DNA of 64,000 nucleotides, from NCBI GenBank assembly GCA_964016885.1, contig OZ024742.1, positions 72,230,001 to 72,294,000 on the forward strand. The letters run 5' to 3'. How positions within the stretch are numbered: position 1 is the stretch's first letter; each line of letters opens with the position of its first letter. Positions 1-64,000 of the stretch are shown piece by piece. The DNA comes from Eledone cirrhosa (lineage: Eukaryota). The notes beneath the pieces are model-generated. The model ran no database searches, was not told the DNA's origin, and saw only the letters and a list, made by a program, of their open reading frames with translations. The position numbers and the translations under genes are program-made.

Positions 1-539
1 TAATATACTCTTTTTATAATATAATCTTTAATACAATCTTTTCTTTTCAATGATATTCGATAAATCTGTCTGATTGTTCAAAACCATCTCTTTGTATTTT
101 AAAATCCCCTAATTCTGTGAGACCCTCGAAAACAATCTTCTACTTGTATTTAAACTCTTATTACTGTTATATGCTCATTTAATTATGGCCGAATTTCTAG
201 GATTATATTATAAAATAACCTTCTCACTAACTCCCCCAGATCCCTCACCCCACTCGCCACCATTATTATTTGGTCCAATCATTATTCAGCGGCTTATAAT
301 GTTTCTCTTACCAATCTCTTTCACAAAACCACCGCCTCGGCTATCACTTCTTAAGTTTAGACCTGGTTGCTTTTCAATATACTAGATGGACTATAGAATT
401 CTGGAGAGTCTGAAGAATCTGGACACTCAATGACAATGCCAAAGATAAAGATAAATTCACCTCATGTTGCCGGACAAGAATGCAAGAACCCTATCTCCCT
501 CACCCCTCCCTGCGCCTCATCTTTCCCACCCACCAAACG

Positions 540-3420
540 CAATCAAAAACTTCAGAGTTGTTACCATGAATGTAGGCACCTTAAAAGGCCGCTCTAACGA
601 GGTTGTAGAGATGCTTGAACATAAGGAAGTTGATGTTTGCTGTATTCAAGAGACTAGGTGGCTCTGTTAGATTCATTGTGGGTAAAAAACGATGCTATAA
701 ACATTTCTGGGTGGGAAATGACAATGGGCTGGGTGGAGTAGGAATCATGCTAGCAGAAAAATGGGTAGATAAGGGTAATAGACGTAAATAGAGGGAATGA
801 CAGAATAATTAAAATAAGACTTGTCCTAAATAGAACTACTGTGACAATAACTGCCTGGCGTTATAAAAGACAGATTCTATAAGTCGCTAATGCTCACTAC
901 CTTCCAAATAACCGACAGTGACTACATAATTATTGCTGGCAACCTAAATGGTCATGTTGGACAACATTGTGATGGCTATGACAGAATCCATGGAGGCTAT
1001 GGGTTTGGTACTAGAAATGAGGAAGGCTCCAGAATCCTGGAATTCCGTGATACAAATAACCTAACTATCTGTAACACAAACTTCAAAAAACGAAACAATC
1101 ACTTGAACACCTATAGATCAGGGGAACATGCTAGTCAGGTAGATTATATCCTTACCAGAAGACGTAACAGAGTGTCTGTTGTAAACACTAAATCCCTATC
1201 CCATGAAGAATGTACCTCCAAACATAGCCTCATAGTTAGCGACCTCATAGTCAGGACGAGACGTACTCAACAACAGAGGAGGACTAACCTAAGGAGAAGA
1301 ATATGGAAGTTAAAGGGCCCCACAACCAGTAACAAATTTAAAAGCATAGTACTTGATGCTTTTGACAGTAAAGAAGAGCAATTAGTTGTACAATATAGAG
1401 GAACAGTGAGAATTCCTGAAAGTTAACCTGCTGATGGCGGCAGGCGAAGTCTGTGACTGGAGCAGGCCTATAGGCAGGAGGAGAGTAACATGGTGGTGGG
1501 TGGTGGAACAGTAAGGTGGAGGAGTCAATGAAGGCCAAACAGCAGGCTTGGAAAGTATGGGGGAAGTAGAGAAGACTATCAAGTGGCCAGGAGGGAAGCT
1601 AGGAGACAAGTGCACTTCGCAAGAAGGGAAGCAGAGGAAAGAAAGTTCAAGCATGTTCTACAACGCGAGGACCAAAAACGTGAGGTGTTCAGGATTGCTA
1701 GGCAATGTGTCAAGGAAATCCATGATATTGTCGGGGAGAAGTGTGTCCGTAATCTTGATGGTGTACTTGCCATCACTGACGCTGATAAGAAGGTAGCTTA
1801 GAAGTGTCACAACGAGAGGTTACTAAATGAGGAGAATAAATAGGACAAAGATAGTCTGCCCCCACATCGATCAATAGAGGGACCAGCAGTGCAAGTTGAA
1901 GTTAGTATAATAAGTAAGGCAATCAAAGATATGAAGACAGGCAAGGCAGCTGGGCCTTCGGAGATAGTTGCTGAAATGCTGAAAGCATCTGGAACGGTGG
2001 GACACACTATGATCACCCGGATAGTAAACCAAGTCATACAGAACGGGGTCATACCAAATGACTGGCGTAGCAGCATCATCATTAACTGCTACAAGGGTAA
2101 AGGAGATGCACTAGATAGAGGAAACTATAGAGGCATTAAATTAAATGACGAGGTCATGAATATCACAAAAAAAGTTTTAGCGCAACTAATCAGAGAGCAA
2201 ATTGATCTAGACGAAATGCAGTTTGGGTTTGTGTCAGGTAAAAGTACCACAGACGTGGTTTTCCTTGTACGACAACTACAGGAGAAGTATCTAGCTAAAA
2301 GTAAACCCCTCTGCTTAGCTTTTGTTGACTTGGAGAAAGCCTTTGACAGAGTCCCCTGCGCCACTATCTGGTGGGCCCTTAGAAAAGATGTAGTGGGATC
2401 ACAGGTAAGCTATCTAAGAACGTAGATTTTATGTGGCTGGTGCTCAGGTGCAATAATTAGCAAGCGCCCACAGGATACTAGCTCCTTCTATTGCTCAGAT
2501 GGTTCTATAGAAATAGTGGACACCTTCAATTACCTGGGTGACAAAACAGGATGGAAACAGTTCAGAGAGCTTATACCACTATTGGCCGCTAAATGTTTCT
2601 CTCTAAAAATGAAAGACAGGCTGTATGATGCCTGCATACGAACAGCTATGTTACATGGCAGTGAGACATGGGCATTGTGTGCAGAGGATCTGCGCAGACT
2701 GGAGAGGAACGAATCTTGCATGCTCCGTTGGATGTGTAATAGTAATATACGTGAACGGCAGAGCATAAATGAACTAAGTGAGAAATTAGGAATAAGAGGG
2801 ATCAGATGCTGTTTACTCGAGAGAAGACTACGTTGGTATGGTCACGTGATTCGCATGAAAGACGACAGCTGTATAAAAAAGTGCAGGGCGATCAAAATCG
2901 ACGGAAGTTACGGAGTAGGCAGACCCAGAAAAACCTGGAACGATCTGATAAATTCCGAGCTTACACGCTTACACCTCTCCAAGACAATGTCACTGGACCG
3001 AGATCTTTGACGCCACGCAGTAATACAGAAAACCCGCCTTGCCTAAGTACAAAGCGCAACCTACAGTCAGTAGGCACCTCTTAATCAAATATACACCCCC
3101 TCCCACTACCCCACCCCCATCAACACCACCCCTTTCTCTGTAAAGTTATGTTGGTACCACAACATCCAGTCCTAAATAAAAAAGGTTGTGTAGGTGAAAC
3201 GACAAAAAAAAACACAGTCCACGCTGTAATGTGGCCATGTAGGTAACACGGTAAAAACCTCCCAGTCCACACTGTAAACGTGGTTGGTGTTAGGAAGGGC
3301 ATCCAGCCGTAGAAAACCTGCCAGACAGACCCATATGAGCGAGACGACCAATCTTGCCTCAAGTGGGACAATTCCCGTGCTAGCGTGGAAGATAGACATT
3401 AAACGACTCTTAATAATAAT
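540..3420 (+). mobile_element. RTE-clade LINE, degenerate (APE endonuclease + RT + 3' UTR)
   Basis: APE motifs (TMNVGTL, CCIQETRW, GNLNGHVG, SQVDYIL) and RT motifs (KGKGDALDRGNYRGIKL, QFGF, FVDLEKAFDRV, RRLRWYGHV). Many stops and frameshifts plus an internal deletion near 2390. The 3' UTR is the reverse complement of 13207-13640. Confidence 0.9.
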
Positions 3421-3429
3421 AAACCAGAG

Positions 3430-4654
3430 TATGTGGTAGAAAAGGAAAGTGTTAAGCTTCCTCTCGGCCCATTTCTGGTTGAGAGTGACCACCCTGCTCG
3501 TCACCTCGCTCCAGTGTTTCTCCATCTGGAGATCCAGACAGAACCAGACCCTGAGCAATTTAACCAGTCCTTCTGTCCAGCACCCCCACGATGCTGTCAG
3601 ATGGCATGGACTTGCCTCTCCAGGTGCCGAGCTGTAAGCCCACAGATCACAAATTTGTAGTCTGTGTAGTCGACTACTTTAAATTGTAGACAACCTCCAC
3701 TAGCCTTATCTGTTTCCCTACAGCATACCCTATCTAGATACAATCTGGATGACCCGATGTGGTTTGCCCATGTCCACATTGGCACATTCGGATAATCCAG
3801 TCGATACCTGTCAGACAGTTCAAAATGTCTGAGCAGGTTGTTGAGGCATTAACACCCTCCTCCCTATCTACTAGCCCCACATAATCCCAGCATGAATCTA
3901 AGATACCATTCCAGTCGCCCACTAACACTAAAGAGTGGGACGTTCCCAATAAGGTCTCTAGACATCTGAAGAAATCTGGCTATCCTGCCCCTGTTGGGGC
4001 GTAGACGGCCACTAGACTGAAAGCATTGCCTTCGCTGCTGGTCACATCCAGCACCCCCCGACTTACCTTCTGGGTCCAGAAAGATGGCCTGTATGACGAG
4101 ATCCAAGCCGAAAAAGCGCAACAACTTCACCCCCTGCTCCCATACGCCTGAGAGATGCGTATACATTGTAGCTGCCGAAGATCGGTGCAAAGGCTCGTGC
4201 TTCGGAAATTCTGGTCTCGCTGATTGCCACCACATCTATGTTTAGTGACCTGAGGTCATTAAGCAGGTGGCCCTGCTTCCATGATGACGCCAAGTCACGT
4301 ACATTTACACTACCTATTCTAAGTAAGGCCATGTTGGGTGAGGAACAGTGTAAGTGAGAAAGGATCACTTACCTTGATTGTGTGGGAAAGTCACACTGTC
4401 CCTTCGGCTGGTCATGGGTGTCTCTAAGATAATATCCATGTATATTCTCTTGGTAAGCGACCCTCTGAATCCCCAACTGCATTGGGAAATTTTTGTTTTA
4501 ACTGCTTATAATGTTCCAGTTTGATTTCGACAATGTTTATATATTTTGGTAATGTTCTTGGTGGGGTGTAGTAATTTTTGTCTGTAATGTATGTGTGCTG
4601 CTTTATATGTTCCATGAGTTCTTTATTTGCAATGTTTATGGGTGTGTAATTTTT

Positions 4655-4685
<31 letters not shown>

Positions 4686-5340
4686 GGGTTGCTGTTTTCT
4701 TGTTGCTGTTGTTAGGTGTGTGTGCCTTGTTATGTTTGCAATGTTGGTGTTTGTGGTGCTGCTGCAAGTCGCCTTGCAGCCTTTACCCCTCTTTGTTTGC
4801 CCTCACGTTGGAGGGGTGAAGCTAAGGGGTTTTTCCTTTTTTTTTGTGGCAGACCTTTTGCCACTCCACTCCTGCCTCACACTCCATGTCGGATTTCATG
4901 GGGTCTGGGATGGGTTGAGCTCCACGGTGGTGGTAGTGGAATCCGCTCCGGCGATTTTGTCGCCAGTGTAGTTACTGCAACTGATGGTGTTGCCGCCACT
5001 ACTGCCGCTGTTTTAGTTGTACATGGCCTTGGTATAGGTTGCCCTCCTACTCACTGCGGAAGGGCCTGATGCCTCTGTTGCCTGCCCTGCTCCTGGTAGC
5101 AGCGAACAAGGTGTCAGAAGGAGGAGGAGGGCTTTCTCCTTTGCTGTCTTCTGCATGCAAAAGGCCCTGAGGTGACCCTTCGACTCACAGAGATAGCACT
5201 TTGGCGCCTTCCTTCCATGCTTATGAGGAGTTGAACTCCTTCTTCGAGGTCTATGACATTCGGGATAGCCTCAATACATTCCTGGTCAGTTTGGATTAGT
5301 ATTTGCATTCCAATACCTGACCAGTTCAATATTTGACAAG
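3430..5340 (-). mobile_element. L1/Tx1-like LINE fragment (ORF1 zinc knuckle + APE endonuclease)
   Basis: CCHC knuckle KCYLCESKGHLRAFC near 5155-5200 and APE motifs IGSVNVRDL, VAISETR, LVGDWNGILD, YLDRV. Frameshifted. Confidence 0.7.
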
Positions 5341-5399
5341 CATCAGATCAGTAGCATGTTTTTTGCTCTCCTTCAAGATAGAATGAAGCTTCTTACTTC

Positions 5400-5602
5400 T
5401 TTCATGTTTTTCAATAAGTTTCAGCATACAGTCTTTGTTGTTTCAAGGCCAGTCGAATAGTGGTGGTCTTGTAGAAAAGTTCAAAGTGGATCAGGCCATG
5501 GCCTCCTTAAGTTCTAGGAAGGAAAGTTGATCCACATCTGCTTTTGGGTGGTGCATCCTATCACAAGTCAGTAACTTAGGGATTTTGGTGTCGATTTTTT
5601 CA

Positions 5603-5646
<44 letters not shown>

Positions 5647-6128
5647 GACATGACAGAGTTGGCCAATATCTACACTGAGTAATATGTCGGCATTATAAAA
5701 TCAAAGCTGCTGACAAGTGGTACAATCATCACCCTGAGGATGTAACTGAAGGAGAAAAAGTAACAATTCTTTGGGACTTTCCTGTACATACTGACTGAAC
5801 CATAAAAGCTACTAGAGCAGATATCATTGTAAAAGACCAACATAGCAAGGTCTGTTTATTGATAGATATGAGCATCCCATATGATCACAATATTGCAACA
5901 AAAGAATTTGACAAGCTAAGAAAATATAAAGATCTGCTAATTGAAATCGAAAAAATGTGGCACCTCAAGGGCGTTACAATACCAGTGATTGTGGGAGGAC
6001 TGGGAATGATCAAGAAAGGAACAGAACAGTATTTGAGAATGATCCTTGGTTTACCCTCTCTGTAAGAGGTGCAAAAAATTGTTTTGACTGGTATTGCACA
6101 CGAATTGAGAAGGACACTTTCTCTGTAA
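5400..6128. mobile_element. R4/Dong-like non-LTR fragments (restriction-like endonuclease C-terminus on +, inverted piece on -)
   Basis: On + 5640-6128: RHDRVG, ILWDFPVHTD, RADII, LIDMSIPYD, K..KY, IPVIVGGLG (PD-D/ExK RLE). On - 5470-5604: KIDTKIPKLLT..RMHHPKADVD. The two pieces are joined by (ATT)n. Confidence 0.75.
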
Positions 6129-6333
6129 GATTGATATCCCTCCTTGTATGGGTGTGTGGATGTGTGTGTGTGTGTGCATGGATATCTTTTATTTATATGT
6201 ATGTATATGTATGTGTCTGTGTGTGGATGTGTGTATGTGTATGTTTGTATGAGTATGTATGTGTACATATGTGTGTTGTCATCATCATCATCATCACCAT
6301 TTTACGTCCGTTCTTCCACGCTAGCATGGGTTA

Positions 6334-9300
6334 TGTGGTTAGAAAAAGCTGTCTCACTTACCGCTTTTCATAGGCGCCGCTAAATCCCACTGCTGGTTTC
6401 TCCTCTTCCACGTGCGTCCAACTCCTTAACACCGGGAGCTGCCAAAACTCACGTCCACACCGTTGCTGGTCACCACTAGAGAGAGACCCATCTGCTGGCC
6501 CTTCCAGTCGAGCATCCTTCCGGTCAAGCACCCTTCCGGTCGAGCACTCCCCCGCTTCTAGCCACCGCACACCACACCATACCCACACGCCCCCATGATC
6601 TCAAGGATCAATTTCCCCCCTCGTCCTTCTGCATATGAAAGTCTGCCGTCCAGGTTGGTAGTTTACGACTTCTTCGCGATCTCCGCAGTGTTGGGGAAGC
6701 ACTTTGGGTTTCCTCTTCCTCGGAGTCCATTGACACAGTGATTCTGCGGACATCCAGGACATGACGTGGTACTCCGTCCACGGACACATTGTTCTGGGAA
6801 TTTACGGCCGTCACCATTCCCCTTCCCCATTGAGATGTGCAACGTGCATCTGGGGGCTTAACCCAGACTTCTTCGCCCACCTGCACGAATGCACTCTCTC
6901 TCCCCACTGGCCGTTGTGGTGGCGTGCACGGGTGCCGCCACTCGTATTTGAATACTGCTTTGTGTGGCACCGATTCCTCGACCTGTCCCACCCGAGGGGA
7001 CATGTTGTACCAGAACACTGCCTCCATTGGTGAGATAAGGCCCCACTCCGCCATTGCCTTAATCGTCCGGTGGTGTCGTTCCACAATTCCATTCCCGCTC
7101 GGCCTGTGCGCTGCTCTGAAGAAACGGTCCACCTTCCATCCATCGAACATCTCCCTCAGCGCCTCCGAGCGGAACGCTGCGCTGTTGTCCATCAGCAGTT
7201 CGTCCACAGGGCCCCGCTCCAAGAACACCTCTCTCAACGTCCGCATGATTTCCTCGGCCGTTCCAGTCTTCATCTCCCTCCATATCGCCATCCATCCTGG
7301 TCCACAGTCGACCATCGAGAGGTATGTTCCCTGTCAGTAGTGCACTACATCCACCGCCAATCGCTTCCAGTCGCAATCCACCGGGAGGCTTCCCGTTTCG
7401 TGTACACCCGGGGCGGGATCAATGGACTGACATCGGACGCAGCCTCTGAACACTGTGTCTGTTAACGTCTGAGTCGATTCTCCTGGCTAGGAACAGGCTC
7501 CTATCCACTCCCATGTGGTATATGTCATGCAACCCTTTCAGATCCGAATCGGTCAGCCGACACACGGCAGCTTTCTCATCTTCTACCTCCTCCGGCGCTT
7601 CCATCCAGGCTTTCTTCACCCTACTTAAGACGTGCGCCCTATTTTTCTCTGAGGGCACGAAAACTACGCTCAGCCTCAGGTCGAACTCGGTGGCCAGCTC
7701 TCCTAAAGTTCCCAGGCGGCGCTTTATCAGCATCACCGCCGCCCCTCTCGTTCGCACTCTCTTCTCACTGGTGAGCACTGATCTCACCCATCCGAGTACA
7801 GTAGCCGAGTCGGTGCGTATCTCGATGGTGCGCAGTCTCCACCTCAGGACGAGGTTCACCCCTCTCAACACTGCGTCCAGTTCGACCACATTGATGTGGT
7901 TGCAGTCTTCCTTCTTCCTAAGCCAGGCTGCATCCTCGACCTCAACACCTCCTATCTCCAACGTGACACCCAGCGCTATGCTGCTGGCATCGCACCATTC
8001 GGTCCCGCTCTGTGATTTGGGAACATACCAGCGTCCCCGCACTGGGTCGTAGGCCTTCACCCTCCCCACGATCTCCTGCATCATGGCCACCGTCCTCTCT
8101 CCCACTCTGTCACTCCAAGTCACTCCTCCCGCTCGTCTCTTGACATAGCTGCATGCCGTCCGGAGCCACCCAGCAATCGGGTAGTGACCCACCAACTTTC
8201 CACACACCGAGAAAAGCTCCCGCCTACTCATACTTGGGCCCAGTTCTGGAACTTCATTTCCCCTCTGGAATACCTAGACGCCCGTCCTGTCTCGCCGTAG
8301 CCTAAGTCCCAGCGCGGCTCCTCCCCCCAACACTTCTGACGGCTACGCAGCCAGTCCATACCCCTGTAAATCGCTCGTGACTTCCGCCGCCGACACCACA
8401 GACTCGTCCACTAGGATGTCGTCAATATAGGAGTTAGTGGCCCTCTTCATCTTGTCGGCCTTTCTCAGAATGGTCTTGAGGACCGCCGCCATGATCTTCG
8501 GTGTGGAGCTCAGCCCGAAACCGAGCCTGGTCAGGCAATATGTCCGGCCCTTATACCTGACCAGCTGATACTGCCAGAGCTTCTCGTCTATATGCAATTG
8601 CAAGTATGCCGACTTTAGATCTACGATTGCTGAACCCCCCCCCCCCCGTCATGCGTCTCCACTCACGCAGGGTTTCCCCACAGACATCCGTGACCTCGCC
8701 ATCCGTGTGGCATGACACGTGCTCGTTCAGCTCCCGAAAGTCCAGCACCGGCCTCACCTTGTTCTTCGTGGGTTGCGCCACCGCCATTAACGGCAATACT
8801 CCGCACTTCACCTCCTCTTTCCAGGGAAGCAGTATGCCCTCCACAATCCATCTCTCTACCTCTCGCTCAAACTCGCTCCTAATGTTTCCCTTCAATGTGT
8901 GTTGATAGCAGCCCACTTTGGTCTTCAGTGTTGGTGGTTCTCCCTTCCAGTACCACTCAACAACCCATCGCTGCCCATCGAACACGGCCTTGAAGTCTTT
9001 GTCCTGCACAGTGTAAGCGGGGTATTTCTCCTCGTGGGTCTTCTGGTTCTCCTGTCGCGCACTCACAGCGCATACCGATGCAGCGGCGCCAAACGACACA
9101 CCGACGTTGTTCCCTGTGACGCCTCCTAGACAGCCAATTGCGTCCGTGCCCATAACCACGCCGATCCCATCCACCACGCTGTCTACTATGATGGCAGAAA
9201 GCCTTATTTTCCTTCCCCGTACCGCTATTTCTATCTCGCTGCGACCTCGGCATTCAATTTTCCTGCCGTCGACTGCCCTTACGCTGCTCTTCCTTCTCCA

Positions 9301-10509
9301 CCTCTGCGCCACCCCGCGGTCACCAGTGTCGTCGTACAGCCCGTGTCCACGAGGGCTCGCTGTGGCTTTCCCCTCATGAAGACTTCCACCATGGGCAGCG
9401 CCTCTACTCGTAAGGGGCAACTACCGGCGCAGTAGTTCCCCTTGGATCGTTTCCCAGTTAATAGCGATGTGGCCTGGTCGCTTACACCGGTAGCATATTA
9501 TTTCCGGCCTTGACTCTCTGCAGTCTCTAGCCATGTGCGAGCCCTGGTACCGAAAACAGCGACCTCTAAACGTTCGCGAGCGACCGCGTGCTGTGGTTGT
9601 CTCCCTTTCACCATTTCGCTGTCAGCTGTCTTGAGCCTCTGTAGTTGCTATCGCCGCAACACTCTTCTTGGCATCTTCTGCTATGATCCGGGCTTGTTCC
9701 ACCAGTGAACGCATTTCCATTTCTTTGTAACCCGGGACTTGCTGCAGTTTCACCGCTATGTCGTCTGGAAATCCATTTATGAACGCCAACCGCACCGTGC
9801 ATTCGCATTCCACCTGATATCCAGCCAACATGGCCAATCACCGTATTTCCGCTGCGAAAATGTCAACGCATTCCCCTTGGAGCGAAAGCGGTAAACGGTC
9901 CCTCTGCGAACGCTTCTATCATGCGCCTCTCAATCTTTTGCGCATCTCTTTGGCTGTGTTCGTCCAACTCAAGGAAGAGTACCAACGCGTCCCCCTCGAA
10001 GTACAGTGCCATGAAGTCAGCCACATCTTCTATCTTCTGCAAGCTGGCGACCAGCCGGACTTTTCGCAGCCAAGCGACATCACCTTCTCTGGTAAATGCC
10101 CTGATAGCTTCGCTTGTTCGTAGTCTTGTCGCCATCTTCTAATTTGTCTTGCGGTATGTGATAGAAAAAAAAACAACAGACTCCTCTCTGTTTTTCCAGT
10201 AGCTTTTTTTTTTTTTTTTTTCAATCAGATCTCAGTTTCCAGTGCCGAAATAGCTTGTGGTTAGAAAAAGCTATCTCACTTACCGCTTTTCATAGGCGCC
10301 GCTAAATCCCACTGCTGGTTTCTCCTCTTCCACGTGCGTCCAACTCCTTAACACCGGGAGCTGCCAAAACTCGCGTCCACACCATTGCTGGTCACCACTA
10401 GAGAGAGACCCATCTGCTGGCCCTTCCAGTCGAGCATCCTTCCGGCCAAGCACCCTTCCGGTCGAGCACTCCCTCGCTTCCGGCCACCGCACACCACACC
10501 ATACCCACA
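6334..10509 (-). mobile_element. Full-length-structure LTR retrotransposon (Gypsy-order gag-PR-RT-RNaseH-IN), frameshifted
   Basis: 254-bp TG..CA LTRs at 6334-6587 and 10256-10509 (about 7 differences by eye). TSD GGTTA at 6329-6333 and 10510-10514. RT RPVLDFRELN/GFGL/YIDD, RNase H WCDAS/HINVVELDA/TDS, integrase MDN..F/SGNGIVERHHRTIK. Purine-rich tract before the 3' LTR. Confidence 0.93.
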
Positions 10510-10514
10510 GGTTA

Positions 10515-11375
10515 GACGGGTTGTCCTGTTGTGGGCAGTAGCCGGTCAGCTGACCTTGTCTTGCTCATACGGGAACTGATTCTAGCTTGATTGCTACAGC
10601 TGGATGCCCTTCCTAACACCAACCTCATTTACAGTGAGTGCTGGGTGCTTTTTTCCGTGGTGCCTACACATCCACTTTACAGTGTTGGTTGGGTGCTTTT
10701 TTGTCGTGGCACCTCCACGACCACCTTGCAGTGGGAGGGTGTGGGGGCATATTGTCTATATGCTTCAGCTTTGGCTTGTACCCGTGGGTGGTCGGATCTT
10801 CTGTATTACTGCGTGACGCCAGAGGTCACGGTCGTGTCATCGCCTTTGAGAGGTGTAATTGGTTAAGGTCGACTTTTATCACCTCATCCCAGGTCTTCTT
10901 GGGTCTCTCCACTCCACGGTTTCCATCGACTTCTAGTGCTCTGCACCTTTTTATGCAAGCTGTCATCCTTCATACGCATCACATGTCCATACCAACGCAA
11001 CCACCTCTCCTGCATACAGCATTTGATTCTTCTTATGCTCAGTCTCTCTCTCAATTCGTTTATGCTTTGCTGTTTGCATATATTATTATTACACATCGAT
11101 TGGACCATGCATTGGACCGTTTCTTTCTAATCTACGTAAGTCTTCTACAGACAGCGCCCAGGTCTCACTACCATGTAACATTGCTGTTCGTATACACGCA
11201 TCAAACAGTCTGCCCTTCATTTTAAGGGAAAAGCCTTTTGCAGCTAGCAGTGGCAGTAGCTACCTGAACTTCTTCCATCCCGTTCTTACCCTAGTTATTG
11301 TACTTTCTGAGCACCCACCTCCGCTGCTAATTTAGTCACCTAGGTAGCAGAAGCTGTCTACTGTTTCTAATATTT
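10515..11375 (-). mobile_element. RTE LINE 3' fragment; its (CAT)n tail lies at 6279-6333, split off by the LTR element
   Basis: RT C-terminus (ERWLRWYGHV) and 3' UTR homologous to other RTE copies. The sequence resumes across the GGTTA TSD. Confidence 0.8.
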
Positions 11376-12033
11376 TTTTATAATCAATGTGGTGTGTTAA
11401 TTAACCAGCTTACCAATGTATACAGTGAGTTTATTTGCCCTAGGTATCAGGAAGACACTTGGCATATAACAGAAACAATACTGACGGAAAAGAAAAAACA
11501 ATGACAATAATAATCATAAACAATAAACTTTTCTTTAGTTGCCACAAGGATGACTGATGAGAGGACATTACAAGGAGAAATTACAAAAATTGTAATGGGT
11601 TTTAAGTAGAATCAAATATGAGAAAAGAGGCATGAAAAGCAACAGTATAGCAGGAAATAAAATGAAATGTCCCAATAAGAAGACATATATATATATAGGG
11701 TGAAACAGAGAACCCCTTAAATCACAAGGACAAGTATCGTATTGCTGCTGTGTTCCCTGGCCTTATTGTAATAATATAGCCTATGGATTTGATGGTATGA
11801 TGGTGGTAAGTGTATTTTGGGGGTTTAAGTAGTCTTCATTTAACTTCGATTCCATGGGTTTCTTCTATCTTATCAGATACAGCCACATTTACCTGGAATG
11901 TTATATAAATAAGTAGAACAGTAAATTTCTATATTTATCAATATAAAAGGTATTTTACTTATCAATATATAAGAGAGAATTTCCAAAGTTGATAAGACGG
12001 GGGATTAAATTTCTTAGTATTTGTTCCAGCCTG

Positions 12034-12798
12034 TTGCTTTAAGTTCAAGCCCCACCAAGTCAACTTTGTATTTTTTCCTTTCGAGGTTGATAAATAAAGT
12101 ACTAGTCCAAAGACAGTGTATAAGTATAATTGTTAAAGAGTCAGATGGGAGGCTTTGTGGTATCTGTTTCAGCTGTGTGTGTTCTAAGTTCAAATCCTAC
12201 TTTCTTTCTGCCAAAAGTTGTGACCAGCAGATAATATTAGTAGTGGAAACAACTTATGATCAGCTCCCTTCCTTTCCTTTGTTATCCAGGTTAACATAGG
12301 ACTAATGAAAACAACAACAGCCTCTCTTGTATTTTTCTAGTTGTTATATCTGCTTTCATCAGACTATGAAATGTCATCAACAAACTTCAATTGATATTTG
12401 AAAAGTGTTCATGATAACTATTTTAGGATGATTACTTCCCATTAAAGGCATGTCTGTTGGGGAAGGGGTATGCCATAGCTTTTTCAGTGACAGGAGGCAG
12501 ATTTTGAACTCAGAATACTGAGAGCCAGATTAGATACCACAAAGTATCTTTAACCATTCCCTCAATCACCATCTTTGGAGTGGTACTTTATTTATCAACC
12601 CAAAAGGATGAAAAATAAAATTGAATACAGTGGGATTTAAACTTAGAATACACACAGCTGAATCAGATTCCACAAAGCATCATATCTGACTCTTTAACAA
12701 CTATGCAAATATACAACTTTTGGACTAGTACTTCATTTATCGACCTTGAAAGGACGAAATGCAAAGTTGATTTCGGTGGGGCTTGAACTTAAAGCAAA
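12034..12798. repeat. Inverted pair of short SINE-like repeat fragments (12034-12111 and 12719-12798)
   Basis: ttgctttaagttcaagccccacc...gtactagtccaaa versus its near reverse complement. Related pieces at ~12580-12650 and ~24760-24830. Confidence 0.55.
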
Positions 12799-12911
12799 GT
12801 GAACTATTTAGAAATGCCCAATAATGGAGCCACTATGAAAATAAATAAAAAAATAAATATGTAAACTTTTAAAGCTATTTTGCAGAAAAGCGTAGAGGTA
12901 TGTTTACCTAC

Positions 12912-13087
12912 CTAAAACTGGAGACGGTTTATGGAAAATCGGTTGACAAAATTAGATTTTTGAATGAGTAGTCCAATTAATATAATTACAGTCAGAAGCG
13001 CTAGGGCAAGTAAAACCCCTAAAATGATAGCAGTGGTGTGAGGTGTCATGTTGTTTCTAATTGTTGCTGTTCCGTTCTGTGGGAGGA
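12912..13087 (-). CDS. Host gene exon: juxtamembrane region + transmembrane helix + short cytoplasmic tail ending in TAG
   Basis: Acceptor ttttgttctttcag; phase 1 matches the upstream EGF exon. Encodes VLPQNGT...AIILGVLLALALLTVIILIGLLI-QKSN...RLQF*, followed directly by GTAGGTAAAC. Confidence 0.75.
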
Positions 13088-13126
13088 CTGAAAGAACAAA
13101 ATAAAACAGACATGATTGAAACATGT

Positions 13127-13196
<70 letters not shown>

Positions 13197-13206
13197 GTAT
13201 ATATAT

Positions 13207-15123
13207 CATCATCATCATCATTGTTTAACGTCTATCTTCCACGCTAGCATGGGTTTAGACGGGAATTGTCCTACTTGAAGCAAGATTGGTCGGGTGACCA
13301 TGTCTCGCTTGTATAGGACTGGCTGGCAGGTTTTCTACGGTTGGATGCCCTTCCTAACACCAACCACGTTGACAGTGTGGACTGGGAGGTTTTTACCATG
13401 TTACCTACATCGCCACATTACAGCGTTGACTGTGTTTTTTTTTGTTGTGACACCTACAATACCTCATTTATTTTGGACATAACTTTACAGAGAAAGGGTA
13501 GTGTTGGTGGGGGTGGGGTGGAGTAGGGGTAGTGGGATGGGGTGTATATTTGGTTAAGAGGTGCCTACTGACTGTAGGTTTCGCTTTGTACATAGGCAAG
13601 ACGGGTCTTCTGTATTACTGCGTGGCGCCAAAGCACTCGGTCCAGTGACATTGTCTTAGAGAGGTGTAAGTGTGTAAGGTCGGAATTTATCAAATCGTCC
13701 CAGGTTTTTCTTGGTCTACCTACTCCGTAACTTCCATCAATTTTGATCGCCCTGCACTTTTTTTATACAACTGTCGTCTTTCATGTGCATCACGTGACCA
13801 TACCAACGTAGTCTTCTTTCGAGTAAACAGCATCTGATCTCTCTTATTGCTAACTTCTCACTTAGTTCAATTATGTTTTGCCGTTCGCGTATATTACTAT
13901 TACACATCCAACGGAGCATGGATGCTTTGTTCCTCTCCAGTCTGCGCAGATCCTCTGCACACAAAGCCCAGGTCTCACTGCCATGTAACATTGCTGTTTG
14001 TAAACAGGCATCATACAATCTGCCTTTCATTTTTAGGGAGAAACTTTTAGTGGCCAATAAGCTCTCTGAACTTTTTTCATCCTGTTCTGACTCTAGCTAC
14101 TGTACTTTCAGAAGACTCTCCACCACTGCTGATTTTGTCACCTAGGTAATGGAAAGTGTCCACTATTTCTATAGAACCAACTGGGCAATAGAAGGAGCTA
14201 GTATCCTGTGGGTACTTGCTACTTATTGCACCTGAGCATCGGCCACATATAAAATCTATATTCTTAGTTATCTTACCTGTGATCCCACTACATCTTTTAT
14301 GTACCCATAGTTTGCATTTGGGACATAATATGGAATTTCTGCCTACTCCTTTCCTACACACTGAGCATGGCCATTTCCCAGAGGGTACCTGTACCCTATT
14401 TTCCGTTCTACATATTAGAACTTTAGTCTTAGACAAGTTAACTTTAAGGCCTTTTGATTCTAGGCCATGCTTCCATGTTTGGAATTTCTTCTCTAGTTCA
14501 GCCATAGATTCAACTATGAGCGTTAGATCATCTGCGTATAGAAGTCCCCATGGGCAGCTGGTCTTGAACTCCTCTGTTATAGCCTGAATGGCAATAATAA
14601 ATAGGAGGGGGCTAAGGAGAGAGCCTTGATGAACATCAACTTGTACGCTAAATTCTTCACTATATTCGCTGTTAATTCTAACCTTACTGACTGTTTCTTT
14701 TTACATGGCTTGTATAGCTCTCACAAGCCATTCATCAACACCTAGTTTTCTAAGAGCCCACCAGATAATGGAGTGGGAGGACTCTGTCAAAGGTTTTCTC
14801 CAAGTCAAAAAAAGCTAAGTATAGGGGTTTACTTTTGGCTAGGTACTTCTCCTGTAGTTGTCGTACAAGGAAAAGAGCGTCCGTGGTACTTTTACCTGAC
14901 ACAAACCCAAACTGCATTTCATTTAGATCAATTTTCTCTCTGATTAGTTGCGCTATAACTCTTTCTGTGACCTTCATGATCTGGTCAATCAATTTAATGT
15001 CTCTATAGTTTCCCCTATCTAGGGCATCTCCTTTACCCTTGTAGCAGTTAATAATGATGCTGCTATGCCAGTCATTTGGTATGACCCCATTCTGTATGAC
15101 TTGGTTTACTATCTGGGTGACCA
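13207..15123 (-). mobile_element. RTE LINE 3' portion (RT with inserted C4HC3 zinc finger, 3' UTR, (ATG)n tail)
   Basis: ORFs 14750-15175, 14077-14505 and 13737-14057 carry RTE RT motifs. Same family as 540-3420. Confidence 0.9.
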
Positions 15124-15127
15124 TATA

Positions 15128-16690
15128 CATCATCATCATCATCATTATTTTACATCCGCTCTTCCCTGCTTGCAAGGGTGGGACGGGTCTTATTCAGCAC
15201 AACATCTCTCCACTTGTCACGGTCCTTCGTCATCTCCACCATGAGCTTCAGCGATCTGAGATCTGTTTTCACCACCTCCGCCCATGTTTTTCGTGGTCTA
15301 CCTCTACCACGCCTTCCTTCAACTGGCATTTCCTGGCACTTCTTCACCCATCGGTCATCCTCCATGCGCATCACATGTCAATACCACCTCAGTCTCCTCT
15401 CCCGTACACTACATTCTATCCCTCTCAGACACAGTTTCTCTCTCAACACATTCATGCTGGGTCGTTCACGCACATTGACACTGCACATCCAACGGAGCAT
15501 GCTTGCCTCATTTCTCTCCAGCCGTCGCATATCCTCTGCAGTTGCTGCCCATGTCTCACTACTATGGAACATCGCGCTCCTCACACAGGCATCATATAAC
15601 CGGTCTTTCGTACACAGGTAGAAACCCTTCTTCATCAGCAGAGGAAGCAGCTCCCTAAACTTCTTCCAACCCGTCATTATTCTAGATACTATGGCCTCGG
15701 AACACCCCCCTCCCATGCTAATCTGATCTCCTAGGTACCGGAAGCTATCCACCACTTCTATAGCACCCGCCTGCATTTGAAAAATGTGTCTATCAATGCG
15801 ACTTCTACTGTCTAATTTCCCTGTACATCTACTGCATACATATTTCTCCCTACCTGTTAGTTTGCCTGCTATCCCGCTACATCTCTTGTGTACCCAGGAT
15901 CTGCATTGTGTGCATTTTATAGAAGTTATGCCAGTTCCTTTTCTGCATATCGAACATGGCCATTTCCCCGACGGAATCAAAGTTTTGTCCTCTTTTCTAC
16001 TCATCAACACTTTTGTGCTAGCTAGGTTCACTCTCAGTCCTCTTGCTTCCAACTGCTGATTCCATAGCCAGAATTTATTCTTTAGCTCCTCTACTGATTC
16101 TGCTATAAGAACCAGATCGTCAGCATAGAGAAGTTCCCATGGACAGCCAGTCTTAAACTCCCCTGTTATGGCTTGGAGGACTATAATGAACAAGAGCGGG
16201 CTGAGGACCGAACCTTGATGTACTCCTACTTGTAATTGGAATTCCTTACTAAACTCCATTCCTACCCTGACTTTACTGACAGCACCTCTAGGTCAACAAA
16301 GGCTAAGTATAGTGACTTATTTTTCTCTAAGAACCTCTCTTGCAATTGTCTCACCAAGAAGAGGGCATCTGTTGTACTCTTCCCAGACACAAAACCAAAC
16401 TGCATCTCATCTAGTTTGACCCTTTCTTTAATTAGTTGTGCTAATATCCTTTCTGCCACTTTCATAACCTGATCCATCAGTTTTATACCCCTATAATTGC
16501 TCCTCTCCAGAGCATCCCCTTTACTTTGTAGCAATTTATGAGAATACTGCTGCACCAGTCTTTGGGTATGACACCACCATATATAGCCTGATTGATGATG
16601 CGTGCAACCAATTTAGTGCCTACGTCCCCCGATGCCTTCAGCATCTCAGCAACTATTCCTGATGCTCCAGCAGCCTTACCATTTTTCATT
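15128..16690 (-). mobile_element. Second RTE subfamily copy (RT + zinc finger)
   Basis: GVHQGSVLSPLLF, LYADD, CSIC..CTQC..H..C..CSRC, FRYLG, RRLRWY; (ATG)n tail at 15128-15145. Confidence 0.9.
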
Positions 16691-16715
16691 TCCTTATACA
16701 TATATATATATATAT

Positions 16716-17435
16716 AAATGGAAAAGAATGAAATGAAATTTCATTTCTCACTCTTAGTACGGCTGATAAATATAAGTATGTATACGTACATACATATATG
16801 TATACAGACATACAGTAGTATGTATATATATACATACATGCACACATATATATATGTACGTATGGGTTTACCAAACATTTATTATAATGTTCGCTTTGTT
16901 TGTAAACAAACAGCCCGAATTAAGCCGTACAGTGTTTGGCAACCATCGTCGCCCTTTTGTTCAACACTGACAAAAGAACGATGAACTAGTTTCAAGCTTA
17001 TTAGCTATCGTCAGCATCATATACCTTCCTATCAGATGATTGAACGTTTGAAAGTATATACTTTCCTTATGCATATTAACGGCTGAGCAGCCTAATTTGC
17101 ATATCGAGTGAGTTAGTCAGCCGGGCATACCGAAAACGATAAATGGAAAAGAATGAAATGAAATTTCATTTCTCACTCTTAGTACGGCTGATACTTAAAT
17201 ATAAGTATGTATACGTACATACATATATGTACACAGACGTACAGTAGTATGTATATATATATACATATATGCACACATATATATATGTACGTATGGGTTT
17301 ACCGAACATTTATTATAATGTTCGGTTTGTTTGTAAACAAACAGCCCGAATTAAGCCGTACAGTGTTCGGTAACCATCGTCACCCTTTTGTTCAACACTG
17401 ACGATAGCTAATAAGCTTGAAACTAGTTAATCGTT
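16716..17435 (-). ncRNA. Dispersed ~1.6-monomer copy of the 428-bp hammerhead repeat, ending in an inverted core fragment
   Basis: Same monomer as 31558-42304. Hammerhead core on - at 16978-17020 (AUGAUG-CUGACGA-..-GAAA-CUA-GUU-CAUCGU). Inverted core piece on + at ~17398-17435. Confidence 0.8.
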
Positions 17436-19420
17436 CCAACGGAGCGCGCAAGCTTCATTTCTTTCCAATCTACGCAAGTCTTCTGCACACAGTGCCCAGG
17501 TCTTACTATCATGCAACATTGCGGGTTGTGTGCACGCATCATACAGTCTGCCTTTCATTTTGAGGAAGAAGCCTTTTGTAGCTAACAGTGCTTGTAGCTC
17601 TCTGAACTTCTTCCATCCCATTCTCACTCTGGCTACTGTACTTTCAGAACACCCACCTCTGCTGCTAATTTGGTCACCCAGGTAGCAGAATCTGTCTACT
17701 GCAACTACTGAACCTTCTTGGAATTTGATAGCTCTTGTTTCCTGTGGTTGTTTGCTGCTTACTGCCCCGGTGCGGTGGCTTCATGTAAAACCTATATTTT
17801 TAGCTAAACTACCTGAGATCCCACTACATCTCTTGTGCACCCGTAGTTTGCATTTGGGACAGAGGATAGAATTTCTACCTACACCTTTCCTACACACCGA
17901 GCAAGGCCATCTTCCTGAGGGGATCAGGGCTCTGTATTCCCTTCTACTTACTAGGAACTTATTCTTTGTCTGGTTGACTTTAAGACCCTTTGTTTCTAGG
18001 CCATGCTTCCAGGTTGGAATTTCTTCTCTAATTCTACCATAGACTCAGCTATGAGTGTAAGATCATCCACGTACAGAAGTTTCCATGGGTAGCCGGTCTT
18101 AAACTCCTTTGTATTAGAATCCTAACTTTGCTGACTGCTCCCCTCTACATGGTTTGTACAGCCTTCACAAGCCACTCATCTACTTCTCATTTTCTTAGAG
18201 CCCACCAGATTATGGCATGGGGGACTAATTCCAGGTAGAACATCTTACTTTTAACTAGGTACTTCTCCTGTAGCTGCTTCACCAGAAAGAGAGCATCTGT
18301 TGTGCTTTTACCTGGCACAAATCCAAACGGCATCTCATCTAAATTTACCTGGTACCTAATCAGCTGTTATTTTCATGACCTGGTCCATCAACTTGATGCC
18401 TCTATAGTTTCCTCTATCTAGTGCATCTCCTTTGCACTTGTAGCAGTTGACAAAGATGCTGCTGCGCCAATCATTCAGTTTGACACCATTTGGTTAACAA
18501 GACGTGTGGTTAAGGTGTGACCCACTGACCCAGATGCTTTCAGCATCTTGGCTACTATCCCCAATGGAGTAGCTACTACACTGTTGCTGACTTGTACGGT
18601 TGGGCCCTCTGTAGGGTCCACTTGGGGTAGGGTCTCTTTCTTCCATGCATTCTGTTCATCATCATCATTTAACGTCCATCTTCCACGCTGTTATCTTTCA
18701 CAATGGCTCTTCCATGTTACTTTCTTTTCAGCATCTGTGAGGGCAAGTACACCTTTATCATCACAGACTCACTTCTTACCAATGACATCACAATTTTCCC
18801 TAACGCACTGCCTCACAATCCTGAACACCTCATGTTTCTGGTCTTCATGATGCAAAGCATGCTTGAATTTTTTATCTTCTGCTTTCCTCCTTACTAAGTA
18901 TACTTGTTGTCTAGCTTCCCTCTGGCGTCTATATAGTGTACCCTGCTTCCCACATTCTTCCATTTTTTCAATGCTTGTCTCTTGGCCTTAATTTTCTCAT
19001 CTACCTTACTGTTCTACCACCAAGTCGCTCTCCTTCTCTCTATAGTCCTGCTCCATCCACAGATCTCATCTGTCACTTTCAGTAGATTATCTTTTGGGAA
19101 CTCCAAATGCTCTTCTATATTGAACATCTCAATCCGTTTTTCCTTATAGGCACCGAGAAAAATCTCTCTAAATTTGTTACTGGCTGAGGGCTCTTTCAAC
19201 ATCCATTTCCTTCTCATCCACGTTGCCCTCTGTCTCCAAGTTCATCTAGCTCTGATAATGAAGTCTACTAGGTTATGTTGGGAAGTGCATTCCTCTCCAG
19301 GGAAGGATTTTGTGTTTACCACCGTCACTCTATCTTGTTCTCTGGTAAGGATAAAATCTATCTGACAAACATGTTCACTAGATCTACAGGTGATCAGTTG
19401 ATTGTTGAGTTTTTTGAAGT
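17436..19420 (-). mobile_element. Degenerate RTE LINE (APE end to RT)
   Basis: NFKKLNNQLITCRS..QIDFIL, GWKKFRELQALL and a zinc-finger remnant; many disablements. Confidence 0.8.
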
Positions 19421-20313
19421 TTGTGAAGCAAATACATTTCATATCACATATTAAACCACTGCATGTAGGGACATCCCTACATGCAGTGGTTTAATATGTG
19501 ATATGAAATGTATTTGCTTTTGCTGTTTACCCCATGTCATCCTTGATCAAACAAATCCATGATCAAAGATATTCCAATCTTTTTGTATTTCTACCATTGT
19601 TCTTTGTGCCCTTCTTTTTTAAAGATGGTAGAGTGTGATTTGGAATAAGCATATCATCTAAAAGTTTTCTAAAACTATTTGTATATATATATATATATAT
19701 ATATATATACAAATATATATATATTCTGTGACGCCAGTGATCTATAGATATGTAACACAAACTTCAAAAAACTCAACAATCAACTGATCACCTGTAGATC
19801 TGGTGAACATGTTTGTCAGATAGATTTTATCCTTACCAGAGAACAAGATAGTGTGACAGTGGTAAACACAAAATCCTTCCCTGGAGAGGAATGCACTTCC
19901 CAACATAACCTAGTAGTAATGTTGGTCCTCCTAAACCTCAAATATTTGAAGTGTTTGATCTGCAGTTGTATCCAAATATTAAACTTCTTACATACGTACA
20001 GTTGGTTTGCTAAGAGTTGATCTGGTGATGATCATAATCATCACTATTTTACATCTTTTTTCTGTGCTGGCATAGGTCAAACGGGTTGTCATATTCTGAG
20101 ATTTGACATGTCAGATGACTACGTCTTGTTCATACATTTTATTTTGGCATGGTTTCTACTGAAACATGCTCTTCCTAATGCCAACCACTTTACAATGTGT
20201 ATTGGGTTAATATTATTTTGGTGCCATCAACAACAACAATAATAAAAAAACAACAGAAACCAAAACAACAAAAATAACGAGTTACATAGACAGATGTAAT
20301 TATTAGCCCTTAC

Positions 20314-20436
20314 CTGGTATATTTGTTTTAAGTTTTCCTGAAAGACATGATCCTGTGACTGGATTGCAAACCTCAGAACTATTGCGACAATTACATGGTT
20401 GACTGCAATCTTTACCAAACCAATAATTAGCGCATC
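20314..20436 (-). CDS. Host gene exon: EGF/laminin-EGF-like (MEGF10/SREC-type) module
   Basis: Acceptor ttcactctag and donor GTAAGG; 123 nt, phase 1-1. Encodes (R)CANYWFGKDCSQPCNCRNSSEVCNPVTGSCLSGKLKTNIP. The ORF track lists a different frame here. Confidence 0.85.
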
Positions 20437-20954
20437 CTAGAGTGAATAAAAAAGAAATATTCAGAAAAGAGATTGAATACATCAGTTAGAGTGATGAAAG
20501 AGGAAATTATGGTTTTATACATTTTACTTGTAGTTGATGGTGTGAGATTTATGGTATTGCTAGGATCCTCTCATCCTGGCTAATGCATGTAACATTATTT
20601 TGGGTGGTTAATTTAATCTTTTGTTCAATTTAACACCAGTAATTGGTCCTTGAGTATCTTTAGCAAGGTCTACTCTATTTCAATCATTCATGCCAGGTCA
20701 CTGGTTTAAGAATACTATCCTTTCTCTTACCAATGATGGAGGCTCTAAAAAGAACCATGGGAACTGCTTTCTCCTCTCTGATTAAACAATAAAACACATC
20801 TACCTTTTGGTGTTTTTCTGTCCTGGGTATCTTTTCATTGCTTCCAGCTAAGGGTCTCTAGCCACCTGTTTATATTTCTTCATGATTTTATGATAAAATG
20901 TTAACATGATGTTCATACATGCCTGTCTTTCTATTCTTTCTTCTCTCACATTTT

Positions 20955-20992
20955 ATCTTCTGGTGAAGGACAAATGTCTGAAACGTTAAGAT
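20955..20992 (+). ncRNA. Degenerate minimal hammerhead in a Penelope-like terminal fragment
   Basis: ATCTT-CTGGTGA-A-GGAC-AAAT-GTCT-GAAA-CGTT-AAGAT; core A6 is mutated to G. Same family as 53383-53418. Confidence 0.5.
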
Positions 20993-21369
20993 GCTTTCCC
21001 TACTCTATCAAGCATTAATCTAATATATATCATCATTAACCCATGCAAACATTTTTCTTGTATGCACTTATAATTATAGTTTAATGCATAGTTCACTGGT
21101 TCTCTTTGAACATGGCTGCGACTGTGGCTCCTGAGACCAGATTTGTTCAAGCAAATTTTTCCATTCAGGGCACTTCAATTCAATGGAGACACTGATCATT
21201 TCGAGAGATACACCAGGGCATTGCTTATGCACATCCCATTTGAACTTCTCATGCTCTATGCGTCTGTCCTCAAAATTATGGACCCCATCATTTACCATTT
21301 CATGCCAAGTTTCTCTTTCAAGAGCTTCTATCTCTCAGTCAGCCATCATCAAACCAGTTTTTTTTAATG

Positions 21370-23480
21370 AGTCCTTCACACAATCCTTAATCGGAGCCTT
21401 GGCTTGTGAGGTGGTCTCATACACCCCCAAAGCTCGCCATACAGAAGTTGTTTTGGGATTCGATAATCCACCATTCTGCAGAGGTGTCCGGTCCATCGCA
21501 AACGCTGTTGGAGGATGATACTCTCAATGCTCCGACACTCACTTCTCTCAAGGACCTCAACATCACTCACATGCATCTGCCACTTGATACCAAGCATCTT
21601 TCTGAGACACTGCTGGTGAAACCGTTCCAGTCTATGGATATGCCCTTTGTAGGCTACCCATGCCTCACACACATACAGCAAAGCTGACAGTACACATGCA
21701 GCATACACTCTCTCCTTGGTCCTCATTGTGATTCCTTGCCTGCACCAAAGATGGTCACTGAGCCTTCCAAATGACTCACTTGCCTTACTAACACGTAGAC
21801 CAACTTCTACATCCAGAGAGCAGGTCATACTCCACAAATACACATGTGTCAGCAGCCTTCTGCTTTTGACCGTATACATATATAGCGGGTTCATTGAAAA
21901 CTTTATCCGGGGCAGGTTGGTACATGATAACAGTCTTCTTCTGATTGATTGTCAGTCCCAAAGCACTGCACGCATTGGAAAAAGAATTCATAAGGTGTTG
22001 CATGTCACTCTAGGAGTGTGCAAAGAGATCACAATCATCTGCATACAGAAATTCTCTGATCAAGGTACTCAGTACCTTAGTGTTGGCAGTGAGACACCTG
22101 AGGTTAAACAGCTTGCCGGAAGTGCGATATCCGAGATAGATGCCGTGTTGACAATCCTTGAAGGCCATGAAGACACCATTGTGAAATACAAGACAAACAA
22201 AGTTGGTGCAGGTATATCACCTTGCTTGACACCACTTTCAACCGAGATTGGCTCAGACAGTTTACCTCCAATATTTACCCATGCATGTATGTCATCGTGG
22301 AAGAGTTTCAGTATGTTCACAAACTTTTCAGGACAGCCCAATCTCTCCAAAATAACCCACAAAACCTTCCGATTAATGGTGTCAATGCCTTGGTCAGATC
22401 AACAAAAACTTGGTATAAGTCCATGCGCTGCTCAATGCACTTCTCTTGAAGTTATTTGGCCGAGAAGATCATGTCAACAATGCCACTGCCATTCCTAAAG
22501 CCACATTTGGACTCGGGAAGTACCTCAACAACAATGTACTGTATCAATCTGTCCAACAAAATCCTGCATAAGATCTTCCCAGCCACAGATAGCAGTGAAA
22601 TACCTATGTAGTTGCCACAGTCATCTTTGGCTTCTTTTCTTTGTAAAGTACCACCATCAATGCATCTTTCCAGTCCTGTGGTACATCTTCATTCCAAGCA
22701 TTCACAAAGAGACCAGTGAGGCGGTTTAAGAAGTTATCACCCGCAAACTTGAAGATCTCGGCACTAAGTCCATTCATTCCAGGTGACTTGCCGCTGTTTA
22801 ATTTGGCAATGGCCTTTGCCACCTCATCAAATGAAGGGGGATCAGCCATTGCCAGCTTTGTAGGTCTGGATGGAATCGACCAGATAAATTCATCATCGAT
22901 TTCTGATGGTCTGTTGAGGAGCTCACAAAGTGGTCATGCCACCTGATCAGGATTTCCTTTGGATCTCTGAGCAATTCCTTTCCGTCCTTGGTGTGAAGTG
23001 GTGATATTTGTGGACCGGTCGGACCATACACCTCCCTGAACAGATTGTATAAGAGCTTTGTATCATGTCTATCTGAGGCTTTCTGGATTTCATCCGCCTT
23101 TTTTCTCCACCAGGTATCCTACATGGCTCTCACTCGATGTTGCACATGTGCCTTTATCTGCTTGAAGGTCTGGTCCGAACGTGTCTCACACAACAATGAT
23201 GTCAGCACTTATTGTTTCTCTTCAAGCAAGGTCTGGATCACTGCATCCTTTTCATCAAACCAGTCTTTATGCTTCTATTGGTGTGACCTAAAATTCCAGC
23301 ATTAACATCATAGACAGTTTTCTTCAATGATTCCCACATGTTTTCACATTCCATGGACTGAAGGGACTTCGACAGCTCAGCTCTGACTTCTTCTGTCTTC
23401 AGATGAGCCACGTTTAGTCTTTTTGGAAGTGCAGCCATCTTCCCCTTTACTTTGGGCTTCACAACAAATTGAAACTTGGC
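21370..23480 (-). mobile_element. RTE-BovB-like LINE, degenerate
   Basis: KSPGMNGLSAEIFK, GVKQGDIPAPTLF, RLERFHQQCLR, RLRWTGHLCRM..RIPKQLLYGEL. Confidence 0.85.
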
Positions 23481-23689
23481 GCATACATATATACATCAGT
23501 CAGTCAGTCAATCGCACATTTTGGCGTGGGAGAATATTCATTAAATTTAAGATGAATACTATTTCCGACTGTAATGCCACAACTACCAGTCGTGTTGAAT
23601 AACTGGATATTCTTCTAACTATATCCACTCAAGACACCATTTATTCGAATTCGTAGAGATATCTGACTAAATACATAATTCATTTTACA

Positions 23690-25246
23690 AGGATTTGCTA
23701 CAAACAGGATGGTTGGACACAACATCAACAAGAACAATTTGCCGAACACAAGGAATGAAAACAATTTACTGGAGAAAACCAATGAGGAAGGTAAACAAAA
23801 TTTATTCAGTGGTAGTTACAGAAGAAACCGAAATTATAAATCGCATTTTTCTTGGAGTTGCGAACTTAATGATGATTTGTTTAATTGTTATAAAATGGCG
23901 AAAAAAAATCCCTCCGTTGGCTATATGAATAGTATGAAGCCACACTGGGACGAAATACATCCAGAGCTAAATCACTTCACTGCCAAACAATTACGCCAAC
24001 AAGCGACGTTTGTTGAACGTAAAAATAAGATAAATATTATTAATTGTAAGTCTGCCAGAACAAACATGGAATCAACAATACGTGCTACAGGTCACCATGC
24101 TACTAGACTTCCTAGCAGCCAGGTCGAACAGTGCTTTGAAACAACTATGCCCGTAAGAAATTTGACACCACGTGTACCATCTGAGTCTGTCTCGACTTTT
24201 TCAAAAGTATAAACAATTGAAATTTTCTCTCAACGAAATCTTCCAGAGAGAAATTAATTCATGTATAAACATTTCTCTTGCTGAACAAAACAACAATACT
24301 AAATAAAATGCAACTAAATAATGAAATCTTACGCGCTATTGACGAAATAGGAGATGAATATTTACGACGGATTAAAACCCACATTTTGGCAAATCAATGC
24401 CTGTTTATATGCCCTAGCAACGACAGTGAAGCATTGTCTTGGTGACAGCAGAGATATTAACAAGAACAAAACACCACAAAAAAAACCATCATCTATATAT
24501 CTAAAACAGATAATGTCTGTCTGTCTGTCCGATCACTAAAACTCGAGAACCACCCAACCGATTGTTTTCAAACTTTACACATGTAATACTTATGATCCTG
24601 TGAGTGTTTTGAACAAAAGAATATTTCAAATTTTCAATGCCCCAGCGACCGTATTAAGCGATTTAGCGATCTCTCTATAATTCTTAGTCTGTCTTTTTAG
24701 ATAGATACATAGCTACGACGTTGCGCCCTTATAATTATTTCTACTTTTGGTACAAGGCCAGCAATTATCCCAGTGTATTACTGGTACTTTATTTTATCGA
24801 CCCCGTAAGGATGAAAGGCAAAGTTAACCGCGCCCTTATAATATCTGTCTGGCTGTCTGCATTACGACATTATGACGCTATCTGTGTGTGTGTGTGTATA
24901 TGTATATATATATAATGTGTGTATATATATATATATACTGTGTAACGTTTTTCGAAATATTTACTTCTGCGTTCACAGATTGATATTTTTAGTTTCAGAA
25001 GATCCCGTTAAGGGTGAAAGCAGCGATTCTTTGCTTAAACTTTAATCTGTTATTTTAATATATATATATATATATTAATATAGATGAGATTCTACAGGTC
25101 TAGAACGGTTTCATTCTTTAGAAATCATCAGGAATCTGGCTATATTAAAACTGTAGAATCTCATCTATATTAACACTTTTATACTCTGCTATGTATTGAG
25201 TACCTTACTTACCGTGGTTACATCCGATTCAACCCGGAATAACTTA

Positions 25247-25290
<44 letters not shown>

Positions 25291-28143
25291 TATATTCATG
25301 TACAGATATTTTTTCATACACAATAACAAAATATAAACAAACGTATTCATTTCACGAGGCTCGATAAGAATAAATATATATCAAATATATAAGAACGCTA
25401 GAGCAAATCCCGAGCAACGCCGGACCATTCTGCTAGTATATAACTAAAATAGAAAAAACGATTGCTAGCCTACGTAAAACTATAGAATATGTGACAATGC
25501 TCTTTACATGCAAACAAAAAAACTTCACTCCTCACCAACAAAGAGTGAAAAATAAAATAGAAACGATGTTTGGTGACAGTACAACCAGAACTTTTCAATG
25601 TAAGCTGATCACCCTCAAACAAGAATTGAGAGCTGTCAACGAGAAACGCTGATGCTTGAAGAGGGTAGACGAAAGAAAAGTACCTAATAAAAGATTCATA
25701 CGAAACCAAACATCTGTCTATAGAGATATGAAGGGCAAAGTAATAAATGTCACTGAGACCCCATCCCAGAAAGACATAGATTCCTTCTGGAGAAAAATAG
25801 GGGGTGAAAAGAAGAATTTCAACCAAGATACAGTGTGGCTAAAAGAAATCCAAAAGAACTATTGCTCCAACACTACAACAAAAACATACGAAATAAATGA
25901 GGATACCGTTGAGACTGTGATAGGAAAACACCAGGAAGAGACATTATTGTCGGCTACTGGTACAAAAAACTGATATTCTATCGGATGTATCTTATCGACC
26001 TCTACCAGCAAGCTCTCAGGAGAGATACATATATGCCAGAATGGTTGGCATTAGCACAAACATTACTGGTCCCCAAGAACAAAGACACCCACTCGGCAAA
26101 AAACTACCGACCCATTGCATGCCAGAACCTGATGTATAAGATGTATACAGCCTGTCTGAACCTATCTCTCCAGGATCACTGTGAAAATAATTGCATCATC
26201 ACAGATGAACAAGCAGCTGGAAAGAAAGGTGTTGGGGGGGGGGGGGATGAACAACTCCTTATCAACAAAACTGCGATGTCGGAGGTGCGACAACTTAGGA
26301 GGAATATGGCTACAGTCTGGCTGGACTACAGGAAAGCTTTTGATTCTGTTCCCCACCCTTGGATGATAGAGGCCCCCCGACTTTCTAAAGCCCCAGACAT
26401 TATTGTCAAAGTCATAGAGAAGCTGTCATCTTCTTGGGCTACTATCCTAAAGTTAAAAACAGAGAAGGAGGATTCTCTTTTCACTGATAAAATCGAATAT
26501 CACAGAGGTATATACAAGGAGACAGTCTCTCTGTGCTACTATTTATCCTGTCATTAAACCCCATTGTCTTTTCTTCTCAAGAAATGTGAAGGATACATCA
26601 TTGGCTCACAGGAGGACAGAATTACGAACCTAACCTATAATTTCAAGGTGGATGATCTGAAACTCTATTCCCAAAACATAAATGGGATGAAGAAAAATCT
26701 TGACCTGATTACAACATTCTCAAAGGATATAAGAATGGAGTTTGGCCAAGATAAATGTTCATATATGATTGTAAAGCGGGGAAAAACTACAACCCAGTCT
26801 AGCAACATTTTTATCAATGGCCTAACCGATATCTGACGGGGTCTGCTACAGATACCTGGCGTAAGATGAGAATATATCCTATAATGGTATTTGTAATAAG
26901 GAACGCGTAACCAGGGAATATTACACCCGATTAAGAAAAATATGGTTATCGGAATTCTGCACACAATAAAACAGTGGCTCGCAATGTGTTTGCTGTGCCT
27001 GACCTAACACCACGTTTGGAATACTCGATTGGACGATAGACGAAATCAGAGCAATTTATGTTAAAACTCGGAAAATTCTAAACAACACCGGCAGCTTCCA
27101 CATCAACAGTGGCATAGACCGCCTCTACTTGAAACGTAAGCAGGGAGGCAGAGGTTCAAACAGCATTTGAGTGACGCATCATATCCCTCCGACAACATTA
27201 ACGAACCTCCAAACGTAGGAGCCCATCTATCGAGCAAGTCTATATGCATGAGACAGATTAGATCATGAGAGTTGGGAAGGAACTCCTTGAAAGATACTCC
27301 CTGCATGATAATCAAAACCTCACACCCAGGGAAATTGCTCAGCAGTATCACAGTGAATCCATGGCTGTAAAACTGCATGCTTATCAACAAAAAATCATGC
27401 ATGGATATGTTGCCAAGCTCCAGAGTGAGAGTAATATAGATAAACAAAGTAGTCTATCTTGGACCAACAACCGCTATATTGGCTCCTACTTTGAAAGATG
27501 CGCTTTTGCAATCCAAGAATAAGAAATCAACACAAAATACCTGATTCCCAAAAGAGAATGCAAGCAAAACGCCTAGATGTGACAAATGCAGACTCTGCAG
27601 AATTAACATCGAAGATGTCACCCATGTCATAAGCAGCTATCCAATGATGTCATCACGGTACTATCTACCTATGAGGCACGATGTAGTGGCCAAAACACTG
27701 TACAATGTAACCCGTAGAAAATATTGCCCCGACACACATATACATAATATGAAAGAATATTGGTGGAATGTTCCAGTAAAAACCCCAATAAAATTCAGGC
27801 ATAACAGACGAGATATAATGATATGGGACAGGGGAAAGAAGGCATGTACAGTAGTGGAAGTTATCTGCCCAGCAGATGCCAATATAATATTAAAGATTAG
27901 TGAAAAGGAGAATATCTATGCAGAACTAAAGAGAAATCTGCAGCTACTCCACCCTGATTATACCTTCAGATTTATACCTGTGATTATTGGGGCACTGGGA
28001 TATGTTAGTAACTGCCTCAGTACAAATCTTGGGAAGCTAGGCTTCACAGAAATAGAAAGAACACGACTAGTTAGGAAATTACAAGTACAATCCATTAATG
28101 GCACAGTAAAAATATGTAAAACATTCCAAAATTTCTGCATCTA
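23690..28143 (+). mobile_element. R4/Dong-like RLE-bearing non-LTR retrotransposon, degenerate, interrupted by a Helitron
   Basis: KNYRPIAC, WLDYRKAFDSVPH, VDDLKL, FGQDKC, CRLC, RHDVVAK, RRDIMIWD, VEVICPAD, IPVIIGALG. Confidence 0.85.
24492..25436 (+). mobile_element. Non-autonomous Helitron
   Basis: Inserted between A and T. Starts TCTATATATCTAAAAC with (GTCT)n and ends with a GC-rich subterminal motif (cccgagcaacgccgg) and CTAG. The host LINE frame rejoins across it (KKPS|YITK). Confidence 0.8.
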
Positions 28144-28529
28144 ACTGCATATACACTTGTACAGATACAAAGTATATAAATATGCACACATATGACTCAA
28201 AACATCCACATCCACACATACAATAACATCCATACCTGCACACACATGCATACATATATTGTACATACATACCTAGTATTGTTGTGTAAATTCCAATGAG
28301 TGAGTCTTGTATCTATGTTAGAAACCGACTCTCTCTCTCTATTGGTAACATTTGTGAAATTATAAGACCATCATCATCCTCTAATGCCCGTTTTCCTTGC
28401 TGTGTGTGTGTATTTTCTTCTGGTTTTATATATATATATATATATAACGAAGGAAATGTGGTAAGGAACCAGGTGGACCATAACGCACCAAAGTACTCAA
28501 TACTTAGGGTAGTAGAGTGGGTAATAGAA

Positions 28530-29770
<1,241 letters not shown>

Positions 29771-30600
29771 AGTTGTTGATGGCTGGTAGATTTAATTTGA
29801 ATGGATGAAAAAAAAAACGTTAAAGTTTAATGTGAATATGTATATGATATATGTACGTGTGTGCGTGGGTATATGTGTAGTAAGGAACGCAGATTTCAGG
29901 GTAAGGGAGTAAAAGGTGTGTTTGTGTGTGGTTGATGTGTAACATTTCTTTGTTTATTTGTCTGCCAAATGACTACTTAAAGCTAGTAAGAGATGTGCCT
30001 GCGGCTAGTATTGGTCATGTCAAACTGGATGAATATTTGCAGCTATTAATGGATATTCTTGCTAGTAACATAGTTGTGTCGACACTGGCCAAGGATCGGA
30101 CGTTCGTTAGAGCGGAAAGCTTTGTTAGAACGATAGTGTAATTAGGTTGGACAAGTTAAATTAGCCATTGTGACGCACTTCGTTAATTTGAATGAATGAA
30201 AAAAGAAAAAACGTTAAAGTTTAATGTGACAATGTGTAGGATATATGTACGTGTGTGTGTTCCTCACTACAAACTTAACGGCTTTTTTTCTCTAATTACC
30301 TTGGCACTTATAATCTCACACACATTGTCGGGCTTCCAAATATTTAAGCTGATTTCTTAGTTAAATTAGTGTGTGTGCGTGTGTGTACACTAACCACGCA
30401 CTTTCACACATAAATCCGCATATAAACACACACACACATGTACACACATATACAAGCACACATGCACACACACACACAGACACACAAACATATATATACA
30501 CACATATATAAATAAACACACACACATATATATATAAACACACACAAAGACACATATATAAATAAACACACACATATAAACACGCCCACACATATATGCA

Positions 30601-30647
<47 letters not shown>

Positions 30648-31277
30648 GGCATACGTCAAGCCGGGCGGTCTCAAAAGTGAAACTAATTTTTGACAGTTAC
30701 GTAAGTGATTACTTTCAATTTGGATTGTGAATTTGTTTGTTTTTTTACAACAGGTCTCTATAGTGATATGTTGTTAATTAGTATTGCGTGTACGTGATTT
30801 TTTTTTTTTTTCTTTTTTTGTGTACTGTGTGTACGGAGCCCTTCTGACCCAAATCCCTTATCATTCTCTGTCCTTCTTATGACCCTACCTTAATTTCTTT
30901 GGGGGACAGAGAGTTGGTGCCAACGAGTTTGGCGAGATGATCAACTGTATTTCAGCTATTTATAGGGTGTAATAAGGATTTTCAATATTTATTTATTTCA
31001 ACACACAATGTCATTATTTTAAAAAAAAACCATACAATTGTGTACATGCATATATATATACATCTACAAATTCATACAAATGTGTATGTGTGCATAAATA
31101 TATATATACATACACATATATATATATACAGACACATATATATACACACAAACACACATATATACACACACAAACACATATATACACACAAACATATATA
31201 TACGTCTAAATCCATGCTTGCGTGGAAGATAGACGTTAAACGATGATGATGACACAAACACATATATATATATACAA

Positions 31278-31344
<67 letters not shown>

Positions 31345-31509
31345 CACACACACACATATATACACACATATACACACCCACACATGTATATATATTAAGA
31401 AATCCATACAATTGCGTGTCTGCATCATACATTCACTAGTGAGACCTGTTGTAAAAAAAACAAGCAAATTCACAAATTCACTTTTGAGACCGCCCGTCTT
31501 GACGTATGC

Positions 31510-31510
<1 letters not shown>
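30648..31510. mobile_element. Non-autonomous TIR DNA transposon (MITE-like)
   Basis: Terminal inverted repeats GGCATACGTCAAG(C/A)CGGGCGGTCTCAAAAGTGAA plus a further inverted block (gtgaatttg...acaacaggtctc). No transposase. Confidence 0.7.
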
Positions 31511-31557
<47 letters not shown>

Positions 31558-31561
<4 letters not shown>

Positions 31562-34500
31562 GGAAAAAAAAAATGAAACGAAATTTCATTTCTCACTCTT
31601 AGTACGACAGTTACTTAAATATAAGTATGTATACGTACATACATATATGTATACAGACGTACAGTAGTATGTATATATATATACATACATGCATACACAT
31701 ATATATGAACGTATGGATTCACCGAACATTTATTATAATGCTCGGTGTGTTTGTAAACAAACATCCCGAATTAAGCAGTACGGTATCTAGCAACCATCGT
31801 TGCTCATTTGTTCAACACTGACAAAGGAATGCTGTACTAGTTTCAAGCTTATTAGCTATCGTCAGCAACGTATACATTCCTGCCAGATGGTTGAACGTCT
31901 GAAAGTATATACTTTTTTATGCATATTAACGGCTAAGCAGGCTAATTTGCATATCGAGTGAGTTATCGGCCGGAGTACCGAAAACGATAAACGGAAAAAA
32001 TGATACGAAATGTTATTTCTCACTCTTAGTACGGCTGTTACTTAAATATAAATATGTATACGTACATATATATATGTATACAGACGTACAGTAGTATGTA
32101 TATATATATACATACATGCACACACATCTATATGAACGTATGGATTCACCGAACATTTATAATAATGCTCGGTGTGTTTGTAAACAAATATCCCAAATTA
32201 AGCCGTACAGTGTCTAGCAACCATCGTTGCACATTTGTTCAACACTGATAAAGGAACGCTGTACTAGTTTCAAGCTTAATAGCCATCGTCAACAACGTAT
32301 ACCTTCCTGCCAGATAGTTGAACGTCTGAAAGTATATACTTTCCTTATGAATATTAATGGCTGAGCAGGCTAATTTGCATATCGAATGAGTTATCGACGG
32401 AGTACCGAAAACGATAAACGGAAAAATGAAACGAAATTTCATTTCTCACTCTTAGTACGGCAGTTACTTAAATATAAGTATGTATACGTACATACATATA
32501 TGTATACAGACGTACAGTAGTATGTATATATATATACATACATGCACACACATATATATGAACGTATGGATTCACCGAACATTTATTATAATGCTCGGTG
32601 TGTTTGTAAACAAACATCCCGAATTAAGCCGTACAGTGTCTAGCAACCATCGTTGCTCATTTGTTCAACACTGACAAAGGAATGCTGTACTAGTTTCAAG
32701 CTTATTAGCTATCGTCAGCAACGTATACATTCCTGCCAGATGGTTGAACGTCTGAAAGTATATACTTTTTTATGCATATTAACGGCTAAGCAGGCTAATT
32801 TGCATATCGAGTGAGTTATCGGCCGGAGTACCGAAAACGATAAACGGAAAAAATGATACGAAATGTTATTTCTCACTCTTAGTACGGCTGTTACTTAAAT
32901 ATAAATATGTATACGTACATACATATATGTATACAGACGTACAGTAGTGTGTATATATATATATACATACATGCACACACATCTATATGAACGTATGGAT
33001 TCACCGAACATTTATAATAATGCTCGGTGTGTTTGTAAACAAATATCCCAAATTAAGCCGTACAGTGTCTAGCAACCATCGTTGCACATTTGTTCAACAC
33101 TGATAAAGGAACGCTGTACTAGTTTCAAGCTTAATAGCCATCGTCAACAACGTATACCTTCCTGCCAGATAGTTGAACGTCTGAAAGTATATACTTTCCT
33201 TATGAATATTAATGGCTGAGCAGGCTAATTTGCATATCGAATGAGTTATCGACGGAGTACCGAAAACGATAAACGTAAAAATGAAACGAAATTTCATTTC
33301 TCACTCTTAGTACGGCAGTTACTTAAATATAAGTATGTATACGTACATACATATATGTATACAGACGTACAGTAGTATGTATATATATATACATACATGC
33401 ACACACATATATATGAACGTATGGATTCACCGAACATTTATTATAATGCTCGGTGTGTTTGTAAACAAACATCCCGAATTAAGCCGTACAGTGTCTAGCA
33501 ACCATCGTTGCTCATTTGTTCAACACTGACAAAGGAACGCTGTACTAGTTTCAAGCTTATTAGCTATCGTCAGCAACGTATACCTTCCTGCCAGATGGTT
33601 GAACGTCTGAAAGTATATACTTTCCTTGTGCATATTAACGGCTGAGCAGCCTATTTTGCATATCGAGTGAGTTATCGGCCGGAGTACCGAAAACGATAAA
33701 CGGAAAAAATGAAACGAAATTTCATTTCTCACTCTTAGTACGGCTGTTACTTAAATATAAATATGTATACGTACATACATATATGTATACAGACGTACAG
33801 TAGTATGTATATATATATACATACATGCACACACATATATATGAACGTATGGATTCACCGAACATTTATAATAATGCTCGGTGTGTTTGTAAACAAATAT
33901 CCCAAATTAAACCGTACAGTGTCTAGCAACCATCGTTGCACATTTGTTCAACACTGATAAAGGAACGCTGTACTAGTTTCAAGCTTAATAGCTATCGTCA
34001 ACAACGTATACCTTCCTGCCAGATAGTTGAACGTCTGAAAGTATATACTTTCCTTATGAATATTAACGGATGAGCAGGCTAATTTGCATATCGAATGAGT
34101 TATTGACGGAGTACCGAAAACGATAAACGGAAAAAATGAAACGAAATTTCATTTCTCACTCTTAGTACGGCTGTTACTTAAATATTAGTATGTATACGTA
34201 CATACATATATGTATACAGACGTACAGTAGTATGTATATATATATACATACATGCACACACATATATATGAACGTATGGATTCACCGAACATTTATTATA
34301 ATGCTCGGTGTGTTTGTAAACAAACATCCCGAATTAAGCCGTACAGTGTCTAGCAACCATCGTTGCTCATTTGTTCAACACTGATAAAGGAAGGCTGTAC
34401 TAGTTTCAAGCTTATTAGCTATCGTCAGCAACGTATACCTTCCTGCCAGATGGTTGAACGTCTGAAAGTATATACTTTCCTTATACATATTAACGGCTGA

Positions 34501-37500
34501 GCAGCCTAATTTGCATATCGAGTGAGTTATCGGCCGGGGTACCGAAAACGATAAACGTAAAAAATGAAACGAAATTTCATTTCTCACTCTTAGTACGGCA
34601 GTTACTTAAATATAAGTATGTATACGTACATACATATATGTATACAGACGTACAGTAGTATGTATATATATACATACATGCACACACATATATATGTACG
34701 TATGGATTCACCGAACATTTATTATAATGCTCGGTGTGTTTGTAAACAAACATCCCGAATTAAGCCGTACTGTGTCTAGCAACCATCGTTGCTCATTTGT
34801 TCAACACTGATAAAAGGAGCGCTGTACTAGTTTCAAGCTTATTAGCTATCGTCAGCAACGTATACCTTCCTGCCAGATGGTTGAACGTCTGAAAGTATAT
34901 ATTTTTCTTATGCATATTAACGGCTGAGCAGCCTAATTTGCATATCGAGTGAGTTATCGACGGGGTACCGAAAACGATAAACGTAAAAAATGAAACGAAA
35001 TTTCATTTCTCACTCTTAGTACGGCAGTTACTTAAATATAAGTATGTATACGTACATACATATATGTATACAGACGTACAGTAGTATGTATATATATACA
35101 TACATGCACACACATATATATGTACGTATGGATTCACCGAACATTTATTATAATGCTCGGTGTGTTTGTAAACAAACATCCCGAATTAAGCCGTACAGTG
35201 TCTAGCAACCATCGTTGCTCATTTGTTCAACACTGACAAAGGAACGCTGTACTAGTTTCAAGCTTAATAACAATCGTTAGCAACGTATACCTTCCTGCCA
35301 CATGGTTGAACGTCTGAAAGTATATACTTTCCTTATGCATATTAACGGCTGAGCAGGCTAATTTGCATATCGAATGAGTTATCGGCCGGAGTACCGAAAA
35401 CGATAAACGGAAAAATGAAACGAAATTTTATTTCTCACTCTTAGTACGGCTGTTACTTAAATCTAAGTATGTATACGTACATACATATATGTATACAGAC
35501 GTACAGTAGTATGTATATATATATACATACATGCACACACATCTATATGAACGTATGGATTCACCGAACATTTATTATAATGCTCGGTGTGTTTGTAAAC
35601 AAACATCCCGAATTAAGCCGTACAGTATCTAGCAACCATCGTTGCTCATTTGTTCAACACTGACAAAGGAACGCTGTACTAGTTTCAAGCTTATTAGCTA
35701 TCGTCAGCAACGTATACCTTCCTGCCAGATGGTTGAACGTCTGAAAGTATATACTTTCATTATGCATATTAACGGCTAAGCAGCCTAATTTGCATATCGA
35801 GTGAGTTATCGGCCGGAGTACCGAAAACGATAGACGGAAAAAATGATACGAAATGTTATTTCTCACTCTTAGTACGGCTGTTACTTAAATATAAATATGT
35901 ATACGTACATACATATATGTATACAGACGTACAGTAGTATGTATATATATATACATACATGCACATACATATATATGAACGTATGGATTCACCGAACATT
36001 TATAATAATGCTCGGTGTGTTTGTAAACAAATATCCCGAATTAAGGCGTACAGTGTTTAGCAACCATCGTTGCTTATTTGTTCAACACTGACAAAGGAAC
36101 GCTGTACTAGTTTCAAGCTTATTAGCTATCGTCAGCAACGTATACCTTCCTGCCAGATGGTTAGAACTTCTGAAAGTATATACTTTCCTTATGCATATTA
36201 ACGGCTGAGCAGCCTAATTTGCATATCGAGTGAGTTATCGGCCGGGGTACCGAAAACGATAAACGGAAAAAATGGAACGAAATTTTATTTCTCACTCTTA
36301 GTACGGCAGTTACTTAAATAAAAGTATGTATAGGTACATACATATATGTATACAGACGTACAGCAGTATGTATATATATATATACATACATGCACACACA
36401 TATATATGTACGTATGGATTCACCGAACATTTATTATAATGCTCGGTGTGTTTGTAAACAAACATCCCGAATTAAGCCGTACAGTGTCTAGCAACCATCG
36501 TTGCTCATTTGTTCAACACTGACAAAGGAACGCTGTACTAGTTTCAAGCTTAATAGCAATCGTCAGCAACGTATACCTTCCTGCCACATGGTTGAACGTC
36601 TGAAAGTATATACTTTCCTTATGCATATTAACGGCTGAGCAGGCTAATTTGCATATCGAATGAGTTATCGGCCGGAGTACCGAAAACGATAAACGGAAAA
36701 AATGAAACGAAATTTTATTTCTCACTCTTAGTACGGCCGTTACTTAAATATAAGTATGTATACGTACATACATATATGTATACAGACGTACAGTAGTATG
36801 TATATATATATACATACATGCACACACATATATATGAACGTATGGATTCACCGAACATTTATTATAATGCTCGGTGTGTTTGTAAACAAACATCCCGAAT
36901 TAAGCCGTACAGTGTCTAGCAACCATCGTTGCTCATTTGTTCAACACTGACAAAGGAACGCTGTACTAGTTTCAAGCTTATTAGCTATCGTCAGCAACGT
37001 ATACCTTCCTGCCAGATGGTTGAACGTCTGAAAGTATATACTTTCCTTGTGCATATTAACGGCTGAGCAGCCTATTTTGCATATCGAGTGAGTTATCGGC
37101 CGGAGTACCGAAAACGATAAACGGAAAAAATGAAACGAAATTTCATTTCTCACTCTTAGTACGGCTGTTACTTAAATATAAATATGTATACGTACATACA
37201 TATATGTATACAGACGTACAGTAGTATGTATATATATATACATACATGCACACACATATATATGAACGTATGGATTCACCGAACATTTATAATAATGCTC
37301 GGTGTGTTTGTAAACAAATATCCCAAATTAAACCGTACAGTGTCTAGCAACCATCGTTGCACATTTGTTCAACACTGATAAAGGAACGCTGTACTAGTTT
37401 CAAGCTTAATAGCTATCGTCAACAACGTATACCTTCCTGCCAGATAGTTGAACGTCTGAAAGTATATACTTTCCTTATGAATATTAACGGATGAGCACGC

Positions 37501-40500
37501 TAATTTGCATATCGAATGAGTTATTGACGGAGTACCGAAAACGATAAACGGAAAAAATGAAACGAAATTTCATTTCTCACTCTTAGTACGGCTGTTACTT
37601 AAATATTAGTATGTATACGTACATACATATATGTATACAGACGTACAGTAGTATGTATATATATATACATACATGCACACACATATATATGAACGTATGG
37701 ATTCACCGAACATTTATTATAATGCTCGGTGTGTTTGTAAACAAACATCCCGAATTAAGCCGTACAGTGTCTAGCAACCATCGTTGCTCATTTGTTCAAC
37801 ACTGATAAAGGAAGGCTGTACTAGTTTCAAGCTTATTAGCTATCGTCAGCAACGTATACCTTCCTGCCAGATGGTTGAACGTCTGAAAGTATATACTTTC
37901 CTTATACATATTAACGGCTGAGCAGCCTAATTTGCATATCGAGTGAGTTATCGGCCGGGGTACCGAAAACGATAAACGTAAAAAATGAAACGAAATTTCA
38001 TTTCTCACTCTTAGTACGGCAGTTACTTAAATATAAGTATGTATACGTACATACATATATGTATACAGACGTACAGTAGTATGTATATATATACATACAT
38101 GCACACACATATATATGTACGTATGGATTCACCGAACATTTATTATAATGCTCGGTGTGTTTGTAAACAAACATCCCGAATTAAGCCGTACTGTGTCTAG
38201 CAACCATCGTTGCTCATTTGTTCAACACTGATAAAGGAACGCTGTACTAGTTTCAAGCTTATTAGCTATCGTCAGCAACGTATACCTTCCTGCCAGATGG
38301 TTGAACGTCTGAAAGTATATATTTTTCTTATGCATATTAACGGCTGAGCAGCCTAATTTGCATATCGAGTGAGTTATCGGCGGGGTACCGAAAACGATAA
38401 ACGTAAAAAATGAAACGAAATTTCATTTCTCACTCTTAGTACGGCAGTTACTTAAATATAAGTATGTATACGTACATACATATATGTATACAGACGTACA
38501 GTAGTATGTATATATATACATACATGCACACACATATATATGTACGTATGGATTCACCGAACATTTATTATAATGCTCGGTGTGTTTGTAAACAAACATC
38601 CCGAATTAAGCCGTACAGTGTCTAGCAACCATCGTTGCTCATTTGTTCAACACTGACAAAGGAACGCTGTACTAGTTTCAAGCTTAATAGCAATCGTTAG
38701 CAACGTATACCTTCCTGCCACATGGTTGAACGTCTGAAAGTATATACTTTCCTTATGCATATTAACGGCTGAGCAGGCTAATTTGCATATCGAATGAGTT
38801 ATCGGCCGGAGAACCGAAAACGATAAACGGAAAAATGAAACGAAATTTTATTTCTCACTCTTAGTACGGCTGTTACTTAAATCTAAGTATGTATACGTAC
38901 ATACATATATGTATACAGACGTACAGTAGTATGTATATATATATACATACATGCACACACATCTATATGAACGTATGGATTCACCGAACATTTATTATAA
39001 TGCTCGGTGTGTTTGTAAACAAACATCCCGAATTAAGCCGTACAGTATCTAGCAACCATCGTTGCTCATTTGTTCAACACTGACAAAGGAACGCTGTACT
39101 AGTTTCAAGCTTATTAGCTATCGTCAGCAACGTATACCTTCCTGCCAGATGGTTGAACGTCTGAAAGTATATACTTTCATTATGCATATTAACGGCTAAG
39201 CAGCCTAATTTGCATATCGAGTGAGTTATCGGCCGGAGTACCGAAAACGATAGACGGAAAAAATGATACGAAATTTTATTTCTCACTCTTAGTACGGCTG
39301 TTACTTAAATATAAATATGTATACGTACATACATATATGTATACAGACGTACAGTAGTATGTATATATATATACATACATGCACACACATATATATGAAC
39401 GTATGGATTCACCGAACATTTATAATAATGCTCGGTGTGTTTGTAAACAAATATCCCGAATTAAGGCGTACAGTGTTTAGCAACCATCGTTGCTTATTTG
39501 TTCAACACTGACAAAGGAACGCTGTACTAGTTTCAAGCTTATTAGCTATCGTCAACAACGTATACCTTCCTGCCAGATGGTTAGAACTTCTGAAAGTATA
39601 TACTTTCCTTATGCATATTAACGGCTGAGCAGCCTAATTTGCATATCGAGTGAGTTATCGGCCGGGGTACCGAAAACGATAAACGGAAAAAATGAAACGA
39701 AATTTTATTTCTCACTCTTAGTACGGCAGTTACTTAAATAAAAGTATGTATAGGTACATACATATATGTATACAGACGTACGGCAGTATGTATATATATA
39801 TATACATACATGCACACACATATATATGTACGTATGGATTCACCGAACATTTATTATAATGCTCGGTGTGTTTGTAAACAAACATCCCGAATTAAGCCGT
39901 ACAGTGTCTAGCAACCATCGTTGCTCATTTGTTCAACACTGACAAAGGAACGCTGTACTAGTTTCAAGCTTAATAGCAATCGTCAGCAACGTATACCTTC
40001 CTGCCACATGGTTGAACGTCTGAAAGTATATACTTTCCTTATGCATATTAACGGCTGAGCAGGCTAATTTGCATATCGAATGAGTTATCGGCCGGAGTAC
40101 CGAAAACGATAAACGGAAAAAATGAAACGAAATTTTATTTCTCACTCTTAGTACGGCCGTTACTTAAATATAAGTATATATACGTACATACATATATGTA
40201 TACAGACGTACAGTAGTATGTATATATATATACATACATGCACACACATATATATGAACGTATGGATTCACCGAACATTTATTATAATGCTCGGTGTGTT
40301 TGTAAACAAACATCCCGAATTAAGCCGTACAGTGTCTAGCAACCATCGTTGCTCATTTGTTCAACACTGATAAAGGAACGCTGTACTAGTTTCAAGCTTA
40401 TTATCTATCGTCAGCAACGTATACCTTCCTGCCAGATGGTTGAACGTCTGAAAGTATATATTTTTCTTATGCATATTAACGGCTGAGCAGCCTAATTTGC

Positions 40501-42300
40501 ATATCGAGTGAGTTATCGGCCGGGGTACCGAAAAAGATAAACGTAAAAAATGAAACGAAATTTCATTTCTCACTCTTAGTACGGCAGTTACTTAAATATA
40601 AGTATGTATACGTACATACATATATGTATACAGATGTACAGTAGTATGTATATATATACATACATGCACACACATATATATGTACGTATGGATTCACCGA
40701 ACATTTATAATAATGCTCGGTGTGTTTGTAAACAAACATCCCGAATTAAGCCGTACAGTGTCTAGCAACCATCGTTGCTCATTTGTTCAACACTGACAAA
40801 GGAACGCTGTACTAGTTTCAAGCTTAATAGCAATCGTCAGCAACGCATACCTTCCTGCCACATGGTTGAACGTCTGAAAGTATATACTTTCCTTATGCAT
40901 ATTAACGGCTGAGCAGGCTAATTTGCATATCGAATGAGTTATCGGCCGGAGTACCGAAAACGATAAACGGAAAAAATGAAACGAAATTTTATTTCTCACT
41001 CTTAGTACGGCTGTTACTTAAATCTAAGTATGTATACGTACATACATATATGTATACAGACGTACAGTAGTATGTATATATATATACATACATGCACACA
41101 CATCTATATGAACGTATGGATTCACCGAACATTTATTATAATGCTCGGTGTGTTTGTAAACAAACATCCCGAATTAAGCCGTACAATATCTAGCAACCAT
41201 CGTTGCTCATTTGTTCAACACTGACAAAGGAACGCTGTACTAGTTTCAAGCTTATTAGCTATCATCAGCAACGTATACCTTCCTGCCAGATGGTTGAACG
41301 TCTGAAAGTATATACTTTCATTATGCATATTAACGGCTAAGCAGCTTAATTTGCATATTGAGTGAGTTATCGGCCGGAGTACCGAAAACGATAAACGGAA
41401 AAAATGAAACGAAATTTTATTTCTCACTCTTAGTACGGCTGTAACTTAAATATAAGTATATATACGTACATACATATATGTATACAGACGTACAGTAGTA
41501 TGTATATATATATACATACATGCACACACATATATATGAACGTATGGATTCACCGAACATTTATTATAATGCTCGGTGTGTTTGTAAACAAACATCCCGA
41601 ATTAAGGCGTACAGTGTCTAGCAACCATCCTTGCTCATTTGTTCAACACTGACAAAGGAACGCTTTACTAGTTTCAAGCTTATTAGCTATCATCAGCAAC
41701 GTATACCTTCCTACCAGATGGTTGAACGTCTGAAAGTATATACTTTCCATATGCATATTAACGGCTGAGCAGCCTAATGTGTATATCGAGTGACTTATCG
41801 GCCGGGGTACCGAAAACGATAAACGGAAAAAATGAAACGAAATTTCATTTCTCACTCTTAGTACGGCTGTTACTTAAATCTAAGTATGTATACGTACATA
41901 AATATATGTATACAGACGTACAGTAGTATTTATATATATATACATACATGCACACACATATATATGAACGTATGGATTCAACGAACATTTATTATAATGC
42001 TCGGTGTGTTTGTAAACAAACATCCCAAATTAAGCCGTACAGTGTCTAGCAACCATCGTTGCTCATTTGTTCAACACTGACAAAGGAACGCTGTACTAGT
42101 TTCAAGCTTATTAGCTATCGTCAGCAACGTATACCTTCCTGCCAGATGGTTGAACGTCTGAAAGTATATACTTTCCTTATGCATATTAACGGCTGAACAG
42201 CCTAAATTGCATATCGAGTGAGTTATCGGCCGGAGTACCGAAAACGATAAACGGAAAAAATGAAACGAAATTTCATTTCTCACTCTTAGTACGGCTGTTA

Positions 42301-42304
<4 letters not shown>
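31558..42304 (-). repeat. Tandem array of 25 monomers of ~428 bp (+~55 bp), each with a type-I hammerhead ribozyme motif; higher-order repeat structure
   Basis: Monomer period 424-430 from recurring ORF-track starts (31627, 32054, 32480, 33335...41886). Flanked on both sides by (TA)n. Confidence 0.97.
31810..31896 (-). ncRNA. Minimal type-I hammerhead ribozyme (first monomer; recurs every ~428 bp)
   Basis: Consensus minus-strand read: GUUCAAC-CAU-CUGGCA-GG-AAGG-UAU-ACGUUG-CUGACGA-U-AGCU-AAUA-AGCU-U-GAAA-CUA-GUA/CAGCGU-U-CCUU-UGUCAG-U-GUUGAAC. Monomer 1 has two helix I substitutions relative to this consensus. Predicted cleavage lies between 31835 and 31834. Confidence 0.85.
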
Positions 42305-42382
<78 letters not shown>

Positions 42383-42404
42383 TGTGTGTGTGTGTGTGTG
42401 TGTG

Positions 42405-42866
42405 TGTAACGAAGAGTATTAGTAAGAAATTGTAAGATGAATAAAATGGTTGTTAGATGAAATAACAAGAATGGTTGAATTACTTTATATATAAAAAAGT
42501 TTACTTCACTTCAGTCAAAAAGAACAATAAACAAGTAACCACGAGTTGCGAAGGTTGCCAATGTTGTATTGTTGTTGGTTCATGATGCTGGTGTAGTCGG
42601 AGACCAAGGGAGAGAGAGAGTAATGGTCTGTAGACCTCTGCGGCCTGTAGTAGGCGGTGATCTTTACATAGCTTGTAATAGCGTACTGCTCCGATCACTG
42701 TGTGTAACCGGGTGAAAATATAGGCTTTATATACCTGTCACTTTCTGTCTCCCTGCCTCGAGGGATCACCAACACATGAACCTGTCCTACACCGAAAAGG
42801 ATGGTGACCTAGAATTTGACTTTTAGCTGTCACCCAAGGTTCAATGCGTGGACAGATTTCGCTACA
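42405..42866 (-). mobile_element. Solo LTR-like element
   Basis: Termini TGTAACGAA...TTCGCTACA, between microsatellites. Homologous (inverted) to 45523-46088. Confidence 0.6.
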
Positions 42867-43009
42867 TATATACACATACACATATATACACACACACGCA
42901 CACAAAAATATATCAACACACACACACATATATCTATAAACACACACTTATATACAGAGCCACTTTACTGTGAAACATTTTTCTTCCCTCCTACAATTAT
43001 TTTGTCACT

Positions 43010-43081
43010 CTCTCTCAAAATATTACCCCTCTCTCACTAAAACATTATACGTTTCTCACACTTTTTACATACCGCTACATG

Positions 43082-43117
<36 letters not shown>

Positions 43118-44585
43118 TAGACCAACATTCTCCCTCTCTCACTAAACCACCAAACTCTCTCTCCCTCTTTATATCCGACTACATACCATTCTCTCTCACT
43201 CTCACAATTCCCCCTCTCTCACTAAACCACAAAACTCTCTCCCTCTCTATATATCCCACTACATACCCCACTCTCTCTCACTCTCACAATTCTCTCATTG
43301 AACCACAACAAATTCTCCCTCTCTCTATACACCACTACATACCTCACTCTATAATTCTCATAATTCCCCCTCTCTCACTAAACCACCAAACTCTCTGCCA
43401 CCCTCTATATCCCACTACATACCTCACTCTCTCACATTTTCCCTCTCACACTAGATGACCAAATTCTCTCTCCTCTCTATATACCAATACATACCTCACT
43501 TTCGTAATTTCCACTCTCTCATTAGCCCACCAAACTCTCTCCTCATATCTCACTACATGCTTCAATCTCTATCGCTTTCACAATTACCTCTCTCTCACTA
43601 TACCACCAAACTCTTTGCTCCTCTCTATATCCCATTACATACCTCAGTTTCTCTCACAATTTCCCCTCTCTCAATAGACGACCAAATTCTAACCCCCCCC
43701 CCCCCCCTCTCTATTCCATTACATACCTCACTCTGTCTCACTCTCAAAATACCCCCTCTCTCACCAGGCCAATAAATTCTCTCCCCCTCTCTATAACCCA
43801 CTACATACAATACTCTCTCTCACAATACCCCTCTCTCCCTAGACCACCAAATTTTCTCACCCTCTCTCACTAGACCAACAAATTATCTACCCTTTTCTAT
43901 ATTCCAATACATACCTCATTTCCTCTCACTCTCACAATACCCTCTCTCTCACTAGACAACCAAATTCTCTTCCCTCTCTATATCCTACTACATATCGCAC
44001 TCTCTCTCAAAATTCCCCCTCTCTCACTAGACCACCAAATTCACTCCCTCTCTATATATCTCACTACATATCTCACTCTCTCTCTCACAATTCTGCCTCT
44101 CTCACTAAAACATCAAACTCCCCCCCCCCCCTCCCCCTTACTCTATACCACTACATACCTCCCTCCATCTTACAATTCCCCGTCTCTCACTAGACTACCA
44201 AATTCTCTCCCCTCTCTCTATTCCGCTGTATAACTCACTCTCTTTCACTCTCTTAATTCCCCCTTCTCTCTAAGCAAACAAATACTCTCCCGCTCTCTAC
44301 ATACCTCACTCTCGCTCACAATTTCTCCTCTCTCATTAGACCACCAAATTCTCTCCCTTTCTCTATAATCCACTACATACTTCACTCTTTCTCACTCTCA
44401 CATAAGGCCAATAAACTCTCTCCCCCTCTCAATAACCCACTACATACCTCACACTCTCTCACTAGAACACCAAATTCTCTCCCCCTCTATATATTCTACT
44501 ACATACCTCACTCTCTTTCACTCTCTTAATTCCCCTCTCTCACTAGAGTAGCAAATTCTCTCACCCTCTCTGTTTCCCACTACAA
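43010..44585. repeat. Degenerate ~70-bp CT-rich minisatellite
   Basis: Recurring unit ctctctcactagaccaccaaattctctccctctctatatcccactacatacctcactctctcacaattccc. Confidence 0.85.
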
Positions 44586-45122
44586 TATTTTTTACTTTGC
44601 ATCAACAAATGTTTTCATCTTCTGTAAAGAACCACAAAGTTCCCCCCCACCCCACCTTTTGAACCCCTGGTGTGTGGGGGAGATCTTTCTTTTTTTGTGT
44701 GGTGTGCTTTTGTTGACAAGAGTGCTTTTCTGTTAGGAGTGTGCTTTTCTTTGACAGGAGCTTAACATATGTGGTGGTGGAGGGTGGTGGTGGTGGTGTA
44801 GAGGGTGGTGGTAGTGTGGTGTTGTTGGTGGTGTTTGTTTATTTTGAATATATTTATCTATCTATATATTACTAAAACTCTGTAATTGTGTGCTTGTCTG
44901 TAATTCAATACAGCCAAAACGGCGCATAATCGGAAAATACGTTGAAATAAAGTTGCCCTTGAAATGGGAATACAAAAGGAATAAAACAAGTTTCGCGTAA
45001 ATCGGAGCACGGGTTCTCAAGATACCGGTTTTTTCCGGGTACCTTAATAAATAGAGAGAGAGAAAGATAGAGAAAGAGATAGTGGGTGTGAGAGAGTAGA
45101 TTGAGAGGGAAAGAGAGAGAGA

Positions 45123-45217
<95 letters not shown>

Positions 45218-45453
45218 GAAAGAGAGAGAGACGGTGGTGATGAATGAAATTATAACAGGTGACGTCAAAGAATCGAATACAGCATTACTGTATCTAGGTA
45301 AAATTTGTTGAGTGAATATTAAGACATATTTATCATATTACTTGGGACAGGATGTGAGTAGCAAATATTTCCTGCTAAATAGGAAGGGTTTCTAAGTTTG
45401 TGTGTATATGTGTGTGTAAAGACTCCAGTTGCATTGTCGATTTCATCTTTTTT

Positions 45454-45493
<40 letters not shown>

Positions 45494-45522
45494 TATATAT
45501 ATATCTTTTTTTCCTATATATA

Positions 45523-46084
45523 TGTTAGCGAAATCTGTCCGCGCCTTGAACTTTGGGTGATACCTAAAGGTTAAATTCTCGGCCAACACCCTTTTGGTGT
45601 AGACAGGTTGATGTGTTGACTATCCCCTCAAGGTGGGTGACAGGAAGTGACAGGTATATAAAGCCTGTGCTATCATCCCACTCAAGGAGAAACACCGGAG
45701 CATTACACCTATAACTAACTATGTAAGGATTTACTGCTATCAATAAACCCCAGTGGTCTACAGCCAGAGACATCGGAGCATTACGCTAGCAACTAACTAT
45801 GTAAGGATTCACTGCTATCAACAGACCCCAGTGGTCTACAGAAATACCCAGAGCAGCCTCACATCAGCAACAATAACAACATTAACAACTCTTGGTAACT
45901 GTTTTATATTGTACCTTTTTAATTGATTCACGTGAAGTAAACCATATATAAACCAAATCACCTATTCTTATTATTCATGTTATTTCCTCTAACAATTTTG
46001 TTATTACATTTAACAATCTTGTTATTATCACATCTAAATAACCACATATATCCATCTAACTTTTAATTCATTTTAACCTTTCGT

Positions 46085-46088
<4 letters not shown>
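45523..46088 (+). mobile_element. Solo LTR-like element in (TA)n
   Basis: Starts TGTTAGCGAA and ends TTCGTTAAA. TATA-like ggtatataaag at ~45653 and AATAAA at ~45742; internal ~79-bp duplication. Confidence 0.6.
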
Positions 46089-46168
<80 letters not shown>

Positions 46169-46171
<3 letters not shown>

Positions 46172-47350
46172 CAAACACACGGAGCATTATAATAAATGTT
46201 CGGTGAATCCATACGTACATATATATATGTGTGCATGTATGTATATATATATATACATACTACTGTACGTCTGTATACATATATGTATGTACGTGTACAT
46301 ACTTATATTTAAGTAACAGCCGTACTAAGAGTGGGAAATGAAATTTCGTTTCATTTTTTCCGTTTATCTTATCGTTTTCGGTGCACCCGGCCGATTAACC
46401 CACTCGATATGCAAATTGGGCTTCTCAGCTGTTAATATGCATAAGGTAAGTATATACGTTCAACAATCTGACAGGAAGGTATACGTTGCTGACGATAGCT
46501 AATAAGCTTGAAACTAGTACAGCGTTCCTTTGTCAGTGTTGAACAAACGAGCAACGATAGTTGCTGGACACTACGGCTTAATAAGGGATGTTTGTTTACA
46601 AACACACCGAGCATTATAATAAATGTTCGGTGAATCTATACGTACATATATATATATGTGTGCATGTATGTATATATATATACATACTACTGTACGTCTG
46701 TATACATATATGTATGTACGTGTACATACTTATTTAGCAGGGTGGTAGAATGATTGAAGGTCGTTAGTTGCCAATGTGGTAAGTAATAGTATCCTTGTTG
46801 AATTATCTTGTCGACATAGACGTGAGGGAAGGTCCCTCGATCTATTTACCATCTTTGTATTTACGATATTCCTTTCGTCAGGTCGCCAATTCCAGCAGCA
46901 TGGATTATAGATGTTATTGAGACACGAGTAACATAATAATGATTTCAACAGCAGAAATTAGAGATGAAATGTATGTTTATTTTTGATGTAGCACAAACAA
47001 TGTTTGTTAACTTATATGGTTGAAGTTACAGATAAAAAGGTTACAAAAGGGAATGTGCCATTGCGCTGGAAAGCCGGCGAGGCTAGGGTGCAATATCTCA
47101 CTGTTACATTATGCGTGTTGCTGGCTCGAAGTTCCTGGTACAAGAGAGAGATTCTTCAAATCTTCGCGGGGAATTTCTTCCTCAGGGCGCGTAGGGATAC
47201 ATCCTCTTCTACTGGCGCTGATTGGCTGAACTGAGCCAAATCACGCACAGAGAATGTATGTGAGCCCGCGGAATGTAGGTCACTACACTTATATTTAAGT
47301 AACAGCCGTACTAAGAGTGGGAAATGAAATTTCGTTTCATTTTTTCCGTT

Positions 47351-47352
<2 letters not shown>
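46169..47352 (+). ncRNA. Dispersed ~1.5-monomer copy of the 428-bp hammerhead repeat in the opposite orientation, interrupted by a solo LTR
   Basis: Intact core on + at 46483-46525 (ACGTTG-CTGACGA-TAGCTAATAAGCTT-GAAA-CTAGTA-CAGCGT). Flanked by (TA)n and (TG)n. Confidence 0.85.
46734..47287. mobile_element. Solo LTR-like insertion with 5-bp TSD CTTAT
   Basis: CTTAT at 46729-46733 and 47288-47292; ends CACTACA and begins T(G)TAGCAG. The monomer sequence rejoins across it. Confidence 0.7.
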
Positions 47353-47412
<60 letters not shown>

Positions 47413-47418
<6 letters not shown>

Positions 47419-48167
47419 TGCATGAATGAATACACGAAGCTTTAGATTTAGTAGAATGTACAACCACTGATTCCAGCTATCTGCACTATCATATATTTTG
47501 GTTTCTTTTAATTCCCTGGGAAATTGGTTGACCAAATGCTTTGCTTAATTGCTTTTCAAAAATAATTTTGAGATAGAGCGCCCGTGATGTTTGCTCTAAT
47601 CTGATTAGAGCAAACATCACGGGCGCTCTATCTCAAAATTATTTTTGAAAAGCATTAGAAATGCGCAACCGGTAAAAACTTAAAACCAAAACTGAATACT
47701 AACCAATACTTATTACTAATTTTTACTTATTCTTAATTAAACTATTTTTCACTGGGAACAATTTGTCAGCATTTTTCTTTTCCTTTTACCAATATATCAC
47801 AACTCGTGTGTTACACCTCTATTCTCTTATATATATATACACACAGTGGTGGACTGGCCAGGTTGCCCAATGACAAGTGGGGCCAGGGGGGGGGGGGGGC
47901 ACGATAGCATTGCAGGAGCCTACACTAGCATTCCAGGGCCCACTGTAATATCTTAGGGACCAATGCTTTGCTTTAAAAAAATACCTGAAGTATAAAAAAG
48001 AATAACATTTTTTTTAAATAAAAAAAACAATTAAGCAAAGCATTTGGTCAACCAATTTCCCAGCGAATTAAAAGAAACCAAAATATACGATAGTGCAGAT
48101 AGGTGGAATCAGTGGTTGTACATTCTACTAAATCTAAAGCTTCGTGTATTCATTCATGCTTGAAAAC
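47413..48167. repeat. Inverted duplication (~138 bp) with an internal perfect ~52-bp-arm hairpin (47549-47654)
   Basis: 47413-47550 is the reverse complement of ~48028-48167. The hairpin is centred on gctctaatc-t-gattagagc. Confidence 0.85.
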
Positions 48168-48226
48168 ATACATATATAGACACACGCACACACACAAGCA
48201 TATATATATATATATATATATATATA

Positions 48227-48261
<35 letters not shown>

Positions 48262-48924
48262 AGTTATATTTAATTTGTTGGGATACAACAAGCAAATATT
48301 TTTATAACTGATATAAAGCACTCAACAAATTTTTGGAGTAAAAATACAATAATTTCGCTTCATCATCTCATAAAATTACATTAATACAACACTCTCTCAC
48401 TTAGGGTTTTCTCTCTTTCTCTTTCTTTAGTTTTTCTTTTGTTTTCCTTCTTTGGGTTTGCTCTTTCTTTCTTTTTCTTTTTCTTTTTCTTTTTCTTTTT
48501 CTTTTTCATTTTCTTTTTTCCCTATTCCAACAGCTTAATTTAAATGTATGGGATTTAAACCTCTCCGACACTAATTTGCATATTAGACCAATAATAAAAT
48601 TAGTAACCCCACTATCCGGGAGCTTCCAACCGACATGGTCGCATTCTTTAAGGGTATGTCAATATTTGTTTATAAAACTGATCTATATTATATTTTATCT
48701 GATGAAAGCACACCATAATTTTCTTTGGTGTCCTTGAAATATGTATAATGAAATAAATATGGTTTTATAAATATAGTTTCCATTTGTTAATATATTGTAT
48801 ATATATATATATATATATATATACTTACACATACATACGAACTACTGACAAAATAATGTTTGGTATCAATGGGTTAAAGACATCTGTCAAATCAATTAGT
48901 GGTGAAGGTGGTGTATATATATAT

Positions 48925-49344
48925 ATACGTGGAAAAATATATAAAGGAGAACAAACCGTTAAAACATGTTTATTTAAAATAGCACCTACGTACGTCTCGC
49001 CCGAATACATGTTTTTTACGAAGAATGGACTGTGATGTGAACTTATCTATAAAACCCATTAGGGGTCATGTAAGAAACGCTTTTTTTCATTTTTTATGCC
49101 TTTGAGAAGCCCAGTCGGGTGAAACGTACGTAGGTGCTATTTTAAATAAACATGTTTTAACGGTTTGTTCTCCTTTATATATTTCTCCACGTGTATCCGC
49201 TCTGCTAATTTTCACGCCCACTAGATATTAACACTTCTAATATTTAACACTGCAGGAACAAGCATTGAGCACCCTTTGCATATGCTATTGGCAAATAACT
49301 ACATGTATCGCCTATCTCTTCTTCTTTCTCTCGATACTTAATTA

Positions 49345-49350
<6 letters not shown>
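48925..49350 (+). mobile_element. Penelope-like terminal fragment with inverted duplication and variant hammerhead
   Basis: 48925-49004 is the inverse of ~49116-49195. TGCCT-TTGAGAA-GCCC-AGTC-GGGT-GAAA-CGTACG-TA-GGTG at 49097-49136; (TA)n flanks. Confidence 0.55.
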
Positions 49351-49381
<31 letters not shown>

Positions 49382-49424
49382 ACCCATGCTAGCGTGGAAA
49401 GTGGACGTTAAACGAGGATGATGA

Positions 49425-49491
<67 letters not shown>

Positions 49492-49499
49492 CATATATA

Positions 49500-52400
49500 G
49501 GGCGGGTAAAATTCCCGAGATCCATGGACGAGTTCTCTCCAGCGGTCTCTGTCCCTCATCATCGCTGACATGTCCGTCCTGCGTCTCCAACAGACCAGTG
49601 TCTGTCCTTAAGGCATCAACATATGTCAACCTCGATCTCCCTCTTCTAGTCTGTCCTTTTAGAGGCTCCCACAAGAGCACTGAGTGCAGTATCAACTCTG
49701 GATGTCGGTGAGCATGTCCAGCTAATCTCAATCTGCTCTGTGTTACTTTCGAGCTGACTTTTGGGAGGCCCCCCATACAGCTCTGAGTTCTTCATCCTCA
49801 GTGTATACTGATTAATGTTCAGAGCCATCCTCAGCATTATCATGTAGCACCCATCCACCATCTGAGTGAGTTTCTTGGTCAGTGTCCAACTCAGACCCGT
49901 ACAACAGCACAGACTCCACTACAGCAACGAAGAGGCGGATCTCCAGGTCTTTACGAAGGTTCGACTTCCACACCAAACTCAAACTGTGGCACGCCGCCCA
50001 GGCTTTGCTCTTCCTCTCAACCACATCATCTTCCGTATTCCCAATCTTTGCTCCCAGATACAGGAAGTCCTCAACCAATTCTAGCAGCTTCCCGCCTGCA
50101 TTCGTAATCTTCTCTGGCTTCTTAATATTCTCTACCAGATACTTCGTCTTAATCTCATTCATTCTCAGCCCCACACTCATCGACACAGTCTCCACCTCCT
50201 ACATCAACTCTTCTGCCTCCTTCACTGCGTTTGTCACCAGAACTATGTCGTCGGCAAATTCAGCATCCGATATTTTTTCGCCTTAACTCTGAGCCAATGT
50301 TACAGTAAAACCAGAGTCCTCGTGTTTCTCCAGCGCAAGGCGCATACAATAGTCCACTGATATGATAAAAAGTAGGGAGCCAATGTATCTCCCTGGAGCC
50401 CTCCAGCTAGTATCTCAAAGAACTCCGTTATCCCATCAGGTGTAATGACTTGGGCTTTGGTGTTGGTGTAGAGCAGTGATATCAAATCCACTATCTTCTT
50501 GGGGATTCCATAAGCCTGTAAGATCTTCATCAGGCAGTGACGGTCCACAGAATCAAAGGCCTTCCTAAAGTCAATGAAAACCATGACAGCAGGGAGTCTC
50601 TTTGCTCTAGCTCCCTCTAATATCCTCCTCAACACCAGGATGTTACTGGTGGTTGATCTTCCCTTTCTGAAGCCGTTCTGGTTGTCTCTGAGCTTCTTTT
50701 CCATCTTGGGCTGGATCCAGTAAAGAATCATCCTGTTGAGTGTCTTTGCCACAAATAACGTCAGTGAGATCCCCCTGTGGCTGCTGGTGTTAGAGAGATC
50801 TCTCTTCTTTGGCACTGGGACGATGTTACTGATCCTCCACTGGTTCGGGGCACTCCATTCTCCAGTGCCTGGTTACAGCACCCCAGGATGATATCATCAA
50901 AATCACACCTCTTCATCACCTCTGATGGCACTCCATCTTCTCCATAAGCCTTGTCCTCCTTGATCTTCTTCTTGCCTCTCTGAAGCTCCTCTCTGATGAA
51001 AGGTCCTGTCTCAATATCCAGTTCCACAAACAGCCGCCTAATCTCCCCACTGTTCTGGGTTGTAGAGGGCGGCACTCCTAGCTGGGTCCGAAAATGGTCC
51101 AGCCATTTCCTCTTCCTATCCTCGGGCCCTGTTCCCTGGATCTGACTCGAACCTCTTCTCTTCCTCCCTGTGATCTCGTTGATGATCATCCAGCTCTCCT
51201 CACACCCAGACCTGTCAACCGCTTTCTCCACACTTCTGATCTTCTCTATCAGCGACTCCTCTCTGGCCTCAGTGTAAGCGGTACAGAGTTCTTCCCTCAA
51301 CACCTCCATATTCTCCTTACTCTCCTCCGTTGGATCAGCATAGAATTGGTCCTTGGCAGCTTTCAGGTGTTCTCTGGCTGCACACACTTTTGGGTATGCA
51401 GAGCTGACGTGCTTCCTCTTCTCTCTCCTCGGCACCAGGGTCTCACTTGCTTCCGTCACTGCATTGGTGAAGTACCCGCACCTCCTCGTAACACTCTCCT
51501 CGGTCCCTCCAATCTCTCTCTCCTCTGCCTCTCCATACAGAACACTGAACCTGTTCCTCACTTCTACTGTGAACCTCTCCTGTAGCTTATCACATTCCTT
51601 GAAAGCTCCCCAGTCATAGATTGCTCTCCGCGGTTGAGCCTTACTCTTTCTTAAGCTCACCCGGACCTCACTCATGAAAATCCGGTGGTCACTACCCAGT
51701 GTACTGAAATAGCTGTATGGTTCTGTGTTCAGAACACTATTCCGCTACTTTTTCCTCACTGGAAGGAAATCAATCTGGCACTTAGACAGGTGAATATCTG
51801 AGATGTAGGTCCACATCTTCCCCGGATTCTTCCTAAACCTTAGGTTGGTTGCCATCAAGTTCGCCTCCAGCAGGGTGTCTCTCGGTAGTCTTCCATTTCG
51901 GTTGATGTTGTTATGAAAGTACCAGCAAGGATCTTCACTGCTCTCCTTACTCAGATGTGCATTGAAGTCCCCCAGAACAAGCAGGATGTTGTGAGCTTGT
52001 GTGGTATTGACATCTCTACATACCCCCTTATGGAACTCCTCCACACTCACATTACTGTCTCCCTCGGTTGGACTATAGGCTGAGATGACTGTCAATTTTG
52101 GGTTTCCATTGAAGGTCACCCTCAACACTCGCGGGAAGACATGTATGACTTCCCTCACCAATAGATTGGTTTTTGTACTGAAATCAAAACCCACTCCTTC
52201 TACTGCAGCATTCGTCGTGTTCCTCACTGCTAATGTGGTGATGAGCTGGCTCCTCTTCCCAATCATCACACTCCTCATGGGCTCATCGTGTAGGATACTG
52301 TGTTCTTGGATCGCAAGTATCTGCATACCACTCTCCTCGAACAGATGACCCAACTCCTCTCTCTTCTCCAGTGTCCGAACAGTCCTCACATTCAGAGTGC

Positions 52401-52796
52401 CCATTTTAATGGCTCTTCTGCAGGACAAAACTGCATTCTTTATATTTGTCTCAGAGACAGCTGATCCATCACCCACTGGCCCTCCCTGTGGCTCTAAGCC
52501 AGCAGAGTCATAACGACCATACTGTTCCTTGACAGTGTAGTTAGGGGCCCTGGCCCTAGTGCTGTTAAATCGACTCTCCATGGTTCTTTTCAGTGGCTGA
52601 TAATACCTTACCGGCACCACTCGAATAAGGTAATTATTTAAGCCTTAAATGGGGCCCTAACAGGTGCTACTACTCCGGGCCAGAGCAGACCAGGGAGTGA
52701 TAACAACTAAGGGGGGGGGGGTAACACCACATTACCCACACCTCCTGAACTCCCTAACTGGAGCCTTGCCGCTGGATGTAGTTTAATGTCATACCC

Positions 52797-52802
<6 letters not shown>
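49500..52802 (-). mobile_element. Near full-length RTE-like LINE (APE + RT), frameshifted
   Basis: MGTLNVRT, LAIQEH, SAYSPT, LGDFNAH, QNGFRKGRST, FIDFRKAFDSV, LQGDTLAPY, FADD, FLYLG, LLYGSE. Confidence 0.9.
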
Positions 52803-52877
<75 letters not shown>

Positions 52878-53290
52878 AGGGCGGATAAAATTCCCGAGAT
52901 CCATGGACGAGTTCTCTCCAGCGGTCTCTGTCCCTCATTATCGCTGCCATGTCCTGCGTCTCCAACAGACCAGTGTCTGTCCTTAGGGCATCAACATACG
53001 TTAACCTTGGTCTTTATCTTCCAGTGTGTCCATGCAGGGGCTCCCACAGGAGCATTGAGTGCAGTGTCAACTCTGGATGTCGGTGAACATGTCCAGCTAA
53101 CCTCAATCTCCTCTGTGTCACTTTTGAGCTGACTTTTGGGAGGCTCCCATACAGCTCTGAGTTTTTCATCGTCAGTGTATACTGATTAGTGTTCAGAGTC
53201 ATCCTCAGCATTCTCGTGTAGCACCCATCCACCATCTGAGTGAGTTTCTTGGTCAGTGTCCAAGTCTCAGATCCGTACAGCAACACAGAC
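52878..53290 (-). mobile_element. Second 3' fragment of the same LINE family
   Basis: Near copy of 49500-49915 (LLYGSETWTLT...RLRLAGHV). Confidence 0.85.
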
Positions 53291-53382
53291 TATATGTAAA
53301 AGGTAAACAGAAATAACAACACAATCGGTACAGTATATGGAAGGTATATATTAGGTTAACGCTTGATATAGCAGGAAGAGGG

Positions 53383-53418
53383 TCTTAACGTTTCGGACGC
53401 TAGTCCTTCATCAGAAGA
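53383..53418 (-). ncRNA. Minimal Penelope-type hammerhead
   Basis: UCUU-CUGAUGA-A-GGAC-UAGC-GUCC-GAAA-CGUU-AAGA, with palindromic AACGUU in place of helix III. Confidence 0.65.
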
Positions 53419-53510
53419 AAGAATGAGAAATAAAATAGATTAAGGGGATGGGCTGGATGGAATTGGAAATGCATATACATATATATATGTATATACACAC
53501 ATACACATAA

Positions 53511-53595
<85 letters not shown>

Positions 53596-53599
<4 letters not shown>

Positions 53600-54163
53600 A
53601 ATTTCGCATTTCTAAAGAAACACGGTTTTAGGAAGCCGTAGCTATGCAAACACCGGGGCTAACGCCCTCGGATGGTGTCAGGCAGAAGCAAGGGGGACAA
53701 CCGTCTATGCATTTCAGGCTTGGCTGGCCTTCTTCAGGACGGTCCCTCCCATCGCTTGCAACTGCTGGACTTGAAAACAGTCGAGAATATATAGTTTTCT
53801 CGTCTGTGTAAATGAGGTGATTAATCTCATTTGTATATGAAGCTGCATAAGTTGGCTCAACTTATAATAGACAAGAAATAAGATTTCGCTTCAAGCATAG
53901 CTTTATACAATATGTATAGAAATTTCGTATTTCTAAAGAAACACAGTTTTGGGAAGCCGTAGCTATGCAAACACCGGGGCTAACGCCCTCTGGTGGTGTC
54001 CAGCAGCAGCAAGGGGGACAACCATCTATGCATTTCAGGCTTGGCGTCCTGAAGAAGACCAGCCAAGGTTATCCCCGGTATTTGCTTCCTAAAACCGTGT
54101 TTCTTTAGAAATACGAAATCTCTATACATATTTGTATCGTTATACAAATGCTTGAAGCGAAAT

Positions 54164-54164
<1 letters not shown>
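53596..54164 (-). ncRNA. Second hammerhead-bearing repeat family: 321-bp monomer (1.4 copies) plus inverted terminal segment
   Basis: Period 321 (53641 vs 53962). Core on - at 53700-53743: ACCGUC-CUGAAGA-AGGC-CAGCCAA-GCCU-GAAA-UGC-AUA/GACGGU. Inverted piece at 54046-54164; (TG)n and (TA)n flanks. Confidence 0.8.
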
Positions 54165-54223
<59 letters not shown>

Positions 54224-54609
54224 GCCAATCACTGTAAGTTTGAATCTAACTAACATAGTAGATTCAAATTAGATTCATAGTAGATTCAAATATCACAGTG
54301 AGAAAGAGAGAAGGAGGGGGGGGGGAGAAATGAGGTGCAACAGAAATAAAACAGATTTCAGATTAAAATATAGTCTAGATATATGAGAAACAAAACGAGG
54401 ATGTAGTTTATGGAACACCCAAATGATTTAGAAGTCGACATTAAGTAGGAGCAATAACATTAAGAAAGATATGAACGACATCGCATCATTTTGTATAGAA
54501 AATAGGTTTATAAGTATGGATTTTCACAAGATTTACGTAGCTGTCTCAGTGGACTAGTAGTAGGTACTAGAGACGGTGGAGATCCTGCATCGACATGGAT
54601 TTAAAAATG

Positions 54610-57600
54610 AGGTGGGGAAAAGATGAATTAATGTTAAATAGAAGAAAAAGGTCCACAAGATCGGTAATTTGGGCAGAATCACTAGAGCCCATAGTTATGT
54701 AGAAGAGATTACTATATGTAGGAAAAATTACTATATAGGAAAAATTATAAAAACACAAATAATGCGGCTCTTATCAATATCAACAACAAAACATACAGCA
54801 TAGTAAATAAATTCAATATTGAAGACAGAACTGAACCCTTGGCACTGAAAAAAACACATTTTAACCTGAAGGATCACAAATCTAATTTCAACTCTAATCC
54901 TTCTATAAGACTTATATGCCCTTCTAAATCAGACATTGGCATCATAAGCAAAAAAAATCTGGATAGAATTATCCCACAATTAAGAAAACACGTTAATTTA
55001 CTACTCTGGGAAAACACATCCCAAGTAATTACTTGGTTTACTAATATTGAAAATAAATCCTCTGCTTCATTTCTACAATTCGATATAGATGCATATTATT
55101 CCTCTATATGACCCATACTCCTGAACAAAGCCTTGATATTTGCCAAAAATAGATCAGACTTAACTATGGATGACATCAATATTATCACGCACGCTTGACA
55201 AACACTACTTGAATTTCAGAAGGAATTGTTGGACCAGAAATACATATAGTAATCTCTTCGACATAACTATGGCTCTAGTGATTCTGCCCAAATTACCGAT
55301 CTTGTGGGCCTTTTTCTTTTATTTAACATTAATTCATCTTTTCCCCACCTTAAAGGTGGTTTATATCGTGATGACTGTCTTCTTCTATCCTCTAATCTTA
55401 GCCTATCAGAAATTGAAATAAATAAAAAACTTATTAGAACTTTCCTCAAAGACTATTATAATCTCACTATTACATTTGAAAACACCAGTAAAATAGTCAA
55501 TTTCCTAGATATAACTATGGACCTATATACAGGAATCTACCAACCTTACCATAAATCTAACCAAAACTTGCATTACATACACTCACAATCTAATCACCCT
55601 AGATCTATCCTTAAAAACCTAGCATATAATATCTCACTCAGAATCATGATGTATTCGATAAAAACGCGCCCTTTTATAATGAAACTTTAGCTAGAAGTGG
55701 CCATAAGAACAAATTAGTCTATATACCTTGCACCAATAATATTTCAAACACAACCTAATATTACCAACAAACACCAAATGAAAAACCCACACCTAAATGC
55801 CACTCATACTACACCTAAAAACACCAACCCAAAACTTAATTTCTCTACCTCTTCTCACATAAAAGATAATGACGTTCAAAAAACTATTCACCCTAATACT
55901 CTTATATATGTCAACAACATAACTAACAAAATTCCTAGTAATCAGGCTAAAACATCAATTAATCTAACTAAACCTATATATAATAAAATCACTAATAGTA
56001 ACTCTATCAGTAAACCTCCCGATACATCATATAAATATAAGAAACAATGTCGAAACCGTAATAGATGGGTTACTTGGTATAATGCTCCATTTAATCTACA
56101 GATTAAAGACCATATCCCTAAAAAAAATTCTTTGCTATCCTGGAGAAAAACTTCCCACCAAACCATAAATACCATCAAATTTTAAATAGATCTACTGTCA
56201 AATTTTCCCACTCCACTACCAAGAATATACAACAGAATATAAGTGCTTACAACATATATAAGTGTAAAAAAAAACATAAATATACCACCAACATATCAAA
56301 CCAACCATAATAATACTAAAATAAACGAAAACAAACCACCTTCTTCACCTATAATAGGTCCCGTAATAATCTCCAAAACAAACAGAACTCTACTAGCTCC
56401 ACATCCCCTAAATTATCACCCACCAACAACCTGTCTAACCATACTAATCTAATTACAACCCATTCTAAACCATACATTAATGAAAATAGTAACACTAATA
56501 CCACTATAGATAACACAATTAACTCTCCTGATACAATATTTACGAATGGGTGTAACTGTAGAATCAAAAGAAATTGCCCATCAAAGGGAAATTGTCTTAT
56601 TAATAACATATTCTATAAATGTGTAATTAGTACTAAGGACTCCACTCAATCCTATATAGGAGCTACGTCTAACCAATTTAAAGTAAGATTTAATACCCAC
56701 AAACATAGTTTTTAAAATGCCGCATTAGCTAATACAACCTCCTTGGTTGAAGCAATTAATAATTATAGAAAGAAGGATATTGATTGCAACCTGACCTGGA
56801 GCGTGCTCAAAAGGGCCATCCTTTATCAAAATAGCAGATATGAGTGTAGGTTATTCTCCCAAGAACTATTTGAAATCATGAAATCTAATGATATCCTATT
56901 AAATAAGCGACAGGAGTTAATTATATCATGCAATCATAGAATTAGAAAAACCTTCAAATATTATAAACTTAATTAATATATACCTCACTCTTATATTTTA
57001 CAAATTATTATAATTAATTTAAAAATTGTTTTTTAATTTAGTTAACCTATAATTAGATATTTACTACTAAGAATTTCATAATTTTATTTCCCTCCTGCAG
57101 CTCACTTTACCTAAAGTTATCTTTAACCTCACTACTTCTTTTAACCGCATCCCCTATCTATCACATTTAATACCTAGGATTATTAAATATAATTAATATC
57201 TTTAATATTATGGATGTTTAGATAGATACACTTTTTATAAAATTTTATCTATTTCAGTCTTTCTATATATATTTTTTATTTTATTTTTTTTTTTACTTCT
57301 TTATTTATCACATTCATAAGAATTAATATAATTTTAATTCTGTAATTAATTTAATTTCCCTTTATGTATCTAGGTTCCTTGAAATTTAAACAGGAGTAGT
57401 ATTTCTCACTAACACTCTCATCCCACAAAAAATTCATTTCCCTTCGTTTTTAACAGCATTCTTTAATAACATCAATTTTTTTTTTGGGGGGGGGGGGGGG
57501 GGGATCCTTCACAATTTCATTGACTTGAGCTCATTTTAACCCCTATCTTTCTCTTCCCCATTGTATTCTTTTCATTCAGAGCATAAATTTACATTCCTCC

Positions 57601-57928
57601 ACTCCTAGCATAAAGTTCTACTACTGTTATTCTATCAACTTGACCTCTAACTCTTTTCTATGGTCAATTCAAAACCTGTTCCCAAACAGACTTTTTGTAT
57701 TAATACTGTGTTTCTTTCAATAAACATACTTCATCATTTCTGAAGATGGCATATATAAGTGACGGTATATATATATCTCCTCTGATAATTTGTAATATTT
57801 TTTTACATAGATCTTTAATATGATATACATACCAACACACATATATATCCCAGAAACGATCGTAAAATGATGACTTTTTCAATATAAGGAACCTGTTCTT
57901 TGTTTTTATTTCATTGTTTTTATTTATT

Positions 57929-57930
<2 letters not shown>
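54610..57930 (+). mobile_element. Penelope-like element (RT + GIY-YIG endonuclease + 3' pLTR), degenerate
   Basis: RT: SIRLICPSKSDIG, QFDIDAYYSSI, GLYRDD, NFLDITMDL, YIHSQSNHP. Endonuclease: CNC..CPSKGNC..IFY..SYIG..FKVRFNTHKHSF. Inverted 5' piece (54610-54720 = reverse complement of 55241-55350); ends at (TA)n. Confidence 0.9.
57732..57872 (+). ncRNA. Hammerhead in the Penelope 3' pLTR with a ~100-nt helix II insert
   Basis: CAUCAUUU-CUGAAGA-UGG...CCA-GAAA-CGAUC-GUA/AAAUGAUG. Perfect 8-bp helix I and palindromic ACGAUCGU helix III. Confidence 0.75.
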
Positions 57931-57986
<56 letters not shown>

Positions 57987-58477
57987 ATAAGAAACGGAGA
58001 ATCAGTGTTGCGACGAATAAAATTTATTAGACATATTACAATCGTTTCTCTGGCGACCAGCTCGAGGCACGATCGATGTAATGATCGAACCTGACTCTGA
58101 AATCGCAAGATCCTTACATACGTCTCGATTCTACGCACATCTGCAACATCATCAGTGGTACTATTAGACATTACAATACAATAGGAGGGAACATAATAAT
58201 AGTACCACTGATGATGTTGCAGATGTGCAACGAAAGAACTTTGATAGACTATATATATATATTTATATCTGTAGTTTTTTAACCGTTGGTCACTTATGAT
58301 AAACATTGATTGCCAAATAAATTAACTATGGAGATATAAAATATACAGAAGCGAAAACCAACCAAACAGTGAGTGTGTTCTGTTATTATTTCTGGCAATA
58401 TTATTACAACAATATGACCCTCCCCAAGTATAATAATATTTGTTTCGACACACGATTTCATATCAAAAACCTTGCAA

Positions 58478-58531
<54 letters not shown>

Positions 58532-58929
58532 CAAAGGGAAGTAAGGTTCTATACAATAGTGGCTATATAGAAAAGGTGAGATTGGAAATAGCACTGAAAA
58601 TATATTTAAGGATCTGTTTTTCTTTTTTTGTCCTTTTTTTTTGATTCGTCAAAGTGGCATTATTGAAAAAAATGAGAGGGACATTTCTTTTAAAAAGAGA
58701 ATTTTATAATGTAGTATATAAAGTATATAAAGTATTGCCGGTTTCTATGTATTAGTCAAATTCATCTTATCAAATGTTAAGTATTACAATTAAAAAGAAT
58801 TAATAAGGATTAAAAACTAAAAATATAAGATTTAAAATCAAGTGTTGAGGTAAGTTTTTGCATCTTACTTGTTGAGAAAAAGACTATATATGTATGGAAC
58901 ACTTGAAGAACAAACGAAAATATACTTAC

Positions 58930-59127
58930 GGAATACTTTGAATTCACAAATCGTAAGAGGCTCCACGTGATAAAGCTTTACTATGACAACAGAACCAAAA
59001 ATAGGTTCATCACAGTGGAATGTGTGGAAAACGAACTTGGTATTATTATGTCTATAACACTCCACCCCAGTGCTTATAGATGAATTGTGTGACACGATCA
59101 CGTGGAATTTCTGAAGACGATGGGAAT
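58930..59127 (-). CDS. Host gene exon: C-terminal half of F-type lectin domain
   Basis: Acceptor ctgccttctag and donor GTAAGT; 198 nt, phase 1-1. Encodes SHRLQKFHVIV...C...C..PIFGSVVIV...LTICEFKVF. Confidence 0.85.
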
Positions 59128-59224
59128 CTAGAAGGCAGATTGAAAAAAAAACAATATACAAATTATGCATATACACACGCATATATACATATCACATACA
59201 TACACACACACTCATATATATGTA

Positions 59225-59262
<38 letters not shown>

Positions 59263-59507
59263 CATACTCACAGGACAGCGTTTGGCTTATGTCGGACGCT
59301 GTGATCCCTTGTGGACCAGCAGCACCGTTGGTAGGGGTCGAAACTGCCGAGATTCATCTCAATGGCCGATAATCCTGAAGTTCTGTGTCCTTCGTTTGTA
59401 TGTTTATTTTTAAAGAATATTTTTTTAAGGTTTCCCTTAAAAAAGTGTTTTTCATTTTGCCTTGTTTCTATTCGTTATCTTGTCCCTCTTTGTTAATTGT
59501 TAAAAGT

Positions 59508-59590
<83 letters not shown>

Positions 59591-59699
59591 CTGGACACTA
59601 GCTTTCAGGCGTCAGCAAACAAACAGACTGAGAGGCATCCATGACAGATATCCATATGTAAGCAAACAAGTATGTAAGCTGAATTTTTGTACGTCAGTA

Positions 59700-62600
59700 T
59701 ATTTAATTATGGACTAGAGCATATGAACAACACCGAGGATCGCAAAATCATCATCGGAGCAGACAAACGCCCAGCTTCAGAACATGAACGCAAGTTCAAT
59801 GCACCTGTTACTGATGAAGTTACAATCATAATGGTTGATGAACAGCATGAATGTCATGACATTGTTTTACAAAAACGAAGTGGACATTTGAAGCGAATAT
59901 GTGAAACTCATAAGGCCTATGACTCACTCCAATATCCGCTCATCTTCTGGAATGTTTAAGATGGATATCTTTTTCAGTTCTGGCAAATCAACCCAGGAAC
60001 AGGCCAAGAAACTGGCCGATCAATCATCTGCAAAGAATGCCTATCATTTCATGTAACGGGATCACTTCAACAAAGTTTTGCGATTCAAAGAAGTAACCAG
60101 CCACTTCATGGTGGATATGTATGCCAAAATTGAAACAGAAAGATTGGGTTTCCTGCGAAGGAATCAAAATAAGTTGAGGACAGAAATACATCCACCTTAG
60201 AGATGCCATCAATTATGGTGGCGACCCAAAAAATATTGACCAACCAGTCATACTGCCAAGCTTCAAGGGAGGACCGCATTACATGCATGAATATATGCAT
60301 GATGCAATAGCCTATGTCAGAAAATTTGGCTGGCCGGATCTCTTCATTACATTTACATACAACTCAAACTGGACAGAAATATCCAATGAATTATTTCCAA
60401 ATCAGAAACCGAAGGATCGACATGGCCTTATTGCTCAGGCGTTTCATAAAAAGCAAAAAAAAAAAAAACCTCCTCAAGTTCCTAAAAGAAGGAAGAATCT
60501 TTGGTGAGCTTAGTTCCTGGATGACCACTATTGAATGGCAGAATAGGGGACTTCCTCACTCTCAAACACTAATCTAGTGCAAGGAGAAGATAAGACCAGA
60601 TGATATCGACAAGATCATTTCAGCGGGGTTGCCTGATAAAGATTGCGATCCAGCTCTTTGAAACCATCAAGACTAATATGGAGTCATCAATCCAATTTCA
60701 CTCGACATGCAGGATCAAAAATGTAGCAAAAATTATCCTAGAGCTTTTATTCAGGAAACTCAAGCTGAAAATGATAGATATCACCTAACTGCAAACCTAA
60801 CAGTTCGGGGAGAGGAGCTGACCATAGACAATCGATGGGTAAGTCCCATACAACAAATTGTTGTGCAAAGCCCTAAAAGCTCATATCAATGTTGAGTATA
60901 GCAGCTCCGTCAAAGCAATACTGTATGTTATAAAATATATCTAGGACAGTAACATGGTTGCCTTTGTTACTAACAAGGAGCTCAATGATGTTCGGCTGGA
61001 TGAGGTCAAACGGTATCAGACAGGTCGATACATATCCAGCAATGAAGCTATCTGACAGATACGCCGCCTAGCAGTGGTCAATCTAGCAGTTCACCTGGAG
61101 AATGGACAGAGAATGTGCTTCACTGAAACCATTGCTCATTAGTTGGTACAAGCAACATCCAACACAGCTCAAACTGCTTTTTTTAAACTCTGCCAGAATT
61201 ATGAATTTCCCTCCTGTACACTGAGATTCCAACATACTTCACCTGGACGAATTGTAAAACCTGGAATCTAAGGAAACAGGATCATTTAGTGGACGGTAAT
61301 GAAGTCATGGCAAGTGATGCTATTGGGCGTGTTTACAATCTACGGTTACTTCTACATACTGTTCGAGTACCAACGTTATTTGAGGATCTCGGGTGCTTCG
61401 AAGAAAAAGTGTGTGCAACATACCAAGAAGCAAGTAAGCAGCATGGACTCCTCCATGACAATGGACATTGGAAGAAGACCCTAGAAGAAACAGCAATCAC
61501 TCGAGTAGCCATTCAAATAAGGCATTTGTTTACTATTATGCTCATAGCATATGGAATTGAAGCTCATCTACTCTGGCAGGAATCAAAAACAGTATGTCAA
61601 ACGACTATCTACACCTAACCCAAAGACACCATGACAATATGTATATAGAATGTTCCCCCAGCATTTACAATCAAGCTCTCTGCAACTTGTCCCATCAAGT
61701 TCAAGCAATGAATAGCATATTAACTAACTACGGGATGCCAGAGTCGGAAGAACCATGAAGAAATGGAGGTAGCACAAAGAAATTTTCAGGAGACAAATTA
61801 CGATATTCGTGTCTTGCGTAGGTTTGTGGATGAAAATGAACCTCAAAATAACAGGAGAGGACTTTTCTTCATCGATGATCTTGCTGGCACAGGTAAGATA
61901 TTCCTCATAAACCTCCTTCCTGCAAAAGTTCCTCAAAAGCAACATATTACCCTTATTGTGGCTTCAAGTGGCATTGCAATAACACTTCTGGATGGAGGAA
62001 GAACTGCACACTCCATGTGTCAGCTGCCCATAGACCTCACATGGCATGAACAATCGTTTTGCAACATCGGAAAGAAATCACCCAAAGGCAAGCTCCTACA
62101 AACATGCAAAATGATCATTTGGGATGCAGCCACCAGCCATAAACGCACAATTGAAGCCTTGGACTGGACAATAAGAGACCTGAAAGAAAATACTTGCATA
62201 ATAGGAGTGACAATAGTTCTTGCTGGTGATTTCTGACAAACTCTGTCAGAAATTCCCTGAGTGACCCGAGCTGATCAAGTCAATGCCTGTCTGAAATCAT
62301 CCTATCTCTGGCCCAATTTTTAACGACTGAGCCTTACAACCAATATGCCAGTGCACTTGACTGGTGATGAAGATGTCAGTGAGTTTGCCACCCAACTACA
62401 TAAATTGGAAAATGGACTTCTTTAAAAGGATTCCAACGACCAGATTCAGTTGTCATTTGACCATATCATTGAAACAAAACAAGAACTGATAGCCAGAGTC
62501 TTTCCAAACATTCAGATCAGACAATGTGATTCCAAATGGCTCGGTGAACGAACAATCTTAGCACCGAAAAATGTTATTGTGAAAGAAATCAACAGAAGGC

Positions 62601-62857
62601 TACTGGATATATTACTGGGAGAGAAAAGATGTTACAAATCTGTTCACACAATCACTTCCCAGGACCAGGTTGTAAACTATCCAACTGAATTTTTTAACAG
62701 CATGGAACTAGCAGGAATTCCTCCACACAACCTGATAGTGAAGCTTGGAGCATCGGTTATATTACTTCATAATCTGGATCCCCCAAAACTTTGCAATGGC
62801 ACAAGACTCATTATTAAAAATATGATGCCTAATGTCCTAGACGTCACAAACATGTGA
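59700..62857 (+). mobile_element. Decayed Helitron Rep/PIF1-like helicase coding region
   Basis: YDSLQYPLIF, PDLFITFT, EWQNRGLPH (Rep), AGTGK, ASSGIA, GGRTAHS, LAGDF, LCNGTRL; many stops. Confidence 0.9.
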
Positions 62858-63069
62858 TTAGAAGGTCTAAGGAAAATATCACTGGACAAACTGTACGGGC
62901 AAAACAACCAGCAGGAGATTTAGGGGCAGACCACTATCAAGATGGTTGGATAACATCCATAGGCTCGGCTGGTCTTGCTTGGGGATCCAGCCTGATCAAT
63001 TGGATACAGTTGCTCCTGACAGGCCCTGCAGTAAGATGTGCTTAAGAACTCTGCCCTACGACCATCCCA

Positions 63070-63148
63070 AGAAGAAGAAGAAGAAGAAGAAGAAGAAGAA
63101 GAAGAAGAAGAAGAAGAAGAAGAAGAAGAAGAAGAAGAAGAAGAAGAA
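63070..63148. repeat. (GAA)n microsatellite
   Basis: Direct read; explains the poly-Lys ORF. Confidence 0.95.
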
Positions 63149-63556
63149 ATCTTGCGTAGCTAATTTTTTTTTAATCACCAGTAATTAGAGATCATTTTAG
63201 AATAATAAAAATAAAATCTTGGAGAAAACAGTGATCTAAACTGGAGTTCCAAGAAGCTTATTGTATTTCCATACGATGAAAATGAGTAGTCGCATGGGTT
63301 AATACACCAGGCTTAAAAAACAAGAAAACTGACTCGAAAGTGCTGTCTGATAAAAGAGTCGATCTGCTAGAGGGTGACAAAACACACCACGTAGAATGAA
63401 GAGGAATTTGAGGAGAGCGAAGCAGTTCCTCGGGAGGAAAAGCGCCCGGTGCACGTCAATGAAACGTAATCTTTCCGTCATTCTCGCCAGGTCTGCATGC
63501 TTGATCTCCAGGCACTCACGTATGGTTTATCATATTTAAGTAAACTGTATATTTAC

Positions 63557-63790
63557 ATTTTTTTTCTTTGTCATCTCTGTTAAATATCTGCATGTAATTC
63601 ACATAGGTTGCTTGGTCAAGAAACACCATCCAATATGGTTCTGAGTATGGAAGATCTGTAGTATGAGTACAAGAATAGGCTTTTCTATGTTCGTCATAAT
63701 AAAAACAGGTTTCACCATCAACTGCTTTCTCAGAGTTCCCGCGATATGAGGTACTACTCTGTGTGGTACGGCGGTTTAATGCAATGTTTT
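63557..63790 (-). CDS. Host gene exon: N-terminal half of F-type lectin (fucolectin/FTP) domain
   Basis: Acceptor ttctgcctttcag and donor GTAAAT; 234 nt, phase 1-1. Encodes NIALNRRTTQSS..AVDG..SCTHT..PYWMVFL..IFNRDD. Upstream exons lie outside the window. Confidence 0.88.
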
Positions 63791-63867
63791 CTGAAAGGCA
63801 GAAAAATATATGTATGTATGTATATATATGAACGTGTACACATGCACTCGCACGCACGCACGCACAC

Positions 63868-63904
<37 letters not shown>

Positions 63905-64000
63905 TATATATACTCGTATATATGTGTGTGTATGAATATGCAACCTGAGCTCAATATTATGCAATACCGCCTACTGCACGAAACTGCATTGCACAAGGGG

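Follow-up and report, generated by a model that had tools for sequence, protein, structure and literature searches.

Does a hammerhead ribozyme that is scattered through the genome of Eledone cirrhosa keep its structure because its RNA has to cut itself whenever the repeat spreads, or have core and stems simply been inherited by the copies of a young repeat? The question is raised by a 64,000-nucleotide stretch of contig OZ024742.1 (assembly GCA_964016885.1, positions 72,230,001 to 72,294,000 of the forward strand; hereafter the window), which contains a tandem array and two dispersed copies of one repeat. An initial annotation had described compensatory changes in helix I and unchanged catalytic nucleotides among these loci, suggesting selection on RNA structure during propagation. 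Here we explore the repeat family and its relatives in the genome. The explanation we favour, with a probability of roughly 0.8, is that the copy at 16.9 kb is a decaying dispersed copy of an element whose core and helix II are kept since its rounds of spreading need RNA self-cutting, and whose single copies mutate.

The hammerhead and its repeat family

Read on the minus strand, 17045-16959 is predicted to fold as a long hairpin carrying a type I hammerhead (-22.7 kcal/mol, z -2.3; z -1.3 for the plus strand), the parts of which are listed in Table 1. The consensus hammerhead core, C3 U4 G5 A6 N7 G8 A9, G12 A13 A14, A15.1-U16.1 and H17 (PMC3088659), is complete in this copy as CUGACGA, GAAA and GUU (17014-16984, minus strand). 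The whole core spans 17014-16985 with the triplet at 16986-16984, and from the consensus the cut site is predicted between 16984 and 16983. An open helix I, with helices II and III closed around the core, agrees with the folds and with the covariation across families given below.

The canonical 10.1-11.1 pair at the base of helix II is missing, U·U standing there in 126 of 130 copies, and helix III of the family is a single pair. U·U at 10.1-11.1 is a tolerated natural hammerhead variant (PMC3088659; axolotl HHR_Amex2), and in a small lineage of the family (L061, L116, L180) it is replaced by C·A or C-G. Helix III is closed by the palindrome ACUAGU (16990-16985), as in hammerheads that act as dimers (helix III of 1-2 bp and a palindromic loop); this palindrome is predicted to be the dimer contact, with a duplex of about -6.7 kcal/mol. 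Weak activity is predicted from the U·U and the one-pair helix III, and eight of nine predicted Xenopus retrozymes remained uncut in vitro in one study (bioRxiv 10.64898/2026.07.22.740005). Rfam scans gave no hammerhead match at gathering score, nor at E up to 10, the sub-threshold matches being to an AT-rich tract. Judged by its anatomy, the motif reads as a type I hammerhead, non-canonical at 10.1-11.1 in a way already reported elsewhere, and self-cutting is likely.

Table 1. Copies of the 428-bp repeat in the window and parts of the hammerhead at 16.9 kb (window positions).
Feature	Position	Strand	Details or basis
Dispersed insertion, subfamily c8	16714..17402	minus	about 1.6 units; one complete hammerhead
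Short inverted piece	17398..17437	plus	joined via 5-nt microhomology
Tandem array, subfamily c2	31556..42375	minus	25 units of about 428 bp; 8-unit higher-order repeat
Dispersed copy, subfamily c1	46169..46733	plus	hammerhead at 46458-46544
Type I hammerhead motif with long helix I extension	16959..17045	minus	sequence reading, fold
Helix I, 5' strand AUGAUG	17015..17020	minus	17019, private C>U; 17017, subfamily A of pair 4
Core strand CUGACGA (C3-A9)	17008..17014	minus	sequence reading
Helix II	16994..17007	minus	four AGCU/AGCU pairs above a U·U at 10.1-11.1; loop AAUA; sequence, fold
GAAA core strand and one-pair helix III	16985..16993	minus	closed by palindrome ACUAGU
H17 (U) and helix I, 3' strand CAUCGU	16978..16984	minus	H17 at 16984; 3' strand at 16983-16978

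In the 3.0-Gb genome 27,698 sites match the core pattern exactly, as against none for the reversed control, and a pattern from outside the ribozyme has 20,559 as against six in its control. Copies are 96-98% identical across many contigs. GC content of the array is 35-36% (below 45% in retrozymes), and no open reading frame of at least 120 aa lies inside it, so the unit lacks protein-coding capacity. By anatomy and by the sequence features tested, the 428-bp repeat is a non-LTR retrozyme. From the fetched loci, 239 copies cover the ribozyme; 211 near-full copies, from 122 loci, were sorted into subfamilies, and the three loci of the window belong to three of them (Table 1). The consensus of the array at 31556-42375 lies within two letters of dispersed subfamily c2. 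The 3' end of the insertion at 16714..17402 is the long end point of the family, joined to (AT)n, and its inverted neighbour holds core, GUU and 9 nt past the predicted cut, without the 5' strand of helix I. The 3' end of the copy at 46 kb appears to resume at 47287-47353, past an unrelated insert. About 90 nt past the cut site every unit has, in the corresponding position, a stable hairpin (window about 33431-33454 on the minus strand); its pairing is mostly retained among subfamilies, and c12 and c16 show apparent double changes. Folded as a circle, the whole unit has a predicted z of -6.8.

Inherited and private changes

All letters of helix I given by the initial annotation are correct: AUGAUG/CAUCGU at 16.9 kb, CUGACA/UGUCAG at 46 kb, and ACGUUG/CAGCGU in the array, where 18 of 25 copies have it. 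What they mean differs from case to case. The double change of U·G to A-U at pair 4 is a real difference between subfamilies (c8 has ACGAUG/CAUCGU) and amounts to one inherited event, and the change of the triplet from GUA to GUU is a genuine c8 trait, found in 30 of 33 copies. Any C>U within a C-G pair yields U·G by itself. The supposedly compensatory C-G to U·G change at 16.9 kb is a private CpG-type mutation, its U occurring in only 2 of 33 sampled c8 members, and this copy differs from the c8 consensus at eight positions, seven of them C>T or G>A. With the private U the predicted probability of helix I falls to 0.26, the c8 median being 0.98. Selection of this change is thus rejected, since it is private and destabilising; by weakening the predicted helix I it argues for decay of the copy rather than for selection on it. 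One small lineage of three copies did spread with U·G at that pair. Having just one complete ribozyme, with helix I weakened, the copy at 16.9 kb is probably dead. The CUGACA at 46 kb, also proposed as compensatory, is an ordinary single G>A transition found in 2 of 20 sampled c1 members; although rare in c1, it is the c8 consensus.

The intact cores of both dispersed copies, as observed there, are what chance would give. In the remainder of their units divergence from the array is 7.8% and 6.0%, at which the chance of 11 unchanged core sites is 0.41 and 0.51 (joint P≈0.2, about 0.21). Comparison of the three loci was therefore rejected as evidence for selection, having no power: among the four lines cited from the window, only the double change at pair 4 counts, and once. 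The claim of selection itself is supported by evidence from outside the window, namely the trees of copies and the covariation among sister families.

If copying depends on the ribozyme, its core is expected to change in single copies, with no such change passed on to groups of copies. Changes were counted by parsimony on terminal (private) and internal (inherited) branches, for 23 sites (11 of the core, four of the palindrome and eight of helix II) and for 229 comparison sites outside the long hairpin. In 130 copies the 23 sites showed 34 terminal and no internal changes, against 515 and 138 in the comparison sites (Fisher P 0.0006). As this sample was partly found through the ribozyme, the count was repeated on 67 copies found by the outside pattern, with 21 terminal and no internal changes against 279 and 111 (P 0.002). 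A third and strictest test took one copy from each of 61 loci, a different tree program and a tree from which the ribozyme columns had been masked; it gave 12 terminal and no internal changes against 250 and 98 (P 0.04). Eight other ribozyme positions (N7, 10.1, 11.1, loop 2 and H17) carry eight inherited changes. The consensuses of eight subfamilies point the same way, with none of the 23 sites and 54 of the 229 varying (P 0.003). Core and helix II have thus never changed in the sampled lineages that left further copies, and single inserted copies do mutate there.

Private changes are fewer in the 23 sites than elsewhere (0.52-0.91 as against 1.09-1.22 per site); in the 67 copies the terminal rates, 0.91 and 1.22, do not differ significantly (P 0.11), and in the masked test of 61 loci the rate in the 23 sites is half of the background. 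Fully neutral decay is therefore not demonstrated, and terminal branches also contain unsampled rounds of copying. Rates of copies against a consensus, which were lower in the core, were not relied on since they mix private with unresolved inherited changes.

That no selection on structure has acted, and that core and pairs of a young clonal family descend by luck from a few sources, we hold to be very improbable. Such luck would fit the 158 of 229 non-ribozyme sites that also lack inherited change in the 61-locus test, the P of 0.04 in the strictest test and the fact that helix I shows one double change only within the family; it has to contend with zero inherited changes at the 23 sites in all three tree tests while eight neighbouring ribozyme positions do change, and with the sister families described below.

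The least probable of the readings we weighed attributes conservation of the ribozyme to selection acting on the host, the copies being homogenised as DNA in the manner of a functional satellite. In its favour, long tandem arrays that show higher-order structure do exist, and it was also put forward for the cricket satellite pDo500 (PMC2837043). In the array of the window, however, 7 of 25 units have a mutated core (five C3U, two G5A), and these mutants were multiplied through duplication of the 8-unit higher-order repeat, hence at the DNA level. Core mutations also occur in single copies, and conservation is complete only on the branches that lead to further dispersed copies.

Helix I, sister families and palindromes

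In inherited changes, helix I varies no less than the remainder (0.58 per site as against 0.48 elsewhere). Its changes concentrate at pair 4, and one inherited change, present in two copies, breaks pair 3. In the 130 copies pair 4 is U·G 55 times, A-U 39, G·U 29, C-G once, U·U four times, A·G once and A·A once, and is thus paired in 124. Genome-wide matches to one shared core with GUA, a scope that leaves out c8, loop variants and G·G, gave U·G 5281, A-U 2156, G·U 1181, U·U 210 and A·G 77, counts that reflect clonal descent rather than independent events. Only a single double change at pair 4 appears on the trees, and helix I has no other within the family. When pair 4 was masked, three of the four U·U copies remained close to the base of the U·G clade, with supports of 0.76-0.90, so that the path probably ran through U·U, an intermediate that survives in the genome; its direction depends on a midpoint root. 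Simple recombination as the origin of the U·U copies is not favoured, given the basal branching of these three and their mixed diagnostic letters on both sides, and gene conversion is a possible source.

Wider comparison was made with a relaxed core pattern that excludes U at 10.1 (16,877 matches, 322 in the control). A 466-bp family is homologous to the 428-bp family, with 72% identity over 86 nt upstream of the ribozyme, and has AUAUUG/CAAUAU as helix I and GUUGU/ACAAC or GAUGU/ACAUC as helix II. It thus differs at many positions of both helices yet retains pairs and core, which is hard to reconcile with inheritance by luck. Positions 10.1-11.1 of the sister families are G-C, C-G or A-U. In 15 rows from five families all 90 cells of helix I are paired, and five of its six pairs show double changes; helix II is paired in 84%, and four of its five pairs show them. 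None of 500 shuffles reached the covariation score. These rows were picked by hand (14 of 18 listed rows and the window copy; L005 was dropped as redundant), and since rows with a cut or poor helix I (L116, L200, L211) had been excluded, together with L213 and L225, the figure is biased upward. Further hammerhead repeat families were seen as well (L182-L223, of 466 bp; L186-L199 and L214, of 311 bp; L211, L215 and L216), with differing helices and loop-3 palindromes and many of them in head-to-head arrays. A short hairpin element at 25040-25190 of the window (minus strand), between (AT)n tracts, resembles the 311-bp family and has a degenerate hammerhead-like core.

The free dinucleotide of loop 3 is self-complementary (TA, GC or AT) in 95 of the 100 matches listed, the five exceptions being four units of one array and one match without helices. 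Switching from one palindrome to another takes two changes, which fits the pairing of two ribozymes, and inheritance by luck leaves the three different palindromes unaccounted for. A more far-reaching reading, which we offer tentatively and consider rather unlikely, takes the genome as a fossil record of the compensatory walk at pair 4 (A-U or G·U to U·U to U·G), whose unpaired intermediate persists in a small lineage, and the palindromes as a self-recognition code. If true, a hammerhead would cut only with a partner bearing the identical palindrome (CUAG, CGCG or CAUG), and the number of copies of each variant would serve as a natural measure of fitness for dimer-dependent self-cleavage in an animal.

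Copying, insertion and known retrozymes

Copies of the 428-bp family end at their 3' side 216 or 275 nt past the cut site, 59 nt apart, and are joined there to (AT)n; in the fetched loci 39 ends are short and 43 long. At 40 of 86 loci pieces lie on both strands. Since the cut site is contained in the inverted piece at 17398-17437, this piece was copied from a circle or from a multimer that had not been cut. Penelope-like elements have been described as having tails, inverted copies and microsatellite targets (bioRxiv 10.1101/2021.04.23.441226). A young RT/GIY-YIG family of this genome, whose copies are 96-98% identical to each other (138 of 41,418 candidates were scored), likewise has two 3' end points at (AT)n, 58 nt apart (17 short, 16 long). 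This family (L226 2893-5347, L227-L257) is very abundant, with a CX4CxxC linker and a frame of about 1,240 aa, and its 3' repeat carries a minimal hammerhead with a long helix II. Pfam gave no match in the full frame of 1238 aa, and the assignment is based on a GIY-YIG match in a fragment (E 6e-05) and on motifs read by eye. The 3' repeat of this one family examined has no DNA similarity to the 428-bp unit, and no pLTR matching that unit was found in it; with no sequence shared, we infer a Penelope-like partner rather than identify one.

Two nearer candidates were rejected. The RT/GIY-YIG neighbour in L226 lies in opposite orientation across (AT)n, with another hammerhead and another 3' repeat, and is not the parent; the open reading frames beside the 16.7-kb copy are fragments of RT and PHD and are not Penelope-like. 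Fragments of this LINE type (RT, and RT with PHD) lie at 13900-17900, 1844-2425, 25913-26557 and 50300-50872 of the window, and similar segments recur around the 16.7-kb insertion. Elsewhere in the window, a GC-rich segment at 6499-10469, flanked on either side by a copy of a 16-bp tandem motif and with weak integrase and RVT_3 Pfam matches, is probably a decayed LTR-type retrotransposon, and fragments similar to PIF1 helicases at 61724-62857 probably belong to a Helitron.

Taken together with published retrozymes, a cycle can be proposed for the 428-bp element. Tandem transcripts would be cut after GUA or GUU; given the one-pair helix III and its palindrome, cutting likely takes place in a dimer, formed when adjacent ribozymes pair through their palindromes. 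The monomer would be closed to a circle by a host ligase, as proposed here from the published cases, and a Penelope-like RT/GIY-YIG enzyme would copy the circle into (AT)n, giving insertions of more than one unit that are often two-armed. Self-cutting is likely needed in each round of spreading. Retrozymes are described in much the same way in PMC7229834, their multimeric transcripts being self-cut and circularised, with a Penelope-like enzyme as the presumed copying enzyme, and dimer action of hammerheads with a short palindromic helix III is reported in PMC4209133 and PMC6765202.

The motif might instead be kept for something other than cutting, for instance because a host protein or the reverse transcriptase that mobilises the element recognises its fold, which we consider improbable. 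The weak helices II and III, the poor in vitro cutting of metazoan Penelope-type hammerheads (PMC4209133) and insertions that end 216 or 275 nt past the cut site rather than at it would suit such a role. The invariant positions, though, are those of the catalytic consensus, N7 being variable and H17 varying among A, U and C only, and in the axolotl, retrozymes that share these weak features do cut as dimers (PMC7229834).

Metazoan non-LTR retrozymes (PMC7229834; bioRxiv 10.64898/2026.07.22.740005) share with the 428-bp family short AT-rich non-coding units with a hammerhead each, occurrence as monomers, dimers and arrays, and Penelope-like elements in the same genome. Unlike them, the family has fixed 3' ends in (AT)n. 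Its ribozyme unites two weak features that, in the same source (PMC7229834), the axolotl has in separate families, the one-pair helix III with palindromic tetraloop of HHR_Amex1 and the U·U at the helix II base of HHR_Amex2. With the dimer hammerheads of newt satellite 2 and Penelope-like elements (PMC4209133; PMC6765202) it has in common a helix I of 6 bp, a helix II of 4 bp, a very short helix III, a palindromic loop and proposed dimer action; it is not of the minimal form with long helix II, which in this genome is the form of the autonomous element. A further difference is that switching of the palindrome between families can be seen here.

Another close precedent is the Dolichopoda satellite pDo500 (PMC2837043), where the ribozyme is also more conserved than the rest, with compensatory stem changes and a variable N7, an analysis of the type that the initial annotation had proposed. 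There, in the parts consulted, sequences are pooled across species and inherited and private changes are not separated, whereas here the constraint is placed on propagating lineages. In the literature searched we found neither such a split nor purifying selection at the subfamily level in retrozymes. The class, the dimer model and stem covariation have all been published, so the result sharpens known biology and is of no new kind. Palindrome switching between families adds support for the dimer model from natural sequences. What hammerheads do in retrozymes and in elements of the Penelope type has been called unclear (bioRxiv 10.1101/2021.04.23.441226); completely conserved propagating branches together with mutating single copies point to a need in the copying cycle of the element, not to a function for the host.

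Follow-up and report, generated by a model that had tools for sequence, protein, structure and literature searches.

The window analysed here, a 64,000-nucleotide stretch of Eledone cirrhosa DNA (contig OZ024742.1, positions 72,230,001 to 72,294,000), holds a tandem array at 31556..42302 with the minus strand as RNA sense, consisting of 25 full monomers of 424-431 bp and a 56-bp partial unit. A repeat scan of the window returned a period of 428, 25.3 copies and 95% matches, in agreement with the first-pass annotation, which had described 25 units of about 428 bp. The array is bounded by (TA)n runs on both sides, a (TA)16 target remnant at its 3' end (31527..31558) and a (TA)38 run at its 5' end (42303..42379), next to which it starts almost exactly on the boundary of the 'tail'. 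This optional segment (31556..31618, minus strand, at the 3' end of the array) lies between two 3' ends, a proximal one at 31619|31618 (monomer position 369) and a distal one at 31556 (position 428), where the array terminates. The 428-bp monomer has a GC content of 0.34-0.37, a (TA)-rich core and terminal hairpins, and its predicted circular fold of -143 kcal/mol for 428 nt carries no shuffle control and is partly due to the TA-rich core. According to the list of open reading frames, the only frame of at least 150 aa within the array is a microsatellite frame touching its left end, and an open frame with reverse transcriptase (RT) and GIY-YIG endonuclease is absent from the unit.

Each monomer carries one type I hammerhead motif on the minus strand (31810..31896 in monomer 1), composed of a segmented helix I, the core, a U·U followed by a 4-bp helix II, a palindromic minimal helix III and a GUA triplet. 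Cleavage is predicted at 31834..31835 in monomer 1, the position originally claimed, and the corresponding H17 residues on the minus strand lie at 32262, 32688, 33117, 33543, 33971, 34398, 34825 and 35250 (monomers 2-9), at 35677, 36105, 36536, 36964, 37392, 37819, 38245 and 38670 (monomers 10-17) and at 39097, 39525, 39956, 40384, 40810, 41238, 41666 and 42094 (monomers 18-25). The core, annotated as present in every monomer, proved less uniform: GAAA, the palindromic helix III and GUA are kept in 25/25, but the core is intact in only 18, with C3U in five and G5A in two. All four helix II pairs are present in 19/25 monomers, and eight of the 25 show no defect in the core, in helix II or in proximal helix I, and among these eight only one pair, monomers 10 and 11, are neighbours. 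The four helix I segments, 4-bp helix II and basal U·U quoted in the annotation are those of the array consensus, but monomer 1 departs from two of the helix I segments.

Fold z-scores were -3.06 and -2.43 for two array copies and -1.82 and -3.51 for two dispersed copies. In the predicted dimer fold, pairing probabilities are 0.72-1.0 throughout helix II and distal helix I, apart from one edge pair (0.57), and lower at the two pairs adjoining the core (0.59 and 0.45); helix III is not predicted to form inside one copy. The library-model check proposed with the annotation went against it, as Rfam gave zero matches in the window at gathering score, and the 88 matches at E<=5 in 31500-33300 were of low-complexity miRNA type, with none to the hammerhead family. 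The motif call therefore comes from the core sequence, the fold and the comparison of subfamilies, not from a library model, and these make a self-cutting RNA motif in the repeat probable. Judged by its sequence, the array motif joins two weak features, a palindromic helix III and a helix II with U·U at its base, both with counterparts in the axolotl: HHR_Amex1, of the newt satellite 2 type, has a weak palindromic helix III and HHR_Amex2 has the U·U, and both work better as dimers (PMC7229834). The U·U, which had been raised as a caveat, is less worrying than feared because HHR_Amex2 has it and cleaves, and two papers provide cleaving precedents (PMC7229834; PMC3088659).

The family to which the array belongs is dispersed and counts at least 8,498 units, an exact 25-mer of the repeat having 8,498 matches genome-wide (control, 0); the array is the longest copy seen. 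The earlier figure of 25 copies was an underestimate, and of the mobile unit then proposed the retrozyme-like, non-coding, hammerhead-bearing character stands, but not its confinement to one amplified satellite. LTR structure is absent, monomers through multimers occur at many loci, and arm length ranges from less than one to more than ten units at 56 loci on contig C1. The window itself contains a 1.6-unit copy of another subfamily (16714..17437, minus strand) whose distal 3' end lies inside a short run of TA and which has a short inverted stub on the plus strand (17398-17437) that contains the hammerhead core; a 1.3-unit copy (46169..46733, plus strand) that adjoins (AT)41 and ends at about the proximal site; and a tail-only fragment (47289..47353, plus strand) that ends at the distal site and is followed by a short TA and then (TG)n. 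Contigs from four sequencing runs, which are mute on expression, strand and ends, contained the repeat at low share in two further organisms, together with a variant bearing pair-keeping changes.

The family holds at least three subfamilies, a 'long' one to which the array monomers belong, a 'short' one and a third, and three subfamily consensus sequences differ at 47/428 columns with the core and helices kept. In the third subfamily (30 loci) the hammerhead is altered at N7, H17, the 10.1·11.1 mismatch and loop bases, and three helix pairs are altered yet still paired; nine of 11 core positions are unchanged in 30/30 loci, G12 in 29 and A13 in 27. Whereas the array motif unites the weak features of HHR_Amex1 and HHR_Amex2, the third subfamily carries C·A at 10.1·11.1 and a GUU triplet instead, and its ribozyme is probably weaker; it has spread to thousands of candidate sites. 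Genome-wide copies and structure-keeping changes, a comparison proposed at the outset, came out mostly in favour of the mobile unit proposed: copies were found in number and 98.1% of helix cells are paired against 96.3% in shuffled data (0/500 shuffles), but both-sided changes affect only 2/27 pairs, as many being reached in 209/500 shuffles, and one pair accounts for 21/22 of the both-sided change cells. A pattern meant to catch both-sided changes in the first pair of helix II matched a single, unrelated site.

Within the array, monomer relationships are not star-like, and 33696..40536 (minus strand) comprises two copies of a block of about eight monomers that was duplicated after insertion, monomers 6-12 and 14-20 differing by 0-3 bases each. 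After insertion, duplication and exchange at the DNA level thus enlarged the array and mixed its units, and it is decaying. At an 11-unit locus (L134) three A-B pairs are identical whereas those next to them have diverged further, a pattern that suggests late local duplication.

How the family inserts is recorded in its ends, for which we sampled 94 non-edge arms at the 56 loci on contig C1. Their 3' ends fall at two fixed sites 59 nt apart (37 at 366-376, 40 at 425-428 and 17 elsewhere); two of the 40 distal ends are chaining breaks inside a tandem, leaving 75 true ends at the two sites. A strict (TA)n flank is present at 24/37 proximal and 36/40 distal ends (60/77 canonical ends together), whereas 5' truncation is random, with 5' ends spread across the whole unit. 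Inverted, head-to-head pairs number 32, in 30/56 loci, and 22 of these combine one proximal with one distal end, none has like ends and ten include another end, so that every classifiable pair is mixed (22/22); one mixed pair occurs twice, giving 0.5^21 = 5e-7. The two arms are of the same subfamily in 24/24 typed pairs (eight are untyped). There is no poly(A) tail, units beyond one monomer follow in permuted order, and the 3' ends face outward on both sides. These features are those of Penelope-like elements (PLEs). According to Craig et al. (PMC8557442), PLEs form partial tandems with inverted 5' copies, may carry a tail and insert into (TA)n, and Frangieh et al. (PMC11167929) show two internal start sites, one on either side of the tail, with both strands being extended. 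The same genome contains a young Hydra-type PLE with open 713-aa frames, assigned to the Hydra clade from motifs given by Craig et al. (the frame has no Pfam match), and this positive control yielded 13 mixed pairs, none alike and two other in a hand count of 37 loci. That an autonomous PLE of the same genome shares the end-pairing rule supports PLE mobilisation, and we conclude that the repeat was inserted by the machinery of an endonuclease-bearing PLE.

Across 30 + 30 + 20 + 37 PLE loci searched for the partner itself, no autonomous element carried a pseudo-LTR with homology to the monomer. The sole link between the monomer and the sampled PLE families is a 22-nt match to the 3' UTR of the young Hydra-type element, first noticed by eye and equalled in 0/300 shuffles. 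Several candidates were rejected: the window's older Hydra-type family (40,981 candidates) carries a hammerhead and a tail of its own but shows no monomer homology, 30 GIY-YIG loci yielded only neighbouring retrozyme insertions, as did 20 long-frame loci (Neptune-type families) among the matches listed, and a 2.2-kb tandem on contig C4, considered as a parent element, is a segmental duplication around one insertion. Three apparent Hydra-retrozyme chimeras also fell away, one (L197) as a Hydra copy nested within a retrozyme and two (L247, L251) as neighbours at shared TA targets. We infer that the partner is a young Hydra- or Neptune-clade PLE family of this genome, the Hydra clade being a guess at slightly better than even odds.

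None of the 94 arms has its 5' end at 150-158, around the predicted cleavage site at monomer position 153|154, and 69/77 canonical arms pass through this site, indicating that what is copied is a circle or an uncleaved transcript of tandem units, not a cut linear monomer. Since no insertion starts there, ribozyme processing may be unneeded for mobility; hammerhead mutants left PAc insertion unreduced in vitro (PMC11167929). Of 14 mosaic breakpoints, 3 fall at the cleavage site, about as many as its length predicts and so no enrichment. Several multi-unit insertions combine units of different subfamilies, which is not obtainable from a monomer circle. At 9.97 Mb on contig C1 one inverted insertion has eight full units, spread over both its arms, that are separated from one another by 0-5 bases and from units of two other loci by 18-28, the uniformity that repeated copying of a single template would produce.

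We therefore favour, at a probability of roughly 0.78, a non-autonomous, non-coding element of the non-LTR retrozyme kind that is inserted by a PLE and whose array was later enlarged by DNA duplication. The PLE protein would cut a (TA)n run on both strands, and reverse transcription would begin at two internal sites of one retrozyme RNA, positions 369 and 428; the product would be a single arm truncated at its 5' end or a head-to-head pair in which each site ends one arm. The hammerhead might cleave slowly as a dimer via its palindromic helix III, with some monomers or dimers ligated to circles that the reverse transcriptase copies round more than once, a step to which we give about even odds. 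In the fullest version the retrozyme is live, and a Hydra-clade PLE protein, priming on both (TA)n strands at two sites of the same circle, goes round its monomer and dimer circles repeatedly, such that arrays of at least ten units with a monomer or dimer period arise in one event; this version is doubtful.

The alternative that survives best accepts PLE-driven insertion and holds that the hammerhead is a slow or dead pseudo-LTR relic, the templates being linear read-through transcripts with no circle and the long arrays arising solely by unequal crossing-over, which would make the repeat a non-autonomous PLE and not a working retrozyme. The absence of 5' ends at the cleavage site, the mixed-subfamily insertions, the non-star-like array with its eight-unit duplication, the identical A-B pairs of L134, the weak covariation and the dispensability of the hammerhead for PAc insertion in vitro all speak for it, but it is at odds with the core and helices kept across three divergent consensus sequences and with the near-identical units at 9.97 Mb on contig C1, and we consider it rather unlikely. 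A DNA-level rolling-circle repeat, derived from a Helitron or Helentron with a microsatellite core and with its tandem core turned satellite, would account for the (TA)-rich core and terminal hairpins of the monomer, which presumably resembles such elements of molluscs, and for a PIF1-type helicase fragment at 61724-62233. This origin is largely refuted by the end statistics, as random 5' truncation, head-to-head arms and the proximal/distal rule match the PLE of the same genome and the 5' flanks of 28 solo copies share no element terminus, and its likelihood is very small. Just as improbable is a SINE-like element moved by a LINE with the hammerhead motif incidental: LINE fragments abound in the window and LINEs too show 5' truncation and inversion, but two internal 3' ends, 3' ends facing outward on both sides, permuted units longer than one monomer and the missing poly(A) tail do not fit. 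An ordinary satellite with a chance hammerhead-like motif, to which the Rfam result and the loose hammerhead core patterns found elsewhere in the window might point, is scarcely credible given thousands of dispersed copies with PLE ends and a complete core in correct three-way geometry kept across subfamilies.

The retrozyme reading places the family beside the animal non-LTR retrozymes of coral, Mytilus mussel and axolotl, which in the portion of Cervera and de la Pena (2020; PMC7229834) drawn on here have a type I hammerhead in non-coding tandem units of 150-450 bp with GC below 50%, occur as dimers to long multimers (62-mers in coral) in thousands of copies, lack LTRs and share their genomes with PLEs. 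The monomer described here (420-428 nt) is at the long end, and two start sites, paired inverted arms and (TA)n targets are not described in that portion. Xenopus retrozymes related to PLE pseudo-LTRs (pLTRs), with dispersed monomers and local multimers, led Li, Clavereau and Pollet (2026, bioRxiv 10.64898/2026.07.22.740005) to the same conclusion that animal retrozymes are non-autonomous PLE derivatives; they argue from pLTR homology and from co-occurrence in 35 genomes, none of a mollusc, whereas our evidence is insertion structure, with no pLTR parent among the sampled PLE loci; 8/9 predicted Xenopus retrozyme dimers were uncut in vitro (bioRxiv 10.64898/2026.07.22.740005). Endonuclease-bearing (EN+) PLEs of the Hydra and Neptune clades (PMC8557442) and Anolis PAc (PMC11167929) resemble the family in forming partial tandems and an inverted arm that is 5'-truncated, in the optional tail bounded by two start sites of reverse transcription, in their choice of AT-rich or (TA)n targets, and in having a repeat with a hammerhead and an uncleaved RNA template, but the retrozyme unit has no RT or endonuclease frame, and its tail measures 59 nt against 30-40 bp in those papers (PMC8557442, PMC11167929). 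The tails of two Hydra-type families in this genome are about 94 and 130 nt.

These results bear on the question of what enzyme mobilises animal retrozymes and on the role of the circle as a possible intermediate. The PLE link was mostly assumed before, PLEs being only 'a strong candidate' in the part of the earlier account used here (PMC7229834), with co-occurrence and homology added since (bioRxiv 10.64898/2026.07.22.740005), and the genomic evidence presented here is unusually direct. The non-LTR retrozyme class is already known, so the family is a good specimen and not a new kind of element; it adds a third, structural line, a near-absolute arm-end rule that an autonomous PLE of this genome also obeys, and it lends genomic support to the priming at two sites and on both strands known in vitro for one lizard PLE. 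The array also illustrates one way in which a retroelement can give rise to a satellite-like array of 10 kb. If the live-circle reading were true, the young PLEs with open frames would allow retrozyme mobilisation to be rebuilt in vitro, and the role of the ribozyme in PLE biology would be to provide a circular, endlessly readable template, a directly testable proposition.

A single tandem array (period 428, 25.3 copies, 95% matches by Tandem Repeats Finder; GC 0.34-0.37) lies at 31556-42302, with its RNA sense on the minus strand, and is bounded by (TA)16 and (TA)38; no coding frame was found in it. Positions within the unit are counted along minus-strand monomer 13, which places the predicted cut at 153|154. 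The first predicted cut site, 31835|31834, is the position named in the first-pass annotation, and predicted folding reproduces the helices as drawn there, with helix III pairing only between two copies (duplex, -6.8 kcal/mol). Its statement that every monomer carries the hammerhead core holds for GAAA, the palindromic helix III and GUA, present in 25/25 units, but not for the full core, which is intact in 18/25 (C3U in five, G5A in two); core, helix II and proximal helix I are jointly intact in only 8/25. Judging from the C3-G8 pair and G5, both substitutions would be expected to impair cleavage. A search with type-I hammerhead models had been suggested; in Rfam, no model reached gathering score in the window, and no hammerhead family was among the 88 weak matches (E<=5) at 31500-33300.

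Besides the array, the window contains three further pieces of the family, and the 25-mer directly after the cut site has 8,498 exact matches in the 3.0-Gb genome (control, 0), a count that leaves out decayed copies and the third subfamily, itself represented by 3,521 first-look candidates. A genome-wide search for the monomer had been proposed; the 25-mer search points to thousands of dispersed copies. Of the earlier description as a satellite amplified to 25 copies, the 25-unit array stands but its portrayal as a satellite does not fit a dispersed family. The array consensus differs from that of its own (long) subfamily at 4 positions, and divergence from consensus is alike in array units (median 2.9%) and dispersed copies (2.3%), indicating that the array represents a single long insertion site for an element that is common in this genome; among the loci examined, no copy is longer. 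Units 14-20 repeat units 6-12 at 0-3 differences, and numerous variants are shared between units in a mosaic rather than star-like pattern, so that part of the array length derives from DNA duplication after insertion. Elsewhere, on contig C4 (loci L034 and L031-L033, G000:C4:349894000-349918300), 11 tandem copies of a ~2.2-kb unit, each with one 1.3-unit retrozyme insertion and pieces of other repeats, show a TA-rich nest of repeats that has been amplified as a segment.

The consensuses of the three subfamilies (long, short and third, the last from 30 loci chosen non-randomly by likeness to one copy) differ at 47/428 columns. Within the hammerhead, N7, loop bases and H17 (GUA becomes GUU) vary, as does the 10.1·11.1 mismatch, where changes at both bases turn U·U into C·A; three helix pairs are altered yet still paired, one of them on both sides. 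An ungapped motif in 95 loci gave 52 distinct rows, in which 98.1% of cells pair versus 96.3% after shuffling (reached by 0/500 shuffles). Covariation across genomic copies, the check proposed earlier, is thin: only 2/27 pairs change on both sides, a figure matched by 209/500 shuffles. Taken together, the rows lean towards a retained hammerhead structure, short of proof. The U-U closure of helix II, flagged earlier as a caveat, is present but less serious than it seemed: axolotl HHR_Amex2 is described as cleaving with U·U at this place, better as a dimer (PMC7229834), and U·U is reported as the best-tolerated mismatch there (PMC3088659). A palindromic helix III is said to allow dimer cleavage (PMC4209133); however, 8/9 Xenopus retrozyme dimers are reported as uncleaved (bioRxiv 10.64898/2026.07.22.740005), which calls for caution on cleavage here. 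At monomer positions 70-78 and 108-116, the short subfamily carries, upstream of the hammerhead, a splice-donor-like motif that is perfect and that the long subfamily has lost to a hairpin with an 8-nt insertion; introns kept near the hammerhead are described in Penelope-like elements (PLEs) (PMC4209133).

Insertion anatomy was read from 56 of 59 clusters among the first 100 matches listed on contig C1, a sample selected by position and by presence of the exact 25-mer; the hits were chained into 95 arms, 94 of them non-edge. Their 5' ends are scattered over the entire unit, whereas 3' ends fall at 366-376 (37 arms), at 425-428 (40, two of them chaining breaks within a tandem) or elsewhere (17). 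The true proximal end is 369, as read where the flank is not TA; the distal end is 428, and the stretch between them forms a tail. Strict (TA)n flanks 24/37 proximal and 36/40 distal ends. Thirty of the 56 loci contain head-to-head pairs, 32 in all: 22 join a proximal to a distal end, none joins like ends and 10 involve another end. One mixed pair is counted twice through segmental duplication, and the remaining 21/21 have a probability of 5e-7 under random pairing. In 24/24 typable pairs the two arms share one subfamily, and so derive from a single RNA or a single source. The same anatomy is described for PLEs: tandems are partial, one copy is inverted and 5'-truncated, one end may carry a tail, and targets are (TA)n (PMC8557442). 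For PAc, the Anolis PLE, both strands are reported to be cut and extended in vitro, with two internal starts bounding the tail (PMC11167929). The array's own 5' end (42247-42303), a few bases from the proximal start site and joined to (TA)38, may reflect chance microhomology with the target or a second cut.

A cut linear monomer is not the template, since 0/94 arms have 5' ends within 150-158 (~2 expected if uniform) and 69/77 canonical arms, ending proximally or distally, extend across one or more cut sites. The template can be an uncut multimer or a circle. In favour of a circle, eight full units over both arms at C1:9.97 Mb differ by 0-5 bases from one another, against 18-28 when they are compared with units at two other loci, and two variants alternate over 11 units in L134 (G000:C1:49584000-49588800) and over 4 units in L099; the strict two-unit period at these loci hints at dimer templates or dimer duplication. 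Against a simple circle, subfamilies are mixed within some single insertions, identical units adjoin more diverged ones in L134, units diverge by a median of 2.4% within loci versus 4.7% between them, and mosaic breakpoints show no enrichment at the cut site (3/14).

The genome also contains several PLE families: an older Hydra-type family, a young Hydra-type family and Neptune-type ones whose frames reach 1,096 aa. The older one (40,981 first-look candidates; optional tail of ~130 nt) is represented in the window by a broken Hydra-clade copy at 54300-57930 (plus strand) with a YRDD RT core, CxCX5C linker and endonuclease, ending in (TA)n; this copy has its own hammerhead-like motif with a long insertion in helix II. 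Young Hydra-type elements (L247-L252 and L187-L216, e.g. G000:C4:182090000-182097000; 3.25-kb tandem unit) gave 150 scored matches, all 100% identical over 105 aa, and have open 713-aa frames, for which Pfam returned no match, with the RWx, DKT and CxCX5C motifs described as defining the Hydra clade (PMC8557442). Their hammerhead-like motif has A for U4 in all copies examined and U·U at the helix II base. Across 37 loci, 13 of their inverted pairs join proximal to distal ends, none joins like ends and two involve another end, and the tail measures 94 nt; they thus follow the same end-pairing rule as the retrozyme. A 22-nt stretch is common to this PLE and the monomer (0/300 shuffles; first spotted by eye). 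In a Neptune-type family, too, the ends are (TA)n and the hammerhead is of the U·U kind. No pseudo-LTR (pLTR) homologous to the monomer was found in the sampled PLE families; young Hydra- and Neptune-type families are the candidate partners.

U·U hammerheads were found repeatedly, in several families of this genome. One hammerhead-like family in the window (25109-25131, minus strand), with U·U at the helix II base, lies within a short fold-back that has TA runs on either side; its core has 12 matches among the loci examined. Another, unrelated minimal hammerhead (53391-53414, minus strand) sits in a short repeat that is likewise bordered by TA runs and has a 4-bp helix II and a palindromic zero-loop helix III; a relative occurs in every unit of the C4 duplication. 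Just past the array, at 43100-44520, units of 76-80 bp form a C/T-rich minisatellite whose strand skew is extreme. Frames at 6608-9420 (minus strand) resemble the part of an LTR retrotransposon that encodes integrase, RT and protease, and matching repeats with 16-bp units flank them at 6499 and 10421; a PIF1-like helicase fragment at 61724-62233 (plus strand) is probably from a Helitron.

We conclude that the array and its hammerhead family are real and that the retrozyme class is one already described. In agreement with the earlier "retrozyme-like" reading, the family groups by structure with animal non-LTR retrozymes; of the two experimental hallmarks of that class, cleavage is predicted here and circular RNA is possible. 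A link of retrozymes to PLEs was proposed in 2020 (PMC7229834) and argued in 2026 from co-occurrence and pLTR homology (bioRxiv 10.64898/2026.07.22.740005), and 235 Rfam hammerhead loci are listed for giant squid without analysis (PMC6962438). Searches of the open literature, as distinct from subscription papers, Repbase and Dfam, turned up no account of this family, nor of the end-pairing rule for any retrozyme. The genomic evidence for how retrozymes move is better than usual here.

Follow-up and report, generated by a model that had tools for sequence, protein, structure and literature searches.

A 321-bp hammerhead-bearing repeat family of Eledone cirrhosa, probably copied into TA microsatellites by a PLE enzyme

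The segment at 53596-54165 of the analysed window very probably represents the decayed insertion of a repeat family that encodes no protein, carries a hammerhead and has a 321-bp unit. The copies of this family are likely made by the reverse transcriptase (RT)-endonuclease of a Penelope-like element (PLE) and placed into TA microsatellites. The window is a 64,000 nt stretch of the 3.0 Gb genome (contig OZ024742.1; G000:C3:72230001-72294000). Judged from its sequence, the repeat appears to add a new family to a known class of element, the animal non-LTR retrozymes, i.e., non-autonomous PLEs. We found no description of it in the literature searched; it may be contained in Repbase, Dfam or the supplements of PMC8557442. 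The family itself is ordinary, since animal retrozymes are known and several per genome are normal.

PLEs have been named as candidate mobilisers of retrozymes (Cervera & de la Pena 2020, PMC7229834), and retrozymes have been presented as non-autonomous PLE derivatives (Li, Clavereau & Pollet 2026, 10.64898/2026.07.22.740005). So far this link consists of hammerheads in common, co-occurrence and pLTR kinship. The 321-bp family adds evidence from insertion ends, which follow the tail rule of PLEs and show that the cut site is read through, in a genome with intact candidate partner enzymes. Together, insertion ends and resident enzymes make the proposed step from circle to cDNA testable.

Structure of the Insertion

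The locus (Table 1) holds a 133-bp direct repeat (53592-53724 versus 53913-54045, 92% identity) with a spacing of 321, which gives 1.4 units. The sequence-only reading had described a partial tandem of this length with an inverted terminal segment and microsatellite flanks, and all of these are present. The inverted arm consists of deleted pieces of the unit and ends at one of two preferred end positions of the family (site B, see below), as a PLE-type tail. Since microsatellites lie on both flanks, target-site duplications are unreadable. The longest ATG frame in a doubled unit is 45/56 codons, and with 321 bp and 43% GC the unit has the short (~300 bp), low-GC, non-coding monomer that is typical of retrozymes. 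The three segments include one complete hammerhead; the second unit begins at q193, inside loop II. Two consecutive complete hammerheads are absent at 53596-54165, and the window copy would not be classed as "active" by the criterion of 10.64898/2026.07.22.740005.

Table 1. Features at and around the 321-bp insertion (positions in the window; q, position within the unit)
Feature	Position	Strand	Remarks
(TG)n microsatellite	53520..53596	.	(TG)38; adjoins the minus-strand arm at its 3′ end (site A)
Complete 321-bp unit	53596..53916	-	q1 = 53916, q321 = 53596; 43% GC; from direct repeat and fold
Predicted helix I extension, long interrupted stem	53678..53771	-	pairing predicted to be better in L020 than in the window copy
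Type I hammerhead	53699..53744	-	helix I 6-7 bp, CUGAAGA, helix II 4 bp, GAAA, AUGCAU, AUA
5′-truncated second unit, q193-321	53917..54045	-	hammerhead present only as its 3′ half; from direct repeat
Inverted arm	54046..54165	+	hammerhead 5′ half (q176-198), followed after internal deletions by q281 to ~q39
(TA)28 microsatellite	54166..54221	.	abuts 3′ end of the inverted arm
Broken Hydra-type PLE, separate insertion	~54610..57925	+	RT, then GIY-YIG; own 80-bp inversion; terminal hammerhead core at 57740

Other repeats in the window are a broken LINE-type element (49489-53289, minus strand; RVT_1 match at 50303-50872; interrupted by microsatellites), a broken Helitron-like region (~59700-62857, plus strand) with a PIF1 helicase match on 61724-62233, and near-perfect hairpins at 47555-47649 and 28534-28637. 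The hairpins are likely MITEs, and the one at 28534-28637 recurs in several loci.

The Hammerhead of the 321-bp Unit

For the hammerhead, a 6-bp helix I (ACCGUC/GACGGU), CUGAAGA, helix II AGGC/GCCU, AUGCAU and an AUA triplet had been listed from the sequence; each was located on the minus strand from 53744 to 53699. The order in this direction is GACCGUC, CUGAAGA, AGGC/GCCU with the loop CAGCCAA, GAAA, the AUGCAU palindrome, AUA and GACGGUU, and the predicted cut lies between 53706 and 53705. Scanning with a descriptor that demanded at least 6 bp for helix I and at least 4 bp for helix II gave 0 matches on the plus strand, the only strand scanned, in each of 20 base-shuffled windows. Compared with 100 dinucleotide shuffles, the fold of the 321-nt unit has a z of -5.4, and it includes helices I and II; helix III is absent from the MFE structure of the monomer. 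No Rfam hammerhead model matched the element alone, and none was among the best 150 of 309 matches for the whole window, which were microsatellite-driven miRNA and snoRNA models. As the Rfam models miss the motif, the identification of the hammerhead rests on the descriptor. The intact motif was present in 61 of 82 loci of the family, which had partly been chosen by that motif.

The canonical metazoan type I hammerhead has a helix I of 6 bp, a helix II of 4 bp, a short helix III and a palindromic loop, and is active as a dimer (PMC4209133); the 6-bp/4-bp/palindrome design is common to both.

Copies in the Genome

A first look at the genome gave 2,697 candidates for the unit, and the 40 that were scored showed 93-95% identity (the window copy itself aside). 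The exact intact-core pattern matched 208 times and an exact 29-mer 830 times, compared to 0 for reversed controls. From these matches it is a fair inference that the copies number in the thousands. Among 81 distinct loci, the longest same-strand run had a median of 1.36 and a maximum of 2.36 units, and both strands of the unit occurred in 49. From the counts among L001-L094 we left out 13 duplicate or segmentally duplicated loci (L033, L036, L042, L047-52, L063, L077, L092, L094). Seven near-identical insertions, L046-L052, lie in a ~59 kb segmental repeat at G000:C1:143.35-143.80 Mb.

Two intact hammerheads in direct tandem were found at 10 of 82 loci, and two 3′-half motifs one unit apart at 39 places in the genome. 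A genome-wide tandem search demanding CUGAAGA twice had 0 matches because the core position N7 varies. The search for longer arrays that had been suggested from the sequence led to one array (L199) of ~10.3 units, ORF-less and the sole place in the genome with three motifs in a row. Its 10 core-bearing units have a private helix I variant in common and differ pairwise by 11%, and the array ends at site A; it could have grown by local duplication. Thus, the family does occur as ORF-less tandem arrays, but most of it is dispersed with PLE-style ends and not satellite-like.

Insertion Ends

The 3′ ends of the segments are fixed: 109 of 136 lie at site A (q314-321) or site B (q39-57). Counted from the predicted cut, the two sites are ~110 and 150-165 nt downstream; ~40-55 nt separate them, and both are at TA-like letters. 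The 5′ ends are scattered; a pile-up of 5′ ends at q196 proved to be an effect of alignment and selection and was not used. A microsatellite follows 83 of the 109 site-A/B ends, compared to 8% of random window positions. Non-standard 3′ flanks numbered 15, and a PLE protein was reached only at L009/L094.

Two outward-facing arms (within 120 bp) were present at 47 loci. In 33 of these insertions both ends could be classed, and in 28 one arm ended at A and the other at B (p = 2.7e-5, an approximate value, because the A end class was widened after q1-13 had been seen to align with (TA)n). An independent set, from which L219, L222 and L226 were left out, had 13 two-armed insertions and followed the A+B rule in 8 of 10 classed cases, which makes 36 of 43 for both sets together. 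The window copy obeys this rule as well. Segments of one insertion mismatched at 12-13% of diagnostic letters versus 49% between loci.

PLE insertions combine a partial tandem and an inverted 5′ arm with a one-ended tail (PMC8557442). This tail has been explained biochemically by two internal RT start sites (PMC11167929). Three traits of PLE-mobilised sequences (partial tandem with inverted 5′-truncated arm, tail at one end, microsatellite bias) are found in the 321-bp family; the end architecture matches, but the tail is ~40-55 nt here versus the published 30-40. The fixed 3′ and variable 5′ ends, the outward inverted arms, the A+B rule and the microsatellite targeting are marks of retrotransposition. 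They speak strongly against a satellite, MITE or Helitron-like repeat that spread at the DNA level, through recombination or rolling-circle copying of DNA, and whose hammerhead is incidental. The 10-unit array and the Helitron-like PIF1 remnants in the window would suit such an origin, but three motifs in a row occur at only one place and the 11% difference means that the array units are not homogenised. We regard a DNA-level origin as extremely improbable.

The Template and the Cut Site

An earlier count, in which 81 of 81 loci spanned the cut site, was biased by selection and was set aside. It was replaced by 30 copies chosen solely by the sequence 3′ of the cut. Of these, 29 match across the cut site; in the 30th the upstream half is present, with a small deletion. 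Since none of the 30 copies begins at the predicted cut, the template was not a cut linear monomer, which leaves a circle or an uncut multimer, at about even odds. The diagnostic letters common within an insertion are compatible with both.

The best explanation would run as follows. Tandem sources of the unit would be transcribed, and the hammerheads would pair via the AUGCAU palindrome and then cut; the 321-nt monomers would possibly circularise. A PLE protein would nick (TA)n, and cDNA would begin at two internal sites ~110 and 150-165 nt past the cut, one per DNA end. Copying of a circle or of an uncut multimer by this protein would leave arm length not limited to one unit.

Alternatively, the family may be a non-autonomous PLE passenger in which the hammerhead is a leftover that rarely cuts, with uncut read-through transcripts as sole template and no circles. 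This alternative, which has the mobility part in common with the best explanation, is conceivable, although we consider it rather unlikely. It would agree with the 0 of 30 copies that begin at the cut, with a lizard PLE that needed no cleavage in vitro and gave no reads ending at the site (PMC11167929), and with the 8 of 9 Xenopus retrozyme dimers that stayed uncleaved (10.64898/2026.07.22.740005). The canonical 6-bp/4-bp/palindrome architecture (PMC4209133) argues against a leftover, as does the concentration of source-lineage variation at N7 and unpaired sites, which suggests selection on the fold.

This variation was compared in 33 full units picked by whole-unit score. N7, a free core position, is the most variable column and differs in 17 of 33 units, versus 20 of 396 other core cells; part of the N7 variation is CpG decay. 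Of 14 lineage-diagnostic columns, 11 fall on positions that the predicted fold leaves unpaired (p = 0.003); the remaining 3 keep the pair by changes between Watson-Crick and G-U, and two-sided compensatory change was not seen among the 14. The column for L020, which was out of register, was left out here. At the level of copies, decay amounts to 5% in the core, 7% in the helices and 4% in the rest of the unit, and is thus no lower in the ribozyme, so most copies are neutral; 22 of 33 units have kept an intact core. Source elements look constrained and inserted copies neutral.

Putative Partner Enzymes

The broken PLE of Table 1 lies 450 bp from the 321-bp insertion. The protein of its intact relative L126 has the RT first and then GIY-YIG, with RWR, DKT, a CxCx5C linker, CxxC and CxH; CCHH is absent, as read by eye from the translation. 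The Hydra clade is defined by a C-terminal GIY-YIG, RWK-like and DKT motifs, CxCx5C, CxxC and CxH, and no CCHH (PMC8557442). By domain order and motifs, and with RWR for RWK, the neighbouring PLE can thus be assigned to the Hydra type, an assignment made without a tree. An assignment to Naiad was dropped, as domain order and motifs are Hydra-type (PMC8557442). Pfam left five PLE fragments in the window unrecognised.

A first look gave 33,178 candidates for the neighbouring PLE family, several with open frames of 828-834 aa. In its intact copies the ORF is preceded by a hammerhead that has a long helix II domain and a ACGAUCGU palindrome. In the window copy (57732-57871, plus strand) ~100 nt lie between CUGAAGA and GAAA, an unusually long helix II domain, which is conserved in L097, L192 and the intact copies. 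Hydra-type PLEs are very abundant in this genome, with 33,000-57,000 first-look candidates per query and at least 5 families; some have intact 830-930-aa frames and copies that are 97-99% identical, and the clade has been described from a few dozen families.

It had been considered that the unit might simply be the pLTR of an adjacent autonomous Penelope element. The neighbouring PLE has a terminal hammerhead of its own, which is unrelated, with no sequence match to the 321-bp unit. The unit was not the terminus of any of the five Hydra-type families examined (one of them sampled from a single copy), and a 321 piece occurred in only 2 of 92 PLE-centred loci, in neither case as the terminus of the PLE. 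These termini thus give no sequence link to a partner. A broader form of this idea, in which the units are solo or truncated pLTRs of an unsampled autonomous PLE family and not an independent element, draws on PLE termini with type I hammerheads, which yield partial tandems and inversions (PMC4209133, PMC8557442), on the short distance to the PLE in the window, and on the PLE sample, five families of a larger number. On the other hand, the copies did not extend into a common ORF at any of the 81 loci, where the 5′ side is more of the unit itself; 30 additional loci picked by pattern were without a Hydra-protein match; and the 10-unit array is ORF-less. Together with the different terminus of the neighbouring PLE, this makes a pLTR origin very unlikely.

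Hydra elements nearly always have a (TA)n target (PMC8557442), which makes a Hydra-type PLE the likely partner, and we consider a Hydra-type enzyme most likely behind the 321-bp family. A microsatellite preference is also found in Naiad and Neptune PLEs (PMC8557442). At L094:4494-7360 (G000:C2, ~214.54 Mb) a 321 arm is joined directly, with no microsatellite between, to a Hydra-type fragment from the endonuclease to the 3′ end; this fragment extends to its own 3′ terminus, where (TA)n follows, and the rest of the unit is missing downstream. A template switch could account for this single case, as could a PLE that inserted later with a deletion. The full proposal, that the 321-nt RNA is a circular transposition intermediate copied by a Hydra-clade enzyme in a rolling circle from two fixed starts, with L094 as a template switch, is put forward tentatively and we would not expect it to hold in all its parts. 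If true, it would provide a ready pair for testing a retrozyme-moving enzyme and circles as template.

Comparison with Known Systems

Animal non-LTR retrozymes resemble the 321-bp family in their ~300-bp, ORF-less monomers with less than 45% GC and a type I hammerhead, in the occurrence of monomers, dimers and multimers, in several families per genome and in co-occurrence with PLEs (PMC7229834; 10.64898/2026.07.22.740005). The palindromic helix III loop resembles that of the axolotl HHR_Amex1. Unlike these retrozymes, the 321-bp family consists mostly of dispersed insertions of 1-2.4 units and is without a sister pLTR among the five Hydra-type families. We did not find its two-site end rule described in the accessible portions of PMC7229834 or 10.64898/2026.07.22.740005; the sample of the latter comprises 31 vertebrates, three insects and a coral, and cleavage was seen in 1 of 9 dimers.

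The Chlamydomonas MRC1, a non-autonomous PLE (Craig et al. 2021, PMC8557442), likewise shows partial tandems, head-to-tail multicopy insertions and microsatellite bias. Chlamys elements are mostly without hammerheads, and their non-autonomous forms have 3′ sequence in common with the partner (PMC8557442), whereas the 321-bp unit has a hammerhead and no such common sequence among the families examined. Hydra-clade PLEs are similar in (TA)n targets, terminal hammerheads and insertion architecture (PMC8557442), but they code for an RT and a GIY-YIG endonuclease, and the hammerheads at their termini have no sequence relation to that of the 321-bp unit. In the Poseidon PLE of Anolis (Frangieh et al. 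2024, PMC11167929), as proposed here, two internal RT starts define the tail; RT starts 111-118 nt into the ORF and the main template is unprocessed RNA. Poseidon is autonomous, belongs to another clade and starts without a target match, in contrast to the TA-like letters at sites A and B.

Other Hammerhead Repeats

The sequence-only reading had taken the unit as unrelated to the 428-bp hammerhead unit of the window but of the same design. Both parts hold: the top match between the two is 15 nt (E = 0.05), and the 428-bp unit also has a hammerhead with a short, 4-bp helix II and a palindromic helix III (CUGACGA, palindrome ACUAGU, triplet GUA, an extra base after A9). In the 428-bp array, 17 of 22 cores counted have C at position 3. 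Copies of the 428-bp unit, too, are dispersed and occur next to TA runs as partial tandems with inverted arms (16728-17437, 46169-47340; L060, L066, L091, L146, L147), which makes the 25-unit array the long form of this family.

The view that the genome hosts several retrozyme-like families was borne out in that multiple hammerhead repeat families exist; some of the hammerheads, however, are termini of autonomous PLEs. Several retrozyme families per genome are the published norm, with 16 hammerhead families in one coral genome (PMC7229834). A third hammerhead in the window (53385-53420, minus strand; CUGAUGA, an extra A, GGAC/GUCC, palindrome ACGU) lies in a dispersed repeat (~53290-53470) that also occurs in L019, L023, L075 and L143. 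The sequence at 48691-48755 (plus strand) is a hammerhead of the type that a second Hydra-type family has at its terminus (L094, L141, L152, L197). Further type I families, with the helix III palindromes AUGCGCAU, ACCAUGGU, ACAAUUGU, AGUACU, ACUAAUUAGU and ACCGCGGU, occur in flanking repeats of L002, L021, L024, L028, L059, L062, L087, L136, L174, L175 and L178. Finally, a GAAAUUUC palindrome lies at most ~25 nt from the 3′ end in both the 321-bp (53596-53612) and the 428-bp unit (31575-31600), possibly as a common recognition signal, or by chance.
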